Assembly (NCBI GenBank): GCA_037439545.1
Contig: JBBIVV010000013.1
Coordinates: forward strand, 1-58,893
From: a bacterium
GTDB taxonomy: Bacteria; JAMCPX01
Direction of reading: 5' to 3'
Length of the DNA stretch: 58,893 bases
Part shown: one piece after another, positions 1 through 58,893 of the stretch
How positions within the stretch are numbered: position 1 is the stretch's first letter
Layout of the letters: each line of letters begins with the position of its first letter
Program-made: the position numbers and the translations under genes
The notes under the pieces: generated by a model
Databases searched by the model: none
Told to the model about the DNA's origin: nothing
What the model saw: the letters and a program-made list of their open reading frames with translations, nothing else

Positions 1-78
1 TCATCCCTTTCCATAAGGTTACTATAACATTAAACTGGTAACATGAATAGCACAAGTGTTCGTGAGAAAAGGTTTGAG

Positions 79-1092
79 TTATATCCTTATCGGCACACGC
101 GGGTCTTTGGTCCTGCCGACGAACTCGAGAGCGCAGGTCTTAGCGGATATCAGTGTCATAACCTTCTTTTCCTTCTCAAATACGGTAAGCTCCATGTCCG
201 CCACCTTTGTATTATAGCACCAGAGTTTCTCGCCGTCGGGATCTGTATATTCAACACCGACAAATGTATTGAGCCCTGCTTTAATCTCACCACTGAACCG
301 CGTGTTCCCCTGCTGAGAGCTAAGCTTCCATACAGGGAATGCGCTGTCGCTTTTATTCCGGAAAAGACGGACAAGACTGTTCAGATAATAATCCTTACCG
401 AGACATCGAATAAAAAACAGCGTTAATCCGGGACTCAGTCTGTTCCCTATCTTTATCCGTGCTGACAGTCCCTCAAAGATTGCACCGCTGTCTTCTTTGA
501 AGATACTGGAATTTGCCCAGGTCCATTGCTCCGCGTGTTTCGTGCCCCAGAGGTGGGTCTGCTGTCCGGGCTCACCTTTGCATTCGTAAATTTTACCGTT
601 AACTTCGACCTTACCGTTAATTTTTATGCTGAAGTTGGGTGATACTGTCTTGGTTTTCGGGACCGGTGTGCTATACATTAATTTATGCGGAAAGTGGTAG
701 AAGATTTGCATTGTTGGCTCAAACCTTAGGTCCCATTTTATGACACCTTCTTTACCGTGGATCTCGCCGCGTGCGCCTGTCTGGGATATTTCGGCGTCGC
801 AGATCCTGAAGAAAAAACGGTCCTTCTTTATCTCTACTTCTGAAACAGGAAACGACTCTTTGACCGCCCTATTATTGGACGGATTCTTTGAGTCAAAAAA
901 TATGACCCACAGCTCCGCCACTGCATTCCCCTTCAAAGGTGCAAGCAGGGTGTACCTTATCCAGTAAGCTGTCGAGCTTTCATTGTGGTTAAACTTAATG
1001 TAGTAAACCTCATAGTGCCCGGGCTCGCCGTTCCACCTCGTTCTGTTTGCTGCTTCAGCCTCTGTAATCAAAGAGCGGGTATAAACCCCCAT
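79..1092 (-). CDS. Hypothetical protein, possibly tocopherol-cyclase/AttH-like beta-barrel fold
   Basis: 337-aa ORF, last of a co-oriented 4-gene run. Aromatic-rich segments GHYEVYY and HLWGTKHAEQWTW recall the tocopherol cyclase-like family. Family call is from memory only. Confidence 0.4.
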   Translation of the reverse strand: MGVYTRSLITEAEAANRTRWNGEPGHYEVYYIKFNHNESSTAYWIRYTLLAPLKGNAVAELWVIFFDSKNPSNNRAVKESFPVSEVEIKKDRFFFRICDAEISQTGARGEIHGKEGVIKWDLRFEPTMQIFYHFPHKLMYSTPVPKTKTVSPNFSIKINGKVEVNGKIYECKGEPGQQTHLWGTKHAEQWTWANSSIFKEDSGAIFEGLSARIKIGNRLSPGLTLFFIRCLGKDYYLNSLVRLFRNKSDSAFPVWKLSSQQGNTRFSGEIKAGLNTFVGVEYTDPDGEKLWCYNTKVADMELTVFEKEKKVMTLISAKTCALEFVGRTKDPRVPIRI

Positions 1093-1107
1093 CCTTTTTT
1101 ACCCGGT

Positions 1108-1644
1108 TCACTCAGCTAAAACAAAATAAACATCGGTTGGCTTGAATTTCGAGTTCCTCCTGAACTTTGGTTTTACTTTTCTTCCGATAAGTTTTATGGA
1201 CGCCTGTGAAGGATCGACACCTATGAGCCTCGAAAGCATCAGTGTCTTTGCTCCTTCAAACTCGACCAGCACGAGCATGAACGGTGTTTCCTTCAGAAAT
1301 TCTTCGCTCCCGAAATAGCACACCGTAAAGGTATGGATCCTGCCTTCTTTGGGCAGTTCCACCCATTCGCATTCACTCCCGCATTCCTGACAGTGCAATT
1401 TCGGAGTTACTTGTACGTATCCGCATGAAGGGCATTTCGTCCCGAGCAGTCTGCCGTTTGCGAGTCCTGCAAAAAACGGCGAATCCTGTCCATAGCTATG
1501 GATGTAATTTATACCATAGTGCTGAAGTGTTACTATGGGGCTCATACTCTTTAATTGCTTTAAATCTTTCGGGAAAGGGACATTGAATAAAACAGTCCCC
1601 TCTTCTGTTTCTGGTATCGCTGTATTTTCTTTTTCCTTTTTCAT
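1108..1644 (-). CDS. Zn-ribbon/OB-fold (DUF35) thiolase-partner protein
   Basis: CPSC...CQEC zinc ribbon followed by the OB-fold segment GRIHTFTV; lies directly downstream of a thiolase-family gene. Confidence 0.85.
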   Translation of the reverse strand: MKKEKENTAIPETEEGTVLFNVPFPKDLKQLKSMSPIVTLQHYGINYIHSYGQDSPFFAGLANGRLLGTKCPSCGYVQVTPKLHCQECGSECEWVELPKEGRIHTFTVCYFGSEEFLKETPFMLVLVEFEGAKTLMLSRLIGVDPSQASIKLIGRKVKPKFRRNSKFKPTDVYFVLAE

Positions 1645-1654
1645 CGCGTCCTCC

Positions 1655-2965
1655 TTAAGCCTTTTCCAGTATTGAAACCGTTACATACGTTCCTGTTCCT
1701 GCGTGGCTGTGTATCGCGCCTCTCTGCGCATCTTTGACCTGCAGCATGTCGTTGCCAAAGTGTTTTTTTATGGAATGCTGTATCTGCCAGAATGCAAACA
1801 CTGCCTGCATAAGGCCTGTTGCTCCAACTGGATGCCCGCATGCTATCAAACCGCCGGAAGGGTTCACCGGGATTGTACCTTTTTTCTTCAATTTGAGACC
1901 ATAATCTATGTTGGGCAGGAACGGATTACCGGCTTCGACAAATTTACCGCCTTCCCCGTACTTGCAGAGACCCATATCTTCATAGGTCTGGATTTCTGAA
2001 GATGTGTAAGCATCATGAAGTTCAACAAAATCAATATCCTTCCTCGGGTCTTTAATCTTTGCCATTTCATAAGCAAGTTTTGTTGCCATTCTGCCTGCCC
2101 TGAATGAGTGTATGCCCGGATAATCAAGGTGCTTATAGTCATTCGGCGATTCATGCGGCAGGAGAATCACTTTTCCGTGCGGCCGGTCAGCCATTCTCAT
2201 ACTATCGGTACCTCTGCCGACACCCGAAATTCTTACCGGGTTTAGCTTTGTACCTGATATTTTTTCAAGTTTTCTTACGCCTTCTTCGCTTGCAAGCAAT
2301 GCAACAGCGGCTCCATCGGACATAACACATACATCGAGCCTTGTGATGGGCCATGCCACCATGGGAGCACTGCGTACATCCTTGATCGTAAGCTGTTCGC
2401 GCTTCTGTGCATAAGGATTGTGGTAAGCATTTATGTGGTTCTTTACCGATACCATTGCCATCTGCTCCACCTTTGTTCCGAACTCCTTCATGTGCCTGAC
2501 GACCATCATTGCATAATAACCCGTATAAAAACCCCCGACCGGATAATCAAAATTTACATCAGATGCCAGTGCGATGAACTCATTTCCCTTCCATGTATTT
2601 ACATGGGACATTGTTTCAAATCCGAAGGCAAGACACACATCCATAACGCCGGATGCAACGGACTTATATCCTTCCTGAAAGCATATACCGCCGGTTGCAC
2701 CGCCGCCTTCGACCCTGTGTCCCGGCTTTGGGACAAGGCCTAAATAATCCTGCACCATGATTCCGGCCATCAACTGCCGTGTGAAGTGATCCGAAAAATA
2801 GGATGCAACGGTGCCGTCAATGGCAGAGACCGCCTCCCTGTGCGTAAGCCCTATGTCGTTCAGCGCATAATCATAAGCCTTTTTCACCATCAACTGAAAA
2901 GTCATTTCCGGTCGTGCCTTTGCAAACTTCGTTATCCCGCCGGATACCATATAAACTGGTCTCAT
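1655..2965 (-). CDS. Thiolase-fold protein (SCP2/archaeal type), catalytic cysteines absent
   Basis: Thiolase motifs SDGAAVALL, ELHDAY, VNPSGGLIACGHPVGATG. The nucleophile loop reads VEGGGATGG instead of VExACASG. Confidence 0.85.
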   Translation of the reverse strand: MRPVYMVSGGITKFAKARPEMTFQLMVKKAYDYALNDIGLTHREAVSAIDGTVASYFSDHFTRQLMAGIMVQDYLGLVPKPGHRVEGGGATGGICFQEGYKSVASGVMDVCLAFGFETMSHVNTWKGNEFIALASDVNFDYPVGGFYTGYYAMMVVRHMKEFGTKVEQMAMVSVKNHINAYHNPYAQKREQLTIKDVRSAPMVAWPITRLDVCVMSDGAAVALLASEEGVRKLEKISGTKLNPVRISGVGRGTDSMRMADRPHGKVILLPHESPNDYKHLDYPGIHSFRAGRMATKLAYEMAKIKDPRKDIDFVELHDAYTSSEIQTYEDMGLCKYGEGGKFVEAGNPFLPNIDYGLKLKKKGTIPVNPSGGLIACGHPVGATGLMQAVFAFWQIQHSIKKHFGNDMLQVKDAQRGAIHSHAGTGTYVTVSILEKA

Positions 2966-2989
2966 GTTTTCTCCTTTCTCTCTACTTAT

Positions 2990-3391
2990 TTATAGTCTGG
3001 ATTTTATTTCTTTCTTCACAAAATCGAGTATTGTTTCAAGGCTCGTTCCAGGCGTAAATATGCCTTTTACTCCAATCTTTTTTAAGTAAGCCGCATCTTC
3101 CTCGGGAATGATACCGCCGCCGAAAACAGTAATGTCATTAAGCCCTTTTTCCTGAAGCAGGTCAACAATCTTTTTGAAAAGCGTATTGTGTGCACCAGAG
3201 AGTATGCTCAACCCGATCGCATCGACATCTTCCTGAACGGCTGTTGCTACAATCATTTCTGGTGTCTGGTGAAGTCCTGTATAAATTACCTCATACCCCG
3301 CATCCCTGAGCATTCTTGCAATGATCCTCGCACCACGGTCGTGACCGTCAAGCCCTGGTTTGCCTACAAGTATCCTAAGCTTCTTTGCCAT
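2990..3391 (-). CDS. Cobalamin-binding domain protein (acyl-CoA mutase small-subunit type)
   Basis: KPGLDGHDRG base-off/His-on motif, GLSILSGAH, FGGGIIP. Start moved to ATG 3391, which follows a GAGGA RBS. Confidence 0.9.
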   Translation of the reverse strand: MAKKLRILVGKPGLDGHDRGARIIARMLRDAGYEVIYTGLHQTPEMIVATAVQEDVDAIGLSILSGAHNTLFKKIVDLLQEKGLNDITVFGGGIIPEEDAAYLKKIGVKGIFTPGTSLETILDFVKKEIKSRL

Positions 3392-3491
3392 AATTCCTCT
3401 CTGAGGGGCGGGGTAATCCCGCTCCAACGATACTAAAGCATGAACCTATAAAACATTGCAACAGAATATGAAAAATGTTAACCGCCAAAAT

Positions 3492-3602
3492 TCAGTAAAC
3501 CCCGTGAGAAATGACGTGGCTTTAAACCACGCCCTTTCTATAAGGAATTAAAAATTATCAAATTAACCCCACCATGAATGGTGGGGCTTTCTCACGGGGT
3601 AA
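3492..3602. repeat. Miniature inverted-repeat element (MITE/REP-like), full copy
   Basis: Perfect 13-bp terminal inverted repeats accccgtgagaaa (3499-3511) / tttctcacggggt (3588-3600). Two internal hairpins: cgtgg/ccacg and ccccacca/tggtgggg. The left ~55 bp recur at 17868-17921. Confidence 0.75.
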
Positions 3603-3670
3603 TATCGAGGTTTAAGAAGCAGGGACATTAAATTTTACGCCCCTGCAACTACAACAATTCATTTCCCGGT

Positions 3671-4540
3671 TTAATGTTTTTCCTGCAGCGCTTTCAGCAC
3701 CGCCTGACTCATAATATCGACCGGCGGCTCGATGCCTGTCCAGATTTTGAAGCTCTCGGCGCCCTGATACACAAGCATGCCGGTGCCGCCGTGTGTCTTT
3801 AGCCCAGCCTGCTTAGCCATTTTTAGCAGAGGTGTTTCTATGGGATTGTAAACAATATCGGATATTACCGTATCCTTGCTGAAGCGCGTTAAATCGATGT
3901 CATTGAAATGGCTTATGGAGCCTGCCGGCACGTCGTTTTTCATTCCAACGGATGTCGTATTAACGACGAGAGCTATATCCTTCATGTGTAACTCGTGAAC
4001 CCTTTCAATATGAAGTGCCTGCATTGATACCTCCGGGAAATAAGTGTCGAGATGTTCAAGGAGTTCATCGGCACGTTTTAAAGTCCTGTTGGCTATTATC
4101 AGTTTTCTGCAGCCTGCCTCCAGCAAAGAAAATGCAACAGCCTTTGCAGCACCGCCGGCGCCTATCAGCAGGACCTGCTTTGCAGAAGGATCAAACCCCG
4201 CTTGTTCCTTCAATGACTTTATGTATCCTGTGCCGTCCGTATTATATCCTTTGAATTGCCCGTTCTGGTTATTGACCGTATTAACGGCACCGATGCTGAC
4301 CGCTCTTTCGTCAATACTGTCAAGGTGAGCCATGATGGCCTCTTTGTAAGGTATCGTTACATTGAAACCTTTGATATTTTCTTTTTTAAACCGGGTCACT
4401 GCATACGACAGGTTCTCCGGCAGTATATCAAAACTGAGATAAACATAATCAATACCAAGGTGGAATATGGCTGACATATGCATGGGGACCGATACACTGT
4501 GATCCAACGGATGGCCGACAATGCCGAGGATATTTGTCAC
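3671..4540 (-). CDS. aroE: Shikimate dehydrogenase
   Basis: GHPLDHSVS, GFNVTIPYK, GAVNT, NTDG, GAGGAA, DIVYNP and MLVYQG motifs. Confidence 0.95.
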   Translation of the reverse strand: MTNILGIVGHPLDHSVSVPMHMSAIFHLGIDYVYLSFDILPENLSYAVTRFKKENIKGFNVTIPYKEAIMAHLDSIDERAVSIGAVNTVNNQNGQFKGYNTDGTGYIKSLKEQAGFDPSAKQVLLIGAGGAAKAVAFSLLEAGCRKLIIANRTLKRADELLEHLDTYFPEVSMQALHIERVHELHMKDIALVVNTTSVGMKNDVPAGSISHFNDIDLTRFSKDTVISDIVYNPIETPLLKMAKQAGLKTHGGTGMLVYQGAESFKIWTGIEPPVDIMSQAVLKALQEKH

Positions 4541-5511
4541 ACCGTTATCCTCCTGCCGGCAGCACCGGTTTCCACGGATAATATATCCCTTGCGATTTTT
4601 ATATCCCCGGTGATTTTTTGTTTCAGTTCTTCTGCTGTGGAAAATCTTTCCTCGTCCCTTATTTTCTGTATAAATTCAACCTGAATCTGTTCTCCGACGA
4701 CGTTCCTGTCAAAATCCAGCAGGTGTACCTCTATTTTAAGCTCATGCCCCCCAAAGGTCGGGTTTAACCCAATATTCGCAACACCATTATGCGGACTGTT
4801 ATTGTGCTGCTCATTGTTGAATGAAGCCCTTATAGCGTAAACCCCGTTTTGAGGGAGGAGCTCCCACCGTGTATCGATATTTGCCGTTGGAATGCCAAGT
4901 ATGTTTGTTCCGCGGTGTGTGCCGGTAACGACAACGCCTTTAATATAAGGTGTATATCCGAGAAATTTTGCAGCATCGCGGACCTGCCCATATTTTATGT
5001 GCTGCCTGATCCTTGAGCTCGACACCACTTTCCCCTGAATGACATAAGGCTCTGCTATCACGACATTGTATCCATACTCTTTGCCGAAGGATTTTAATAA
5101 TGACACATCCCCGCTTGCCATCCTGCCGAAAGTAAAATTATTTCCGACAACAATAGTGGACGGGTTTATAAGCTCCTTCAGGATCCTCCTCGCATATTCA
5201 TGGGGCGACATCTTTGCAAAATCTCTCGTAAACTCCGCGACAATGATTGTTTCAACGCCGATCTTTTTTATGAGTTCATACTTCTCCTCGAAAGGCAGCA
5301 ATAAATAACTCATTTCATGCGGGTTAAAAAATTTATAGGGGTGTGGCTCAAATGTCATTGCAGCCGGTAAAGCACCCAGGAGTTTCGCCTTTGACATCGT
5401 CTGCTCGAGGATATATTTGTGTCCGAGGTGAACGCCGTCAAAATTGCCTATGGTGAGCACACAGCCGTCGAGCTTTTTAGAAGAAGTATTTATCTTGTCA
5501 AGTACAATCAT
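4537..5511 (-). CDS. ribF: Bifunctional riboflavin kinase/FAD synthetase
   Basis: IGNFDGVHLGH, TFEPHP, VSSSRIR, GIPTAN and IEVHLLDF motifs. Confidence 0.95.
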   Translation of the reverse strand: MIVLDKINTSSKKLDGCVLTIGNFDGVHLGHKYILEQTMSKAKLLGALPAAMTFEPHPYKFFNPHEMSYLLLPFEEKYELIKKIGVETIIVAEFTRDFAKMSPHEYARRILKELINPSTIVVGNNFTFGRMASGDVSLLKSFGKEYGYNVVIAEPYVIQGKVVSSSRIRQHIKYGQVRDAAKFLGYTPYIKGVVVTGTHRGTNILGIPTANIDTRWELLPQNGVYAIRASFNNEQHNNSPHNGVANIGLNPTFGGHELKIEVHLLDFDRNVVGEQIQVEFIQKIRDEERFSTAEELKQKITGDIKIARDILSVETGAAGRRITV

Positions 5512-6716
5512 TCTTTATTTGTAACTATCAAATCAATAAAGTCAACACCATTTATATCTGCATCGAGGGAAAACGCCTTCAGAATGGTTTTGCCTATATC
5601 ACAGAAGCATTGCCTTGTACCGAGGGGCATGCCTTTTATATAGTTCATGAAAACAAGGATCGGTATTGTTTCTCTTGTATGATCCGTGCCCGGCGTCGTT
5701 GGATCGCACCCATGATCGGCGGTTATGATGAGCATGGTCTTATCATCCATGTTATTGATAATATCCGCCAATCTTACATCAAAATATTCAAGCGCTTTTT
5801 TGAAGCCTTGCGGATCATTTCTGTGACCGTAAAGGGTATCAAAATCATTCAGGTTCGTAAAAACAAGACCATTTTTAATGTTCCTGCAGGCCTTTATCGT
5901 TTCTTCTATGCCTTCTTCGTTCGTGCCGGTATGAATTGCCCGGGTTATACCTCTGCCGGAAAAAATATCCCCTATTTTCCCTATGGCAACGACCTCAAGA
6001 CCATTATTTTTAAGTATATCCAACACTGTAGTTCCCGGTGGAGGTACGGAAAAATCCTTTCTTCTGCCTGTGCGCTTGAAATTTCCCTTGCTTCCGGCAA
6101 ACGGCCTTGCGATGACCCTTTCGACATGGTAAGGGTCTACTATTTTTCTGGCTGCTTCGCACCACCGGTACAGATCCGCCACCGGAACAATCTCTTCATG
6201 GGCTGCTATCTGGAATACGCTGTCGGCAGACGTATAAACAATGGGCATACCTGTTTTTAAATGCTGCTCCCCGAGTTCTTCTATGATTTCAGTGCCGGAT
6301 GCCGGCTTATTGCCCAGCACTTTTCTGTTGATCCCGGATTCGAACGCCGAAATCATCGCATCCGGGAAGCCGTGCGGAAATACGGCAAACGGCTTATCGG
6401 TTATCACGCCCATAATCTCCCAGTGTCCTGTGGTCGTGTCCTTGCCTTTTGATACTTCGATTGCCCTTCCGTAACAGCCGTCAGGACTGTCTGTTGCCTG
6501 TTGGAATGGAAATTCAGTTATATTTGCAAGCCCCAGTTTATACATGTTGGGGAGGTGCAGTCCGCCTGTTGCTTTTGCAGTATTGATAAGTGTGCTGCTG
6601 CCCGAATCACCATAGTTATCTGCATCAGGCGCTTCACCTATCCCGACTCCGTCGAGCACTATTATCATTATTTTTGTTATACTGTTTTTTATCATTTGCA
6701 TCTTACTATTATTCAT
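5508..6716 (-). CDS. deoB: Phosphopentomutase
   Basis: VLDGVGIG, GKDTTTGHWE, YTSADSVFQIAAHE, YGHRND, TADHGCDPT and DHTRE motifs. Exact start uncertain. Confidence 0.95.
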   Translation of the reverse strand: MNNSKMQMIKNSITKIMIIVLDGVGIGEAPDADNYGDSGSSTLINTAKATGGLHLPNMYKLGLANITEFPFQQATDSPDGCYGRAIEVSKGKDTTTGHWEIMGVITDKPFAVFPHGFPDAMISAFESGINRKVLGNKPASGTEIIEELGEQHLKTGMPIVYTSADSVFQIAAHEEIVPVADLYRWCEAARKIVDPYHVERVIARPFAGSKGNFKRTGRRKDFSVPPPGTTVLDILKNNGLEVVAIGKIGDIFSGRGITRAIHTGTNEEGIEETIKACRNIKNGLVFTNLNDFDTLYGHRNDPQGFKKALEYFDVRLADIINNMDDKTMLIITADHGCDPTTPGTDHTRETIPILVFMNYIKGMPLGTRQCFCDIGKTILKAFSLDADINGVDFIDLIVTNKE

Positions 6717-6772
6717 GCTATATAATAAAAAATTTTTTTGATATAGTAAAGAAAAGAAAAAGGGAGGGCTAT

Positions 6773-8680
6773 ATGAAAATAAAGAAGTTAGCAGCAGGAT
6801 GCCGGATACTTATGGTATCGCTTATGTTATCACTTGTAATGCCACTGATGATCTTGTCGGGATGTAGTACGACAAAAACTACTTCCACCACCTCGAATGC
6901 TTATTATATTTCACTGACAGCAACCCAATTTGCAATACCTGCAGACGGCTCCACGACAACCGGATTGACCGCAACCATCAAGACACTGAGCGGAACAAAT
7001 ATTACCGATGGTTCAGATGTGCATTTTGTTACAACAAATGGCATATTTACCGGAGCATCCGGTTCCATAGGTCAATCAGCTACCATCGCCACAACAGGCG
7101 GGCAGGCTTCCATAAGCCTCCAGAGCGCTACGACGCCTGAACAGGCGCAGATAACGGCAAGCGTAGGAGGATACAGCGGAAATACATTTATCTCATTTAC
7201 CTCCACTTCTTCCGGTACAGGTACGGGAACTGGCACAGGAACAGGAACCGGGACCGGGACAGGGACGACATCAACCACGTTCGTAGCATCCAACCTGACT
7301 GCAACTTCAACAGAGTTGAGGGTAACGCCCTTTTTACCCCATTTATCAACTTTAATACTTACCGCAGCCGATGCAGCAGGCAATGCAGTACCTAACGGAA
7401 CAGTAGCAACTTTTACAATTAAGAATAATCCAGGAGGCGGATGCCAGTTTATTTCACCATCAGGTACTCCTCTTGGTACATCTTTCAATACACCGATTAA
7501 CAGCAATACGGCATCTGCTATATTCAGCAGCGGCACACACTCAGGTGTATCGCTTATAACTGCGGCATACACGATAAGCGGTCAGACATTCATAAACTCT
7601 GTATGGCTCGTAATTGACGGGGGCCCCGTTTCTGGCGGTATTCACTTTGGCATAGCCGAAGATTCCATACAGTCTATTCAAGGACTTGTGAAATACGGGT
7701 TAACAACAAATATCTCTGTTTATTTAACAGACAGATATTCAAACCCGGTTCCTGATGGTACACCGGTATATTTTTCTTCAAGAGGTGGTTTAATAGACCC
7801 AATTGCCTACACGGCAAAGGGTCGGGCATCAACAATATTGTATACCAGTGTCCTGCCGCAGCAAAGTCTTGTTTCCATTCCAATGGATATAAATACGAGA
7901 ACACCATTCGTTAATGTGTTCAATACTCCCATAAACGGGTACAATACGGTCATAGCGTACACGTACGGCGAAGAATGGTTCAATGATGTTAATCAGGACG
8001 GCATTCATGAGACCGGAGAACCTGTTATACATCAGGGCGATCCATGGTTAGATGCAAACGATGACGGTGTTTATGACCCTTATACTACATGGTATCACAA
8101 TAATACGGGCACTGCTTGCGGGGGCGGTTGTTTTACGAATACCATAACCGGTGTACACCCTATTACTACAGATACCTTCGGCAATCCTTATCCTTCAAGT
8201 ACTGTATCCTCGCAAACTGATAATGAATGGTACTGGCCAAGGTATGCAGGCGCACCATATTCACCGCCTGCCGTAGATCCGACAAATAGCGAATGGTTTT
8301 CTCAAACAGCAGTATGGAACAGCATTATAGTCGTATATTCAGGCTATCCGGTAATTTCTTTCGCGCCGACGGCAGCAACGATACCTACTGGTTCAAGTGC
8401 TCTTTTTACCGTGTACTTTGGAGATGAAAACGGTAACATATTGGCACCGAGCAGTACCATAACCCCTTCATTTCAAGGAGGGATTCAAGCCACTGTATTC
8501 CCGACATCCTACGATGCAGGCGCACAAAATATGGGGCAATTTATCGTTTCAGTTGCTGCAACACTTTTGCCAAACAATATGGCGCAGAGCGGATTTCTTC
8601 AATTGTCTCTCACATCGCCAAATATTTCTGCCAATGGTGGTACAATGGCTGTGGAAATACCTATCACCATAATACCTTAA
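6773..8680 (+). CDS. Surface lipoprotein with invasin/Big_1-like Ig domains
   Basis: Start moved to ATG 6773 after a GGGAGG RBS. Lipobox ILSG|C; repeated Ig-like motifs (IPADGSTT, DAAGNAVPNGTVATF, DRYSNPVPDGTPVYF); Ca-binding-like DVNQDG and DANDDG loops; Ser/Thr rich. Confidence 0.7.
   Translation: MKIKKLAAGCRILMVSLMLSLVMPLMILSGCSTTKTTSTTSNAYYISLTATQFAIPADGSTTTGLTATIKTLSGTNITDGSDVHFVTTNGIFTGASGSIGQSATIATTGGQASISLQSATTPEQAQITASVGGYSGNTFISFTSTSSGTGTGTGTGTGTGTGTGTTSTTFVASNLTATSTELRVTPFLPHLSTLILTAADAAGNAVPNGTVATFTIKNNPGGGCQFISPSGTPLGTSFNTPINSNTASAIFSSGTHSGVSLITAAYTISGQTFINSVWLVIDGGPVSGGIHFGIAEDSIQSIQGLVKYGLTTNISVYLTDRYSNPVPDGTPVYFSSRGGLIDPIAYTAKGRASTILYTSVLPQQSLVSIPMDINTRTPFVNVFNTPINGYNTVIAYTYGEEWFNDVNQDGIHETGEPVIHQGDPWLDANDDGVYDPYTTWYHNNTGTACGGGCFTNTITGVHPITTDTFGNPYPSSTVSSQTDNEWYWPRYAGAPYSPPAVDPTNSEWFSQTAVWNSIIVVYSGYPVISFAPTAATIPTGSSALFTVYFGDENGNILAPSSTITPSFQGGIQATVFPTSYDAGAQNMGQFIVSVAATLLPNNMAQSGFLQLSLTSPNISANGGTMAVEIPITIIP
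7214..7267 (+). repeat. (Gly-Thr)9 coding linker repeat
   Basis: Nine GGN-ACN units in frame within the lipoprotein gene. Confidence 0.9.
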
Positions 8681-8710
8681 AAAGGTGTATTCAAGAATAA
8701 AGACGGCAAG

Positions 8711-8738
8711 AGAGGGGCACGTTGAAACGTGCCCCTCT
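8711..8738 (+). terminator. Strong hairpin between the lipoprotein gene and gatC (terminator or stabiliser)
   Basis: Perfect inverted repeat agaggggcacgtt / aacgtgcccctct, but only a weak U tract follows. Confidence 0.5.
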
Positions 8739-8769
8739 TAATTCGTTAAAGATCAACAAAGGAATAATT

Positions 8770-9063
8770 ATGAAGGAAAAAATTACCATAGATGTAAAAA
8801 AAGTAGCTGCGCTTGCGAGGCTTGAATTTTCAGACGACGAGTTAAAGGTATTTAGTTCTCAATTTCAGGCTATACTCGAATACATAAGCCAGATCGATGA
8901 GCTCGAGCTTGACACGGTAGAACCGATGGCAAGCCCTCTGCCGGGGCATCAGAGGCTAAGAAAAGATGAACGGGATGAAAGAGGACTCTCCAACCAGACG
9001 GCGGTTGACAATGCTCCTAAATCCAGAGACGGCTTTTTTGTCGTACCGAAGGTCATAGAGTAA
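8770..9063 (+). CDS. gatC: Asp/Glu-tRNA amidotransferase subunit C
   Basis: VAALARL...NAP...FFVVPKVIE pattern; overlaps the gatA start. Start moved to ATG 8770. Confidence 0.92.
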   Translation: MKEKITIDVKKVAALARLEFSDDELKVFSSQFQAILEYISQIDELELDTVEPMASPLPGHQRLRKDERDERGLSNQTAVDNAPKSRDGFFVVPKVIE

Positions 9064-10529
9064 TGAAGGTATATGAATTAACTATACAAGAACTTGCTGA
9101 GCTTTACAGAACAGGAAAAACAACAGCTTCCGAAGCCGTGGATCAGCTTTTAAAAAGGATAGACGCTTTAAATCCGGCATTAAATGCTTTTATTACCGTC
9201 GATAAACAGTATGCCTTTGTGCAGGCTGAACAGGCGGATAAATTAATGAAAAAAGGTAATGCACCTCCTCTATGCGGCATACCTATTGCAGTCAAAGATA
9301 TATTCGCGACAAAAGGCATGCGGACGACCTGCGCATCTAAAATGCTTGAACATTTCATGCCCCCTTATGATGCAACGGTTATTAAAAAACTGAAATCAGC
9401 AGGGGCAATTATAATCGGTAAAACAAATATGGACGAGTTTGCGATGGGCTCATCGACCGAAACGTCTTACTTTGGACCGGCGCACAATCCATGGTCTCTC
9501 GATACCGTGCCGGGCGGTTCGAGCGGAGGGTCGGCGAGTGCAGTTGCAGGAGACATAGCTTATGGTGCACTCGGGACTGACACAGGGGGATCCATACGGC
9601 AGCCAGCCGCACTGTGCGGCATAGCAGGATTAAAACCAACGTACGGCAGGGTAAGCAGATACGGCATGATTGCATTTGCCTCTTCTCTCGATCAGGGCGG
9701 AACATTGACAAAAACAGTCTATGATTCAGCACTGCTTCTCGAGACGATTTCGGGGTTCGATCCTCTCGATTCAACCTCGGCAGATGTACCGGTCGAGCCG
9801 TTTACCGGTATTTTATCGTCTGGAATCGATGCGGTGAGAATCGGTGTGCCCAGGGAATATTTTATAGAAGGTATGGATGCAGACGTACAAAAAGCCGTGA
9901 ACAATGCGATAGATACCATGAAAAAACTTGGTGCAAAGATAGTAAACATAAGTCTTCCGCATACACAATATGCTGTTGCAGTGTACTACATCCTTGCCTC
10001 ATCAGAGGCAAGCTCGAATTTAGCAAGATACGACGGCGTAAAATACGGGTATAGATCGGAGTCCGGTTCGAATCTTATCGACATGTACAAGAGCACCCGT
10101 GCACAAGGGTTTGGTAAAGAGGTCAAAAGAAGAATCATGCTCGGAACCTTTGCACTCTCTGCCGGATATTATTCTGCATTTTATGGAAAATCCCAGAAAG
10201 TAAGAAGACTTATAACGGAAGATTTCAATAACGCATTCAAACAATGCGACGTCATTCTCGCCCCGACAAGCCCGACACCGGCGTTTAAACTCGGATCAAA
10301 GCTTGACGACCCGCTGAAGATGTATCTTTCGGATATATTTACCATACCGCTCAATCTTGCCGGTTTGCCGGGCATATCGATACCCTGCGGGTTTACCACG
10401 GACAACCTGCCCATCGGCATGCAGTTGATAGGCAAACAGTTTGATGAAAAGACCATTCTAAGTACTGCGTATGGGTATGAACAGGCAACATCATGGCACA
10501 CACACAAACCAGAAGAGTTTAAGAGCTAA
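9063..10529 (+). CDS. gatA: Asp/Glu-tRNA amidotransferase subunit A
   Basis: Amidase signature GKTNMDEFAMGSS, PGGSSGGS, GTDTGGSIRQPA, plus SSNLARYDG and EVKRRIMLG. Confidence 0.97.
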   Translation: MKVYELTIQELAELYRTGKTTASEAVDQLLKRIDALNPALNAFITVDKQYAFVQAEQADKLMKKGNAPPLCGIPIAVKDIFATKGMRTTCASKMLEHFMPPYDATVIKKLKSAGAIIIGKTNMDEFAMGSSTETSYFGPAHNPWSLDTVPGGSSGGSASAVAGDIAYGALGTDTGGSIRQPAALCGIAGLKPTYGRVSRYGMIAFASSLDQGGTLTKTVYDSALLLETISGFDPLDSTSADVPVEPFTGILSSGIDAVRIGVPREYFIEGMDADVQKAVNNAIDTMKKLGAKIVNISLPHTQYAVAVYYILASSEASSNLARYDGVKYGYRSESGSNLIDMYKSTRAQGFGKEVKRRIMLGTFALSAGYYSAFYGKSQKVRRLITEDFNNAFKQCDVILAPTSPTPAFKLGSKLDDPLKMYLSDIFTIPLNLAGLPGISIPCGFTTDNLPIGMQLIGKQFDEKTILSTAYGYEQATSWHTHKPEEFKS

Positions 10530-10538
10530 GGAGTACGT

Positions 10539-12731
10539 ATGAAAAGAGAGACAAAAATAAATATTTTCGTATTCATGTTAATCATGATCCTCACCTTTGC
10601 AGTGACCTATCCCGGCATTGTGGAGATCGGCACAAAACTTCTCGGCATCAAGGATTCCTACTTCTATGCATGGGACTTATGGTGGTTTGAGCATGCCCTG
10701 TTATCTCTGCACCAATCACCGTTAAAATTGACCACTCTATTCTATCCTATTACCGGTATTCCCTACCTCTGGTCGTCCCCGCTCAATGAAATTGCGGGTA
10801 TCATCTTTTTACCGATACTGCCTTTGCCGGTCCTGTTCAATTTTCTTGCACTTCTTCCGATCGTACTCGGGACATACTTTACCTATAAGCTTGTACATCA
10901 TTTGACCGGACAGAGGCTTGCAGGCATAGCAGGGGGTATTTTGTTCGGCTTTTCACCTTATCTCCTTTCTACCATGATGGGGAACCTTCAGTATGCGTCC
11001 GTTGAATTCATTCCGCTCGTCATGTACACAATGTTCAGACTAAAAGACGATCGGACGACAAAAAACGGGATTATGTTTATAGCTGCTTCAGTGCTCCTCG
11101 CAATGAGCAATTCCAGCTATATCTTTTATGCGTACCTGCCTATGATAACCTATCTCCCATTTTCGTGGCTTTTAAAAGACAGAAAAGCCGTTCTGAGCAG
11201 TTTTTTCATTTTATACCTGTTATTGTCGCTCGGGTTCGTCACATTGACAGCTCTTATCTTTTATATACCGCAATTGGATGTCACCATGCATTCGGAATAT
11301 GCAAAGGCCCTCGGGACAACACAATTGCTCGTCAATACCCAGAACTTCCTCGATTATTTTTTACCGAACAAGTCGAACTTCCTGTTTAAAAATATATTAT
11401 ATTTTTATTCGAAAGATCAGACATACTTTTCAAATATAGGCATTGTTACCCTCTTCCTTATTGTATTGGTAATTGCTTTCAAGTATGAAAGGAGAGAGGT
11501 TATCAGGTGGGGCATATTGGCAGGAGTGCTTTATATCTTTTCTCTCGGCACGTACCTGAAATTCAATGGGCCCGTGCTTTACCCTTATTATGGAATGATG
11601 CACTTCGTATCGCTCCCGTACACGCTTTTAAGCAACCTGCGGTTTCTGTCAGATCTGACCCAGCCGGCACTTTTGATCCCCCTTTTGCTGCTCAGCACAT
11701 CCATTATTGCAGGCTTCGGTATAAAGCTTATTATCGAGAGAACGGATATCAGATCATTAAGTTATATAACGGTCTTTTCTCTCATATTCCTTGCACTTTT
11801 GGAATATTATCCCGGGTATCCGTTTAAGGGAGTCCAGGCAACTGTGCCTGCATACTATATGCCAATAGCCAAAGACATGTCCACGAAGGCTGTCATAGAA
11901 CTGCCTGCTACAGGTTCGGTATTCGGCAATAAGGACAATATTCCCTTTGTATACAGGTCTATGTATTACCAAATATTTACCGGTAAGGCACTCGTAGGGG
12001 GCTATTACGACTATCGATGGGACCGTGCACAGTCGTTTGTCACGACAACACCGTTCCTGTCACAACTCAATGATGCATTTACTCTCGTTTATGGAGATAT
12101 TATTCCGGTTCATAAAACCGTTTTAGCCGATCATGGGGTAAGGACGCTGATGGATCTCGGCGTAAGGTATATCATAGTAAACAGACTGGCTTATGATCCG
12201 GTAGAATACAGCGCCCTCCGGTCTTTTTTAATATCATACTGCGGACAGCCGACGTATGACGATGGGTATGTTTCCATTTTCGTTCTGACAAGAGCATATC
12301 TGTCCGTAAACCCCGGAGAGCTTTTAGAGCTCGGAAGCGGCTGGTATAAACCGATGCTCAATGAAAAAGAAAAAGCTATCTTCAGGATGATGGATCAGGA
12401 CGGCACCATAAATATCACCGGTGTGCAGCATCAGAGAACAGTGAAACTCCTTCTTGGAATACTCAGGCCGTTTAAGTCGATAAAGATGCTTGACGTCAGT
12501 GTAAACGGCAAAGTCATTAACCGAATTGATCTTGATGCAACCGCACAGCCGGCAATAGGGTGGGAAAGTAAGCCGTTTACCCTTGAAAAGGGCGACAATG
12601 TAATTACTATCCATTCAATGGAAGAACCCATAGATCCGCACAAGGAATTCGGCCTTTTAATACAGGATGCAAGACCGGAGACAATAGGGATATTCGGATT
12701 AAAGTTGTCGGACACGACAAGCGTTCATTAG
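10539..12731 (+). CDS. Multi-pass membrane protein, putative GT-C/YfhO-like glycosyltransferase
   Basis: About a dozen hydrophobic segments followed by a soluble C-terminal region (VIELP...MYYQ...LVGGY, LGVRYIIV), typical of GT-C-like proteins. Confidence 0.5.
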   Translation: MKRETKINIFVFMLIMILTFAVTYPGIVEIGTKLLGIKDSYFYAWDLWWFEHALLSLHQSPLKLTTLFYPITGIPYLWSSPLNEIAGIIFLPILPLPVLFNFLALLPIVLGTYFTYKLVHHLTGQRLAGIAGGILFGFSPYLLSTMMGNLQYASVEFIPLVMYTMFRLKDDRTTKNGIMFIAASVLLAMSNSSYIFYAYLPMITYLPFSWLLKDRKAVLSSFFILYLLLSLGFVTLTALIFYIPQLDVTMHSEYAKALGTTQLLVNTQNFLDYFLPNKSNFLFKNILYFYSKDQTYFSNIGIVTLFLIVLVIAFKYERREVIRWGILAGVLYIFSLGTYLKFNGPVLYPYYGMMHFVSLPYTLLSNLRFLSDLTQPALLIPLLLLSTSIIAGFGIKLIIERTDIRSLSYITVFSLIFLALLEYYPGYPFKGVQATVPAYYMPIAKDMSTKAVIELPATGSVFGNKDNIPFVYRSMYYQIFTGKALVGGYYDYRWDRAQSFVTTTPFLSQLNDAFTLVYGDIIPVHKTVLADHGVRTLMDLGVRYIIVNRLAYDPVEYSALRSFLISYCGQPTYDDGYVSIFVLTRAYLSVNPGELLELGSGWYKPMLNEKEKAIFRMMDQDGTINITGVQHQRTVKLLLGILRPFKSIKMLDVSVNGKVINRIDLDATAQPAIGWESKPFTLEKGDNVITIHSMEEPIDPHKEFGLLIQDARPETIGIFGLKLSDTTSVH

Positions 12732-12732
12732 C

Positions 12733-13854
12733 ATGCCTGATAGTATAACGAGGAAACTGCATGTTCCTGCATCCGATCGCTCACTCCTGAATATTGCGAA
12801 GAAAGTAGTCTCGGGCAAAAGGATCAGTAACGAAGACGCACGCATTCTACTTCAATCCAGCGATATTCATCTGATCGGCGCTATGGCTGACTATAAGAAG
12901 CAACAGGTGAGCGGAAAACTCGTATATTTTACCGTGAACAAGCAGATCAATTACACGAATATCTGCGGCGTTCATTGTAAGGTATGCGCATACGCAAAAG
13001 GCAAACATGCGAAGGACGCATACACCATGCCGATCGATGAAATTATCAGTGAACTTTCGAAATATAAAGACGGCCTTGACGAGGTACATATAGTAGGCGG
13101 GCTGCACCCCGATCTGCCGTTTGATTATTATACATCGATGTTGAGCAGCATACGTTCGCATTTTCCTGACATAACGATAAAGGCATTTACCGCAACGGAG
13201 ATAGGGTATTTTGTGAAGCTGTACGGCATGGATATTAAGGATGTGCTGAATGAACTCGTCGATGCAGGGCTCGACACTATGCCCGGTGGCGGTGCAGAGT
13301 TGCTGTCGGACGCTATCAGGTCGGAGTTGTTCAAGGGTAAAGAGTCAAAGGATAATTGGCTCGCGACACACGGAATAGCCCATTCACTGGGCATTAAAAC
13401 GAATGCAACCATGCTCTACGGCCATATTGAAACAGATGAAGATATCATCTTTCATCTTGAACAATTGCGTTCACTTCAGGATAACACATCCGGTTTCATG
13501 ACATTTGTGCCGCTCATCTTCCACCCGGAAAATACGTCTCTGCAAAACAGGGTGCACACTCCGGCCGGTATCAGAAAGTTGAAGATCATCGCCTTATCGA
13601 GATTATATTTAGATAATTTCCCTCATATCAAGGCATACTGGGTCATGATGTCAGAAGGCATTACACAGATAGCCCTGCATTTTGGTGCGGATGATATCGA
13701 CGGCACTATCGGTAATGAAAAGGTCACCCATGCCGCAGGTGCCCAAACCCCCGCCGGCTTGACAAAAGAGAGCATGATATCCATGATAAAGAATACGGGG
13801 TATATTCCGGCTCAAAGAGACGGGAAGTACAAGGTTATCAGGGTCTATAAATAG
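12733..13854 (+). CDS. mqnE: Aminofutalosine synthase (CofH/MqnE radical SAM)
   Basis: CGVHCKVC radical SAM motif, EVHIVGGLHP, MPGGGAE, NATMLYGHIET, HIKAYWVM; adjacent to mqnA. Confidence 0.85.
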   Translation: MPDSITRKLHVPASDRSLLNIAKKVVSGKRISNEDARILLQSSDIHLIGAMADYKKQQVSGKLVYFTVNKQINYTNICGVHCKVCAYAKGKHAKDAYTMPIDEIISELSKYKDGLDEVHIVGGLHPDLPFDYYTSMLSSIRSHFPDITIKAFTATEIGYFVKLYGMDIKDVLNELVDAGLDTMPGGGAELLSDAIRSELFKGKESKDNWLATHGIAHSLGIKTNATMLYGHIETDEDIIFHLEQLRSLQDNTSGFMTFVPLIFHPENTSLQNRVHTPAGIRKLKIIALSRLYLDNFPHIKAYWVMMSEGITQIALHFGADDIDGTIGNEKVTHAAGAQTPAGLTKESMISMIKNTGYIPAQRDGKYKVIRVYK

Positions 13855-13863
13855 GTGGGTGTT

Positions 13864-14649
13864 ATGAAACTTGCAAGAATGCCGTACATCAACGTCGATC
13901 CTTTTTATTACACGCTTGAACATGGTTCTGCTGAACGTACCATCGAACTTGTAACAGGCTATCCAAGACAGATCGGAAGACTTGCGGACAAACAGGATGC
14001 CATAGATGCGGGGCCTATATCTGTCATGGATTTTTTAAACCTGAAACAGAGCTATGAACCTCTGGGCAGCATGTGCGTTGCGGTAAAAGAGAAAGCAGGA
14101 AGCGTGACGCTGTTTTCCCGGACGCCTGCGAAAGACCTCAACGACCGTAAAATAGGCATAACATCACAGACTTCCACGTCAAAGGTACTTCTCAGGATTA
14201 TCCTCGAGCAAAGATATAATATAAAATCAGCTCTCTATCTTGATCAGCCGGACACCGGGGAAGTCGATGCATATTTGTTTATCGGCAACAACGCTCTGGT
14301 GAATGTCTACAGCGGGTTCAAGGGCTTCGAGTATGTATACGATCTTGGAGAGGAGTGGTACCACTGGACCGGACTTCCCTTTGTATTCGCCATCTGGGCA
14401 ATAAGAAAGGCCGTTCCTCAGAACGAAAAGGACAATCTGACGGCTATCCTGAGAAATTCCCTGGATATATTCTGGCATCATGAGAAAGAGATGGCGAATA
14501 AAAGGGCGGAAGAGCTGCATGTTCCTGCGTCTTTCATAGAAAATTACTGGCATCTGTTCATTTACAATCAAACATCTGTTGTAGATAAGAGTCTTACATT
14601 GTTTACCGGGCACGCCCGTGCAATAAAGGAGGTTTTTGCCAATGGATAA
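13864..14649 (+). CDS. mqnA: Chorismate dehydratase (menaquinone futalosine pathway)
   Basis: PYIN, SVTLFS, TSTS and DLGEEWYHWTGLPFVFAIW motifs. Start is ATG 13864 or GTG 13855. Confidence 0.85.
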   Translation: MKLARMPYINVDPFYYTLEHGSAERTIELVTGYPRQIGRLADKQDAIDAGPISVMDFLNLKQSYEPLGSMCVAVKEKAGSVTLFSRTPAKDLNDRKIGITSQTSTSKVLLRIILEQRYNIKSALYLDQPDTGEVDAYLFIGNNALVNVYSGFKGFEYVYDLGEEWYHWTGLPFVFAIWAIRKAVPQNEKDNLTAILRNSLDIFWHHEKEMANKRAEELHVPASFIENYWHLFIYNQTSVVDKSLTLFTGHARAIKEVFANG

Positions 14650-14980
14650 GAAAAAATATGGAGACGATACTGCGGATAATGATTTTGATCTTTATGACGG
14701 TGAAGAGCTTGATGAGTATGCAGACGATCTCGGTATCGATGAGAGTGAACTCCAGCACATACATTTTACGATACAGTGCATAAAAAATCCCTTTCCGAGG
14801 GAGAGCGATGAGTGGGTCATCGTAGAGACTTTGCAGAAAGAAAGACCGGAAGGTTTCGAAGAACTGAAAGATGTGTTGATGTCGTTGTTTGATTTCGACA
14901 GCTTTGAAATGACCCCTGACGAATATGCAAAAGAAATCTTCTACTTTATGATAGAAAACCGGGTGATAAAGCTGGACTGA
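14642..14980 (+). CDS. Small acidic hypothetical protein
   Basis: AAGGAGG RBS before ATG 14642; overlaps the mqnA stop; strongly Asp/Glu rich. Confidence 0.65.
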   Translation: MDKKKYGDDTADNDFDLYDGEELDEYADDLGIDESELQHIHFTIQCIKNPFPRESDEWVIVETLQKERPEGFEELKDVLMSLFDFDSFEMTPDEYAKEIFYFMIENRVIKLD

Positions 14981-15041
14981 CCCCGGTATTTAAAAGGGAG
15001 GGGAAAGTTTGAGCCGAAGCGAATAAAACAAGGTTCCCTGC

Positions 15042-15114
15042 TGTCATGCTGAATTTATTTCAGCATCTCATAAAATTAATAGACATAAGACCCTGAAAAA
15101 AGTTCAGGGTGACA
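15042..15114. repeat. Two-hairpin REP-like palindromic element
   Basis: tgtca...tgaca ends; hairpins atgctgaa/ttcagcat (15046-15066) and accctgaa/ttcagggt (15090-15110); lies between convergent genes. Confidence 0.7.
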
Positions 15115-15180
15115 AAAGTGCTAAGATGACACAGCCTCCCGAAGAGAGGGACAGCTTTTTCTTCTTCCTTGATTATATGA

Positions 15181-15972
15181 TTATGTCGTTATCGCAGATT
15201 TCAGGGAGTGAGTGAGGGCAAGAATGTCATTCGACGCGTCCTTATGTGCTTCTATCAATTTCACGAATGCACTGCCGACGACGATACCGTCTGCAATACC
15301 CGCTATCATTTTAGCCTGCTCCGGAGTAGAGATACCGAAACCCACTGCAACCGGTTTCCTGGTATGCTTTTTAATCCATCGAATGCTGTCGAATGTCTTG
15401 GTGCCCATCTTTTTCGATGAGCCTGTCACGCCTGTCATGGATATATAATAGAGAAAACCCTTTGTGTTTCTCGACAGTTCTAAAAGCCTTTTCCTGTCCG
15501 AGGTCGGTGCTGCAAGAAGGATAATATCAACGACCGATCGATCCGCATACTCTTTTACATTTCCGATCTCTTCAAGAGGCAGATCAGGGAGTATAATACC
15601 GTCAACACCGCTTTCCGCTGCATCTTTGAAAAATCTTTCAATACCATATTTGATCACGGGATTCACATATCCCATCAGAATAACCGGCAGGCCGGATGTT
15701 TTCCTGATTGTGCGGACCAGCTCCAGTACCAGCTTTATGTTTGTCTTTGATTCCAATGCGCGCTGCGCAGCTTTCTGTATGACAGGTCCGTCTGCTATGG
15801 GGTCTGAAAACGGCATGCCGAGCTCTATAATATCAGCCCCTCCTTTTATTAAGGCATCAATATAACGTGCCGTTTTTTCGAGTGAAGGATCTCCGGCCAT
15901 AATATAAGCAATCAATGCCTTTTCATTCCTGATTGCCAATGCATGAAATGTTTGATCAATGCGGCTGGTCAT
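15181..15972 (-). CDS. trpA: Tryptophan synthase alpha chain
   Basis: [35 protein letters not shown] and VVGSA motifs. Confidence 0.97.
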
Positions 15973-17185
15973 TGAGGTCCCCTAATCGTATGTTCTCCCT
16001 TATAATGCCCATGTCCTTGTCTCCCCTGCCCGAAATATTTATGATAACGATGGATTTCTTCGGGAGACGCGGCACATACTTTCTGGCAAAGGCTATTGCA
16101 TGTGCACTTTCAAGCGCAGGAATAATGCCCTCCATTCTTGAAAGATAGACTGTCGCTGACAATGCTTCATCGTCTTTTATCGTGGCTATTTTTAACCTGC
16201 CCGTATCCTTAAGGTGGCTGAGTTCAGGACCCACACCGGGATAATCGAGTCCTGCTGAAACAGAATGCGGGTTGATAATCTGCCCGTCTTCATCCATTAA
16301 AATCTTTGTCATAGCTCCATGGAGCACACCCTTTTCACCTGCTGTTAATGATGCTCCGTGTTTACCTGTTTCAATGCCGAGCCCTCCTGCCTCAACGCCG
16401 ATGAGATCAACGTCTTTGTAGTTTATAAAGGGATAAAAAAGCCCCATTGAATTGCTTCCGCCGCCGACACATGCAATCAGCGTATCCGGCAATTTGTGCT
16501 CGAATTTTACTATCTGCTTTTTTGCCTCGCTGCCGATCACAGATTGAAAATACCGGACTATCTCAGGGTAGGGGTGCGGGCCTGCAACAGAGCCTATAAC
16601 ATAGTGCGTTGTCTCAACATTTGTAACCCAGTCTCGGATCGCCTCATTCATTGCATCTTTCAATGTCATGGAGCCCGAATACACAGGAACGACCCTTGCA
16701 CCGAGAAGCCGCATCCGGTCGACATTCAATGCCTGTCTTGTCACATCGAGATCTCCCATGTAAATCTCACACTCGAGCCCGAAAAGGGCTGCTGCAGTCG
16801 CAGTCGCAACACCATGCTGTCCTGCGCCTGTTTCTGCTATTATCCGTTTTTTCCCGAGTTTTTTTGCAAGCAAAACCTGTGCGATGGTGTTGTTGATCTT
16901 GTGCGCTCCCGTATGGGCAAGGTCTTCTCGTTTTAAATATATTTTTGCACCGTGAAGGTCATCCGTCATCCTTGACGCAAGGTAAAGCGGTGTCGGCCTT
17001 CCCACATAATGCTCAAGATACTGATGAAGCTCTTTCTGAAACAATTGTGTATACACTATGCGTCTGTATCCATTCTCGAGCTCCCGTAATGCATGGATAA
17101 GCGTTTCGGGTACGAACCTTCCGCCGTATTCGCCGAAATAGCCGCGGGCGTCGGGCATGTTTTTCTTCTTCCCGGATATTTTCAT
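15956..17185 (-). CDS. trpB: Tryptophan synthase beta chain
   Basis: [43 protein letters not shown] and SGRGDKD motifs. Confidence 0.98.
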
Positions 17186-17258
17186 TCAGTAACTATACTT
17201 TTATCATTATACGGTGTCAAACATAACCAAATGGTTCTTCTGAATTTCTCGTGGATTA

Positions 17259-17336
17259 CCCCCTCTTTGGAAAAGAGGGGCGAGGGGAGATTTTCCTCAA
17301 AATCCCCCTTGTATCCCCTTTTTTCAAAGGGGGATA
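17259..17336. repeat. C/G-tract two-hairpin palindromic element
   Basis: Hairpin cccctcttt/aaagagggg (17260-17280), central ggggagattt...aaatccccc, second hairpin tatcccctttt/aaagggggata (17312-17336). Confidence 0.7.
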
Positions 17337-17450
17337 ACATCCTGCTTCATCTATTTCTATCCACTGGGAACTCTAAGAGCGAACAAAATTCCTTGCTAAT
17401 CTCTATCTGCATAGGGTATGCTTTATCCAATAATTTGTTAAGGAGGCTGT

Positions 17451-17864
17451 ATGGTTATTGGTAATGTATCAAATGTATTCGTAGTCCTTGAGGTACTTGT
17501 CGGTATATTCACGATAGTGTTCTGGTTACTGTTCTTGTTTGTCCCGAACAGCGTGCAATCGTCCACTGAAAAGTGTTACATGGTGTTCCAGCACAGCTTC
17601 ATAGCAGCAGACCTGTGGATGTGCGTTGCATTCTTTCTGTCCGCTTATTACCTTTACCACGGAAGCACAGCAGGTGTTATGTGGGGCATCGTTGCCGGCG
17701 GTACATTCGTGTTCCTCGGTCTGATGGACATCCTGTACAATATAGAGAACGGCATGTATAAAAACATTAATTCAGGTATGTTTTTCGAGATCCTGATCAA
17801 CCTGACGAGCGTTGTATTCGGAGGCTACACGATCAACTACGTGTGGAAGCTCCTCCAGCGCTGA
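17451..17864 (+). CDS. Small 4-TM hypothetical membrane protein
   Basis: AAGGAGG RBS; four hydrophobic segments. Confidence 0.75.
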   Translation: MVIGNVSNVFVVLEVLVGIFTIVFWLLFLFVPNSVQSSTEKCYMVFQHSFIAADLWMCVAFFLSAYYLYHGSTAGVMWGIVAGGTFVFLGLMDILYNIENGMYKNINSGMFFEILINLTSVVFGGYTINYVWKLLQR

Positions 17865-17867
17865 GTA

Positions 17868-17921
17868 TCAGTAAACCCCGTGAGAAAGGACGTGGCTTTA
17901 ACCACGCCCTTTCTATGAGGA
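17868..17921. repeat. Partial second copy of the 3492-3602 element
   Basis: tcagtaaaccccgtgagaaaggacgtggctttaaccacgccctttctatgagga matches 3492-3546 with two substitutions and one indel. The right terminal repeat is absent. Confidence 0.85.
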
Positions 17922-18005
17922 GCCTGTTGTAGGTAAGAACAGTCCTCACTTTTTCCACATCACTGTAGAAGTCCTCTATTAAGGATTGCCCCTATAGGAT
18001 AAGCT

Positions 18006-19406
18006 TTAATCCGACTTATACCGCAGGCTTTTCTTGTAGTACTGCCTTACCCTGAGTTCTACACCGAGCCCCTGCGCAACCGCCCTTGTCTTATCGACAT
18101 CTATGCCGGGTAACTCGACCATGGTCGCAGTAACTTCTTTGAATCTGTGTTTTGCAATCTTAATAAACTCAATCACTGCATTATAAGATGCTTCCCGGTA
18201 AGAATTAGGACACAACTTTATATAGGTCTGTGCATCGGGTGCATTCAGGCTCACGGACACTGCGTCGACATATTTTGCAAGCTCTCCTGTTATATCCCTG
18301 TTATAAACCAGATTGCCAAGCCCGTCCGTGTCAAGCCTTACAAGCCTTGCACCGTGTTCCTTAAGCCATTGAGCCGCGGAGATTACTATATCAAGCCGCT
18401 GTGTCGGCTCGCCGAAACCGACAAACACGATCTCCTCATACCTTGATGGGTCTTTTATCGCCTCGATGATCTCCTGGTAAGAGGGCTCTGTTTTAAACAG
18501 TTTTAGGTCATAATCGGTAACATAATAGTCGTTGCCGAACTTCGGACAGAACGTACAAGCATTCGTGCACTTGTTCGTAATGTTGAGGTAAAGGTTGTGG
18601 TGAAGCGCATAGGCTATCGTTTGTTCTGCACCAATACCAAAAGCCTTTTTTGCATTATCGAGTACTATTTCCGAAAGCTGTTCTTCTCCAATGTTTTTGA
18701 TCTGTGCAATCGTCTTAAGAACATAAGCCGTGTATGCGGGCTCGTTGAGTTTCCCCCTGTGCGGCACAGGGGACAAAAACGGGGAATCCGTTTCTATAAG
18801 CAGCCTCTCGACAGGTAAGGCTGCCACCGCATCCCTTAATGACTGTGCATTCTTGAAGGTTATGATACCGTTTATTGAGAGATAGAAGCCGAGCTCAAGT
18901 GCCTCTTTTGCCTGATCCATATCACCGCCATAGCTGTGAATTACCCCTGCAACATCCCCTGCCCTTTCCCGCTTCAGCATATCCATAACCTCTTGGTTTG
19001 CGTCCCTGCTGTGGATAACGAGCGGCAGACGTTTTTTTCTTGCAAGCCGGATAAACGCTTCAAAAGCCCGTACCTGCGCTTCTTTCGGCGAATGCATGTA
19101 GTGATAATCGAGGCCGACCTCGCCTATTGCAATGACCTTCGGGTTGTCCGCTATGCCTTCAATCTCTGAGAGCGTCTGCTCGTTGAACAGGGACGCCTCG
19201 TGAGGGTGGAGCCCGGCTGTCGCATATATGTTCTCGTGCGTATTGGCAATGTCCAGTGCTTCGTAATTGCCTTTTATGCCCGTACCGGAACCTATGTTTA
19301 TTATGAACTCGACACCTGCATCGAATGCACGCTGAATAACATTTTCCCTGTCCTTATCATAATCCTTAAAATTCAAATGCGCATGTGAATCATAAAGCCT
19401 TATCAT
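18006..19406 (-). CDS. tatD: TatD family hydrolase fused to a TatD-associated radical SAM domain
   Basis: N-terminal DSHAH, GLHPH, IGEVGLDY, IHSR and ETDSPFL; C-terminal YLNITNKCTNACTFC and FVGFGEPT. Confidence 0.9.
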   Translation of the reverse strand: MIRLYDSHAHLNFKDYDKDRENVIQRAFDAGVEFIINIGSGTGIKGNYEALDIANTHENIYATAGLHPHEASLFNEQTLSEIEGIADNPKVIAIGEVGLDYHYMHSPKEAQVRAFEAFIRLARKKRLPLVIHSRDANQEVMDMLKRERAGDVAGVIHSYGGDMDQAKEALELGFYLSINGIITFKNAQSLRDAVAALPVERLLIETDSPFLSPVPHRGKLNEPAYTAYVLKTIAQIKNIGEEQLSEIVLDNAKKAFGIGAEQTIAYALHHNLYLNITNKCTNACTFCPKFGNDYYVTDYDLKLFKTEPSYQEIIEAIKDPSRYEEIVFVGFGEPTQRLDIVISAAQWLKEHGARLVRLDTDGLGNLVYNRDITGELAKYVDAVSVSLNAPDAQTYIKLCPNSYREASYNAVIEFIKIAKHRFKEVTATMVELPGIDVDKTRAVAQGLGVELRVRQYYKKSLRYKSD

Positions 19407-21097
19407 TGTTTCAACCTCATCATCTCGGGTCTGTAATTGCCGAACACCGTGGGTCTGTAATTCTCAAGCCTGTCCGAATAAGCTACAAAGTCTTCCTGCC
19501 TTACGATCGGTATGAGCGGCAATTCATCGTGGAGAATTTTTTGTACCTTTTTATAATATGCTGCTCTTTTTTCTATATTGTATTCTTCGGCACCTTTTAT
19601 CATCAGCCTGTCTATCTCTGCCTCCCATCTTGTTGCCGGCGTCGTTTCCTTAGGGTCCCACAGATGCAGCATGCCGCTCGATAACAGGACATTTGCACCG
19701 TTATGAGGCTCATATCCTCCGGTGAGTGCGATGAGCATACAGTCCCAGTCAAAGTTTGACGTAAGTTTTTCGACAAGCGTATTAAAGTCCAGCGGCTTGT
19801 AATTCACTTTCATGCCGAGTTTAGTCAGATCGGAAAGTATGATGGATGCGATACGTTCCCTCTGTTCATTACCTGAATTTGTAAAAAAGTCGAACTCAAC
19901 CCTGTTATTGAGATCATCGTATAATTTACCATCCTTCCAGTAAAAACCTCCACCCTTCAGCAGCGCCCTTGCCTCGGCAAGATTATAGGTGTAGTCGGGC
20001 ATACTGAGGTGATATACCGGCACGTTACGGGGAATAAAGGACACCGCAGGCTCGCCATAGCCTCTGTACACATCGTCAATGATTGCCTGCTTATCGATAC
20101 TATGGGCGACTGCTTGAAGAAAACCGGGGGTCGTGAACCACCGGTACTTTGGATTTACTTGTCCGTTCTTTGTATAATGCCGCGGGTTTCTGTTGAAGGA
20201 CACGAACATTATTCCCGTATCGAGCCCTATATTCTTTATGATAAAATTCCTTTTTTTACTCATGGACTCGAGGGATGCGACCTCCTGGGGTCTCGGATTG
20301 TATATGTCTGTTTCTCCGGAAATGAATTTGACATACTGCGCATCCTGATTCTGAACTATGAGCATTGCACGGCTTTTGATATAAGGAAGTTCTGCATGCT
20401 TATCGTCTTTTTCATAATAATACGGATTTGCTTTCATGAGTATGTACTGGCTCGGAACATAGTTCGTCATAACATACGGACCAAGACCAATAATGTCGCG
20501 GGGAGGTGTAATTATGTTCCATGTCTTATCAAACACCTTGTTTATGAACGGTTTGTTCAGTGCATGCGCCGGGAGGACAGGTATGCCCAATGACTCTAAA
20601 AACGGGTAAAACGGCACTGGTAGAATAAACCTTACCGTATGGTCATCAACTTTTTCTACCTTTATCTGCCTGCCGTTGATGGTGAATAGATCGCGAAATG
20701 AGGACAATACTGCCGGGGAGTAGATGAGCTTGAAGGTAAATACAACGTCATCGGCTGAGAACGGCTTTCCATCGCTGAAGTATACGTCCCTCCTGAGATC
20801 CATCGTTATAATCTTTTTATTCGTGCTTATTGTCCACGACCGGGCAAGTGCCGGCTCTACCCGGAACGTATACGGGTTAAGTCGTGTCAGTCCTGCAAAC
20901 ACGGGGTCGAGCACGTCCGTGGAGCTTGTCTCGTTCGCAAGGATCGGATTGAATGTTTTGGGATCAGAGACTACTGCAGTAACGAGCATGTTTTTAGGCA
21001 GGCTCTCGAATTTTCTGAAATTGCATCCGGTGAATGCAAGAAGAAATACAAAGAGAAAGAGGATAATCCCGGAGATGTGACAGGGAAGTCTATTCAT
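19403..21097 (-). CDS. ABC transporter substrate-binding lipoprotein, family 5 (peptide/nickel)
   Basis: Lipobox AFTG|C; DPKTFNP, PALARSW, FSDGKPFSADDVVFT and GLGPY motifs. Confidence 0.9.
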   Translation of the reverse strand: MNRLPCHISGIILFLFVFLLAFTGCNFRKFESLPKNMLVTAVVSDPKTFNPILANETSSTDVLDPVFAGLTRLNPYTFRVEPALARSWTISTNKKIITMDLRRDVYFSDGKPFSADDVVFTFKLIYSPAVLSSFRDLFTINGRQIKVEKVDDHTVRFILPVPFYPFLESLGIPVLPAHALNKPFINKVFDKTWNIITPPRDIIGLGPYVMTNYVPSQYILMKANPYYYEKDDKHAELPYIKSRAMLIVQNQDAQYVKFISGETDIYNPRPQEVASLESMSKKRNFIIKNIGLDTGIMFVSFNRNPRHYTKNGQVNPKYRWFTTPGFLQAVAHSIDKQAIIDDVYRGYGEPAVSFIPRNVPVYHLSMPDYTYNLAEARALLKGGGFYWKDGKLYDDLNNRVEFDFFTNSGNEQRERIASIILSDLTKLGMKVNYKPLDFNTLVEKLTSNFDWDCMLIALTGGYEPHNGANVLLSSGMLHLWDPKETTPATRWEAEIDRLMIKGAEEYNIEKRAAYYKKVQKILHDELPLIPIVRQEDFVAYSDRLENYRPTVFGNYRPEMMRLKQ

Positions 21098-21875
21098 TAC
21101 CGCACAATTTTTGCGTATCCATCAACGATGGATCGACAGGCACATTTATTTTCACATGCTCATAATGGATGTCCAGCCTGTTGTCCTCCCATCTGCACCT
21201 TACACGAAGGGGTAAATTCACTCCGTCAATTTCCGCATAGTCGCTGTATTCACATCTTGCCTGAATACCGTTCTTCTGTTCAATATGCGTCACCCTGACA
21301 AGTAACTTATGGTCGACCGATGCTCTCCACGATGAATTGTTTCTCTTGCCCGATAGGACGAACCCGCCGCCGGAACCGCTGCTTCTGTCCGCGTCACCGG
21401 GCAGCCTGCCTGTGATAAGTTTTTCGAATTCATCCGGCGGGACGTCTATGTGAGTAAATCCCGCAAGGGTCTCTGCCATGTTCGAAATACTACATTTACC
21501 GGTGTCCGTATCCAGAACTGCTACCGCACTATTATAGATAATAACAAGCATGGGCTGATAGAATATGTTCAGCGTTTCGAGGCGCATGGCATCCTTGTTT
21601 ATTACGATTGCTTCAGGAAATACACCGTTGCTGCCGTTGAACCTCATGCTCACGGAAGCAAGGGCTTTCATACTGTTTACCGCATGGTTCTTTTGAGACA
21701 TACTATTCATAAGGTCCTGAATGTTGCTGGAGGAGTTATTTTTCGTGGTATAAGTACACCCTGCGATGAACACAAACGCACCTGCGAGGGCCCTGAGAAT
21801 ATAATAAGGAAGCTTGCCTGCCTGTTCCGGCTTTCTTACTTCTAAATACATGCGGGCGTCGATCTTATTTCGCAC
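21090..21875 (-). CDS. LolB-like/DUF4292-like outer-membrane lipoprotein
   Basis: Lipobox FIAG|C, beta-rich, downstream of a TPR lipoprotein as in TPR-lolB pairs. Start uncertain. Confidence 0.5.
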   Translation of the reverse strand: MRNKIDARMYLEVRKPEQAGKLPYYILRALAGAFVFIAGCTYTTKNNSSSNIQDLMNSMSQKNHAVNSMKALASVSMRFNGSNGVFPEAIVINKDAMRLETLNIFYQPMLVIIYNSAVAVLDTDTGKCSISNMAETLAGFTHIDVPPDEFEKLITGRLPGDADRSSGSGGGFVLSGKRNNSSWRASVDHKLLVRVTHIEQKNGIQARCEYSDYAEIDGVNLPLRVRCRWEDNRLDIHYEHVKINVPVDPSLMDTQKLCGNE

Positions 21876-23583
21876 CGAGCTTCAGCAACTTTCCGTGCAA
21901 TTTCTTTTTGAGTTTCCCGTCCGTAAGCTGTTTACTGCCGAGAGCCATTTTATATGTTTTGATTGCAGATGCCTTGTTCCCTGCCTTGAGATAAGCATCG
22001 CCGAGATGCTCCAGTATCTGCGGATCGTCTTTTGAGAGTTTCGCCGCTTTTCTCAGCGTCACGATAGCTTCTTTCAAAAGTCCTTTTTTGTAATATACCC
22101 AGCCAAGACTGTCTGTTATAAAACCATCCTTCGGCCTTATCTTCAACGCATCTTTGATCATGGTTTCTGCAGTATCGAGTTTCGTGCCCTTGTCTGCGTA
22201 CGTATAACCGATGTAGTTAAGGGCATCCGCATTTTTCTGATTGAGCTTTAAGATCTGCTCCATCACCTCGAGAGCATTTTTCGTGTCTCCGGACTGATCA
22301 TAGATGACACCGAGATGGTACATGGTTGCCTGGCTGTCCGTAAATTTATTCAATGCTTTATGCAACACATCGATAGCCTGTTTATAATCCTTATCCTGGG
22401 CAAAAAGCGATGCGTAGAGGTTATACATGTCGACGGTCGGTTTTGTCTCTAACACAGGCATCAATGTTTCCTCTGCCTGCATGGTATTTTTTTGATTATT
22501 GTAAATGATTGCTATCTGTATCACTGCATCCGGATAGAATTCATTGTCTGACGGTATCTTTTTCAGGATCTCGATGGCCTGGCCGTCTTTTTTGTTCTCG
22601 GAGAGCAATATACCGTAATAATAATACGCCCTGTAGAATGACGGGTTTGAAGCAATTATTTTTTTAAACACATCCCCGGCAGGTCCGTACTGCTTCATTT
22701 CGACGTAGAGCATGCCGATCTTTAACTGGAGGACCAAAGAAGGTATGGATGCTTCCGCCTTTTTATAGCTCTTCAGTGCGTCCGTATATTTCTTCGCAGT
22801 CAGATATATGTCTCCTATCTTCTCATACAGACCATACTGCTCCGGATCATTCTGAAGTATGCTGTCGTAGATCCCTACGGCTTTATCGTACTCTTTTATG
22901 TAGGCATACACATCGGCTTCTTCATACAGTGCGGTGTAAAAATCAGGAGAGACTTTGATCGCGTTATTGTAAAACCCGATAGCTTCTTTATATTTCTTCC
23001 GGTCTACGGCAATCTTGGCAAGATAATAGTACGGATAAGGGGATGAAGGAACATGAACAATCATCTCGTTCAGCGTCGCCTGCGCATCTTTCGTTTTATC
23101 TGCATGATACTGGGTAAGTGCGAGCGCTATGTATGCATCCTCGGAATCGGGTGAGAGGGTCACTATCCGCTTCAATGTTTCGATTGACTGCCCGGTCTTG
23201 CCGAAGTTCGAATATATATCGGCCTCTGCATATAAGGCGGGTATATAGTTCGGTTCTATCTTTAAAGCCCGATCGATCTCTGCAAGTGCGTCTTCGTATT
23301 TCTGCTGCTGGTCATAGAGTTTTGCGAGGATCAAGTGCAAGTAAGGCGACGATTGATCGTAAGTCAATGATTTTTTAATGTCTGCAACAGCACCGTCGAC
23401 ATCCCCGTTGCTGAGCTTCAGCTCTGACATCATGAAATATGTTTCTGCGCAGGTCGACGTCTCCGGGCAATTGTATGCTCCAGGATTTTTATTTGCGCTA
23501 TACAGGGAAACAGGCTTTTCAGGCATGTGCGCACAACCGGCCATTATGAATGCACCCATAAGTACTATAAGTTGTTTTCTCAT
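21865..23583 (-). CDS. Tetratricopeptide-repeat lipoprotein
   Basis: Lipobox MAG|C; many TPR repeats; C-terminal ALNYIGYTYAD...DSLGWVYYK...EHLGDAY. Confidence 0.9.
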   Translation of the reverse strand: MRKQLIVLMGAFIMAGCAHMPEKPVSLYSANKNPGAYNCPETSTCAETYFMMSELKLSNGDVDGAVADIKKSLTYDQSSPYLHLILAKLYDQQQKYEDALAEIDRALKIEPNYIPALYAEADIYSNFGKTGQSIETLKRIVTLSPDSEDAYIALALTQYHADKTKDAQATLNEMIVHVPSSPYPYYYLAKIAVDRKKYKEAIGFYNNAIKVSPDFYTALYEEADVYAYIKEYDKAVGIYDSILQNDPEQYGLYEKIGDIYLTAKKYTDALKSYKKAEASIPSLVLQLKIGMLYVEMKQYGPAGDVFKKIIASNPSFYRAYYYYGILLSENKKDGQAIEILKKIPSDNEFYPDAVIQIAIIYNNQKNTMQAEETLMPVLETKPTVDMYNLYASLFAQDKDYKQAIDVLHKALNKFTDSQATMYHLGVIYDQSGDTKNALEVMEQILKLNQKNADALNYIGYTYADKGTKLDTAETMIKDALKIRPKDGFITDSLGWVYYKKGLLKEAIVTLRKAAKLSKDDPQILEHLGDAYLKAGNKASAIKTYKMALGSKQLTDGKLKKKLHGKLLKLGAK

Positions 23584-23695
23584 AAGTTAAGGATAATCCT
23601 TCCCTGTATATAATTCAATATTTATTGAATCGGAATAAATACCTGATGACAGTTTATTGAACTTGAAACCATGCTGTGTTAGAATTGAATAAATT

Positions 23696-24901
23696 ATGGA
23701 CAAAAATTACAACAACATCATTCTTTCAGCAAAACACGTATTTCCCGTAACCTCCCCTGCCATCGAGGATGGGGCTGTGTATATCAAAGACGGCATCATC
23801 AGGGATGCCGGCAGGCTGAACCACCTGTCGAGACTTTACAAATCCGACGTTATGGAGCTCGGCAGGGGCATACTGATGCCGGGTTTTATAAACGGACACG
23901 TCCATCTCGAACTTGGTAAAATGCAGGCACAGCTCGATCCAAGAGACGATTTCCCTGCATGGATATTCGAGATCATGAAAAAGAGGTTTACGTTTTCAAG
24001 AAAAAAAGCCGGTGAAGGCGTCCTGCAGGGAATACATGCACTTATAAAATCGGGTGTGGCCGGCATTGGAGAGATATCAACCTTCGGTATAGATAAAGAA
24101 CACCTGCTCGGTTCGCCGTTGTACACGGTACTTTTTAAAGAGGTCCTCTCTGTGCGTAAGCTTACGGAAACCAGTTATACAAACGGTACATCCATGGAAG
24201 AAAGACCGTTTCTCCATGCTCCTTACTCGACTGCATCGGAGGCATACACAGAGGCATCGGACAGGTTCGAAGCCTCCGGCACACACATAGCAGAAAGCAT
24301 GGATGAGACCTTGCTGGTCACAGGAAAAAAGAATTATTTCGAGAAAAGGCTCGGTCCGCTCATAAGGAGGAAGCCTTTGATGAACGGCAGCAGGTCGCCT
24401 GTCGATTACCTCTATAAACTCGGATTCTTAAATAAAAAAGCAACGCTTGTTCATTGTGTCCATGTCGACAAGCAGGATGTCGAGCTTGCCTCGTCCCATA
24501 ATGCCGGTATCGTGCTGTGTCCGAGGAGCAATGCTTACCTTGGTGTAGGCATGCCTGATGTAGGACTGCTCCACAATTATCCGAGGCTCGGGATCGGCAC
24601 AGACGGCCTGAGCAGTAATTATTCTCTTGATATGATGGACGAGATCAGGTTTTTATACCTTATTTCAAGACCAATCCTGAAATCAAAGACCGAATCATTC
24701 ATCTTAAACGCCGCAACCATTGGAGGGGCAAAGGCATTGTTTATAGAGGACAAACTCGGGAGCATAGAAAAAGGCAAGCGTGCGGGGCTCATCTATCTTG
24801 ATACCGATGTTGCAAAAAATCTATGCCTTTCCATAATCAATACGCCATCCTCGCAAATAAGGAATTTAGCAGTGAATTTGACAGGTGAGACGCATGGCTA
24901 A
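23696..24901 (+). CDS. Metal-dependent amidohydrolase, possibly aminodeoxyfutalosine deaminase
   Basis: PGFINGHVHLE, HAPYS, THIAES, LVHCV, LCPRSN and GTDGLSSN motifs. The substrate is inferred from mqnE/mqnA in the window. Confidence 0.7.
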   Translation: MDKNYNNIILSAKHVFPVTSPAIEDGAVYIKDGIIRDAGRLNHLSRLYKSDVMELGRGILMPGFINGHVHLELGKMQAQLDPRDDFPAWIFEIMKKRFTFSRKKAGEGVLQGIHALIKSGVAGIGEISTFGIDKEHLLGSPLYTVLFKEVLSVRKLTETSYTNGTSMEERPFLHAPYSTASEAYTEASDRFEASGTHIAESMDETLLVTGKKNYFEKRLGPLIRRKPLMNGSRSPVDYLYKLGFLNKKATLVHCVHVDKQDVELASSHNAGIVLCPRSNAYLGVGMPDVGLLHNYPRLGIGTDGLSSNYSLDMMDEIRFLYLISRPILKSKTESFILNAATIGGAKALFIEDKLGSIEKGKRAGLIYLDTDVAKNLCLSIINTPSSQIRNLAVNLTGETHG

Positions 24902-24909
24902 TTTTGCAT

Positions 24910-24976
24910 GTCATTCCCGTGCAAACGGGAATCCAGAAAAAAACAGACTGGATTCCGTGTCACAGCACGCAATGAC
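24910..24976. repeat. dRS3/REP-like palindromic element
   Basis: gtcatt...aatgac ends; ATTCCC-N8-GGGAAT at 24913-24932; internal inverted repeat gaatccag/ctggattc. Confidence 0.75.
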
Positions 24977-25048
24977 GAATAAGGAAAGACATTCCGTATT
25001 CAGATGTTGCTTAGGCCACCAGCCCTTACTAAGGATGGATCATACTTC

Positions 25049-25813
25049 ATGACGTATGAACTCAAAACCGACGTACTCTACGGTATCAACCCGGTACTGG
25101 AGGCATTAAGGGCAGGAAAGAGAAAGGCAGTCAGACTCTTCCTGTCGGATACCAGGCACGACAAATATCAGGATGTATTCATACATTTTGCAAAAGAGCT
25201 GAACATACCGATTGCTGTTGTGCCGAGACAGGAGCTTTTTAAGCTGAGCGCAACAGACAGTCATCAGGGCGTTGCCGGAGTATTCGGACCTTACCCTTAC
25301 TCGGACATACAACCCATGCTCGATAGAGCGGAAAACCAGAATAAGAAACCATTCATCATTGCGCTCGATGAGATGCAGGACCCGCACAATACAGGCGCAA
25401 TCATTAGAACTGCCTCATGCCTTGGCTTCCACGGGATAATTCTCACGAAGAGACGATCTGCAGACATAACGCCTGCGGTTGTAAAGGCATCCAGCGGAGC
25501 GACGGAATATATGCATATAGCTCTGGCAGCAAACCTCCGCTCCGAGATCGAATCGCTCAAGGAAAACGGGTTGACGGCAGTCGGGCTCGATATGCAGGGA
25601 AATTCCCGGTTCAACGATGTAAATACGGGACAGGGCATGGTGCTTATTGTCGGGAGTGAAGGCAGCGGCATCAGGAAGCCTGTAATCGATGTGTGCGATT
25701 ATGTTGTTTCAATAACCATGAACGGGCATCCGGATTCCTTAAATGCGTCGGTATCGGCGGGGATAGCTATGTACGAGCTCGGAAATTTATCGGACAAAAA
25801 GCGTGCCCAATAA
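25049..25813 (+). CDS. rlmB: 23S rRNA (Gm2251) methyltransferase, TrmH family
   Basis: YGINPVLEAL, HQGV, QDPHNTGAIIRTA, VKASSGA, GSEGSG and SLNASVSAG motifs. Start likely 25049. Confidence 0.92.
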   Translation: MTYELKTDVLYGINPVLEALRAGKRKAVRLFLSDTRHDKYQDVFIHFAKELNIPIAVVPRQELFKLSATDSHQGVAGVFGPYPYSDIQPMLDRAENQNKKPFIIALDEMQDPHNTGAIIRTASCLGFHGIILTKRRSADITPAVVKASSGATEYMHIALAANLRSEIESLKENGLTAVGLDMQGNSRFNDVNTGQGMVLIVGSEGSGIRKPVIDVCDYVVSITMNGHPDSLNASVSAGIAMYELGNLSDKKRAQ

Positions 25814-25845
25814 GAATCTGACCTGAACTATTGGAATTTTTAGTT

Positions 25846-26973
25846 TTACCCGAAAATCACGTACTGCGTTGCTTTTTCAAGCCTTTTCCCTTTTACACCG
25901 ACGTATTCGAGGCTTTTTATTCTACCTGATTTGCGTGTTTTGAGAATTGTTTGTACGGTCATTGGTCCCAAACCTGGCACCCTGAGCAGCGCTTCTTTGT
26001 CCGCGGTATTGATTTCAACAGGGTAAAATTCCGGATGCCGGCGCGCCCATTCATCTTTCGGGTCTTTATCGAGACTTAGATTGCCGGAGCCGTCCAGAAT
26101 AATGTCATCACTGTTAAATCCGTATTTACGGATGAGAAAATCCACCTGATACAACCGGTGCTCGCGGACAAAGTTTTGATCCGGACTGAGCATAAATTTC
26201 CGCTCTCCCGGGATAGTCGCGGCTCCGAGTCCTCTCTGATATGCGGAAAAATACACCCTCTTGAAATTGAGCCTGTCGTAGAGACCGAACATATAATCAA
26301 TAATCTCGGAGTCTTTCTCGTCAGATGCGCCGACGATGAACTGGGTCGTGCATTTGACCCTTGAAAACCTGCCCCCCTTTGAGGTGAGCCTGCTCATGAG
26401 TCTTATCGGACGGATGATGTCATTCATGTAGTCTTTTCTGTCGGAAAGTACCTGGAAGTGTTTGCTGCCCGCGGTCTCTATGTTCAGCGATACGGCAGTT
26501 GCAAGAGAGATAGAATCCTCGATAGCTGCATCGGAGGCACCGGGTATAATCTTCAGATGAATATACCCCTTGTAGTTGTTTTTATATCTGAGGATACGGG
26601 CAACGGAATTGATCCTGTCCATCGTATAATCCGGGTTGTTGATTATACCGGAGCTCAGGAACAGTCCGAACACCTTTTTCTGTCTCTCGTATTCCATGAA
26701 TATATGTGCCGCTTCTTCAGACCTGAGCGTGCAGCGGTTGATGTTCGTGTCCGATCTCAGGGGACAGTATTTGCAGTCATTCGAGCATGCATTGGAAAGC
26801 AGTGTTTTCAAAAGTACGGAATATCCGCCGTTCGGGAGTACCACAGGATAAAGCCATTTTCCCCCATCTCCCCTTTTCCTGTGTTCATCCTTGCCTGTCG
26901 CACATGCACATGCAAGATCATATCGTGCATCCTCTGAAAGGATCTTAAGTTTTTCTATAGTTTCCATAGCCAT
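25846..26973 (-). CDS. Putative DNA modification/repair radical SAM protein with HhH motif
   Basis: KLKILSEDARYDLAC, CSNDCKYC, GLFLSSG, YIHLKIIPG, REHRLYQ, DPK..WA and LLRVPGLG motifs. Confidence 0.85.
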   Translation of the reverse strand: MAMETIEKLKILSEDARYDLACACATGKDEHRKRGDGGKWLYPVVLPNGGYSVLLKTLLSNACSNDCKYCPLRSDTNINRCTLRSEEAAHIFMEYERQKKVFGLFLSSGIINNPDYTMDRINSVARILRYKNNYKGYIHLKIIPGASDAAIEDSISLATAVSLNIETAGSKHFQVLSDRKDYMNDIIRPIRLMSRLTSKGGRFSRVKCTTQFIVGASDEKDSEIIDYMFGLYDRLNFKRVYFSAYQRGLGAATIPGERKFMLSPDQNFVREHRLYQVDFLIRKYGFNSDDIILDGSGNLSLDKDPKDEWARRHPEFYPVEINTADKEALLRVPGLGPMTVQTILKTRKSGRIKSLEYVGVKGKRLEKATQYVIFG

Positions 26974-27208
26974 TCTCTAAAGCACTATAGTACATAAATC
27001 TTTGCACGCTTGCAACAAAGATACGTGCAAAATCAACAGCGACCGGACGGCACGGACAGGCGGGATATGCAGAGCGTTGTCCGGTAACCGCCGCGTTACA
27101 AATAAGTGTTGAATATAAAGAGAAAAATGTATATTAAGGTAGTATATTTTTTAATTCTATGGATTAAACTATAGACTTGAATAGAAGACTGGAAGAGGTG
27201 GTTTGCAG

Positions 27209-28420
27209 ATGATAAAAAATAAAACTATGAAGCTTACCGACGACTTCATCACCCATACCTATAAGAGGATGCCCCTGGTCATAACAAAGGGCAAAGGCAT
27301 CTACCTGTGGGACAGCAATGGTAAGAAGTACATTGATTTTCTCGGTGCACGGGGCGCAGCGAATACAGGTTATTCAAACCCTGATGTAATCAAAGCAATA
27401 ACAGCACAGGCAAAAAAACTTATTCTGGTAACGAACGATTTTTATACCATGCCCCAGGCAGAACTTGCGGGCATGCTCGTAAAAGCTTCGTTTGCAGATC
27501 AGGTGTTTTTCTGCAACAGCGGCGCAGAGGCGAATGAGACTGCAATCAAGATGTCACGGCTCTACTCGTACAAAACATACGGGCAGGGCAGGTATGTCGT
27601 CGTCAGTGCACACAATTCCTTCCATGGAAGGACCTACGGTGCCCTCTCGGCTACCGGACAAAAAAAATATCAGGCCGGTTTCGAGCCCATGGTACCCGGG
27701 TTCAGGCATGTCCGGTTCAACGACACCGATGATATGAATGCAGCACTCGGTGATGACGTATGTGCCGTCATACTCGAACCGGTGCAGGGCGAGGGCGGTG
27801 TTTATCCGGCATCACAGGAATACATGAGATTCATAAGAGAGCAGACAAAGAAAAAAGATATTCTTTTCATACTCGACGAGGTGCAGGTAGGGCTCGGCAG
27901 GACCGGCAGGCTGTTTGCTTATGAAAATTATAAAATAAAACCCGATATCGTCACCATCGCAAAATCCATAGCGGGAGGCATGCCGATGGGGGCTGTACTT
28001 GCAGACAAACGGGTGAGCACTTTTTTTGATTACGGGACACATGGGACAACGTTTGGCGGCGCGCCCCTTACTGCTGCTGCGGGCATAGCAGCGTTAAACT
28101 ACATTGTCCGGCACAAACTGCCTGACCATGCGAAAAGCCTCGGCACAGCCGCACTGAAACGCCTCTCTGAACTCAAAAATCAGCACGGGACCGTAATAAA
28201 AGACGTGCGGGGTATGGGGCTCATCATAGGCATAGAATTCTACCGTGATACGCTTGCGTCGGGGATTTATGAACGATGCCTGGAAAACGGATTGATCGTA
28301 AATATTACCAATGGAACGATTATCAGGTTCCTGCCGCCGCTTGTCATAACCATGAACGAGTTGAACAGGGGCATAGATATATTTGAGGATGTAGTAAAGC
28401 GTATTATTGCCAGGCATTGA
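27209..28420 (+). CDS. argD: Acetylornithine aminotransferase (class III PLP)
   Basis: FFCNSGAEANE, SFHGRT, EPVQGEGG, DEVQ.GLGRTG, AKSIAGG and HGTTFGG motifs; upstream of argF. Start uncertain (27203-27227). Confidence 0.9.
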   Translation: MIKNKTMKLTDDFITHTYKRMPLVITKGKGIYLWDSNGKKYIDFLGARGAANTGYSNPDVIKAITAQAKKLILVTNDFYTMPQAELAGMLVKASFADQVFFCNSGAEANETAIKMSRLYSYKTYGQGRYVVVSAHNSFHGRTYGALSATGQKKYQAGFEPMVPGFRHVRFNDTDDMNAALGDDVCAVILEPVQGEGGVYPASQEYMRFIREQTKKKDILFILDEVQVGLGRTGRLFAYENYKIKPDIVTIAKSIAGGMPMGAVLADKRVSTFFDYGTHGTTFGGAPLTAAAGIAALNYIVRHKLPDHAKSLGTAALKRLSELKNQHGTVIKDVRGMGLIIGIEFYRDTLASGIYERCLENGLIVNITNGTIIRFLPPLVITMNELNRGIDIFEDVVKRIIARH

Positions 28421-28444
28421 CGAATATTGAAAGAAGAGGAGCCT

Positions 28445-29353
28445 ATGACGAAAAGGGATCTGATCAGCATATTTGATTTGGAAGAAAAAGAAATCGATGG
28501 TCTGATAAAAGAAACGGAAAGATTAAAAAAGAATAAGACTCACAGCCAGCCGCTGAAAGGCAAGACACTTGCCATGATATTCGAAAAATCATCCACAAGG
28601 ACAAGGGTTTCGTTCGAAGTGGGAATGTATCAGCTCGGAGGAATGGCCATCTATCTGAATTCGAAGGACCTGCAGCTTGACCGGGGAGAGACGATCGAAG
28701 ATACGGCAAGAACATTGTCACGGTATGTGAACGGCATCATGATGAGGACTTTTGCGCATGACACTATTGTGCGGCTTGCAAAACATGCCTCGGTCCCTGT
28801 CATCAACGGACTATCCGACCTTTCACATCCGTGTCAGATCCTGAGTGATCTGTTTACCGTGTATGAGAAAAAGCACGACTACAAAAAACTTACCTATGCG
28901 TATGTGGGTGACGGAAACAATGTTCTGAATTCATGGATTGAGGCGGCAGGTGTCCTTGGTTTGCACCTTAAGGTTGCAACACCCGTCCTGTACAAACCGC
29001 CGGAAGCACTCTTGAAGAAGGCTTTTTCTTTGAACCGCGGGAAAATAGAATTGTACCATGATCCTGATGAGGCTGTCCGGGATGCGGATGTCATTTATAC
29101 GGACGTATGGGTAAGCATGGGACAGGAGGGCATACGGGAGGCAAAGCTGAAACAATTAAACGGGTTTCAGATCAACCAGTCACTGGTGAAACATGCCAGA
29201 CCGGATGTAATCGTTATGCACTGCCTGCCGGCGCACAGGGGCGAAGAGATAACCTCAGAAGTGCTCGATGGCAAGCATTCCGTCGTATTTGATCAAGCGG
29301 AGAACAGGCTGCACACACAGAAAGCCATATTAACATTACTCATGAAACATTAA
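28445..29353 (+). CDS. argF: Ornithine carbamoyltransferase
   Basis: FEKSSTRTR, HPCQ, YTDVWVSMG, HCLP and QAENR motifs; GAGGAG RBS before ATG 28445. Confidence 0.96.
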   Translation: MTKRDLISIFDLEEKEIDGLIKETERLKKNKTHSQPLKGKTLAMIFEKSSTRTRVSFEVGMYQLGGMAIYLNSKDLQLDRGETIEDTARTLSRYVNGIMMRTFAHDTIVRLAKHASVPVINGLSDLSHPCQILSDLFTVYEKKHDYKKLTYAYVGDGNNVLNSWIEAAGVLGLHLKVATPVLYKPPEALLKKAFSLNRGKIELYHDPDEAVRDADVIYTDVWVSMGQEGIREAKLKQLNGFQINQSLVKHARPDVIVMHCLPAHRGEEITSEVLDGKHSVVFDQAENRLHTQKAILTLLMKH

Positions 29354-29367
29354 GAGGAGGGACGAGC

Positions 29368-30759
29368 ATGGACACGAAGCTTTATACTATTATACTCGCT
29401 GCGGGAGAGGGTAAGAGGATGAAATCCGACATACCGAAGGTCTTTCACCCCATAGGGGGACTGCCGATGATAGAGTATGTATTGAGGCGCGCCATAGACC
29501 TCCATTCCGATAAGATCATAGTGGTCGTCGGCATAGGAAAGGATATCATAATGGGTTACATATCCAAGCGGTACGAAGATGCCATTTTTGCACACCAGAT
29601 CAAGCAGCTCGGCACTGCCGATGCCGTCAAGACAGCCATTGACGAACTGACCGATCTGGACGGTGATGTGCTTATCCTGAATGGCGATGTCCCGCTCCTG
29701 AGTCATGCGCTCATGGAAGATTTTTACGGACAGTATAAAAAATCAAAGGCGTCTCTCGGTTTCGTGACCGCTACTTTGGAGAATCCGTCGGGCTATGGCA
29801 GGGTTGTAAAGAAGGCGGGAAAATTCACTATTTTAGAGGAAAGGGACGCGGATGAAAAGATAAAAAAGATAAAAGAGATCAACGCAGGCATCTACCTTGT
29901 ATCGTGCAAACTTCTGGATAAGGCAATAAAGCGGGTAAAGCCGTCCGTGGTAACGGATGAATACTACCTTACGGATATCGTGGGACTCATTCAGTCAATG
30001 AAAAAAAAGGTCGTCAATTATCATACGGACAACGCGGAGCAGGTCATTGGAATAAATGACCGGAGATCACTTGCATATGCGGAGAAAATACTCAATCAAA
30101 AAAAGGTGAACAGGCTCATGGCAAACGGAGTCACCATATACGACCCTGACAACACCTACATCGAGCATGATGTTGCAATAGGCAAGGACAGCATCGTATA
30201 TCCAAACAGCTTTATCATGAACGGGACGAAAATCGGCAGCAGGTGCATCATATGGAACGGTACTGTTATCAAGGATTCCAAGATAAACGACGGCGTGGAG
30301 ATTAAGCCCTATTCCATCATAGAACAGAGTATCGTAGGCAGGGACGCTGTCATAGGTCCTTTTGCGAGGATCAGACCTGAAACCGTGGTCGATGATAATG
30401 TCCATGTAGGTAATTTTGTCGAAATAAAGAAATCATCCCTGGGCAAAGGGACCAAGGTAAATCATCTTTCCTACATCGGAGATGCAACCATCGGCAGCAG
30501 GGTTAACATCGGTGCAGGAACAATCACCTGCAATTACGACGGATTTAAAAAGAACCCAACGGTTATCGAAGACGAGGCTTTTATAGGCAGTAATACCGCT
30601 CTTGTCGCACCGGTGCGTATCGGCAGGGGTGCGATCGTCGGCGCTGCATCGGCTATTACAAAAGATGTGCCGCATGACGCACTCGGCATAGAACGCTCGG
30701 AGCAGAGAAACATAGAGGGATATGCAATGAAGAGAAGAAGCAAGCTCGGGAGCAAATAA
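29368..30759 (+). CDS. glmU: Bifunctional UDP-GlcNAc pyrophosphorylase/acetyltransferase
   Basis: LAAGEGKRMKS, QLGTADAV, EINAGIY, EYYLTD, hexapeptide repeats and GAGTITCNYDG. Confidence 0.97.
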   Translation: MDTKLYTIILAAGEGKRMKSDIPKVFHPIGGLPMIEYVLRRAIDLHSDKIIVVVGIGKDIIMGYISKRYEDAIFAHQIKQLGTADAVKTAIDELTDLDGDVLILNGDVPLLSHALMEDFYGQYKKSKASLGFVTATLENPSGYGRVVKKAGKFTILEERDADEKIKKIKEINAGIYLVSCKLLDKAIKRVKPSVVTDEYYLTDIVGLIQSMKKKVVNYHTDNAEQVIGINDRRSLAYAEKILNQKKVNRLMANGVTIYDPDNTYIEHDVAIGKDSIVYPNSFIMNGTKIGSRCIIWNGTVIKDSKINDGVEIKPYSIIEQSIVGRDAVIGPFARIRPETVVDDNVHVGNFVEIKKSSLGKGTKVNHLSYIGDATIGSRVNIGAGTITCNYDGFKKNPTVIEDEAFIGSNTALVAPVRIGRGAIVGAASAITKDVPHDALGIERSEQRNIEGYAMKRRSKLGSK

Positions 30760-32588
30760 TGTGCGGGATTGTCGGATATACAGGCAAAAGACATGCGCTC
30801 CCCATTATACTCGATGGCCTGAAAAGGCTTGAATACAGGGGATACGATTCTTCCGGGGTCGCAATCCTTACGGATACAGGACTCAATCTCAGGAGAAAAA
30901 AGGGCAAGATAAAGGACCTGGTGGAGCTTGTCGGGCACGAAACAATCAATGGAACGACAGGACTCGGGCATACCCGATGGGCAACGCACGGCAAGCCGTC
31001 CGACGAAAACGCACATCCTCACAGAGCTGGTGATATTGTCGTCGTGCATAACGGCATCATTGAAAACTACACGGAACTGAAAGCGGAGCTGAAAGGGAAA
31101 GGGCATCATTTCAAATCGGAAACCGATACGGAGATCATTGCACACTTGATAGAGGACCATATAAAATCGGGCGAATCTTTTGAGCAGGCGGTGCTGTCCT
31201 CCGTTCAGCAGCTCAAAGGGTCATTCGCGCTCGGCATCATGTACACGAAAGCTCCGGACAGGCTCATTGCGGTCAGGGAGGCAAGCCCCCTTGTCCTTGG
31301 TTTCGGCAACAACGAGAATATCTTTGCTTCGGACATGCCTGCGATTCTTCCCTACACGAACGAGATGCTGTTCTTGAACGACAACAACATAGCAGTCATA
31401 ACGGCATCGGATGTCAGGCTTATGGATTTTTCGGGCAAAAAACTGTCCGCAAAACCGAAGCACTTTGATATAAGTCCTGCAATGGCGGAAAAGGGCGGAT
31501 ACAAGCATTTTATGCAGAAGGAAATCTTTGAACAGCCGCAGGCAATAACAGACACCATGAGGGACCGTATCCTGTTTGATACAAAGAGTACAAACCTCAC
31601 GGAGATCGGCATGAAGGAAAAATTCTTCGATTCATTAAAAAGAATAAATTTCGTGGCGTGCGGAACATCATATCATGCAGGGCTTACCGGCAAATATATT
31701 ATAGAGGAAATGGCAGGCATACCGGTCGATGTGGATGTTGCGTCGGAATTCAGATACAAAACGCCCCTTGTAAGCAGTGAAACACTGACCATTGCCATAT
31801 CTCAATCCGGTGAAACGGCAGACACCCTTGCCGCTATAAGGCTTGCGCGCAAACACGGCAGTACGGTACTGAGCATCTGTAATGTCATAGACAGTACCAT
31901 TGCAAGGGAATCGGACCATGTCCTTTACACCCACGCGGGGCCTGAGATAAGCGTTGCTTCAACAAAGGCTTTTACCTCGCAACTCATGGCCATCTACCTC
32001 CTGGCTGTCCACATAGGCAGAAGGTTGAACAGGATTTCAAAACAACAGTCCATCCATTATATAGATACACTGATCGAGCTTCCCTCCCTGCTTGACGGCA
32101 TCCTCAAGCAGGAGGACTTGATCGTCGCTGTCGCAAAAGAGTATGCGAAGTACTCTGATTTCCTTTACCTTGGAAGGGGCATTAGCTATCCTGTTGCCCT
32201 TGAAGGCGCATTGAAGCTCAAGGAGATATCTTACATACATGCGGAAGGCTACCCTGCCGGAGAGATCAAGCACGGACCTATTGCGCTGGTAAGCCCGCAG
32301 ATGCCTGTGCTGTTCGTTGCCGTGCAGGGCAGGGTTTATGAAAAGATCAAAAACAACATTGAAGAGGTAAAGGCAAGGGATGGAAAGATCATAAGCATCA
32401 CCAATACCGACGGCAAAGGGATCCAAAAGCTTTCGGATGCATCCTTCCTTATCCCTGTAATCGATGAGATGTTTACACCGATCCTGACCATAGTGCCTCT
32501 CCAATTGTTTGCGTATCATATCGCCGTGCTGAACGGTACCGATGTAGACCAGCCTAAAAACCTCGCCAAGAGCGTTACTGTGGAATAA
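30759..32588 (+). CDS. glmS: Glutamine--fructose-6-phosphate aminotransferase
   Basis: MCGIVG, LEYRGYDS, GHTRWATHG, SQSGETAD and NLAKSVTVE motifs. Confidence 0.98.
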   Translation: MCGIVGYTGKRHALPIILDGLKRLEYRGYDSSGVAILTDTGLNLRRKKGKIKDLVELVGHETINGTTGLGHTRWATHGKPSDENAHPHRAGDIVVVHNGIIENYTELKAELKGKGHHFKSETDTEIIAHLIEDHIKSGESFEQAVLSSVQQLKGSFALGIMYTKAPDRLIAVREASPLVLGFGNNENIFASDMPAILPYTNEMLFLNDNNIAVITASDVRLMDFSGKKLSAKPKHFDISPAMAEKGGYKHFMQKEIFEQPQAITDTMRDRILFDTKSTNLTEIGMKEKFFDSLKRINFVACGTSYHAGLTGKYIIEEMAGIPVDVDVASEFRYKTPLVSSETLTIAISQSGETADTLAAIRLARKHGSTVLSICNVIDSTIARESDHVLYTHAGPEISVASTKAFTSQLMAIYLLAVHIGRRLNRISKQQSIHYIDTLIELPSLLDGILKQEDLIVAVAKEYAKYSDFLYLGRGISYPVALEGALKLKEISYIHAEGYPAGEIKHGPIALVSPQMPVLFVAVQGRVYEKIKNNIEEVKARDGKIISITNTDGKGIQKLSDASFLIPVIDEMFTPILTIVPLQLFAYHIAVLNGTDVDQPKNLAKSVTVE

Positions 32589-33739
32589 TGGAACATACAG
32601 GCATACTCTTTGCATTTTTTTTAATCTTTGTAAGTGCCAAGCTCTTCAATTACCTCTTTCAGAAGATCCACCTGCCGCCGATGATAGGGGAGATCTTTGC
32701 CGGGTTTATCATAGGCGCCGGAGGCCTGCATCTTATAAAAGAAACGCCTGTCCTCGATGCATTTTCAGAACTCGGGGCAATGATGCTCCTGTTCGTGGTC
32801 GGTCTCCATACGAGATTAAAAGAAATTTTGAAGATCGGCATCGATGCAACGGTCGTCGCTGTCCTGGGTGTTGCCCTGCCCATGGTACTTGGCTATTTCT
32901 TCATCATCCATACAGGGCACAGAGGCATTGAAGCTCTTTTTGTTGCGACAGCACTTGTCGCAACATCAGTCGGCATCACGGCGCGGGTATTGAAAGACAT
33001 GAAGCTTGAACATACGGTATCGGCAAAGATTATACTTGGTGCCGCTGTTGCCGATGACATCCTCGGACTTCTTGTCCTTGCCGCGGTGACCGGTGAGACA
33101 AACGGCATGGTCAATAGTTACAAACTCATTTCCCTGTTTGTCGTCTCAGTCCTTTTTATAGCGGGCGTCTTTCTCATAGGGAGCCGTTCTGTAAAAATAC
33201 TGAAGTCAAGACTTGAAAAAATGAAGGTCGAGAAAAATGAATTTATCCTGAGTTTGACATTTCTCCTTGGCCTTGCGTATCTGACATCTTCTATCGGTAT
33301 GGCAAGCATTGTCGGCGCTTTCTTTGCAGGACTCCTGATGGCAGAACTCGAGGACCAGCACCTGTCCGATATGTTTGATTCGATCTATGAATTTCTGGTC
33401 CCATTCTTTTTCGTTATGATAGGTATGAAGATCCAGCCGGAGCTGCTTATCAGATCCGATATTTTATTCGTAGCCGTTATCTACAGTCTTATAGCCATTG
33501 TCAGTAAATACATCGGATGCGGGGCAGGCGCCGCACGATACGGGTCCCGCGTCATGAACTTTGTGGGGCTGGGCATGATTCCGAGGGGTGAGGTGGGTAT
33601 GATCGTTGCACTCATAGGACTGAACATGGGTGCTATAACCGGCAGTGCATACGCCATGATCATCTTTATGGTCATTGTTACGACTATCATTACCCCGTTC
33701 CTTCTTTCTTTTTTCTCAAAACACTGGCAGGTGAAGTAG
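32588..33739 (+). CDS. Cation:proton antiporter (CPA2/NapA family)
   Basis: ATSVGIT, GAAVADDILG, GAFFAG and GMIPRGEVG motifs; many TM segments. Confidence 0.92.
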   Translation: MEHTGILFAFFLIFVSAKLFNYLFQKIHLPPMIGEIFAGFIIGAGGLHLIKETPVLDAFSELGAMMLLFVVGLHTRLKEILKIGIDATVVAVLGVALPMVLGYFFIIHTGHRGIEALFVATALVATSVGITARVLKDMKLEHTVSAKIILGAAVADDILGLLVLAAVTGETNGMVNSYKLISLFVVSVLFIAGVFLIGSRSVKILKSRLEKMKVEKNEFILSLTFLLGLAYLTSSIGMASIVGAFFAGLLMAELEDQHLSDMFDSIYEFLVPFFFVMIGMKIQPELLIRSDILFVAVIYSLIAIVSKYIGCGAGAARYGSRVMNFVGLGMIPRGEVGMIVALIGLNMGAITGSAYAMIIFMVIVTTIITPFLLSFFSKHWQVK

Positions 33740-33754
33740 GACCACGCGAAGGTA

Positions 33755-33780
33755 GGGGCGGAGGTTCCCCGCTTTTTTTT
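33755..33780 (+). terminator. Possible intrinsic terminator of the argD-antiporter run
   Basis: Short GC-rich stem followed by a T8 run, between convergent genes. Confidence 0.4.
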
Positions 33781-34846
33781 ATAATGCGGAATTGCGGTCC
33801 GGTTTATGAACGGACGCTATATGCAATGGATTGATATACGACCTGTAGGTAATACCGTACGATGTCCTTATCGCCTCGGGGACCACGAGAAAATTGAACA
33901 CCGGTCCTTGTTCGATGGTAATGTCCGTGTACTTGTCTCTTGTAAGTTCTCCATCGAGGGCATACCCGCATTCTGCTTTTATCTGTACTTGCCTTGCCGT
34001 TCCGTTGAATGCCCTCGGAGGGATCTGTTTGCCTGTTGAGAACGCCCTCAGATTTCTTATGACGACCCATGGGTCTGAAGCTGCCGCCAGAAAATAAAAA
34101 CTGTTAACACCTTTCGTATCAGGGCTGTAAAATGGCCGGAACCATAACAAAAGCCTCTGGAATACTCCGGCAATCGTCATAAGGTACTTTTCTTCGGGAT
34201 ACTTCTTCCCGTCTATGTAAATGTCCGCATTGAACTTGCTGTAGTATTTTCTTATCCTCGGATTCCCTATCATATAGCCGCCGATCGTTGTCGTAATCAG
34301 GTTGACAACCGTGCTGAAGGTAGGGTTTTCCTGCTTTGTAAAAAGATCCTGAATCTTATATACGATTCCATTGGTAAAGGCAAAACCGTACTTAATCCCG
34401 TTGCTTTTATCCGTAATTTTTAGCGGCATTACCGGCAGGAGCTGCATGGTCTCTTCTTCTTTGCCGTAAGCATCCAGGTAATGCATAAGTATTCTGACCG
34501 CATCGAGCGGATTTTTCCTGACCCCCATGTTGCCGGCAATCATGTTTGAAGTGCCGCCCCGCAGGGGGACGATGATCGGCAGGTCTTTTTCAGGCAGATT
34601 TTTTATCAACTCGGTAACGAGCCTCTGTAACGTCCCGTCTCCTCCATTGATCATCAAAAGGTTTACCCCTTCTTCCTTTATGAGGTGTAGTGCGGACGGC
34701 AGGTCCGATAGCGAATAGACATCGATAATCTTGCAGGTAGTATCGCTTGCAGCGGGAATAAAGGACAGGAATTTGTCTTTATTGTATTTATAACGCTTAT
34801 TTTTTCCGGAGTTCATATTGTTAAAGATTGCACACCTTAACTTCAT
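33779..34846 (-). CDS. Diacylglycerol-kinase-family protein
   Basis: N-SG, INGGDGT, GGTSNMIA and ALDGE motifs. Confidence 0.8.
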   Translation of the reverse strand: MKLRCAIFNNMNSGKNKRYKYNKDKFLSFIPAASDTTCKIIDVYSLSDLPSALHLIKEEGVNLLMINGGDGTLQRLVTELIKNLPEKDLPIIVPLRGGTSNMIAGNMGVRKNPLDAVRILMHYLDAYGKEEETMQLLPVMPLKITDKSNGIKYGFAFTNGIVYKIQDLFTKQENPTFSTVVNLITTTIGGYMIGNPRIRKYYSKFNADIYIDGKKYPEEKYLMTIAGVFQRLLLWFRPFYSPDTKGVNSFYFLAAASDPWVVIRNLRAFSTGKQIPPRAFNGTARQVQIKAECGYALDGELTRDKYTDITIEQGPVFNFLVVPEAIRTSYGITYRSYINPLHIASVHKPDRNSAL

Positions 34847-34895
34847 AAAATCTCCTTTAAAAAAAGGTTACAAAACTATTTATAAAAAATCAAAT

Positions 34896-34932
34896 AAAAA
34901 AGGCAACACCTCTGAAAACAGAGGTGTTGCCT
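34896..34932 (-). terminator. Rho-independent terminator of the cyc2-containing operon
   Basis: Perfect 14-bp stem aggcaacacctctg/cagaggtgttgcct with a 4-nt loop, followed on the minus strand by a T run, 16 bp after the cyc2 stop. Confidence 0.88.
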
Positions 34933-34948
34933 GAAATAAGTTAACCTC

Positions 34949-36376
34949 TTAGAACAGATATTCGAGTTTTACCGCAGCTACATTGAAATCGCCCGCTGAA
35001 AGGCTGCTATTCCCATACTGTGCAGCTCCCACATTGTACTTGCTGAATATAGATTCCTCAATCAGCAGATTTACATTCTGAAATGCGTACCATGAGAGTC
35101 CAACAACCATTCCTGACAGATCGACGTCCTGCACCTGGGATGAACTACGGGAGAAATACTTAAAGTATGCGCCGTATGTCCTCTTATAATAATAATCAGC
35201 CATCAGTCCAATGCCGGTTCTTGAAACACTGGTGCCGTTGGCCGTATAGGGGTTTCCGTCAAATGCATCTGTACCGTAAAATTTGTTATCATTGTCATTC
35301 TGATAAACTATAAACAATTCGGCAAGATTATTGTCCGTTATCATCTGCACCTGTGCATCTATGCCATAATTGTAATAGTTATCCTTGTAATTCCCGATTG
35401 TTGAAGTAGTCGGTGCTTGCATGCTTTCTGTGCCGAAATAGCTGTATGCGCCCACTTCAGCGTAGACGTTGCTTAATTCCGGCAGATAATAGGCAAGACG
35501 CAAAGCCCCATCTTCACTGGCTGTCCCAAGAAAAGAGCCGCTTCCAGCTACATTACCCTGAACAAAGTTGTTCCCTGTCTGAGACAGTGTCGGGTGGTAC
35601 ACGCCTAAACTTGCGTAAACGCCGCCTGCATTAAAATCACCCCACATGCCATACAGCTCTCCGCCTTCCAGTTTTGCTGTGTTGGGATCAAAGAGCGTAT
35701 TATGGGTACTCATGGCCATAAGTGTCGATGTCAATCCCCACATACCGAATGTGTTTGAAGGATCACCCATATCCATTGCATCTTCGGCCCTCACACCATA
35801 TATGAGCCGTTTATCACCTATTGTAGTATCATTGCCGACAAGCGCAAGATCAAAAATACCGAGACCGAGACTTCCGCCTCCATCATCAATACCGGTCAGC
35901 TCGAGGAATGTACCGAGGTTGGATGTAATCTTGCCTGCTACGTACACACTTGAATCGCCGACAAGGTTCAACACATCTGATCCTCCGTAACCTGATGGAT
36001 AAGAAATAAAGTCCTGACCTGCCGTTACAACTCCTCCGGGAACGGTATGTTCTCCGCCTGCCTGGTTGTCCCATCTCGAAACTATCCTTACAGAAACCAT
36101 CGGAATTTTATTGATCTCGAGTCCCGGCATGTTGCTTGCCGAAGAATCCGATTTAACTGCATCTGATGTATCCATGGTATATCCATGCAGTTTAAAATCC
36201 CTGCCGAACGGCGTAAGATGCGGAAACACAGTGTGACATACATCGCATGAAAACCCCGTCTGTCTTGCAAAACTTGGAATGGCATGTGCATTTTTCACCC
36301 CTGATATGCTCACCGCAACGCCCAATCCAATCGCCCAAACCAAAACACTTACCCTCTGCAAACCTTTTTTCTTCAT
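34949..36376 (-). CDS. cyc2: Cyc2-like fused monoheme cytochrome c-porin (candidate outer-membrane iron oxidase)
   Basis: Signal peptide AHA| then IPSFARQTGFSCDVCHTVFPHLTPFGRDFKLHGY, the Cyc2 N-terminal signature. Single CxxCH, Gly/aromatic beta-strand-like body, C-terminal Phe (LEYLF), 475 aa. Confidence 0.85.
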   Translation of the reverse strand: MKKKGLQRVSVLVWAIGLGVAVSISGVKNAHAIPSFARQTGFSCDVCHTVFPHLTPFGRDFKLHGYTMDTSDAVKSDSSASNMPGLEINKIPMVSVRIVSRWDNQAGGEHTVPGGVVTAGQDFISYPSGYGGSDVLNLVGDSSVYVAGKITSNLGTFLELTGIDDGGGSLGLGIFDLALVGNDTTIGDKRLIYGVRAEDAMDMGDPSNTFGMWGLTSTLMAMSTHNTLFDPNTAKLEGGELYGMWGDFNAGGVYASLGVYHPTLSQTGNNFVQGNVAGSGSFLGTASEDGALRLAYYLPELSNVYAEVGAYSYFGTESMQAPTTSTIGNYKDNYYNYGIDAQVQMITDNNLAELFIVYQNDNDNKFYGTDAFDGNPYTANGTSVSRTGIGLMADYYYKRTYGAYFKYFSRSSSQVQDVDLSGMVVGLSWYAFQNVNLLIEESIFSKYNVGAAQYGNSSLSAGDFNVAAVKLEYLF

Positions 36377-36428
36377 TAATCTCCTCCTTAAAAAATTAGA
36401 TTTATGAACAGTATAACTTTTACTCCTC

Positions 36429-36830
36429 CTATTGCTTGTCCCCGGTACAGCTTCTGGTTACCGAACAAACGTCGCTTCCATTCAGCATCAAATAAACGGC
36501 GATTGAAAAAAATGCTATGTGTTCGAGTATATCGCCATAATCATGTATGCCAAGTGTGAACATAACGCCGATAAGCCATAGACCTGCATATACCGCGACA
36601 TACTCCGTATAAACGCCCAATATCATGAGCAGGGAAATCATACCATCGCTGAATCCGATAAAATGAACAAAAGTAACGGCACTTACCGGTAGAAAGTGTA
36701 TCACGAACGAGCCGTTCAACAGCTTGACGAACTCATCAGGAGCAAGGAATGCCTGTAAAGAATTTGCCAGAAACGCGCATGCAATGCCTATCCTTAAAAT
36801 TAAGGACTCATAATCTCTTAATGTTTTCAT
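36429..36830 (-). CDS. DoxX-like small membrane protein
   Basis: LILRIGIA start and four hydrophobic segments; inside the operon. Confidence 0.6.
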   Translation of the reverse strand: MKTLRDYESLILRIGIACAFLANSLQAFLAPDEFVKLLNGSFVIHFLPVSAVTFVHFIGFSDGMISLLMILGVYTEYVAVYAGLWLIGVMFTLGIHDYGDILEHIAFFSIAVYLMLNGSDVCSVTRSCTGDKQ

Positions 36831-36866
36831 GTTTTCCCTCCAACTATTTTATGATCTTTCCTTACT

Positions 36867-37739
36867 TTATTTGCCGGGATCTTTCGAGCTTACACCTGTT
36901 CTTGGTGTATATTCATAAGGCAGACTTACCTTCTTCCAGCTCAGCACGAGTATTGTCAGTGCCCGTGCCTGTTCATCCGTAAAGCCAAAATTCGGCATTA
37001 AACTGCCTTTTGTGACGGCTGAAGGGTCCTTGAAATGCTGGTACATCCAGTTAAACACGGTCTTCGGACCCTGCTCGATATTTGAGAAATCGAATATCTC
37101 CGGATTTTTATCGCCTTCAAAAGTCAGATCAGGCCCTATCCTGCCGCCCTGACCATTTATTATGTGGCATGCCGAGCAATTCTTTTCTTTGACCAGTTCT
37201 TCCGCCTGATTGATATAATCCATCCATGCTACATTCTGATTGTCCCTGTGACAGGCATTGCAGTTAATCTCCATGATATGCTCCGGGTGTTCCAGTCCGT
37301 ATTTTTCGCCAAGTTTCTTGTCGAGAAGCGGCTCGTCCCAATGTGTTACAAGCCCATGCGCATCCTTTACATCTGTCGCATATCCCTGGCCGCCATGACA
37401 TATAGTGCAGCCATAGTTCGAAAATTTATGATACTTCATGATGGGGAGATCCGGATGCGATGCAAACGGCTGCGAAACTTTCTCAAGCCCGGGTATATCA
37501 TACCCCTGATGACAGGTGGTGCACCGGTCAACTCTATTCAGGGACGGCAGGTATATCTGCTGTATACCTTTATCAATCGTGCGTGCCCTTTCCTGCCCGA
37601 TAGACAAGTCTGCTATCTTTATAAACCTGGTTTGATACTGTTTCCATTCGGGATGATTTTCCTTGTAAATAACGACAAGGGTAAGCAGAAACAACGATAC
37701 AGCACCTATAAACAATACTACCGGATCTTTTTTTAACAT
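36867..37739 (-). CDS. Membrane-anchored tetraheme cytochrome c (Rieske/cytb-associated)
   Basis: Start moved to ATG 37739 after GAGGAGG. N-terminal TM; CTTCH, CTICH, CNACH, CSACH; last domain class-I-like (GPDL...LMPNF). Confidence 0.9.
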   Translation of the reverse strand: MLKKDPVVLFIGAVSLFLLTLVVIYKENHPEWKQYQTRFIKIADLSIGQERARTIDKGIQQIYLPSLNRVDRCTTCHQGYDIPGLEKVSQPFASHPDLPIMKYHKFSNYGCTICHGGQGYATDVKDAHGLVTHWDEPLLDKKLGEKYGLEHPEHIMEINCNACHRDNQNVAWMDYINQAEELVKEKNCSACHIINGQGGRIGPDLTFEGDKNPEIFDFSNIEQGPKTVFNWMYQHFKDPSAVTKGSLMPNFGFTDEQARALTILVLSWKKVSLPYEYTPRTGVSSKDPGK

Positions 37740-37756
37740 ATATAATTCCTCCTCGC

Positions 37757-39082
37757 TTAGAACCTTGCCGGCATCTTTATCCACTGCTGCCAGGGCATAT
37801 AAAGGTGCCATGACGGGCCCCTCATGACTGCACCCACATAAATCAATGCAATGATTATGAAACAGATCAGCAGAAACAGGGCATTCTGAAATCTTCTGCT
37901 CTTGTGGAACCACACACCAATGGCTTCATCCGGGCTCTTGTCCATAAGGGGCCAGGCAACCGCGAATGCGAGCAAAACAGTCGGGATGAGTATTCCTCCA
38001 ATGAGTCCGCCGCTTATGGTAAACGACCTTGTCCTTATGGTTGTGTCGGCAACGAGTTCCTGAAGCCACAAAAAATACCAAGGTGCTTTTGCCGGGTTCG
38101 GCGTCCACATCAGACTTGCAGCTTCTTCAAGCGGGGCTTTTATAAAGAGCGCGAGACCCATGGTAATGGCGGTAACAAGAATAAAGATCATGATTATCCT
38201 TCGGGTTAAGTACGGTGAAGCGTTCACCGATGCGCCCCTTACCCTGTATTGGGTTATCGTCGGTGTAATTCCTGTTACTATTCCCATCAGGCTGTATGTT
38301 TTACCTTTTGCAACTACTTTATCCTGCATGATCCGCTCTGTGCCGAGTGCTTCTACTCCGGCCAGCCCACCGTCTTTCCGAATCCTCCACATGTGCCACA
38401 GTATCAATAAAAATATTATTACCGGCAGGAGAAACACGTGTGCGACATACCATCGTATCAGTGTGTTTTGATCGATGATTGTACCGCCGATCAATATCTT
38501 GCTGATGGCTGACCCCACGAGAGGTGCCGATAGGGCAATGTGATCGCCGATCGTTATTGCCCACAGGGCAAGCTGGTCCCACGGGAGCAGATAACCGGTA
38601 TACGACAGCACCATGGTGACGAGGAGCAGGGAAATGCCTATCCACCAGTTAAGCGGCCGGTAGCTTCCGACTATCTTCTCACTGTGCTTATAGGCACCTG
38701 TCAGAAAAACCCTCATAAGGTGCAGAAATACTGCTGCCACCATTAAATGGGCTGCCACTCTGTGAAGATCGCGTATAAACCATCCGTACGAAACGACGAA
38801 GTTTAAATCTTTAATACTCCAATACGCCCTTTCTACGGACGGAACATACAAAAACATCAGAATAAGGCCTGTTATGGTCAGTATCACAAACAATGCAAGT
38901 ATTATCGTCCCAAGGACCATCGAATAGCTGAAGGAAATGCTCTTCGTTGTTACTTTTGCAGGAAACCAGTGAAGTATGAAATTCCGGACCGTTGAGTCAG
39001 ATGCTTCCCTTTCTGTTTCCGGGGTGTACGTCCACGTCAGTTTTCTTATGATTTTTTTTAACTTTTCTTTCATCTCAGCCAC
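37757..39082 (-). CDS. Cytochrome b (b6 + subunit IV fused) of Rieske/cytb complex 1
   Basis: LHRVAAH...FLH, TGYLLPWDQ, VAH-x14-H and Qo-like NPAKAPWYF. Confidence 0.92.
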   Translation of the reverse strand: MAEMKEKLKKIIRKLTWTYTPETEREASDSTVRNFILHWFPAKVTTKSISFSYSMVLGTIILALFVILTITGLILMFLYVPSVERAYWSIKDLNFVVSYGWFIRDLHRVAAHLMVAAVFLHLMRVFLTGAYKHSEKIVGSYRPLNWWIGISLLLVTMVLSYTGYLLPWDQLALWAITIGDHIALSAPLVGSAISKILIGGTIIDQNTLIRWYVAHVFLLPVIIFLLILWHMWRIRKDGGLAGVEALGTERIMQDKVVAKGKTYSLMGIVTGITPTITQYRVRGASVNASPYLTRRIIMIFILVTAITMGLALFIKAPLEEAASLMWTPNPAKAPWYFLWLQELVADTTIRTRSFTISGGLIGGILIPTVLLAFAVAWPLMDKSPDEAIGVWFHKSRRFQNALFLLICFIIIALIYVGAVMRGPSWHLYMPWQQWIKMPARF

Positions 39083-39083
39083 C

Positions 39084-39611
39084 TCATACCTTTAATCTGA
39101 AGTTATGATCGACCGTCGTATTCGTATCAACGACGATCTGCCCGTCCGGCGCCATATAAAGCTTGAACCACGGGAGCGGCAGCGGTGCCGGCCCTGCATA
39201 AATATTCCCGTTCTCCCTGTATTTTGAACCATGACAGGGGCAATGAAATTCATAGGTCTCGGATACGGGTTTACCGGAAGATGAATCATAGGTCTTCGGC
39301 GGTGAGTACTGTGCAAGATTCACGGTACATCCAAGATGCGTACAAATGGCCGATATTCCGTGGAACATATCACCGTTTCTTATAATAAACAGCCGGTGCT
39401 CGGGCATAAACCTTACTCCTTCAGGAAAATCTGCCGGCATACCGATTTTAAATTTTGTCGGCGGTTCGTAAAGTACCTTTGGGAAAAGTGATTTCAAAGC
39501 CGCATAGCCCTGCAGCAAAAAACCTCCTGCTATGAAAGACCCGCCAAGATATGACAGGAATTTTCTTCTCGAAACCGGCGGCAGCTTTTCCTCTTCTTTA
39601 TTTTCCTGCAT
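39084..39611 (-). CDS. Rieske 2Fe-2S protein of complex 1
   Basis: Tat motif SRRKFL; CTHLGC and CPCHGSKY boxes; GPAPLPL. Confidence 0.95.
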   Translation of the reverse strand: MQENKEEEKLPPVSRRKFLSYLGGSFIAGGFLLQGYAALKSLFPKVLYEPPTKFKIGMPADFPEGVRFMPEHRLFIIRNGDMFHGISAICTHLGCTVNLAQYSPPKTYDSSSGKPVSETYEFHCPCHGSKYRENGNIYAGPAPLPLPWFKLYMAPDGQIVVDTNTTVDHNFRLKV

Positions 39612-41556
39612 TTACTTTCCCCTCCTTGACTATAATTTTTTCCATCGTTATTGCGGATGTCGGGCATATAATTGCGCACAATCCGCAGCGTATGCATTTC
39701 TCGTCATCTTTAAGCAGGACCGTTACCGGTTCATTGTTTTCATATCCGAGATTGTTATAAATATTTTTCCTTGTATCCTCGTCCAGATCGACTTCTTCGA
39801 TCGGGACAAATGCATAACAGTCCTCGGGGCATACTTGAGCGCACCTGCCGCAAATAATGCATAGATCCGAATTATAAATGGGACTCACATGACACTGAAG
39901 GCACCTTCCCCCCTGGATAATTGCCTCTTCTTCGCTGTACGATTGCTCCACTTCCTGCAAACCGATCCTTTTGTCCGGCTCGAGGAGCTGGGGTGTCTTC
40001 CTTTCATACACATCATAATCCTCAGGCATCCGGTATTGTTCGGTCCGCAGAACTTCGACCTTTACCTTATACTCTATCGTACTCTTCCTGTTCGAGAAAT
40101 ATTCATCTATCGCAACGGCCGCTTTTTTCCCATCGGATATCGCATCGATAAGGTTACGGGGGCCGAATGCAGCGTCACCGCCTGCAAAAATCCCCGGTGC
40201 AGTCGTGGCAAGCACCTTGGTATCTATCTTTATCGTTCCCCGCGGCGAGATCTCGATTCCGTCTTCTTTCTTAATAAAGGACAGATCGATCGCCTGTCCA
40301 ATTGCAAGAATGACCGAATCTGCTTCAAAGACCTTGGTGACCGACTCGTCAAATTTCGGGTTGAACATCCCCTTCTCGTCAAAAACGGACAGGACCTTTA
40401 TGAATTCGACTGCCTTGACCTTTCCGTTCTCACCTATGATGCGTTTCGGTCCCCATGAGGGAGAAAAAACTATGCCTTCATCCTTCGTTTCGACAAGTTC
40501 AGCTTTACCCTGAATGCTTCTGGCAGCAGGCATCTGATTCATCGACTCGAGACTTACGACATTGACCTCTATAGCACCTTCACGCAGTGCTGCCCTTGCT
40601 ACATCGAGTGTTTCATAAAGCCTTTGTTCCATGATATCGGACTCCGTCTCTGGAGCAGGAGGAGGCTTTACGACCTCCTTTTGAACGGTTTCAAGAAGCG
40701 TCCGCAGTGCATCTCTTGCAGCATCAAGTGCAACAAGCCCGCCGCCTATTACAACGACCCTCTTCCCGAGTTTATATTTCAATCCTTTGTTTCCTGCCAC
40801 AAGGTATTCAATGGCCTTAATGACGCCATCGAGATCCGTACCCTGTATGTTCAGACTTCGCCCCTTCTGCGCACCGACAGCTATAAACACCGCTTCATAT
40901 CCCTGTTTTCTGAGTTCGGTTATGCCGAAAGTATCTGTGATGGGCGTTTTATATTTTATCTCGACTCCGAGATCTACGATCTTCTGTATTTCTTTCTCGA
41001 GAACATAATTCGGCAGCCTGTAGCGCGGTATACCGAACCGCACCATTCCTCCGGCCGTATCGGAAGACTCAAACACGGTAACTTTATAACCGCTCAATGC
41101 AAGGTCGTGGGCGCAGGACAGACCTCCCACACCGGCACCGATAACAGCGACCTTTTTATTGTTCCTTTCGCGGTGAGAGAGAGAGGGCGCATCCCCTGTC
41201 CAGCCATGACTGTCCGGATGATAACCTTCAAATAATTTATTCTGCGTATCCGGCTGCCTGGACTCTACCCCGTAATTTTCGCATAAAAATTTCTTGAGAG
41301 AACGGATAGTGATCGGCTCATTGATGTTAACCTTGCCTTTTCTGCACGCATCTTCACAGGGAGCAGCACATACTCTTCCGCATACCGAGGCAAACGGATT
41401 CGGCGAGCGCGCTATTAAATATCCTTCTTCATACGCTTTCTTCGGAACGCTCTGGACATACATGCCCGCATCGGTACGAATAGGGCATCCCATCATACAA
41501 AGGACTTCCTCTCTGAATGACGGCAGGTTTCTTAAACCCACTTTATATTTACTCAT
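39598..41556 (-). CDS. FAD/NAD(P)-dependent Fe-S oxidoreductase (GltD/NfnB/DsrL-like) with C-terminal 2x[4Fe-4S]
   Basis: CMMGCP...CGRVCAAPCEDAC, GAGVGG, GGGLVALDAAR, FAGGD, RCLQC, CIICGRCAQVCP, CIRCGLCAIICP; no signal peptide. Confidence 0.9.
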   Translation of the reverse strand: MSKYKVGLRNLPSFREEVLCMMGCPIRTDAGMYVQSVPKKAYEEGYLIARSPNPFASVCGRVCAAPCEDACRKGKVNINEPITIRSLKKFLCENYGVESRQPDTQNKLFEGYHPDSHGWTGDAPSLSHRERNNKKVAVIGAGVGGLSCAHDLALSGYKVTVFESSDTAGGMVRFGIPRYRLPNYVLEKEIQKIVDLGVEIKYKTPITDTFGITELRKQGYEAVFIAVGAQKGRSLNIQGTDLDGVIKAIEYLVAGNKGLKYKLGKRVVVIGGGLVALDAARDALRTLLETVQKEVVKPPPAPETESDIMEQRLYETLDVARAALREGAIEVNVVSLESMNQMPAARSIQGKAELVETKDEGIVFSPSWGPKRIIGENGKVKAVEFIKVLSVFDEKGMFNPKFDESVTKVFEADSVILAIGQAIDLSFIKKEDGIEISPRGTIKIDTKVLATTAPGIFAGGDAAFGPRNLIDAISDGKKAAVAIDEYFSNRKSTIEYKVKVEVLRTEQYRMPEDYDVYERKTPQLLEPDKRIGLQEVEQSYSEEEAIIQGGRCLQCHVSPIYNSDLCIICGRCAQVCPEDCYAFVPIEEVDLDEDTRKNIYNNLGYENNEPVTVLLKDDEKCIRCGLCAIICPTSAITMEKIIVKEGKVNAGK

Positions 41557-41647
41557 GATAGACTATCCTTATTCAATAATATTACTCCCCCTCATTGCGC
41601 ACTCAGCGCGTAATGGGCCCCCTTAGAGTCTTTTATGCTTCCTCTAT

Positions 41648-42013
41648 CTAATTGTGAGCTTTGAAATAATCAATCAGAGAGTTAATTTCCCCGTCGGTTA
41701 AGCTCTGCTGAGGCATTGGTATGCCATACTGTTTTTCCAGCTCCTGTGAATGCTTGTCTGTTTTTAACATTGCGGTCGTGTTCTTCAGCCAGCGTTTAAT
41801 CCAGTCCGGACCCATGGTCTTTGCCACACCTTTGAGATCAGGCCCGACCAGCTTGCCTTTGCCTATGGTGTGACATGCCGTGCACCCTTTTGTTGCAAAA
41901 ACATCTTCACCTTTTTTTGCAAGAGTCTTTTCATTCCCTTTGCCCGCTGCAAATGCGCACACTGCAAATACCAAAGAACCGGAAACAAAGATTGTGGTCA
42001 ACATTTTTTTCAT
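41648..42013 (-). CDS. Periplasmic monoheme class I cytochrome c
   Basis: Signal peptide, CTACH, GPDL and distal Met in IPMP; GGAGG RBS. Confidence 0.92.
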   Translation of the reverse strand: MKKMLTTIFVSGSLVFAVCAFAAGKGNEKTLAKKGEDVFATKGCTACHTIGKGKLVGPDLKGVAKTMGPDWIKRWLKNTTAMLKTDKHSQELEKQYGIPMPQQSLTDGEINSLIDYFKAHN

Positions 42014-42252
42014 TATCGATTTCCCTCCATTAACTAATTTATAATAAATATCTGTAGCTTTTTCAATAAAAAAATTGTATTATGAGCAAATCAATCATAT
42101 TTATAAAATGAAACTCTATTAAATTTGTAATAGTTTTTTGTCAAGCTTTTTTTTACCTGCTTTTTTGATTATGACGTGCAATGAAAAAATTGCTTGACTA
42201 ATTAAATAAAAGTATGACTTTGTAACATACCCTTTTACAAGGACGTGTAACT

Positions 42253-42966
42253 ATGATGAAAAATATGAAGTATATAATACTGTTATTCGTAGTGCTTTTT
42301 TACGCTCCAGGCGTACAGGCGGACCAAAATGCCTGCGTTGCCTGTCACACCACCTTAAATACTGATCAGGATAAATCCGTCATGGATTGCTGGCAGCGTT
42401 CACTCCATAAACAGAACGGCATAACCTGCGACGCGTGCCACAGGGGTAATCCGGATATCGCGGCCGGCAATGTGAATCGCTTATCGAAAGAACAGTTTCT
42501 TGCCTTAAAAGCGCGCGCAATGTCTCCGGCCAAAGGGTTTATAGGCATACCCTCGTCAACGCAGATGTTTGACATGTGCGGACAGTGTCATAGTGATTCA
42601 GTCAACAGATATAAAAACAGTATTATGGGTGTTGCGTATCTCGACAAGAAAGGCGGCCCGTCCTGTACCGATTGTCATTCAGCCCATTATGTCATTATTC
42701 CCGATGTCCCGAAAACATGCGAAAAATGCCATAAAGATACGACTGGATTCGATCAGATAGACCCCATGAACGTGAACGATGCAACAGTGAGCGACCTTTC
42801 AAGAATAAGGATAAAACTTGCGGAAGAAAGGGTTAAGGGCAAAGAACCGCCGTTGTTCCCTGAAGAACTCGGCTCGTTCCAGATTGGATTTGTTGCATTC
42901 GGAGCAATCATTGTTTTGTTCATTATTGCTTACCTTATATTCATGTTGATAGAGAAAAGGAGGTAA
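42253..42966 (+). CDS. Pentaheme cytochrome c with C-terminal membrane anchor
   Basis: Signal peptide VQA|; CVACH, CDACH, CGQCH, CTDCH, CEKCH; C-terminal hydrophobic helix then EKRR. Confidence 0.9.
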   Translation: MMKNMKYIILLFVVLFYAPGVQADQNACVACHTTLNTDQDKSVMDCWQRSLHKQNGITCDACHRGNPDIAAGNVNRLSKEQFLALKARAMSPAKGFIGIPSSTQMFDMCGQCHSDSVNRYKNSIMGVAYLDKKGGPSCTDCHSAHYVIIPDVPKTCEKCHKDTTGFDQIDPMNVNDATVSDLSRIRIKLAEERVKGKEPPLFPEELGSFQIGFVAFGAIIVLFIIAYLIFMLIEKRR

Positions 42967-42967
42967 C

Positions 42968-43231
42968 ATGGGTTTTGAAGTCATCCACAGTAAGAAGCCG
43001 TCCTACTCAATAAGTGCAGCGATCACCATTACACTGTTGTCCCTTGCATCGCTCGTCATAAGTGTACTGTTCGCCTATTTGTTTATCACAGGAAAGAGCA
43101 CAAATTTTATCATAGGTATGATGCTGTCCGCAGAATTTCTCGTTGCAGGTATTATCCTTGTGGTGTATCTGAAATATTTTCTTGTATTCAGAGAGGTCTC
43201 TGAAGACAGGAAGGAGGAACTGTTATGGTAA
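42968..43231 (+). CDS. Small 2-TM membrane protein, probable subunit of complex 2
   Basis: AGGAGG RBS; two hydrophobic helices; tightly coupled to both neighbours. Confidence 0.7.
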   Translation: MGFEVIHSKKPSYSISAAITITLLSLASLVISVLFAYLFITGKSTNFIIGMMLSAEFLVAGIILVVYLKYFLVFREVSEDRKEELLW

Positions 43232-43833
43232 ATCAATCCGACACCGGAAATAAGGCGGGTATCACAAGAAGAAAATTTATACTCGGTGCAATTATCGTAT
43301 CTATCGCCGGGGCCTTCGGCTCCCTTCTGTCCGTTCTCAAGGTCTTGTCCCCTTCGAAAAAGGGCAGCGGCTATGTGTCTACGATCGCGGTGGGAGATCG
43401 GCTTGTTTATGCATCGGGCAGCAATATAGGTGCTGACCTGAAAGCAAGCTCATTGAATACCGGTGACGCTGTACTCGTATATCCAAAGTCCAAGTCATCG
43501 AATCCTGCAAACCTGGTACAGCTTATCAAGCTGAACGACTCCGACTTTAAAGCACCGACAGACGTTAAATTGACGGATAAAGGGTTTGTTGCTTATAGCG
43601 CGATATGCACGCACCTTGGATGTACCGTATCATGGGTAAAAAACGAAAGTGCGCCGGACACTTCATACACGGAATGCTTCTGTCACAACAGCATATTCAA
43701 TCCGGCAACGGGTGAAAAGGTAGAAGGCGGACCCGCACCGATACCGCTTGCGCAGATAGGCATTAAGGTGACGGATAACGATACGCTCGTCTTTACGAGC
43801 GATTTTACAGGCCCGATAGGCCCGCAGGTTTAA
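43225..43833 (+). CDS. Rieske 2Fe-2S protein of complex 2
   Basis: Tat motif TRRKFI; AYSAICTHLGC; variant box 2 CFCHNSIF; GGPAPIPL. Confidence 0.92.
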   Translation: MVNQSDTGNKAGITRRKFILGAIIVSIAGAFGSLLSVLKVLSPSKKGSGYVSTIAVGDRLVYASGSNIGADLKASSLNTGDAVLVYPKSKSSNPANLVQLIKLNDSDFKAPTDVKLTDKGFVAYSAICTHLGCTVSWVKNESAPDTSYTECFCHNSIFNPATGEKVEGGPAPIPLAQIGIKVTDNDTLVFTSDFTGPIGPQV

Positions 43834-43851
43834 TAAAAAGGGGATTATGCG

Positions 43852-45108
43852 ATGTTTAAATGGTTTGATGAGAGGCTTGAACTAAAAAAATTCAAAGAAA
43901 AGTTTTTATCCAAAACATTTCCGACCCACCCGACATTCCTCCTGGGTGAAATAGCCCTGTTCTCATTCGTGACACTCGTCATAACGGGCATATTTCTCGG
44001 ACTGCTCTATGAGCCGTCGTCAAAGATGGTTTCATTGTTCGGTGCAATGGTGCCGGCTGCTTATGCAAGTGTCGTAAGAATAGATCTGCTTCCCATGGGC
44101 ATGCTCATAAGGCGGATACATCACTGGAGTGCAATGATCATGATAGCTTCGATATTGGCACACCTTATGAGGGTTTTTTTCACCTCCGCTTACAGAAACC
44201 CGCGGGAGATAAACTGGTATGTGGGGCTCGGGCTCTTCGGCATTTCCTTGTTCGCTGCATTTACGGGCTATCTGCTGCCGTACAGCAATTTCTCCGTTAC
44301 AGCAACTTCCATCGGCTATTACATAGCAAAGTCGGTCCCGTGGATCGGCAACTGGATCTCAAGACTCGTTTTCGCCGGTGACTTTCCGTCCGATTCTACA
44401 GTCCCGAGGTTTTTCTTTTTACATGTCATGCTGATACCTGTCCTGCTTATCGGCACTATAGGGTTACACATGATGATCCTTATCAAGCAGAAACATACGG
44501 AACCCGCATCGAACAGGAACAAAAAAGAGGCTGAGAACGGCAAGAGGCTTATCGGCATACCCATCTGGCCTGAACAGACCGTTATCAGCATAGCATTCTT
44601 TTTCTTTCTGTTGTTTACCGTTGTTATTATATCGACGTTCATACCTTTAAATCCGATTGAGACCTACGGTCCGCCTGCGGCGGGTACTCCTGTCATGCGG
44701 CCCGACTGGTACTTCCTGGTCGTCTATGGATTTCTTAAATTGATACCCGGTAATTTAACATTCTCAATTCTCGGAGGGAAGATCACGCCGGAAACTATCG
44801 GCGGGGTTCTATTCCCCACGTTTATAATTCTCGTATTTGTACTGCTTCCCTTGCTCGATAAGGCAAAAGAGCCTCAACACTATATTACGAATCCGCTTCA
44901 CAGGCCATTCATGACGTCATTCGGCATTACAGGCGGTGTTTTCCTTACCATGTTTGTCGTTTCGGGTTACATTGACGTCCTGAAGATAGCACCAAGGACA
45001 ATGATCTATTATGTACTACTTGCAACAGCGGGAACGGGAATTCTATCCTACACTCTTCTCAGGTTTTATAATAAAAACAATGACGGAGGAAAAAATGTTA
45101 AACTCTAA
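43852..45108 (+). CDS. Cytochrome b (QcrB-like) of Rieske/cytb complex 2
   Basis: FPTHPTFLLGEIALFSF, RRIHHWSA...AHLMRVFF, PREINW, TGYLLP, FLH-x14-H and Qo motif PDWY. Confidence 0.93.
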   Translation: MFKWFDERLELKKFKEKFLSKTFPTHPTFLLGEIALFSFVTLVITGIFLGLLYEPSSKMVSLFGAMVPAAYASVVRIDLLPMGMLIRRIHHWSAMIMIASILAHLMRVFFTSAYRNPREINWYVGLGLFGISLFAAFTGYLLPYSNFSVTATSIGYYIAKSVPWIGNWISRLVFAGDFPSDSTVPRFFFLHVMLIPVLLIGTIGLHMMILIKQKHTEPASNRNKKEAENGKRLIGIPIWPEQTVISIAFFFFLLFTVVIISTFIPLNPIETYGPPAAGTPVMRPDWYFLVVYGFLKLIPGNLTFSILGGKITPETIGGVLFPTFIILVFVLLPLLDKAKEPQHYITNPLHRPFMTSFGITGGVFLTMFVVSGYIDVLKIAPRTMIYYVLLATAGTGILSYTLLRFYNKNNDGGKNVKL

Positions 45109-45847
45109 ATATACTCTTTCGCTATTCATTCTATTGATTACCGCGTCTATCCTCGGCATACAGGGCTACGCAGAGGCAAATAATTCCTGTATAAAATGCC
45201 ATACGGCCTTAACGAACAACAGTTTTGTCGGGACAAAGTCACATAGCTGGGAAGGTTCTATACATCAGGAGCATGGTGTCACCTGCGACAAATGTCACGG
45301 AGGCGACCCGGGTGCCGTAGAAGCGAACCTTGCGCACGTCGGCGTTTTCAGCTCGAGCAACGCGGACAGCAAGGTCTATTATAAAAACATTCCTTCGACC
45401 TGCGGTAAATGTCACGGCGCGGAGCTTTATAAATTTACACAGAGCTTTCACTATAAAAAACTCGAAACAACCGGTCAGGGGCCAAACTGTGTAACCTGCC
45501 ATGGCTCCATGGTTACGACAATCCTGCAACCGGATGATCTGGCAAATGTCTGCGAAAGATGCCACAACAGCAGAATAGGCGTCCTGCCTTACATTCCGCA
45601 AAAGGCAAAGACCGTCCTGTTATTGTTAAAAGAGAGCAGGTCGCTTATCCATGCGGATGAAAAGCTTTGCCGGTCGAAGGACGATCAAAAGATATTAAGT
45701 TCTGCGGAGGCAAATCTTTCTTCAGCGAGATTGGAATGGCACACATTCGATCTTGACGCAATTGTTCGGTATTTACAGGACGCAGATAATGCGCTGGAAA
45801 AACTATCTCTGCCAAAACAACCGGCCATCAAAAAGAAGCAGCCTTAG
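45095..45847 (+). CDS. Periplasmic pentaheme cytochrome c
   Basis: Start moved to ATG 45095 after GGAGG. Signal peptide AEA|; CIKCH, CDKCH, CGKCH, CVTCH, CERCH. Confidence 0.9.
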   Translation: MLNSKYTLSLFILLITASILGIQGYAEANNSCIKCHTALTNNSFVGTKSHSWEGSIHQEHGVTCDKCHGGDPGAVEANLAHVGVFSSSNADSKVYYKNIPSTCGKCHGAELYKFTQSFHYKKLETTGQGPNCVTCHGSMVTTILQPDDLANVCERCHNSRIGVLPYIPQKAKTVLLLLKESRSLIHADEKLCRSKDDQKILSSAEANLSSARLEWHTFDLDAIVRYLQDADNALEKLSLPKQPAIKKKQP

Positions 45848-45892
45848 TAAACGTATTAACTATATCGGCTTACTTGTAGTGCTTGTATTCGG

Positions 45893-46360
45893 TCAATACG
45901 TCTTATTTATTTCCGCTTTTTTGAGCACTTGAACTATATCCGTATGCTTTTCAGCCTCTGCCCAGGTCAATGCACTGTCTCCGAACTTATCCACGACATT
46001 TATATACGCACCGTTTTCCAGCAATAACTTCACCGTGCTTATATTCCCGGTGTATGCCGCAAGCATCAACGCCGTCTGACCGTCGTCATTTTTTACATTC
46101 GGATCCATGCCTGCCTGAAGGAATAGCTTGACCACATTTGTGTTACCGGTCTTTGCGTTATTTAGAAATTGGTCGGCATTGTACTGAATGTTCGACTTTG
46201 ATAATTCTTCGCGTGCCTTTTCGGGACTTTTGGTACATCCGGAAATCAGGAGCTGTATCAAGCATAGTCCGACAGTGAGCCCCGCATAATAACGTAACAA
46301 TGAGTTTCTTTTAGACCTATTAAATTTATCTTGGTTCTGTGTAAATTTCTTATATTCCAT
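45893..46360 (-). CDS. Ankyrin-repeat lipoprotein
   Basis: Lipobox LISG|C; GQTALMLAA...VKLLLENGA, GDSALTWA. Confidence 0.85.
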   Translation of the reverse strand: MEYKKFTQNQDKFNRSKRNSLLRYYAGLTVGLCLIQLLISGCTKSPEKAREELSKSNIQYNADQFLNNAKTGNTNVVKLFLQAGMDPNVKNDDGQTALMLAAYTGNISTVKLLLENGAYINVVDKFGDSALTWAEAEKHTDIVQVLKKAEINKTY

Positions 46361-46530
46361 TTTCGTTACCCCCTGTTATTGTATATTATTTGTATTCACA
46401 AAAAGGCATACATGTCAACATGATATATGCTGTTGTTTTTATCGAACATTTTTGAATTACACTATTCAACATTGGCTTGACTAAGTGTGCTCCCCTGCAA
46501 TATGATAAAAAAATCAAAGGGAGGATCTTT

Positions 46531-47763
46531 ATGAACCAGACAGAGAAGAATTACAGTTCTTACAGGTGGATTGTTTTAGTTTTGTTCATGTTTCAGGTCA
46601 TTCTTACACAGTTTCTTTGGCTCAATTTCGCAGCGATTCAGCCGACTCTTGAGAAGCTCCTCAGTATAACCGATTTCCAGTTCGTTTTATTGCTTTCGGT
46701 CTTCAACATATTCAATCTTCTGCTTTCCCTGCCTGTCGGGGCTATTCTCGACTCAAAGGGATTTAAGTTTACCGTGGGACTGGGATCGATCATCATGGCC
46801 GTTGCTGTTCTGCTAAGGCTCCGCTCCGGCAGTTATGCATGGATACTTGCCGGCCAGATCGGTATAGCCATTGCCCAGCCCTTTATCGTGAACAGCGGTG
46901 CCAAGCTGGCATCCGTATGGTTCAATAAAAACGAGGAGGCGATTGCAAACGGACTTGCATCCATGGCAATGTTCATCGGTATGATAGCAGGCCTTGTCAT
47001 TACCCCGATTATCATCCATCACATGAATCTCTTTCACGTTATCGCGATCTACGATGCGGTAACCGTTTTCGGTTCTGTCATATTCCTGCTTTTTGCTAAA
47101 GACAACCCGGCCATCAGTACGACGATCAAACATGAAGAACAGGCGTACCATCCTATAAAGGCATACAAAGAGCTTTTCCGGATCAAAGAAATGATCGTGC
47201 TCGCCTGCATCATGTTTATCGGTGTCGGCTTTTTCAACGGCTTTACCAATTGGCTGGATAAGCTGTTGCTTCCCCAGGGCTTCACCGAGGATCAGAGCGG
47301 AATGATCGGGGGTATTCTCGTTGCAGGCGGTATTGCCGGTGCAATCGTTATTCCTCTTCTGTCGGATCTTATTAAGAAAAGAAAGCCCTTTTTGATCATA
47401 GGAACCATTTCCGCCGGTCTCTTTATGTATCCTTTAATGCAGACAAGGGACCTTACCACAGCAATCGTTCTTGCGGCAATCCTCGGATTTATGGTTATAT
47501 CCCTGCTGCCTATTCTGTTCCAAATGACGATAGAGATCGTAGGCGAGCGATTGACCGGCAGCGCCACGGGTATGCTTTGGGTATTCGGCGCAACCGGAGC
47601 AATCATCACCATCTACAGCATGGAATTCATCGGTGAGAGGACCAATGATTTCCGCAACGGTGTGTGGGTTTTGATGGTCCTGTTTGCTATTGCTTTCATT
47701 CTGTCCCTTCTGTTGAAGGAAACCTACGGCAGACAGCACAATAACGCATCGGGAAAGGAATAA
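46531..47763 (+). CDS. MFS transporter
   Basis: About 12 TM segments, YRWIVL start, LSDLIKKRKP loop; GGGAGG RBS before ATG 46531. Confidence 0.9.
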   Translation: MNQTEKNYSSYRWIVLVLFMFQVILTQFLWLNFAAIQPTLEKLLSITDFQFVLLLSVFNIFNLLLSLPVGAILDSKGFKFTVGLGSIIMAVAVLLRLRSGSYAWILAGQIGIAIAQPFIVNSGAKLASVWFNKNEEAIANGLASMAMFIGMIAGLVITPIIIHHMNLFHVIAIYDAVTVFGSVIFLLFAKDNPAISTTIKHEEQAYHPIKAYKELFRIKEMIVLACIMFIGVGFFNGFTNWLDKLLLPQGFTEDQSGMIGGILVAGGIAGAIVIPLLSDLIKKRKPFLIIGTISAGLFMYPLMQTRDLTTAIVLAAILGFMVISLLPILFQMTIEIVGERLTGSATGMLWVFGATGAIITIYSMEFIGERTNDFRNGVWVLMVLFAIAFILSLLLKETYGRQHNNASGKE

Positions 47764-47770
47764 ACGCTCC

Positions 47771-48703
47771 ATGCAGAATTCGCTACGGACATTTGCCGTC
47801 GTTAATCTCAAGTCAGCAAACGGAAAAACTGAAAAACTCTGGCCTGATATAAAAAAAGCCTTATCAGAGGCCATAGACAGCTTTGAGTTTGCTTTTACAA
47901 CCGGACAATATACAGCTCCGGATATGACGAAACAAGCTATCAAATCGGGATTTAGCCGCATTATATCCGTTGGCGGGGATGGGACACTGAACGAGGTCGT
48001 CAATGGATTCTTCGAACAGGACAAACCGGTAAATCCGCAGGCAGTCCTTGGAGTAATCTCAATGGGAACAGGCGCTGATTTTATCAAGACGACCGGCATA
48101 CCAAAACCATATCAGGATGCGGTAAAGGTCATAAACCGGGCAAACACCCGCACACTCGATGCCGGTAAAATTAAATTTATGTCATCTGCAGGCAAAGAAA
48201 CGACTCGCTATTTTATCAATATAGCCGACGCAGGCATCGGCGGTGAGACCGTCGACAGAGTCAACAGAACGACCAAGATGTTCGGTGGTTTTGTATCCTT
48301 TCTGTGGGGAACCATCCTCACTCTCGTCACGTATAAAAATAAGAATATTACCATAACGCTCGACGGCAACAAACCGTATGACGCCGAGATCAACATGCTT
48401 GCCATTGCCAATTGCCAGTTCTTCGGCGGAGGCATGCACATTGCTCCGAAAGCAATCCCGGATGACGGTATGTTCGATATTGTTATTATAGGCAAAGCCG
48501 GGTTCATAGATTTTCTCAGGAATTCTTCGAAGATATATAAAGGTACCCATATAAACGATCCCAAGATTGGCTATATGCATGCAAAGCATGTCGAACTTAT
48601 TTCCAAAGACAGGGTGCTTCTGGACGTGGACGGGGAGCAGCCGGGCATGCTGCCTGCAACATTCGACCTGCTGCCGAAAAGCATACAGGTGATCGTACCG
48701 TGA
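47771..48703 (+). CDS. YegS/BmrU-like diacylglycerol kinase family lipid kinase
   Basis: VGGDGTLNEVVNG, GTGADF, FFGGGM, DDGMFD and DVDGE motifs. Confidence 0.9.
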   Translation: MQNSLRTFAVVNLKSANGKTEKLWPDIKKALSEAIDSFEFAFTTGQYTAPDMTKQAIKSGFSRIISVGGDGTLNEVVNGFFEQDKPVNPQAVLGVISMGTGADFIKTTGIPKPYQDAVKVINRANTRTLDAGKIKFMSSAGKETTRYFINIADAGIGGETVDRVNRTTKMFGGFVSFLWGTILTLVTYKNKNITITLDGNKPYDAEINMLAIANCQFFGGGMHIAPKAIPDDGMFDIVIIGKAGFIDFLRNSSKIYKGTHINDPKIGYMHAKHVELISKDRVLLDVDGEQPGMLPATFDLLPKSIQVIVP

Positions 48704-48734
48704 CCAAAAATGCATTTGAAAATAGGAATGAAGG

Positions 48735-49268
48735 ATGAATGAAGATACCGGTGTCTTATTTAAAGAGGTGCAGAAATTCAGACAGACATGGCTCTGGGTG
48801 TTGTTAATAGTCGTATTCCTGCAGGGTACGATACTCCTGGGCAGGGGCATATTTCAGCAGCTCGTTTTAAATAAACCATGGGGCAAGACACCGATGTCAG
48901 ACTCCATGCTTGTTGCTATTGGAATAGTCTATGTCATTATTGTTATCACGATCCCGGGAATTTTTTATATCGCCAAGCTTATGACAGAAGTACGCAGAGA
49001 CGGACTGTATTTCCGTTTTATACCTTTCCACCGTTCGTATCATGTGATCCCTTTTGAAGCATTCAAGACATACGAGTCCTGCACCTACAGGCCTGTCAGA
49101 GACTACGGCGGATACGGCATCCACCGCGGGCTGAAAGGCAAGGCATACAATGTCAGCGGTAACCGCGGTATACGATTGGAGCTTATCGACGGAAAGAGGA
49201 TATTGATCGGCTCGCAGATGCCCGAAGAACTCAAAAGGGCGATCGATGCGGCAATGGGTAAAAGGTAA
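48735..49268 (+). CDS. Conserved membrane protein (DUF6141-like)
   Basis: FKEVQKFRQ start, two TM segments, YRPVRDYGGYGI and AYNVSGNRG...LIGSQ. Confidence 0.7.
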   Translation: MNEDTGVLFKEVQKFRQTWLWVLLIVVFLQGTILLGRGIFQQLVLNKPWGKTPMSDSMLVAIGIVYVIIVITIPGIFYIAKLMTEVRRDGLYFRFIPFHRSYHVIPFEAFKTYESCTYRPVRDYGGYGIHRGLKGKAYNVSGNRGIRLELIDGKRILIGSQMPEELKRAIDAAMGKR

Positions 49269-49314
49269 GATAGTATCTTCACGGACAAAACATCGCGCTG
49301 ATTGAGAGAAACGG

Positions 49315-50877
49315 GTGAATAAAAAGAACATAGAATTGAACACGCAGTTTCAGAGGGCGCTTGCGGCCATGGAAAACACCGCCCGGCACGTTTTCATTAC
49401 CGGCAGGGCCGGCACCGGGAAATCCACACTCCTCGATTATTTCCGGAGCAGCACGAAAAAAGAGATAGTCGTCCTCGCATCGACGGGCGTGGCGGCATTG
49501 AACGTACAGGGACAAACCATTCATTCTTTTTTTGGGTTTAAACCGAATGTGACCCTGCAATCAATAAAAAAACACAAGCAGGGCAACGAAATCTACAAAG
49601 AATTAGACGCGATCATAATCGACGAGGTGTCCATGGTGCGGGCGGACCTCATGGACTGCATAGATAAGTTTCTCAGGCTGAACGGCAAGAGTAAGAATGA
49701 ACCTTTCGGCGGTATTCAGATGATCTTCATCGGCGATCTTTACCAGCTCCCGCCTGTGGTGTCCGGCAATGAAAAAGAGGCATTCCGGCATAATTATGAG
49801 AGCCCCTTTTTCTTCGATGCCATAGCAATGAAACCGCTCGATATGGAGTTTATCGAGCTTGAAAAAATATACCGACAAAAGGATGCGTCGTTCATTTCAC
49901 TGCTCAATGCGATCAGAAACAACTCTATAACCGGTGAAGAGCTTGAACTTTTGAACCGCAGATACGTACCGGGTTTCGGGACTGCTATCGATGATTTCAA
50001 TGTCTGGCTTACCGCAACGAATGAAGCCTCCGACAGGATAAACATGGATCATCTTGCACGATTAAAAGGAGACACGCTCTTTTATGAAGGAGACGTGCAG
50101 GGTGACTTTAAACAGGATGCATTACCGACGCAGATTAACCTTCAACTCAAGATTGGCGCTCAGGTGATGCTTCTCAATAATGATTCATACGGCAGGTGGG
50201 TAAACGGGAGCATCGGTAAGATAATCGATGTAGACAAAGAGAATGAAGATGTGAATCTTATTATCGTGGAACTGACGACGGGCGAGACCGTCGACGTCAC
50301 GCCTTTCAAATGGGAGCTTTTCGATTATCAGTACGACAGAGTGAAAAGACAGATCGAATCCGAGGTCGCCGGTTCATTTACGCAGTATCCGGTAAAACTC
50401 GCATGGGCGATGACGATCCATAAGAGTCAGGGTAAAACATTCGAGAAGGTCGTCATCGACATCGGCAGGGGCACCTTTGCCACGGGACAGATGTATGTTG
50501 CCCTGAGCAGATGTACAAGTCTTGAAGGGATTATTCTTAAAAAACCGGTAGAGAAAAAAAATATTTTCATAGATTGGCGGATAGTCAGGTTCGTAACCGG
50601 TTATCAGTACGGGATATCGGACAGGCTCTGCTCGTTTGATGACAAGATAAAGCTGGTCGAGAAGGCTATACAGGAGCGGAAGAAGCTCAAGATCGTCTAC
50701 CTCAAGAATAACGATACAAAGTCCATAAGGGTGATCACGCCGCATAGTGTCGGCGAGATGGAGTATCTCGGGAAAAGATACATCGGGGTGGAGGCGTTCT
50801 GCCACGAACGCAACGGAGCGAGAACATTCCGTATAGACAGGATACTCGAGATAAGCGGGGTAAATCAGGTTTTATAA
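49315..50877 (+). CDS. Pif1/RecD-like SF1B helicase with C-terminal WYL domain
   Basis: GRAGTGKS, IIDEVSMV, GDLYQLPPV, TIHKSQG and GQMYVALSR; C-terminal IVY...RVITP...AFCHERNGARTFRIDRI. Confidence 0.9.
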   Translation: MNKKNIELNTQFQRALAAMENTARHVFITGRAGTGKSTLLDYFRSSTKKEIVVLASTGVAALNVQGQTIHSFFGFKPNVTLQSIKKHKQGNEIYKELDAIIIDEVSMVRADLMDCIDKFLRLNGKSKNEPFGGIQMIFIGDLYQLPPVVSGNEKEAFRHNYESPFFFDAIAMKPLDMEFIELEKIYRQKDASFISLLNAIRNNSITGEELELLNRRYVPGFGTAIDDFNVWLTATNEASDRINMDHLARLKGDTLFYEGDVQGDFKQDALPTQINLQLKIGAQVMLLNNDSYGRWVNGSIGKIIDVDKENEDVNLIIVELTTGETVDVTPFKWELFDYQYDRVKRQIESEVAGSFTQYPVKLAWAMTIHKSQGKTFEKVVIDIGRGTFATGQMYVALSRCTSLEGIILKKPVEKKNIFIDWRIVRFVTGYQYGISDRLCSFDDKIKLVEKAIQERKKLKIVYLKNNDTKSIRVITPHSVGEMEYLGKRYIGVEAFCHERNGARTFRIDRILEISGVNQVL

Positions 50878-51330
50878 TTATGACTTCCTTCTCTTTTTAA
50901 AGAACGCTTTTAACAGCAGTGCTGCTTTCTCTTCCTGAACACCGGATACGACCTCGACGCTGTGATTCAATCTCGAATCATGAAAAATATCGAACAAAGT
51001 CATGGCACCTGCCTTAGTGTCATACGCACCGAATATAAGCTCTTTTATCCTTGCATGTAGCATGGCTCCGGCGCACATCATGCACGGTTCAATGGTAACG
51101 TACAGTCTCGCTTCTGTGAGTCTGTAATTTCCGAGCTTCTGCCCTGCTTTTCTTAAAGCAAGTATCTCTGCATGCGCAGATGGATCATTCATTGTTATGA
51201 CGCTGTTATGTGCACGGGCAATAACTGTATCGTCAATTACCACTACAGCCCCCACAGGCACCTCTCCCTGCTCCTCGGCTCTCTTCGCCTGCTCGATTGC
51301 CCTGTCCATATAATATATGTGGTTGTGCAT
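50878..51330 (-). CDS. tadA: tRNA adenosine(34) deaminase
   Basis: GEVPVGAVVV, AHAEILALR and TIEPCMMCAGA motifs. Confidence 0.95.
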   Translation of the reverse strand: MHNHIYYMDRAIEQAKRAEEQGEVPVGAVVVIDDTVIARAHNSVITMNDPSAHAEILALRKAGQKLGNYRLTEARLYVTIEPCMMCAGAMLHARIKELIFGAYDTKAGAMTLFDIFHDSRLNHSVEVVSGVQEEKAALLLKAFFKKRRKS

Positions 51331-51450
51331 GTTTTATTCAGATACACCGGTCTGGTGCTTTTTTCAACGATCTTTGTCTGCTGCCATACATCCATATCTA
51401 TCTGCGATTGCGGCTTATTGCACCACGCTCCACATAAAATTAACTATTTC

Positions 51451-51497
51451 TTGACATTAAAAAGTTTAGCATGTAGAAAATTGATAAATATATCAAT
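51451..51497 (+). promoter_or_regulatory. Sigma70-like promoter with an adjacent palindromic operator
   Basis: TTGACA (51451-56), 17-bp spacer, TAGAAA (51474-79); palindrome attgata-aata-tatcaat at 51480-51497. Confidence 0.55.
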
Positions 51498-51515
51498 GTA
51501 AAGGAGGTGATCGAG

Positions 51516-51860
51516 ATGGTAGACTTTCCTAAAACGGTAAAAGAGCTTTTTGAAAAAACAATTCCGGATAATATCAATAGGGATCTTGAGAAGGCAAAGG
51601 GGCTTAACGCAGTATATCAGTTTGATATTACGGGAGACGAGCCGGGCACATGGGTTGTCAATGCTACTGCTGCGAAACAGGGCGTATCAAGCGGCCCATC
51701 ACCTGATGCAAAATGCACAATCACAGTTGCGGGTAAGGACATACTTGATATTGTATCGGGTAAGTTGAACCCACAGATGGCTTTCATGTCGGGAAAATTA
51801 AAGATAAAAGGTGACATGGGGCTTGCATTAAAGCTACAGAATGTTCTAAAAGCAAGTTAA
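51516..51860 (+). CDS. SCP2 sterol/lipid-binding domain protein
   Basis: YQFDITG and GKLNPQMAFMSGKLKIKGDMGLALKL; AAGGAGGT RBS before ATG 51516. Confidence 0.92.
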   Translation: MVDFPKTVKELFEKTIPDNINRDLEKAKGLNAVYQFDITGDEPGTWVVNATAAKQGVSSGPSPDAKCTITVAGKDILDIVSGKLNPQMAFMSGKLKIKGDMGLALKLQNVLKAS

Positions 51861-51865
51861 TAATA

Positions 51866-51900
51866 GGGCGATGGCGCCTCGGTGTCATCGCTCCTTTTTT
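51866..51900 (+). terminator. Intrinsic terminator after the SCP2 gene
   Basis: Stem gggcgatggcgcc/ggtgtcatcgctc (with G-U pairs) followed by T6. Confidence 0.75.
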
Positions 51901-51957
51901 GTCTTTTCATACCGCCACATTTGAAATCTTTGCCCTTTTATAGCTATACTGCAATCT

Positions 51958-52968
51958 ATGGGCGTAATTTCTCTAAAGGCTATAGAAGAACATTTCTATA
52001 AATTTGTAAGCCGGTTTAATCTGTTTAAAACCCAGGGACGTGTCGGCATCGGTGTTTCAGGCGGACCCGATTCAGTATGTCTGGCAGCACTTATGAAACG
52101 CTACGAAAAGCAATTGTGCGTCGAACCCGTTATACTGCATGTAAACCACCATCTCAGGGGAAAAGAATCGGACAGGGACGAGCAATTCGTAATGAACATG
52201 GCCAACAACATCCTTGGCTTTGAATTTGTCAAATATGACGTCAACCTCACCAAAAATGATCTTAAGGGGAACTCACTTGAAGCGATTGCAAGGGATAAAC
52301 GATACGCTGCTTTCGAGCACGGAAAACGCATGCTCAAGCTCAACTGCATCGCACTTGCACATACCATGAATGACAACGCAGAAACAATACTGATCAATAT
52401 ACTCAGGGGCACGGGCATCACGGGTATAAGCGGCATACCGCCGGTAAGAGATTACATCGTAAGACCGATGCTTGGACTTTCACGGAACGATGTTATAACT
52501 TATTTGAAGTCGAACAAAATGGAATATATGCACGATAGTACCAATGACTCTCAAGATCATCTAAGGAACCGGGTAAGGCACGAGATAGTCCCCGGAATGA
52601 TAAAGCTGAATCCGGGTTTTCTGGATCACCTGTTCTTCCTGTCTCATGATTTGAGGGAAGCAGACGGCTTTCTGAACACTCTGTCCATAAAGGCTTACAG
52701 CGATGTTGTTGCAAACAGAAGGCAGGGCATGCTTTCTCTCGATATAAAGAAATTGCTTGTCTATGATCGGGTCATCATAAAAAGGATACTCCAGATAGCC
52801 TTAAAGAATATACTCGACACCTATTATAACCCGCGAAGGGAATACATCGATTCTATGATTGACATGCTTATGGACAGGCAGGATAATTCGAGGATACTCG
52901 ATATGTTTCCGGACAAACTTAAAGTTTATAAGAACAAACAAGTCCTCATTTTCGATAAACTTGGTTAA
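51958..52968 (+). CDS. tilS: tRNA(Ile)-lysidine synthase (short form)
   Basis: GVSGGPDS, HVNHHLRG, ARDKRY, AHTMNDNAET and RNRVR motifs. Confidence 0.93.
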   Translation: MGVISLKAIEEHFYKFVSRFNLFKTQGRVGIGVSGGPDSVCLAALMKRYEKQLCVEPVILHVNHHLRGKESDRDEQFVMNMANNILGFEFVKYDVNLTKNDLKGNSLEAIARDKRYAAFEHGKRMLKLNCIALAHTMNDNAETILINILRGTGITGISGIPPVRDYIVRPMLGLSRNDVITYLKSNKMEYMHDSTNDSQDHLRNRVRHEIVPGMIKLNPGFLDHLFFLSHDLREADGFLNTLSIKAYSDVVANRRQGMLSLDIKKLLVYDRVIIKRILQIALKNILDTYYNPRREYIDSMIDMLMDRQDNSRILDMFPDKLKVYKNKQVLIFDKLG

Positions 52969-53029
52969 AACCGGAGATTACTATTGATTATTTCGAATAA
53001 TTTGCTTACTTTTTAGATGAGGTAAACTA

Positions 53030-54865
53030 ATGAACGGACAAAATGAAAAAAAACCAGTGAATCAAAACAGTAAAATACCGGGCCTTGCAAAAAACATCGG
53101 CCTATGGATCGTGATATTTGCTATCACAGTATTCCTTATAAAGTTCATAAATCAGCCGACACAACAGGTAAAAGACATGACCTTCAGCGAGTTTATGCAG
53201 GCTCTTACTGCAAACCAGGTAAAATCCGTGGTCATCAAGGGACATACTATCACAGGAAAGACGAGCGACAATAAAGCATTTACCACATATACCCCTGACG
53301 ACCCGACGCTTGTAAAAGCTATGCTGGATAAGGGCATCAACATCACGGCAAAATCAGAGGAACAGGACTCCGTGTGGAGAAGTATTTTGATAACATGGCT
53401 GCCTCTCTTGATAATATTTGTACTCTGGTGGTTCTTTTTTACACGCCAGATGCAGGCAGGAACCGGTAAGGCTATGTCCTTTGGCAGAAGCAGGGCAAAG
53501 CTGTCGAACGAAGGTATCCAGAATATAACCTTTAAAGATGTCGCCGGTATCGAAGAGGTGAAATCTGAGCTGCTGGAGATCATTGAGTTTTTAAAAAATC
53601 CGCAGAAATTTACGAGGCTTGGCGGCAGGGTACCGAGAGGCGTATTGCTCATCGGTGCGCCGGGAACCGGAAAGACCCTGCTGGCAAAAGCAATAGCAGG
53701 AGAGGCAAAAGTCCCGTTTTTCAGTATAAGCGGCTCTGATTTCGTTGAGATGTTTGTCGGTGTCGGTGCAGCAAGGGTAAGAGACCTGTTTCTTCAGGCA
53801 AAAAAGAATGCACCCTGTATCATATTTATGGACGAGATAGATGCAGTCGGAAGATACAGGGGCGCAGGGCTCGGCGGGGGGCATGACGAACGGGAACAGA
53901 CCCTGAACCAGCTCCTTGTTGAAATGGACGGTTTCATAGCAAATGAGGAAGTCATCATGATAGCCGCAACCAACAGGCCCGACATACTTGACCCGGCATT
54001 GTTAAGGCCCGGCAGGTTTGACCGGAGGGTCATTGTCCATGTACCTGACCTGAAAGGCAGGGAAGAAATATTAAAAGTGCACACAAAGAAGATTCCTCTC
54101 GATGCGGACGTTGACCTGAATGTCATAGCACGGGGCATTCCCGGTGCCACGGGCGCCGACCTTGCTAATGTTGCAAACGAGGCTGCCCTGCTTGCCGCAA
54201 AAAAATCGAAGGAAAAGGTCTCCATGCTCGAGTTCGAAGAGGCAAAGGACAAGATCCTTATGGGAGTGGAGCGCAAGAGCATGATTATCGGAGACAAGGA
54301 AAAAAGGCTTATTGCATACCATGAAGCAGGACATGCGCTTGTCGCAAAATCGATACCGAATGCAGACCCTATACATAAAGTTACGATTGTCCCGAGAGGA
54401 CTGGCGCTCGGACTTACTCTCCAGCTCCCGACAGAAGACAAGTATACCATTTCAAAAGAAAACCTTCTTGCAACCATAACCGTGCTTATGGGAGGCAGAG
54501 CTGCGGAGCAGATAGCACTCGGAGACTCATCGACAGGAGCAAGTAATGACCTCGAAAAAGCGACAGAACTTGCAAGAAAAATGATATGTGAGTGGGGTAT
54601 GAGTGAAAAACTCGGACCGATTACCTACGGCAAAAAAGAAGAGCTTATCTTCCTGGGCAAAGAAGTCGGCAGGCAGAGTGAGTATAGTCAGTCTACTGCC
54701 GTTGAAATAGACAGCGAGATAAAGACTATCATCATGACCTGCTACAACAATGCCGCAGAGCTCCTGAAAACCAAGCTTGACACACTCAATAGGTTTGCGA
54801 ACAAGCTCCTCGAAAAAGAGATACTCGATGCAAACGAGATTGATGCCCTTGTTAACCCGTCATAG
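53030..54865 (+). CDS. ftsH: ATP-dependent zinc metalloprotease FtsH
   Basis: Two TM segments, [22 protein letters not shown] and HEAGH. Confidence 0.98.
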
Positions 54866-54914
54866 TTTCACCCGCTAAAACAGTGAAGATGCTGTATATA
54901 TAGTCATTGATAAG

Positions 54915-56114
54915 ATGAAGAGGGTATACCTTTTAAATCCGTTGTCCGTGAAAGAGATTGTTTCACATTTTAAATCCTTGTCCGTGCATCCCGGGGGCAT
55001 CGAGATCATGGGAAAGAAATCCATATTCTACACATTTAAAATCAAATCCCTGTCCTCGCCGGCGGCAAATATCCTTAAGCAGGAGGCTCTGGCAGCAGGT
55101 GCCGACCTTGCAACCGCATGGAGCGTCATAAAGGCATCCGATACCACAACAGATGCAATCCTGGCGGGAACGCACCGGCAAATCGAGATCATGGTGCAAA
55201 AAATAAAAACGCAGCAATTCGGACTGCCGCTCATCGCCGGCGAGCTCGAATCCGCCATAAAAAACCTTACCCGTTTGCATCCCGGGTTTAAATGCAGGAA
55301 TTCCGGCATCGATTTCACCGCAGGGCCCAAAATAATGGGTATTGTAAATATAACCCCGGACTCTTTTTCAGATGGAGGTAAATATTTTTCAACCGATGCT
55401 GCCGTCGAACAAGGCATGAATCTCTATGAACAGGGTGCAGACCTTTTAGACATAGGCGGAGAATCGACGAGGCCTGGCAGCAAATCAATCGATGCAAAGG
55501 AAGAAATGAGACGGGTAATCCCTGTCATAAAACGATTGAAGGAAGAACTAAAGATACCCGTTTCAATAGATACGACAAAATCAGTGGTAGCAAAAGCAGC
55601 GATCGATAACGGGGCAGATATTGTCAATGATATTAGCGCATTGACGCACGACCCCCGCATGCCGGATATCATAAAAAGATACAGGACCGGCGTTGTCCTG
55701 ATGCACATGAAAGGCACTCCAAAGACAATGCAGAAAGCGCCTGTATACGGCGATGTCATTGCAGATATTTTATCCTTTCTTGAGCAGCAGGCGGATTATG
55801 CACTGCAAAGAGGTATTGGCAGAGAACATATTATTGTTGACCCGGGCATAGGTTTTGGTAAAACATTGAAACACAATCTGTTGATATTGAAGCATTTAAA
55901 GGCATTCAAGGCACTTGGATTCCCGTTAATTGTCGGCGCTTCGAGAAAATCCTTCATAGGAAGGCTTACAGATACAGTCGTGGAACAGCGGATCCATGGC
56001 TCTATTGCAACAGCCGTATGGGCGGCTGCACATGGAGTTGATATTATAAGGGTTCATGATGTAAAAGAAACAAAGCAGGCTTTATTGATGATAAAACATA
56101 TAATGGATGCATGA
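54915..56114 (+). CDS. folP: Dihydropteroate synthase with N-terminal extension
   Basis: MGIVNITPDSFSDGG, GGESTRPG, DPGIGFGK, SRKSF and RVHDV motifs. Confidence 0.95.
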   Translation: MKRVYLLNPLSVKEIVSHFKSLSVHPGGIEIMGKKSIFYTFKIKSLSSPAANILKQEALAAGADLATAWSVIKASDTTTDAILAGTHRQIEIMVQKIKTQQFGLPLIAGELESAIKNLTRLHPGFKCRNSGIDFTAGPKIMGIVNITPDSFSDGGKYFSTDAAVEQGMNLYEQGADLLDIGGESTRPGSKSIDAKEEMRRVIPVIKRLKEELKIPVSIDTTKSVVAKAAIDNGADIVNDISALTHDPRMPDIIKRYRTGVVLMHMKGTPKTMQKAPVYGDVIADILSFLEQQADYALQRGIGREHIIVDPGIGFGKTLKHNLLILKHLKAFKALGFPLIVGASRKSFIGRLTDTVVEQRIHGSIATAVWAAAHGVDIIRVHDVKETKQALLMIKHIMDA

Positions 56115-56869
56115 TGCATATAGTGAATTACAGTATGATAAAAAATGCGGTTGATATACTTATTGTCAGCTATATTATCTACCGGCTTCTGCTGATGCTG
56201 AAAGGCACGAAGGCAGCACAAGTGCTCGAGGGGATTTTTGTTATCTTCGCAGCTTACATACTGTCCAATGTGTTTAACCTGACCACGCTCCATTGGATAT
56301 TGAACAACTTCATCAGTTCCATCGTGCTCATTATAATAATAGTGTTCCAGCAGGACATTAAACGCGCGCTTGCCTATATGGGAAAAGGGTATTTCGGCAG
56401 GTCTAATTCACATGCGGGAGAGCTCAAGACAAGCATCGAAGAGGTTACTGAGGCTGTAACATACCTGACCAAATCGAAGACCGGGGCATTGATCGTGTAT
56501 GAAAGAAACATAGGCATAAAAGAAGTAATAGATACGGGCAGGAGTCTCGATGCTCTCGTGACAAAAGAACTGCTCCTGACCATATTCAACACTCACACCC
56601 CCCTGCACGACGGCGCCGTCATAATAAAAGGCAAAAGGATAGTGGCTGCCGGCTGCATGCTGCCCCTGTCGCAGGATGTGCAATACCATCCGACCTATGG
56701 AACAAGACACAAGGCTGCATTCGGACTATCTGCTGAAACCGACGCGGTAATAATCATCGTTTCAGAGGAAACCGGCACGGTGTCCATAGTCGTCGATAAA
56801 GACATTAAAACGTATGACCCTCCGGAGACAATCAAGCCCGAATTGCTGAAAATCCTGGGTGCTGCATGA
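56111..56869 (+). CDS. cdaA: Diadenylate cyclase
   Basis: Three N-terminal TM segments; TPLHDGAVII, GTRHKAA and VSEETG motifs. Confidence 0.92.
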   Translation: MMHIVNYSMIKNAVDILIVSYIIYRLLLMLKGTKAAQVLEGIFVIFAAYILSNVFNLTTLHWILNNFISSIVLIIIIVFQQDIKRALAYMGKGYFGRSNSHAGELKTSIEEVTEAVTYLTKSKTGALIVYERNIGIKEVIDTGRSLDALVTKELLLTIFNTHTPLHDGAVIIKGKRIVAAGCMLPLSQDVQYHPTYGTRHKAAFGLSAETDAVIIIVSEETGTVSIVVDKDIKTYDPPETIKPELLKILGAA

Positions 56870-57522
56870 TGAAAAGATTATCGAAATTCGTCACGAACAA
56901 TTATGTTTATAAGATACTTTCCGTATTGATAGCCATATTCCTCTGGTTTTTTGCACAGAGTGAGAAGACATCCGAAGTCACCCTCAAGATACCGGTGGTA
57001 ATCAATGCCATGCCGGCCGGTGAAGTGATAATCACCGACGTCCCGCAGTACATAGAGCTTACGCTTTCAGGCCCTTCATCTGCACTATTCAGCTATGCCA
57101 ACAGCAAGCCGTTTTATAGAATAAACCTTTCAAAAACAGGCGTCGGCAATTATATCTTCAATGTGTCTCCATCTGAGTTCGACCTGCCGAACAAGTTGAA
57201 AATCGATTCGATATATCCGAACAACATAACCATCTCGCTTGACAGGATGGTGAGCAGGACAGTCGACGTCGGAGTTTCGATAGTCGGGAATCCCCCCGCT
57301 CATACCGCATTCAAGGGCATAGAAACAGAACCGGACAAAGTCATGGTAACAGGTCCTTCGACTATTATCAGCAACATAAATGTCGTCATGACCATACCGG
57401 TCGATATCAGTAAATTCAAAAACAATATTGCACTCATGGTCCCTCTGTCACTCTCCGGCAATAAAATGGTGACCGTGCAGCCGCAGGCAATAGTCGTCAT
57501 CTTTAAAATGAGAAACAAATGA
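56866..57522 (+). CDS. cdaR: YbbR-domain CdaA regulator
   Basis: N-terminal KILSVLIAIFLW anchor and YbbR-like repeats; sits between cdaA and glmM. Confidence 0.8.
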   Translation: MMKRLSKFVTNNYVYKILSVLIAIFLWFFAQSEKTSEVTLKIPVVINAMPAGEVIITDVPQYIELTLSGPSSALFSYANSKPFYRINLSKTGVGNYIFNVSPSEFDLPNKLKIDSIYPNNITISLDRMVSRTVDVGVSIVGNPPAHTAFKGIETEPDKVMVTGPSTIISNINVVMTIPVDISKFKNNIALMVPLSLSGNKMVTVQPQAIVVIFKMRNK

Positions 57523-58886
57523 GCAAGTTATTCGGAACGGACGGCGTACGGGGAACTGCGAACAAAGAGCCGATGACAGTCGAAACTGTTTTAAAGCTCG
57601 GCAAGGCTGCAAGCGCTCTCTTATCGAACGGAAAGCCGCACCATAAATTCGTTATCGGCAAGGACACGAGGCTTTCGGGATATATGTTCGAGATGGCTTT
57701 AACGGCCGGCATCACATCCATGGGCGGAGATGTGCTTTTAACGGGGCCGTTCCCGACTCCCGGTATCGCATACTTAACAACGGAGATTAAGGCCGATGTG
57801 GGTATCGTGATATCCGCTTCCCATAACCCGTACAGGGACAATGGGATAAAGTTCTTCGGGTCGGACGGATACAAGCTCAATGACACCATTGAGTCCGAGA
57901 TAGAAAAACTCGTGCTTTCCGACAAAGCGATTAAACCGTTTTTGCCGGATGAAAAAATAGGCAAGGCGTACAGACTTTCAGATGCAACAGGCAGGTATAT
58001 TGTATTCCTGAAACATTCATTCCCAAAAGAACTGTCTCTCTCCGGCTTACGTATGGTTATCGACTGTGCGAACGGCGCAACGTACAGGGTCGCACCTGCC
58101 GTGTTTCAGGAACTGGGCGCAAGCATTGCCGTTGTCTCAGCCCTGCCGAACGGAAAGAACATAAACCACAACTGCGGTTCAACGCATCCTGAGTCGATGG
58201 TTGATGCGGTAAGAAAGTACAAAGCTGATATCGGCATTGCATTTGATGGAGACGGCGACAGGGTCATACTGTGCGATGAGAAAGGGAACATTATAGATGG
58301 GGATGCTATCCTCGCAATGGCCGCCATCCACATGAAAAAAGAAGGCAGACTGAAAGGGAATGGAGTGGTATCCACGGTCATGAGCAATATAGGGCTCGAG
58401 CTTGCCTTGAAAAATGAAGGCATTAAACTCATCAGGGCAAATGTCGGAGACAGATATGTTCTCGAGAACATGCTCAAGGAAGGTTTTGTGCTCGGTGGAG
58501 AGCAGTCGGGACATATAATATTCGCCGAATACAACACCGCGGGAGACGGTATAGTCACCGCACTGCAGGTGCTTGCCCTTATGGTAATGAGCGGCAGGAA
58601 GTTATCCGACCTTGCAGGTGTCATGAAGCATTATCCCCAGGTAATGATCAACGTTAAGGTAACGAAAAAGCTGCCGTTTGTAAGCATGCCTGATGTTGAA
58701 AGAGCTATACAGCATGTGTCGGATGCCTTAAAAGATAAAGGAAGGGTGCTGGTAAGGTACTCGGGCACGGAGCCGCTCGTAAGGGTCATGGTTGAAGGTC
58801 CTGAACATGATCTTATACAGAGCTATGCGCAGGAAATTGCCGGCACCATAAAGAAAACCATCGGCGAAGCTGCTTCCGGTACATAA
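57519..58886 (+). CDS. glmM: Phosphoglucosamine mutase
   Basis: FGTDGVRG, SASHNP, DGDGDR, GGEQSGH and RYSGTEP motifs. Confidence 0.97.
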   Translation: MSKLFGTDGVRGTANKEPMTVETVLKLGKAASALLSNGKPHHKFVIGKDTRLSGYMFEMALTAGITSMGGDVLLTGPFPTPGIAYLTTEIKADVGIVISASHNPYRDNGIKFFGSDGYKLNDTIESEIEKLVLSDKAIKPFLPDEKIGKAYRLSDATGRYIVFLKHSFPKELSLSGLRMVIDCANGATYRVAPAVFQELGASIAVVSALPNGKNINHNCGSTHPESMVDAVRKYKADIGIAFDGDGDRVILCDEKGNIIDGDAILAMAAIHMKKEGRLKGNGVVSTVMSNIGLELALKNEGIKLIRANVGDRYVLENMLKEGFVLGGEQSGHIIFAEYNTAGDGIVTALQVLALMVMSGRKLSDLAGVMKHYPQVMINVKVTKKLPFVSMPDVERAIQHVSDALKDKGRVLVRYSGTEPLVRVMVEGPEHDLIQSYAQEIAGTIKKTIGEAASGT

Positions 58887-58893
58887 AGCTCCC

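Follow-up and report, generated by a model that had tools for sequence, protein, structure and literature searches.

The window, the whole 58,893-nucleotide stretch of bacterial DNA analysed here, carries seven co-oriented open reading frames on its minus strand, running from 41648-42013 down to 34949-36376. In operon order these encode a monohaem cytochrome c, a flavoprotein, a Rieske protein, a cytochrome b, a tetrahaem cytochrome c, a DoxX-like protein and a Cyc2-like protein (Table 1). Intergenic gaps calculated from the ORF coordinates are 91, -14, 1, 17, 36 and 52 bp, the negative value being a 14 bp overlap between the stop of the flavoprotein gene and the start of the Rieske gene. The stored gene call, like relatives in the databases, places the start of cytochrome b three codons downstream, at the ATG at 39073 (438 aa, as against 441 aa from the GTG), in which case the Rieske-cytochrome b gap is 10 bp. 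Gene order, gaps, the single strong terminator and each gene assignment of the original prediction were all reproduced.

Table 1. Features of the seven-gene operon and of the DNA adjoining it.
Feature	Position	Strand	Details
Periplasmic monohaem cytochrome c, 121 aa	41648..42013	-	signal peptide, CTACH at residue 44; Cytochrom_C 1.4e-10
Cytoplasmic Fe-S flavoprotein, 652 aa	39598..41556	-	no membrane helix; Pyr_redox_2 2.9e-28, Fer4_20 4.5e-14, C-terminal Fer4
Tat-exported Rieske [2Fe-2S] protein, 175 aa	39084..39611	-	CTHLGC ... CPCHGSKY; Rieske 7.2e-11; SRRKFL twin-arginine motif
Fused cytochrome b6 + subunit-IV-like protein	37757..39082	-	Cytochrome_B 1.7e-37; 7 predicted helices
Membrane-anchored tetrahaem cytochrome c, 290 aa	36867..37739	-	four CxxCH, one N-terminal helix; cytochrome f/c1 position
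DoxX-like small hydrophobic membrane protein, 133 aa	36429..36830	-	Pfam DoxX 3.5e-5
Cyc2-type fused cytochrome-porin, 475 aa	34949..36376	-	signal peptide, IPSFARQTGFSCDVCH haem motif, porin-like barrel, C-terminal YLF
Intrinsic-terminator-like hairpin + T run	34901..34932	-	closes operon; 14-pair stem, 8 G-C pairs
Divergent promoter region, 239 bp	42014..42252	.	common to operon and second Rieske/cytochrome b operon
Second Rieske/cytochrome b operon	42253..45847	+	divergent; pentahaem c, DUF7318, Rieske, cytochrome b, pentahaem c

The terminator-like hairpin (34932..34901) begins 16 nt past the cyc2 stop and is the only strong site of its kind between 34700 and 42400; the other nine sites in this interval are intragenic, and the ten observed compare with 6.4 +/- 2.5 in shuffled sequence. 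A promoter-like site within the DoxX gene (36553..36526, 10/12 matches) could give rise to a separate cyc2 transcript. Two minus-strand promoter-like sites (42122..42094 and 42107..42079) lie in the region from which the second Rieske/cytochrome b operon diverges. Across the whole genome these are the only two Rieske/cytochrome b operons, their divergent pairing is kept in genomes G008 and G002, and it is possible that they are functionally linked.

The Cyc2-like protein returned no Pfam or NCBIfam family match. It contains a single CxxCH, at residue 44, and its AlphaFold2 model (pLDDT 66.8, pTM 0.72) shows a barrel spanning residues 93-474 that in Foldseek best matches 16-stranded porins, OmpF and OprO among them (E about 1e-7 to 1e-8). 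Signal peptide, lone haem motif and porin-like barrel bear out the naming of the last gene as Cyc2-like. The subfamily is without a characterised member and is 22-35% identical to other Cyc2-like proteins linked to the same kind of module; one homologue of 47% identity is named iron:rusticyanin reductase in its source database, a name that is annotation only. Cyc2 paralogues standing alone occur at G000:C73 and in G004. A third ORF resembling the Cyc2 N-terminus adjoins a di-haem cytochrome c peroxidase.

The flavoprotein joins an N-terminal Fer4_20 domain to FAD and NAD(P) Rossmann folds and a C-terminal 2x[4Fe-4S] ferredoxin domain. Its closest relatives in the PDB are NfnB-type modules (9bov, 5.6e-76; 9n5u, 2.6e-69; 5jca, 8.3e-59): it is of the NfnB/GltD type, as had been proposed, with an extra ferredoxin domain. 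The Rieske protein best matches 9rk4 (Kuste4569, 9.4e-22) and 9rk3 (Kustd1480, 1.1e-18), with b6f Rieske proteins ranking lower, and the suggested kinship with the NAD(P)-linked Rieske/cytochrome b complexes of anammox bacteria is thereby upheld. The Ser/Tyr pattern of CPCHGSKY is common to the window protein and to Kuste4569, which has been measured at +303 mV. In cytochrome b the haem ligands H107/H121 and H215/H230 are invariant, as is the n-side His38, and PWYF replaces PEWY; matches to ExtP (1.2e-66) and ExtQ (1e-20) both fall under the model cut-offs. The CxGG haem-cn motif, present in the anammox complexes, was not found in the window cytochrome b.

The monohaem cytochrome c, with its one CxxCH, is the first gene of the operon and also precedes the flavoprotein gene in G008, G010, G007 and G002; in a Binatia locus (L062) a homologous domain is fused onto the tetrahaem subunit. 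The tetrahaem cytochrome occurs in 11 of the 13 genomes of the phylum. The DoxX match is marginal (24.8 bits, cut-off 23.6). Within the phylum doxX always sits between the cytochrome c gene and cyc2, and it is absent from the Binatia and metagenome versions. Relatives carry a second monohaem cytochrome c between the tetrahaem gene and doxX, which the window is without.

Seven of the 11 module-bearing genomes in the phylum have cyc2 following the module; contig ends cut two, and the link is missing in two. In the genus G009 cyc2 lies apart and adjoins the second Rieske/cytochrome b operon instead. Beyond the phylum, a Cyc2-like gene adjoins homologues of the module in three Binatia MAGs, whose tetrahaem and monohaem cytochromes form one fused protein, and at 13 of 80 metagenome loci (5/18 among those that are fully informative). 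On the flavoprotein tree these 13 occupy five clades; a cupredoxin gene separates cyc2 from the flavoprotein gene in two basal clades. The four core genes (flavoprotein, Rieske, cytochrome b, tetrahaem c) form a widespread cassette, complete in 38/39 loci with enough sequence, and in the same proportion the flavoprotein is the fixed first gene and tetrahaem c follows cytochrome b. In line with the single operon of the original prediction, the seven genes keep together as a conserved unit, their order maintained across a small phylum; the proposed search for co-located cyc2, Rieske/cytochrome b and GltD-like genes shows that the combination is not unique to the window and recurs in other phyla.

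Among fully informative loci without Cyc2, nosZ and/or nosD lies directly downstream of the core in 9/13, and there the core must pass electrons from quinol outward. The window flavoprotein and fused cytochrome b are 47-57% identical to those of NosZ-linked modules, versus 41-49% to those of cupredoxin-type Cyc2 clusters with split cytochrome b; on the flavoprotein tree the window lineage joins the NosZ-linked crown with moderate support (SH-aLRT 88). Neither nosZ nor a cupredoxin homologue was found in the genome, which leaves Cyc2 as the sole terminal component of the operon. The genome does encode a cbb3/NOR-like haem-copper oxidase with fused cytochrome c, a bd oxidase, two complex-I-type loci and dsrAB, and futalosine-type menaquinone synthesis genes lie within the window; the organism looks like an uncultured sulfur-cycling anaerobe.

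The original prediction envisaged a conduit across both membranes. The conserved unit, the anammox-type complex and the Cyc2 architecture stand; the linear wire through Rieske/cytochrome b does not. At the quinol site of a Q-cycle complex, quinone is the electron-exchange partner of both the Rieske cluster and the low-potential b haem, and electrons from Cyc2 therefore cannot cross the complex to the flavoprotein. A straight path from Cyc2 through Rieske/cytochrome b to the flavoprotein was rejected as incompatible with this chemistry. Two modes would work: quinol bifurcation, with one branch outward to Cyc2 and the other inward to NAD(P)+, or the reverse of bifurcation.

With somewhat less than even confidence, we favour quinol bifurcation with outward flow. 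The seven genes would constitute a single respiratory module spanning both membranes and made of three parts: a Rieske/cytochrome b complex in the inner membrane, of the anammox/NosZ-feeding type; a high-potential periplasmic branch leading from the Rieske cluster through the membrane-anchored tetrahaem and soluble monohaem cytochromes to the Cyc2 haem; and a low-potential cytoplasmic branch leading from the b haems through four [4Fe-4S] clusters and FAD to NAD(P). At the outer quinol site menaquinol would be oxidised and its electron pair bifurcated: the first electron would exit downhill through Cyc2 and reduce an oxidant outside the cell or in the periplasm, most plausibly Fe(III), and this drop would drive the second via the b haems into the flavoprotein, reducing NAD(P)+. 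Gene content, gene order, close spacing, conservation and kinship with anammox and NosZ-linked modules are observed; that the proteins assemble into one complex, which way electrons flow, and that NAD(P) and iron are the partners in the cytoplasm and outside are what we infer, and the real partner of the flavoprotein may be ferredoxin, not NAD(P). Our preference rests on the tight and conserved operon, the recurrence of Cyc2-like genes beside homologous modules, the fixed place of the flavoprotein gene in the core, the anammox-like Rieske protein, the outward flow from quinol through the homologous core at the NosZ loci, the greater similarity of the window flavoprotein and cytochrome b to those modules, Cyc2 as sole terminal component and the menaquinone synthesis genes. 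Several observations count against it: since cytochrome b has no CxGG, electron transfer from the b haems to the Fe-S clusters follows a putative path; the nearest Cyc2 homologues outside the phylum (L009-L018, from Bacteroidota, Kryptoniota, Ignavibacteriales, Desulfurella and Hydrogenobaculum) have no flavoprotein module in the available flank; cyc2 lies apart from the module in G009; a promoter-like site stands ahead of cyc2 within the operon; and the link to the NosZ-linked crown is moderately supported. Quinol bifurcation to NAD(P)+ has already been proposed for anammox in the excerpted text of PMC12954380, and Cyc2 as terminal Fe(III) reductase in A. ferrooxidans in that of PMC8790237. 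Literature searches found no published description of the combination in one operon, in line with the claim that it is undescribed. Cyc2, a marker of iron oxidation, may here release electrons to iron, not take them up.

Flow in the opposite sense is possible but rather doubtful. Cyc2 would oxidise external Fe(II) and feed the periplasmic c-type cytochromes, with most electrons going to the cbb3-like oxidase; the second Rieske/cytochrome b complex, reversed on proton-motive force, would make menaquinol, and the flavoprotein complex would bifurcate it, one electron to the c pool and one to NAD(P)+, so that the two complexes jointly replace the uphill route of bc1 and complex I. All characterised Cyc2-family members, and Cyt572, are Fe(II) oxidases in the portions consulted of PMC7029218 and PMC13741234, and the haem-copper oxidase with its cytochrome c partner, together with the bd oxidase, could let electrons run downhill from Fe(II) to O2; these points weigh against outward flow. 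The conserved pairing of the genome's two Rieske/cytochrome b operons, the position of cyc2 in G009 and the cupredoxin of the two basal clades, which recalls Cyc2-rusticyanin, also fit Fe(II) uptake. However, a reversed Q cycle from a cytochrome at the Fe(II) level to menaquinone (about -70 mV) would be very costly energetically, the two complex-I-type loci could perform the final step, dsrAB suggests a sulfur-cycling anaerobe, and the homologous core elsewhere serves a terminal reductase, NosZ. A Cyc2-like porin that serves Mn, Cu, humic quinones, sulfur or oxygen species, or other outer-membrane cytochromes appears improbable: the homologue annotated as iron:rusticyanin reductase speaks against it, as does the single haem within a small porin, a design tied to dissolved metal ions in the part of PMC9040806 seen, although the subfamily is divergent and uncharacterised, the third Cyc2-like ORF has a peroxidase as neighbour and the core accepts varied terminal partners (NosZ; an HAO-like protein in anammox, according to sections of PMC12954380).

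Very unlikely, in our judgement, is the Fe(III)-reducing option of the original prediction, in which the complex would act as an NAD(P)H:cytochrome c (or NAD(P)H:quinone) oxidoreductase, passing electrons from NAD(P)H through the flavoprotein and b haems to Rieske/c-haem/Cyc2 or the quinone pool and unloading reductant onto Fe(III) outside the cell. About 0.5 V or more would be lost in this way, and outward crossing of the b haems would dissipate membrane potential; complex-I-type enzymes are at hand for NADH oxidation, and the conserved quinol-site PWYF and the Rieske subunit argue for quinol as substrate. To its credit, the cofactor chains are all reversible in principle and the nucleotide and FAD folds of the flavoprotein are of the NfnB/GltD type; such a mode was considered for anammox and judged unlikely in the passages available from PMC12954380. 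We give equally little credence to co-location without coupling, with cyc2 and doxX a separate downstream unit and the flavoprotein a free cytoplasmic enzyme. The internal promoter-like site ahead of cyc2, the separation of cyc2 from the module in G009 and the lone paralogues would suit this, but the pairing recurs in five clades and two gene orders, gaps are short with no terminator within the operon, the flavoprotein gene is fixed in 38/39 cassettes, and the subunits of the anammox homologues co-migrate, as cited in PMC12954380 in the text obtained.

Among known systems, the Rieske/cytochrome b complexes of Kuenenia stuttgartiensis (Kuste4569-4574 and Kustd1480-1485; Hauser 2025, PMC12954380, consulted in part; Kartal 2013 and de Almeida 2016 cited therein) likewise combine in an operon a cytoplasmic NAD(P)-type Fe-S flavoprotein, a Rieske protein and a b6-type cytochrome b with a subunit-IV-like part, have a multihaem c replacing cytochrome f, and have four Fe-S cluster sites between membrane and FAD. 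The invariant His38 near the N-terminus of the window cytochrome b recalls His43/His62, ligands of an extra haem in Kuenenia AlphaFold3 models. In contrast to Kuenenia, the window belongs to a non-anammox bacterium and has no HAO-like octahaem partner, a tetrahaem instead of a hexa- or octahaem c, one fused 7-helix cytochrome b without the haem-cn cysteine of CxGG, and an outer-membrane Cyc2-type porin instead of a nitrogen-oxide enzyme as terminal partner. Clade II (atypical) nosZ clusters have the identical four-gene core order and a fused cytochrome b, at the flavoprotein and cytochrome b identities given above, but in the window doxX and cyc2 follow the tetrahaem cytochrome and the genome is without nosZ.

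The uphill pathway of Acidithiobacillus ferrooxidans (Cyc2 - rusticyanin - CycA1 - bc1 (petI) - NDH-1), whose reverse use in Fe(III) respiration has been proposed (extracts of PMC8790237 and PMC13741234), also runs from an outer-membrane monohaem porin-cytochrome through periplasmic carriers and a Rieske/cytochrome b complex finally to NAD(H). Its genes are split among the rus, petI and nuo operons, and NAD+ is reduced by complex I via the ubiquinone pool, whereas the window has one operon, an NAD(P) module on the bc-type complex and no rusticyanin. The extHIJKLMNOPQS cluster of Geobacter sulfurreducens (PMC5877670) similarly groups an outer-membrane porin-like protein, c-type cytochromes, a Rieske protein (ExtO) and a b-type cytochrome (ExtP/ExtQ); however, ExtI is haemless, and ext encodes 10- and 12-haem cytochromes and a rhodanese but lacks a flavoprotein. 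In the Cyc2-cupredoxin loci (L173, L181 and L189) a Cyc2-type porin is again encoded with a Rieske/cytochrome b complex bearing an NAD(P)-flavoprotein. There the operon opens with cyc2 and a blue-copper protein gene is next, cytochrome b is split and the cytochrome has seven or more haem domains; in the window cyc2 comes last, after the DoxX-like gene, with no copper protein and a fused cytochrome b, and, unlike in those operons, the flavoprotein branches with the NosZ-type modules.

The seven genes of the operon (table below) are co-oriented and follow one another with gaps of 91, −14, 1, 17, 36 and 52 bp, a layout reproduced from the ORF coordinates. The single strong terminator that the original prediction placed after the last gene was also recovered: the only strong terminator-like hairpin within 34700–42400 is that at 34932..34901, which has a 14-pair stem and begins 16 nt past the stop codon of cyc2. 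Good ribosome-binding sites lie upstream of the monohaem cytochrome gene (cytc), doxX and cyc2, and a promoter-like site falls inside doxX. The true start of cytochrome b is probably an ATG three codons in. Six of the seven assignments are backed by Pfam and NCBIfam, the exception being the Cyc2-like protein. A second monohaem cytochrome c (cytc′), present in the loci of relatives, is absent from the window. We consider it likely that the seven genes make up one functional unit. The operon is real and conserved, and the complex that it would encode is of a known kind.

Genes of the operon, in order of transcription
Gene product	Position	Strand	Basis
Monohaem cytochrome c (cytc), 121 aa	41648-42013	-	ORF listing and translation, Pfam/NCBIfam
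Flavoprotein, 652 aa, 0 predicted membrane helices	39598-41556	-	ORF listing and translation, Pfam/NCBIfam
Rieske protein, 175 aa, SRRKFL twin-arginine signal	39084-39611	-	ORF listing and translation, Pfam/NCBIfam
Cytochrome b, 441 aa, 7 predicted membrane helices	37757-39082	-	ORF listing and translation, Pfam/NCBIfam
Tetrahaem cytochrome c, 290 aa, one N-terminal membrane helix	36867-37739	-	ORF listing and translation, Pfam/NCBIfam
DoxX-like hydrophobic protein, 133 aa	36429-36830	-	ORF listing and translation, Pfam/NCBIfam
Cyc2-like protein, 475 aa, signal peptide, one CxxCH (residue 44), C-terminal YLF	34949-36376	-	

The Rieske protein has as its closest PDB sequences 9rk4 (9.4e-22) and 9rk3 (1.1e-18), its top two matches, which PMC12954380 allows to be identified as Kuste4569 and Kustd1480, Rieske proteins of the NAD(P)-linked Rieske/cytochrome b complexes of the anammox bacterium Kuenenia stuttgartiensis. 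The same paper ties the Ser/Tyr pattern of CPCHGSKY to a high potential, and this pattern is common to Kuste4569 and the Rieske protein of the window. The closest solved relatives of the flavoprotein are NfnB-type modules; its cysteine motifs would place two clusters in the N-terminal domain and two or more in the C-terminal ferredoxin domain, and this set fits the four-cluster path of the AlphaFold3 models published for anammox (PMC12954380). In those models His43 or His62, near the N-terminus, holds an extra b haem between two cytochrome b chains. Among 30 aligned relatives of the window's cytochrome b, His38 is invariant (30/30) within the n-side N-terminal segment W..P.SERE....LHWFPAK (residues 17–43), and a motif after helix D, WRxRKDGG (residues 232–239), has invariant Arg233 and Arg235. 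The correspondence to anammox is suggestive, and His38 and WRxRKDGG are candidates for the ligand and propionate partners of the extra inter-monomer haem predicted there. A complex prediction with two copies of cytochrome b (residues 10–441) and the linker and ferredoxin domain of the flavoprotein (518–652), run without controls, counts neither for nor against an association: the scores were 0.10 and 0.02, where the mark is 0.32.

The gene for DsrL, an NfnB-like flavoprotein that includes a ferredoxin domain, sits next to dsrAB, a position that the flavoprotein gene of the operon does not occupy. The DsrL-type arrangement lies on contig C10 of the same genome (G000:C10:19414–23790: dsrA, over the cut-off, dsrB and an adjoining NfnB-like paralogue at 19414–20982, 29% identical), so the flavoprotein gene of the operon is separate from the DsrL-like one, and the identification of its product as DsrL was rejected.

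At the other end of the operon, the Cyc2-like protein begins with a hydrophobic segment (residues 6–24) followed by NAHA/IP, a putative N-terminal export signal, and carries its one CxxCH, at residue 44, near the mature N-terminus. It matched no Pfam or NCBIfam family, and the search for a solved relative by sequence gave only chance-level matches (E 0.2 and 0.4). The N-terminus PSFARQTGxxCxxCH...LTPFG is invariant in all 19 aligned relatives, which also have the C-terminal Phe in common; this motif appears to resemble the published Cyc2 signature. An AlphaFold2 model (pLDDT 66.8, pTM 0.72, with the haem domain at low confidence) places a β-barrel at residues 93–474, and its best Foldseek matches are the 16-stranded porins OmpF (3.5e-8) and OprO (7.6e-7). 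A word-indexed protein search returned 82 proteins, 43 of them near full length at 43–77% identity (source labels: Deltaproteobacteria MAGs, Kryptobacter, Ignavibacteriales, Hydrogenobaculum, Desulfurella) and 38 more distant full-length relatives (E 3e-22 to 2e-5), some named “cytochrome C”. One 47%-identical homologue is annotated at its source as iron:rusticyanin reductase; the nearest clusters in the ESM Atlas, unnamed “cytochrome c family” proteins of 444–469 aa that match no Pfam family, are in keeping with this. In architecture the product of the last gene is of the Cyc2 type, and its putative membership of the family rests on that together with indirect annotation.

Other Cyc2-related genes occur in the genome of the window (G000). 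A solitary paralogue, 60% identical (G000:C73:2087–3448, L002; orthologues L107 and L110–L112), is kept even in G004, a genome of the phylum without the flavoprotein module; the gene that follows it encodes a small outer-membrane β-barrel of ∼240 aa (OMP_b-brl 4.9e-5, below the cut-off). In addition, the first ∼70 residues of a 418-aa ORF (G000:C1:51684–52940; L114 7685–8941) give a match (E 2e-10) to the haem domain of Cyc2. Genes for a di-haem cytochrome c peroxidase (CCP_MauG 3.8e-61) and for a PAS/HD-domain protein immediately precede this ORF, which may encode a peroxide-linked relative of the porin-cytochrome.

The G000 genome (2.32 Mb in 88 contigs, 98% complete) holds only two Rieske/cytochrome b loci, both in the window and divergently transcribed. 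The second operon (42253–45847, plus strand) encodes a pentahaem c7-like cytochrome, a DUF7318 membrane protein, a Rieske protein, a 418-aa cytochrome b and a second pentahaem cytochrome; its divergent pairing with the first is kept in the genomes G008 and G002. Of the 13 species genomes of phylum JAMCPX01 that were compared, 11 have the tetrahaem subunit, 11 a Cyc2-family gene and nine the flavoprotein at E ≤ 1e-100, the order in extended loci being cytc – flavoprotein – Rieske – cytochrome b – tetrahaem – cytc′ – doxX – cyc2. The link between cyc2 and the Rieske/cytochrome b module, proposed from this operon, is borne out in relatives: cyc2 follows the module in seven of the 11 module-bearing genomes (G000, G008, G007, G011, G003, G005 and G010), several of these loci ending at a contig edge on one side. 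In two more the contig ends before cyc2, and the cytc′–doxX–cyc2 piece absent from the locus of G006 terminates another contig. The link is lacking in the final two. In G009 the module and cyc2 lie on different contigs, cyc2 together with a cytochrome c gene directly beside the second Rieske/cytochrome b operon; G001 has a divergent version of the module without the flavoprotein. This divergent Rieske – cytochrome b – tetrahaem set, at 38–47% identity, occurs at G001:C89:1115–3737 (L106) and in G002:C74 (L105). The flavoprotein was not matched in the 12 kb read at the former, and the latter ends 190 bp past its Rieske gene, where a flavoprotein could still be present; such a set would be a relative of the module, in the same phylum, that does without the flavoprotein.

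A scan of genome contigs with the Cyc2 alignment (80 loci kept of 595 confirmed relatives) returned the window-type order in three of the kept loci (L004, L005, L007), and another type of Rieske/cytochrome b within 10 kb in seven further ones. The nearest Cyc2 homologues beyond the phylum (L009–L018) have no flavoprotein module in the available flank. In three MAGs labelled Candidatus Binatia (L049, L062, L071) the genes encode, in turn, Cyc2-like, BamE-like, cytc, flavoprotein, Rieske, cytochrome b and a pentahaem cytochrome, the last being the tetrahaem subunit fused to a monohaem cytochrome c. The fusion at L062 (16109–17329) has five CxxCH motifs; there, as at L071 and L098 (9615–10835), the C-terminal monohaem domain is homologous to the window's cytc. 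By Rosetta-stone logic these fusions give a hint that the monohaem cytochrome may dock on the tetrahaem subunit.

A scan of metagenome contigs with the flavoprotein alignment (80 loci kept of 549 confirmed relatives) revealed the succession flavoprotein, Rieske, cytochrome b, tetrahaem in 38 of the 39 loci whose downstream flank reaches 3.3 kb or more. With an HMM derived from the 82 Cyc2-family proteins, a Cyc2-like gene on the same strand was detected in 13 of the 80 loci, and in five of the 18 that extend 2.5 kb or more upstream and 5.5 kb or more downstream. On a maximum-likelihood tree of 78 flavoproteins, rooted with two paralogues from the G000 genome, Cyc2-linked modules occupy five places: two early-branching clades, L186 alone, the Binatia clade and the window lineage. 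One early clade has a cupredoxin gene between cyc2 and the flavoprotein gene (3/3 loci tested: L173, L181, L189) and a split cytochrome b, as judged from a domain test of 30 of 75 listed ORFs; no homologue of this cupredoxin was found in G000. The names in the best 120 matches of the flavoprotein and cytochrome b searches include no cultured organism. In the sister clade of the Binatia modules, a secreted protein of ∼512–545 aa is encoded upstream of the flavoprotein (L141 7641–9263, L180 7627–9264, L184 7684–9222), with an N-terminal coiled coil, the C-terminus ...F(T/L)(I/V)GF, no haem motif and no Pfam match. These genes were considered as hidden Cyc2 and rejected, having no CxxCH and no HMM match (E 0.2 or worse); from its sequence the product looks like a haem-less porin in the position held elsewhere by Cyc2.

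The window lineage groups in the tree with a Cyc2-free crown clade of 39 rows (SH-aLRT 88 for the joining branch and 99 for the enclosing clade). The neighbours of 13 fully informative Cyc2-free loci were surveyed by submitting 35 of 107 listed ORFs. The gene immediately after the tetrahaem one encodes NosZ, recognised by nos_propeller and cupredoxin domains, in eight (one is a fragment), and NosD is present in eight, including one without detected NosZ, so that nine of the 13 are nos-linked. No nos genes were found in the remaining four, three of which have a haem-less coiled-coil outer-membrane protein upstream. NosZ proteins from L129 and L161 gave no tblastn match in the 98% complete G000 genome; the nos_propeller profile gave none there, nor in the control genomes.

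In Rieske/cytochrome b complexes the Rieske cluster cannot hand electrons on to the b haems; each of the two exchanges electrons with quinone, at the outer site. The original prediction drew a self-contained conduit from Cyc2 through cytochrome c and the Rieske/cytochrome b complex to the flavoprotein and NAD+, or the reverse for Fe(III) reduction. As drawn, a linear conduit from Cyc2 to NAD+ is unworkable, because the Rieske cluster cannot feed the b haems and the two meet only via quinone. Two modes remain: quinol bifurcation, or the reverse of it. In bifurcation one electron would pass to Cyc2 and onward to an external oxidant, Fe(III) for example, and NAD(P)+ would take up the second. We favour this outward direction tentatively, at somewhat less than an even chance, because homologous cores serve terminal reductases (the nos-linked nine of 13), the Rieske protein has the look of a high-potential one, genes for menaquinone synthesis are close by, and Cyc2 is the only terminal component of the operon. 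The genes in question (window 12733–14649, plus strand), an MqnC/CofH-like radical SAM gene and a VitK2_biosynth (MqnA/D-type) gene, indicate menaquinone made by the futalosine route. Outward bifurcation would mirror two proposals: quinol bifurcation to NAD(P)+ in anammox (PMC12954380) and, in A. ferrooxidans, a role for Cyc2 as the terminal reductase of Fe(III) (PMC8790237).

The main rival is conceivable: Cyc2 would be an Fe(II) oxidase feeding a cbb3-like oxidase, and NAD(P)H would be reached uphill through the two divergent complexes acting together. Such a route fits the conserved divergent pairing of the two Rieske/cytochrome b operons and the arrangement in G009, where cyc2 adjoins the second of them; the nos-linked homologues and the high-potential look of the Rieske protein argue for outward flow instead. 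The genome itself encodes dsrAB with its own DsrL-like paralogue, a bd oxidase and two complex-I-type loci, and therefore either lifestyle is conceivable. A gene of the haem-copper oxidase family (G000:C23:30078–32096, L115 8078–10096; COX1 1.9e-64, 440 aa) is preceded by a 227-aa cytochrome c with FixO-like and cbb3-type domains, and the bd oxidase lies 4 kb upstream; judged on these domains, the gene could encode either a cbb3 oxidase or an NO reductase. Returning to outward bifurcation, a broader reading, held more loosely still, is that the core may be an interchangeable quinol-bifurcating engine, which would supply NAD(P)H without complex I and deliver the other electron to any strong oxidant within reach of a periplasmic adaptor, the outlets being N2O through NosZ, nitrite in anammox through HAO-like proteins and, here, extracellular Fe(III) through Cyc2.

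The gene cyc2 serves as a marker for microbial iron oxidation in metagenomes. The operon joins it to a complex whose closest relatives send electrons outward to terminal reductases; if outward flow holds here, lineages of this kind that are called “iron oxidiser” could prove to be the opposite, with Cyc2 acting in them as an iron reductase outlet and iron respiration wired straight to the NAD(P)H pool of the cell. The idea proposed for anammox, that bifurcation at the Q site makes quinol a source of NAD(P)H, would thereby be extended to a new electron sink, and the operon forms with the NosZ-linked and cupredoxin-type versions a comparative series for probing the mechanism of bifurcation. Outward flow could also explain why Cyc2 protein from MAGs of the sulfate-reducer-like Ca. 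Acidulodesulfobacterales (SZUA-79) was detected where iron oxidation was judged, by depth, to be unlikely (PMC13594681). The window genome is not placed in SZUA-79: that placement, and an acidic habitat, were not adopted, since the published AP1-4 genomes have a GC content of 30–37% versus ∼46% here; the lineage label of the Cyc2-like homologues is only “Deltaproteobacteria bacterium”.

The original prediction knew of no published system with this combination, and full-text searches of the literature, supplements aside, yielded no description of Cyc2 encoded with a flavoprotein-bearing Rieske/cytochrome b complex; nor does the combination appear in the available parts of PMC13741234, PMC10654088, PMC9040806, PMC6776010 or PMC13594681. 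The iron-oxidation genes of Leptospirillum are not clustered, according to PMC10654088, and PMC5600118, where Cyc2 goes unmentioned, describes similar oxidoreductase genes as adjoining those for cytochrome b “in many other cases” besides anammox. Among known systems, those nearest to the operon are the anammox complexes, the clade II nos modules, the Cyc2/bc1/NDH-1 chain of A. ferrooxidans and the ext cluster of Geobacter (PMC5877670). The Rieske/cytochrome b module of clade II nos clusters has adjacent nosZ and nosD, which the window lacks. Canonical bc1 and b6f complexes, which possess a Q-reduction site, have a monohaem c1 or cytochrome f and no cytoplasmic dehydrogenase subunit, in place of which the window has a tetrahaem cytochrome c and a flavoprotein gene. 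The CxGG haem-cn motif defined for b6-type cytochrome b (Dibrova subfamilies G/M, PMC5600118) is present in anammox cytochrome b; in the window the position reads SMVLG, and Cys occurs there in none of the 30 aligned sequences. With the Cyc2 family (A. ferrooxidans Cyc2, Leptospirillum Cyt572 and Cyc2PV-1) the protein of the window shares a putative export signal, the single N-terminal CxxCH and a predicted porin-like barrel of ∼16 strands, and with the anammox complexes the operon shares a gene for an NAD(P)/FAD/Fe-S flavoprotein placed within a Rieske/cytochrome b operon.

Follow-up and report, generated by a model that had tools for sequence, protein, structure and literature searches.

A divergent Cyc2-family cytochrome-porin gene is the last of a seven-gene unit encoding a Rieske/cytochrome b complex in an uncultured bacterium

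Introduction

Proteins of the Cyc2 family are outer-membrane heme-porins through which bacteria give electrons to, or take them from, dissolved iron. Cyc2 of PV-1 has been produced in E. coli with the help of the ccm system. Fe(II) oxidation has been shown for three fused cytochrome-porins of this family, namely Cyc2 of Acidithiobacillus ferrooxidans, Cyt572 of Leptospirillum, and Cyc2 of Mariprofundus ferrooxydans PV-1 (PMC8406198, accessible part). In the accessible part of that paper (Keffer et al. 2021, PMC8406198), Cyc2 proteins are recognized by a signal peptide, a single CXXCH motif, the motifs AxPxFAR[Q/K][T/Y] and PxL, a length of at least 365 aa, and an OprO/OprP-like barrel of 16 strands, and a warning is given against taking the function of divergent Cyc2 as certain. 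The sequenced mature N-terminus of Cyt572, a protein of 570 aa with the motif FARKY, places the cleavage one residue before the P of PxFAR (PMC13741234). In Acidithiobacillus, cyc2 is the first gene named in the cyc2-cyc1-cup-cox-rus operon (PMC10654088). Cyt572/Cyc2-like genes have also been described from uncultured deltaproteobacterial MAGs of acid mines, where, in the accessible parts of the reports, they are highly transcribed and correlate with ferrous iron (2019, PMC6776010) and where Cyc2 was detected as protein in 2026 (PMC13594681).

Two further systems are relevant to the locus described here. The Kustd1480-1485 and Kuste4569-4574 clusters of Kuenenia stuttgartiensis encode complexes in which a multiheme cytochrome c replaces cytochrome f. 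Each also includes a Rieske protein, a cytochrome b like b6, a part resembling subunit IV, and an NAD(P) oxidoreductase that carries Fe-S clusters. The petI operon of A. ferrooxidans (cycA1-sdrA1-petA1B1C1; components in PMC10654088 Table 1) encodes the 'uphill' bc1 branch, which is tied to Cyc2-derived electrons. In this organism the quinone is ubiquinone, and cyc2 lies in a separate operon from petI. We analyzed a cyc2-like gene in a 58,893-nt stretch of bacterial DNA, hereafter the window, which an earlier sequence-only reading had singled out as encoding a candidate iron oxidase.

Results

The cyc2-like gene

The gene and the parts of its product are located as follows:

34949..36376, minus strand: cyc2-like CDS, 475 aa, ATG start, stop codon 34949-34951 (ORF list)
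36383..36388, minus strand: Shine-Dalgarno sequence AGGAGG, 6 nt upstream of the cyc2 ATG (direct sequence reading)
36281..36376, minus strand: signal peptide, residues 1-32, predicted cleavage between AHA and IPSF (translation, read by eye)
36191..36283, minus strand: cytochrome domain core, residues 32-62, AIPSFARQT-GFS-CDVCH-TVF-PHL-TPFGRDFK
36233..36247, minus strand: sole CXXCH heme c attachment site (C44, C47, H48; motif scan)
34952..36160, minus strand: 16-strand porin barrel, residues 73-475, ending ...LEYLF (AlphaFold2, Foldseek)

The translation starts MKKKGLQRVSVLVWAIGLGVAVSISGVKNAHA, with a basic KKK n-region, a hydrophobic core, and the AHA cleavage motif, and continues after AHA with IPSFARQTGFSCDVCHTVFPHLTPFGRDFKLHGY, the same mature N-terminus as in the sequence-only reading. 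The predicted cleavage parallels the mature N-terminus of Cyt572. CDVCH occupies residues 44-48 and contains the only two cysteines of the protein, and the C-terminus reads ...KLEYLF. The ORF that had been described by its N-terminus, single heme motif, and terminal Phe is thus exactly the 475-aa frame on the minus strand, and the Cyc2 signature claimed for it is present as AIPSFARQT-x3-CDVCH-x3-PHL. A six-frame scan found the motif once in the whole window. The order AIPSFARQT, GFS, CDVCH, TVF, PHL is kept with identical spacing in all 78 loci examined (78/78). The gap from T to C, common to all homologs, counts 3 residues, as against '5 amino acids upstream' in the accessible part of PMC8406198. 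C44, C47, and H48 are invariant in 136/136 aligned family members, and so are Q39, L54, G58, and F61 of the cytochrome domain.

By the published criteria (PMC8406198, accessible part), the protein shares with Cyc2 PV-1, A. ferrooxidans Cyc2, and Cyt572 the signal peptide, one CXXCH, PxFAR[Q/K][T/Y], PxL, the 16-strand OprO/OprP-like barrel, and a length of more than 365 aa. Every sequence and fold feature listed there was found in it, the length being 475 aa against the minimum of at least 365. We therefore conclude that the product of 34949..36376 truly belongs to the Cyc2 fused cytochrome-porins. Compared by published descriptions, its heme motif CDVCH differs from the CAACH, CSFCH, and CLSCH of the three reference proteins, and its FARQT and 475 aa differ from the FARKY and 570 aa of Cyt572. 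No Pfam or NCBIfam model recognizes it; a scan of 44 subfamily members at E ≤ 1 returned six one-off noise matches only. The GC content of cyc2 is 0.460 against a gene mean of 0.461, and its GC3 is 0.445 against 0.512 ± 0.041. Recent horizontal transfer of cyc2 into this genome was considered and gave no compositional signal.

Predicted barrel

AlphaFold2 modeling with a 136-row alignment gave a mean pLDDT of 86.4 and a pTM of 0.85, with three short N-terminal helices followed by 16 long strands. The sequence-only reading had described the body as barrel-like and named structure prediction as a check, and the confident 16-strand barrel bears it out. When the model was compared with the PDB by Foldseek, 168 matches were obtained at E ≤ 0.001; nearly all of the best matches listed are 16-strand general porins (Omp-Pst1, OmpF) or the phosphate porins OprO (4rjw, E 2.7e-7) and OprP (2o4v, E 1.6e-6), the query-normalized TM-scores being just 0.38-0.45, and AlgE is listed at a lower rank. 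The accessible part of PMC8406198 cites these PDB porins, OprO, OprP, and OmpF, for Cyc2 PV-1 as well. Searching the PDB by sequence with a profile of 136 Cyc2 returned a single chance-level match (6qvm, E 0.094), hence no solved relative in the PDB copy searched. A complex prediction of mature Cyc2 with the monoheme cytochrome c described below and two hemes, run without controls, scored 0.01 against a mark of 0.32, a score that neither favors nor disfavors their association.

A divergent Cyc2 subfamily

Because homologs at E ≤ 1e-3 numbered 82 in a word-indexed search and 1925 cluster representatives in an exhaustive search, the resemblance to Cyc2 is not due to chance. A profile of 92 distant Cyc2 matched 4920 proteins at E ≤ 1e-10. 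The window protein belongs to a sharply set apart subfamily, with 43-77% identity within it against 25-30% to every other sampled Cyc2, which forms its own clade with a support of 100 on a stem of 0.86 (FastTree) or 1.88 (IQ-TREE) substitutions per site. Its hosts are uncultured 'Deltaproteobacteria bacterium' MAGs, Bacteroidota, Kryptoniota, Ignavibacteriales, Desulfurella, and Hydrogenobaculum. One member, P0034, which is 47% identical, bears 'iron:rusticyanin reductase' as its automatic, independently given JGI name. No known iron oxidizer was among the sources of the 80 genome loci. Scanning 319 motif-bearing proteins for FARKY and for the heme pentapeptides of the three reference proteins yielded no usable anchor: the K-Y variant was found in 0/319, and CAACH, present in 69, is too common to be diagnostic. 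The accessible literature on Hydrogenobaculum (PMC2754497) and on Chlorobi Cyc2 (PMC9342728) contained nothing on this subfamily, and a literature search on Desulfurella and ferric iron returned no useful paper.

The surroundings of cyc2 vary within the family. Cytochromes c are usual partners, as an ORF with CXXCH lies within 2.5 kb of the gene in 42/75 Cyc2 loci, and small cytochromes c adjoin subfamily cyc2 in Hydrogenobaculum, Desulfurella, and Ignavibacteriales loci. A gene for a PEP-utilizing enzyme is located upstream of cyc2 in locus L005, and an OMP gene and a P-type ATPase are located downstream in L003. Copper/heavy-metal P-type ATPases with YHS domains adjoin cyc2 in L003, L007, and L016, with a cupredoxin also in L007. 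The respiratory genes described in the next section are not universal in the subfamily, the complex being absent from the Bacteroidota, Hydrogenobaculum, and Desulfurella loci.

The respiratory unit ending in cyc2

The elements flanking cyc2 are, in the direction of transcription:

42079..42122, minus strand: overlapping pair of sigma-70-like promoter matches between the divergent genes (consensus scan, 9/12 each; weak)
41648..42013, minus strand: monoheme class I cytochrome c of 121 aa with a signal peptide of its own; the unit begins with this gene (Pfam Cytochrom_C, 1 CXXCH)
39598..41556, minus strand: NfnB/GltD-like FAD protein of 652 aa that binds NAD(P), with 4Fe-4S domains at both ends (Pfam Pyr_redox_2, Fer4_20, Fer4)
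39084..39611, minus strand: Rieske 2Fe-2S subunit, 175 aa, box II CPCHGSKY (Pfam Rieske)
37757..39082, minus strand: cytochrome b, 441 aa, b6-like N-terminal half fused to subunit-IV-like C-terminal half (Pfam Cytochrome_B, 129.6 bits)
36867..37739, minus strand: tetraheme cytochrome c subunit, one N-terminal TM helix, 4 CXXCH (Pfam Cytochrom_C, c3, c7)
36429..36830, minus strand: membrane protein of the DoxX family, 133 aa, its gene immediately preceding cyc2 (Pfam DoxX, 24.8 bits; cut-off 23.6)
34901..34932, minus strand: intrinsic terminator, 14-bp stem with 8 GC pairs, 4-nt loop, and T-run, beginning 17 nt after the cyc2 stop

The genes follow each other in the order cytochrome c, NAD(P) flavoprotein, Rieske, cytochrome b, tetraheme cytochrome, DoxX, and cyc2, separated by gaps or overlaps of at most 91 nt, and the order is kept in L004, L001, and L002. 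The gene cyc2 is therefore the last of a seven-gene, same-strand unit that is closed by a strong terminator. This arrangement predicts one transcript shared with the cytochrome c gene and with the genes of the Rieske/cytochrome b complex and its NAD(P) reductase. The divergent intergenic region contains fewer sigma-70-like sites than its shuffles, and Rfam and tRNA scans of the window gave no match. The same complex also adjoins distant Cyc2 genes in 3/3 Binatia loci, with a different gene order.

The Rieske subunit has as its best PDB matches the anammox Rieske proteins 9rk4 (E 9.4e-22) and 9rk3 (E 1.1e-18), above all b6f/bc1 Rieske proteins. The halves of cytochrome b resemble ExtP/ExtQ in NCBIfam, its best PDB matches are cytochromes b6 (E 1.4e-37), and the Qo-site PEWY reads APWY. 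The flavoprotein gene overlaps the Rieske gene by 14 nt; in its product two Fer4 domains were matched, and the best PDB matches are 9bov/9bp5 (E 5.6e-76), while NCBIfam PRK12771 scored 389.8 bits, below its cut-off of 516, as all NCBIfam matches of this protein are below the curated cut-offs. The tetraheme ORF as listed extends to 37913, and its likely start is Met59, as judged from the ORFs of L001 and L004. In four relatives (L001, L004, L059, and L070) the monoheme cytochrome c domain is fused to the tetraheme subunit; the cytochrome c that is free in the window is tethered there. The DoxX gene holds the same position in L001, L002, and L004, with 72-82% identity.

As in the two Kuenenia complexes, the Rieske protein, the b6-like cytochrome b, and the subunit-IV-like part are clustered, a multiheme cytochrome c stands in for cytochrome f, and the same gene cluster encodes an NAD(P) oxidoreductase that has Fe-S clusters. 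The Rieske box CPCHGSKY (Ser/Tyr) is the same as in Kuste4569 (9rk4) and predicts a Rieske potential of about +300 mV. The window unit differs in that cytochrome b and subunit IV are fused and the cytochrome is tetraheme, not hexa- or octaheme; it has no HAO-like octaheme protein, and has cyc2, DoxX, and the free monoheme cytochrome c instead. This unusual respiratory complex may serve NAD(P)H production. The petI operon also parallels the unit, its gene order being cytochrome c, putative NAD-binding protein, Rieske, cytochrome b, and cytochrome c. However, SdrA of petI is a short-chain dehydrogenase, as opposed to the Fe-S flavoprotein of the window.

Host and wider surroundings

Menaquinone use by the host, proposed earlier, is supported by MqnE (TIGR03700, 440.2 bits against a cut-off of 434.55) and a VitK2_biosynth protein in the window. 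The relatives that share the operon at 72-83% identity, with GlmS at 76-86%, are MAGs titled 'Deltaproteobacteria bacterium' or 'bacterium' at NCBI, and the next GlmS relatives, among them a 'Nitrospirae bacterium', are at 58%. The proposed deltaproteobacterial or Nitrospirota-like affiliation is supported in part. As the close relatives are MAGs and the next GlmS relatives are at just 58%, the host lineage is deep and uncultured. 'Ca. Acidulodesulfobacterales' (GTDB SZUA-79) are, like these relatives, uncultured 'deltaproteobacterial' MAGs by NCBI naming, and in the accessible parts of their descriptions the Cyt572/Cyc2-like gene is read as an iron oxidase; their genomes have 29.9-37.4% GC (PMC6776010, accessible part) as against 45.9% in the window. 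The accessible parts of PMC6776010 and PMC13594681 do not report a Rieske/cytochrome b operon around that gene. The suggestion that iron oxidation would be new to the host lineage is weakened by these previous reports of Cyt572/Cyc2-like genes in deltaproteobacterial MAGs.

Cupredoxin, rusticyanin, and terminal or heme-copper oxidase families were not found among the 55 ORFs scanned in the 58.9-kb window. The arrangement of the rus operon, in which cyc2 stands beside cyc1, rusticyanin, and an aa3 oxidase, does not occur among these ORFs, and cyc2 belongs to a Rieske/cytochrome b operon in contrast to the cyc2-cyc1-cup-cox-rus operon of Acidithiobacillus. The earlier statement that no rusticyanin or terminal oxidase is nearby is thus literally true, but the two Rieske/cytochrome b clusters and the four genes for c-type cytochromes close to cyc2 escaped that reading.

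Discussion

We propose that Cyc2 is an outer-membrane iron:cytochrome c conduit in a unit with a Rieske/cytochrome b complex and that Fe(II) oxidation, i.e., electron uptake, is the likelier direction, a reading to which we give an even chance. Dissolved iron would enter the barrel and trade single electrons with the heme, which would pass them to or from the periplasmic monoheme cytochrome c; this in turn would exchange them with the tetraheme/Rieske arm of the inner-membrane complex. Under Fe(II) oxidation the co-encoded complex would act as the 'uphill' branch supplying reducing power, and the second, neighboring Rieske/cytochrome b cluster could be a menaquinone reducer. This direction is favored by family precedent, the three members tested biochemically all being Fe(II) oxidases, and the correlation of Cyt572-like acid-mine genes with ferrous iron (PMC6776010, accessible part) also counts for it. 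The long stem of the subfamily and the uncertain function of divergent Cyc2 (PMC8406198, accessible part) count against it. So does the lack of a terminal oxidase, rusticyanin, or cupredoxin among the 55 ORFs scanned in the window. Desulfurella, one of the subfamily hosts, consists of obligately anaerobic sulfur reducers, which likewise speaks against Fe(II) oxidation. In addition, menaquinone has a potential of about -70 mV (PMC12954380), and reverse flow from iron would therefore be costlier in this host than in ubiquinone-using iron oxidizers.

The presence of the cytochrome c and the NAD(P)-reductase-bearing complex in the operon makes the opposite direction a real alternative. Cyc2 would then be the terminal Fe(III) reductase of this complex, with electron bifurcation to NAD(P)+, which we regard as possible though rather unlikely. 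Menaquinol would be oxidized at the complex, one electron passing via Rieske, tetraheme, cytochrome c, and Cyc2 to extracellular Fe(III), and the energy released would lift the other electron via the b hemes and the Fe-S clusters of the flavoprotein to NAD(P)+, as proposed for the anammox complexes. The nearest solved relatives of the window Rieske are Kuste4569 (9rk4), with which it shares its box, and Kustd1480 (9rk3), and the nearest solved relative of the flavoprotein, 9bov/9bp5, is the entry used by Hauser et al. to model the anammox NAD(P) reductase. Complexes of this type have been suggested to work in the forward direction, for which an electron sink of high potential is required (PMC12954380), and Fe(III) reduction would fit this better. 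The anammox mechanism needs a favorable P-side acceptor, and the Kuste4569-4574 cluster encodes that terminal module (PMC12954380); in the window unit Cyc2 is the only candidate for it. The recurrence of the link in the Binatia loci points the same way, and for anaerobic A. ferrooxidans it has been proposed that Cyc2, following bc1, is the terminal reductase of Fe(III) (PMC8790237). Furthermore, Cyc2 protein of related MAGs was detected under reducing conditions, with sulfate-reduction proteins and at depths judged unfavorable for iron oxidation (PMC13594681, accessible part). On the other hand, Fe(III) reduction in vivo has been biochemically demonstrated for no Cyc2, the anammox mechanism is itself a proposal, and the link between Cyc2 and the complex is one of gene order. 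The specific idea that Cyc2 is the iron-facing end of an electron-bifurcating complex, in which menaquinol oxidation is pulled by Fe(III) while the NfnB-like flavoprotein passes the second electron uphill to NAD(P)+, is in our view more doubtful still.

We consider it improbable that Cyc2 is a conduit whose substrate is not iron but, for example, Mn(II), some other metal in solution, or a soluble redox shuttle, or that it oxidizes Fe(II) as a protection and not to gain energy. Mn(II) lithotrophy in 'Ca. Manganitrophaceae' has Cyc2 as a candidate component (PMC9040806), additional Cyc2 functions are deemed possible in the accessible part of PMC8406198, and the metal-transporting ATPases and the cupredoxin beside some subfamily genes would suit such a role. 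However, a non-iron substrate has been demonstrated for no Cyc2, and the operon context is respiratory, not detoxifying. An ordinary diffusion porin with a heme domain that has no role in electron transfer, or a non-functional gene, is very improbable: the barrel resembles general porins and no Pfam or NCBIfam model matches, but the seven heme-domain residues are invariant across the 136 family members, and the intact frame has a strong ribosome-binding site and terminator within a cytochrome operon.

Cyc2 is widely used in metagenomics as a marker of microbial iron oxidation, with its function shown for just three proteins. The locus defines a divergent Cyc2 subfamily common to very different phyla, including organisms not regarded as iron oxidizers, and marker-based calls of iron oxidation for this clade therefore need experimental backing. 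It also places cyc2 in physical linkage with a Rieske/cytochrome b complex that bears an NAD(P) reductase module. Complexes of this type are known from anammox bacteria, in which both their function and their high-potential partner are still under debate. In Binatia, the linkage is found again with an unrelated type of Cyc2. If bifurcation driven by Fe(III) were true, the high-potential partner reaction of Kustd1480-type complexes would gain a concrete, testable counterpart, a 'marker gene' of iron oxidation would encode a reductase in anaerobes, and finding Cyc2 protein in sulfate-reducing zones would have an explanation. This link is a tractable system for asking how menaquinone-based bacteria gain NAD(P)H from iron and whether Cyc2, as an Fe(III) reductase, can power electron bifurcation.

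Cyc2 gene and its product

The sequence-only reading had placed a Cyc2 homologue at 34949..36376, and this position proved exact. The open reading frame, on the minus strand, starts with ATG, encodes 475 aa, has AGGAGG 6 nt before its start codon and is followed, beginning 17 nt past the stop codon, by a hairpin that has a perfect 14-bp stem and a T-run. The translation begins with a signal peptide of the typical kind ending in AHA, and the predicted mature N-terminus is IPSFARQTGFSCDVCHTVFPHLTPFGRDFKLHGY, as had been proposed. Likewise in agreement with that reading, the protein carries a single haem motif (one CXXCH, with no Cys besides its two) and a terminal Phe (LEYLF). The mature protein is acidic (45 D+E vs 22 K+R). 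When all six frames were scanned, the Cyc2 motif occurred once in the window, within which the composition of cyc2 is not foreign.

Keffer et al. 2021 (PMC8406198) list as Cyc2 criteria a signal peptide, a single CXXCH with AxPxFAR[Q/K][T/Y] ahead of it, PxL four residues past the CXXCH, and 365 aa or more with an OprO/OprP-like porin barrel for which 16 strands are predicted. The window protein has every one of these features. The beta-barrel-like body was also borne out by structure prediction: the AlphaFold2 model (136-row alignment, mean pLDDT 86.4, pTM 0.85) consists of three short N-terminal helices (residues 35-63) and then 16 long strands, and is porin-like by Foldseek. Against the PDB, Foldseek gave 168 matches at E<=0.001. 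Among the matches listed, the top ranks were nearly all porins, such as Omp-Pst1 (8.5e-8) and OmpF, and OprO (4rjw, 2.7e-7) and OprP (2o4v, 1.6e-6) were also present, the query-normalised TM-scores being modest (0.38-0.45). Pfam and NCBIfam contained no model covering the window Cyc2 or any of 44 members of its subfamily, and a sequence search of the PDB returned no related solved structure. A 2026 review states that the structure of Cyc2 has not yet been determined for any member (PMC13741234). The ESM Atlas neighbours were unnamed 'cytochrome c family' clusters, in one of which 20% of the members had Porin_O_P. We conclude that the window protein is a Cyc2-family cytochrome-porin.

Position within the Cyc2 family

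A word-indexed search (8000 candidates scored) resulted in 82 proteins at E<=1e-3, of which 43 were 43-77% identical to the window protein over almost the full length; the identity of the remainder was at most 34%. Among 50%-identity representatives, searched exhaustively, 1925 proteins reached E<=1e-3 but only four E<=1e-30. For the FastTree analysis, 212 rows were used: the 136 rows of the Cyc2 alignment (135 homologues besides the window protein) and, from genome loci with Cyc2 relatives, 76 ORFs 400-599 aa long (no ORF was extracted for L015 and L034, and those of L016 and L020 fell outside the length filter). A stem 0.86 substitutions per site long, with a support of 100, separated the 58 subfamily rows from all the others. 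The distance from the window protein to any other Cyc2 was 2.9 or more, and pairs of other Cyc2 proteins were typically 2.0 apart. The same split was recovered in a quick IQ-TREE tree (LG+C20, 47 hand-picked rows; SH-aLRT 100, branch length 1.88).

The subfamily comprises five clades. That of the host lineage holds 9 of 20 subfamily rows, and the other four come from Kryptoniota together with Bacteroidota, Ignavibacteriales, Hydrogenobaculum (including HY04AAS1_0319 of strain Y04AAS1) and Desulfurella; this spread over phyla implies cross-phylum transfer. One member carries the JGI label 'iron:rusticyanin reductase', which we take as a lead only to the place of the subfamily among Cyc2 clusters 1-3. 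Another such lead is the reported FeGenie assignment of Cyc2 from MAGs of SZUA-79 ('Ca. Acidulodesulfobacterales') as nearest to the Leptospirillum variant (PMC13594681). Cyt572 has FARKY, CSFCH and 570 aa according to the review (PMC13741234), whereas the window Cyc2 has FARQT and CDVCH. The subfamily gene of locus L016 is broken, with two tblastn pieces and an ORF of 164 aa. On contig JAJYIT010000023.1 of a Bacteroidetes MAG, a subfamily Cyc2 (L007) and a distant-type Cyc2 (L075) lie ~17 kb apart, the latter ~7 kb from cytochrome b and multihaem genes.

It is already well known that Cyc2 homologues occur in non-classical hosts. One search gave at least 4920 proteins at E<=1e-10, and publications on Cyt572-like genes of acid-mine 'deltaproteobacterial' MAGs date back to 2019 (PMC6776010).

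Operon and Rieske/cytochrome b complex

The cyc2 gene closes a same-strand unit of seven genes, in which neighbours overlap or are spaced by no more than 91 nt, and the strong terminator sets it apart from a downstream DAGK-like gene.

Genes of the cyc2 unit
41648-42013 (-), monohaem class I cytochrome c, 121 aa, own signal peptide
39598-41556 (-), NAD(P)-binding FAD protein, 652 aa, Fe-S domains at both ends
39084-39611 (-), Rieske protein
37757-39082 (-), cytochrome b, 441 aa, b6-like half fused to subunit-IV-like half
36867-37739 (-), tetrahaem cytochrome c, one TM helix
36429-36830 (-), DoxX membrane protein
34949-36376 (-), cyc2, last gene of the unit

The solved structures nearest to the Rieske protein were 9rk4 (E 9.4e-22) and 9rk3 (E 1.1e-18), which outranked every b6f and bc1 Rieske protein. 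According to Hauser et al. 2025 (PMC12954380), these are Kuste4569 and Kustd1480, respectively, the Rieske subunits of two Kuenenia Rieske/cytochrome b complexes with an NAD(P) oxidoreductase. Box II of the window protein, CPCHGSKY, has the Ser/Tyr pair of Kuste4569. The best solved relative of the flavoprotein was 9bov/9bp5 (E 5.6e-76), the NfnABC entry on which the same authors modelled the anammox reductase subunit, and the cytochrome b was nearest to b6. These matches indicate that the architecture encoded by the unit is that of the anammox complexes, which have been proposed to carry out a menaquinol-driven bifurcation to NAD(P)+ and to a high-potential acceptor (PMC12954380). The cytochrome b of the unit has APWY in place of the PEWY/PDWY of b6f and bc1 and thus lacks the acidic Qo-site residue. 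Its sole Cys is in the C-terminal half, which makes a covalent b6-type haem cn unlikely.

A second Rieske/cytochrome b cluster, divergent from the cyc2 unit, occupies 42253-45847 (+), where no flavoprotein was found.

Genes of the second cluster
within 42253-45847 (+), pentahaem NrfH/c7-like protein, 237 aa
within 42253-45847 (+), Rieske protein, box II CFCHNSIF; Ser/Phe as reported for Kustd1480 by Hauser et al. (PMC12954380)
within 42253-45847 (+), QcrB-like cytochrome b, Qo motif PDWY
within 42253-45847 (+), pentahaem cytochrome, 278 aa

Conservation of the linkage

Locus L004 contains the flavoprotein, Rieske, cytochrome b, haem subunit, DoxX, cyc2 and DAGK genes at 72-83% identity, the Cyc2 itself being 59% identical to that of the window. 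In L001 and L002, which contig ends truncate, the downstream part of the unit is present. In the host lineage, the DoxX protein (72-82% identity) always stands between the cytochrome genes and cyc2 (L001 2430-2798, L002 403-783, L004 4934-5332), and no DoxX homologue was detected in Binatia or the other loci. Four relatives, two of them Binatia (L059 and L070), encode the cytochrome c domain as a C-terminal extension of the tetrahaem subunit, with a linker of ~25-50 residues, rich in A, P, G, T and E, joining the two.

Fused five-CXXCH ORFs
L001, 1143-2393
L004, 3653-4927
L059, 14109-15329
L070, 10222-11430

Judged by this fusion, the free cytochrome c of the window (41648-42013) is a split-off part of the complex; by gene fission and relocation, the domain has become the free gene heading the operon.

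In all three Binatia loci of the set (L045, L059, L070), a distant Cyc2 from outside the subfamily is encoded directly upstream of this complex, and the subunits of the complex are 39-51% identical to those of the window; L059 has genes for a BamE-like protein and a monohaem cytochrome c between the two. That two very different Cyc2 types occur with one and the same rare complex, and in different gene orders, speaks for a functional link and against chance. Not all Cyc2 loci have the linkage: in the fetched flanks, a cytochrome b match was present in 9 of 80 loci and a flavoprotein in four. Within the subfamily, L012, L013 and L014 have small cytochromes c instead of the complex, L007 a cupredoxin, possibly a rusticyanin-like carrier, and a copper-type ATPase, L016 a copper-type ATPase without cupredoxin, L003 an OMP and a P-type ATPase, and L005 unrelated neighbours. 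A CXXCH ORF lies within 2.5 kb of an intact cyc2 in 42 of 75 loci. Copper/heavy-metal P-type ATPases with YHS domains are found near cyc2 in L003 (3500-5560), L007 (2442-5553), L016 (2344-5106) and L010 (6009-6302).

Among the papers listed in searches of a largely open-access literature, PMC10654088 included, no description was found of cyc2 linked to a Rieske/cytochrome b complex with an NAD(P) reductase.

Host and other features of the window

The host had been suggested to use menaquinone. In accordance, MqnE scored above its curated cut-off and is followed by a VitK2_biosynth protein, indicating the futalosine route to menaquinone. The deltaproteobacterial/Nitrospirota-like affiliation was supported in part: among the best 120 of 8000 scored candidates, GlmS had 13 relatives at 76-99% identity, the named ones from MAGs titled 'Deltaproteobacteria bacterium' or 'bacterium'. 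The remaining matches listed, at 58% identity or less, included a 'Nitrospirae bacterium'. This gap points to an uncultured and deep lineage. The GC content of the window is 0.459, in contrast to the 29.9-37.4% stated for 'Ca. Acidulodesulfobacterales' genomes (PMC6776010).

Two genes are lipid-kinase-like. One, of 355 aa at 33779-34846 (-), past the cyc2 terminator, has the DAGK catalytic domain alone and is 76% identical in L004; the other, of 310 aa at 47771-48703 (+), is a regular YegS-type kinase. The genes gatC and gatA lie between two large ORFs, at 6590-8680 (+) (696 aa) and 10539-12731 (+) (730 aa), that had no match in Pfam or NCBIfam; the 5' end of the first ORF overlaps a neighbouring minus-strand gene, making its start doubtful. 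An ankyrin-repeat protein of 155 aa is encoded right past the second cytochrome cluster (45893-46360, -), and a PIF1-type helicase with a C-terminal WYL domain at 49315-50877 (+). No tRNA genes or Rfam families at gathering score were detected in the 58.9-kb window (1-58893).

Direction of electron flow

At low pH the iron couple lies at ~+0.77 V. The gene order of the unit parallels that of the uphill bc1 operon of A. ferrooxidans, a layout that counts for Fe(II) oxidation, to which we give about an even chance. Oxidation is also favoured by the reported activity of all three tested Cyc2-family members, which oxidise Fe(II) (PMC8406198), and by related MAGs that, as described, follow ferrous iron and transcribe the gene highly (PMC6776010). 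Reduction of Fe(III) is possible, if less probable. It would suit the fact that cyc2 is the sole candidate for a terminal module in the unit, and complexes of this type have been proposed to run forward and to need a strong P-side acceptor (PMC12954380). With menaquinone at ~-70 mV (PMC12954380), reverse flow from iron would be costly. For anaerobic A. ferrooxidans, moreover, Fe(III) reduction by Cyc2 behind bc1 has been proposed (PMC8790237), and the SZUA-79 Cyc2 protein was reported alongside sulfate-reduction proteins and at depths unfavourable for iron oxidation (PMC13594681). Another substrate or a protective role for the protein seems improbable, and the lack of any part in electron transfer highly improbable.

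For an iron-linked Cyc2, be it the Fe(II) oxidase or the Fe(III) reductase, the barrel would be the site of single-electron exchange between dissolved iron and a periplasmic cytochrome c, which may in turn pass electrons to, or receive them from, the tetrahaem and Rieske arm of the complex in the inner membrane.
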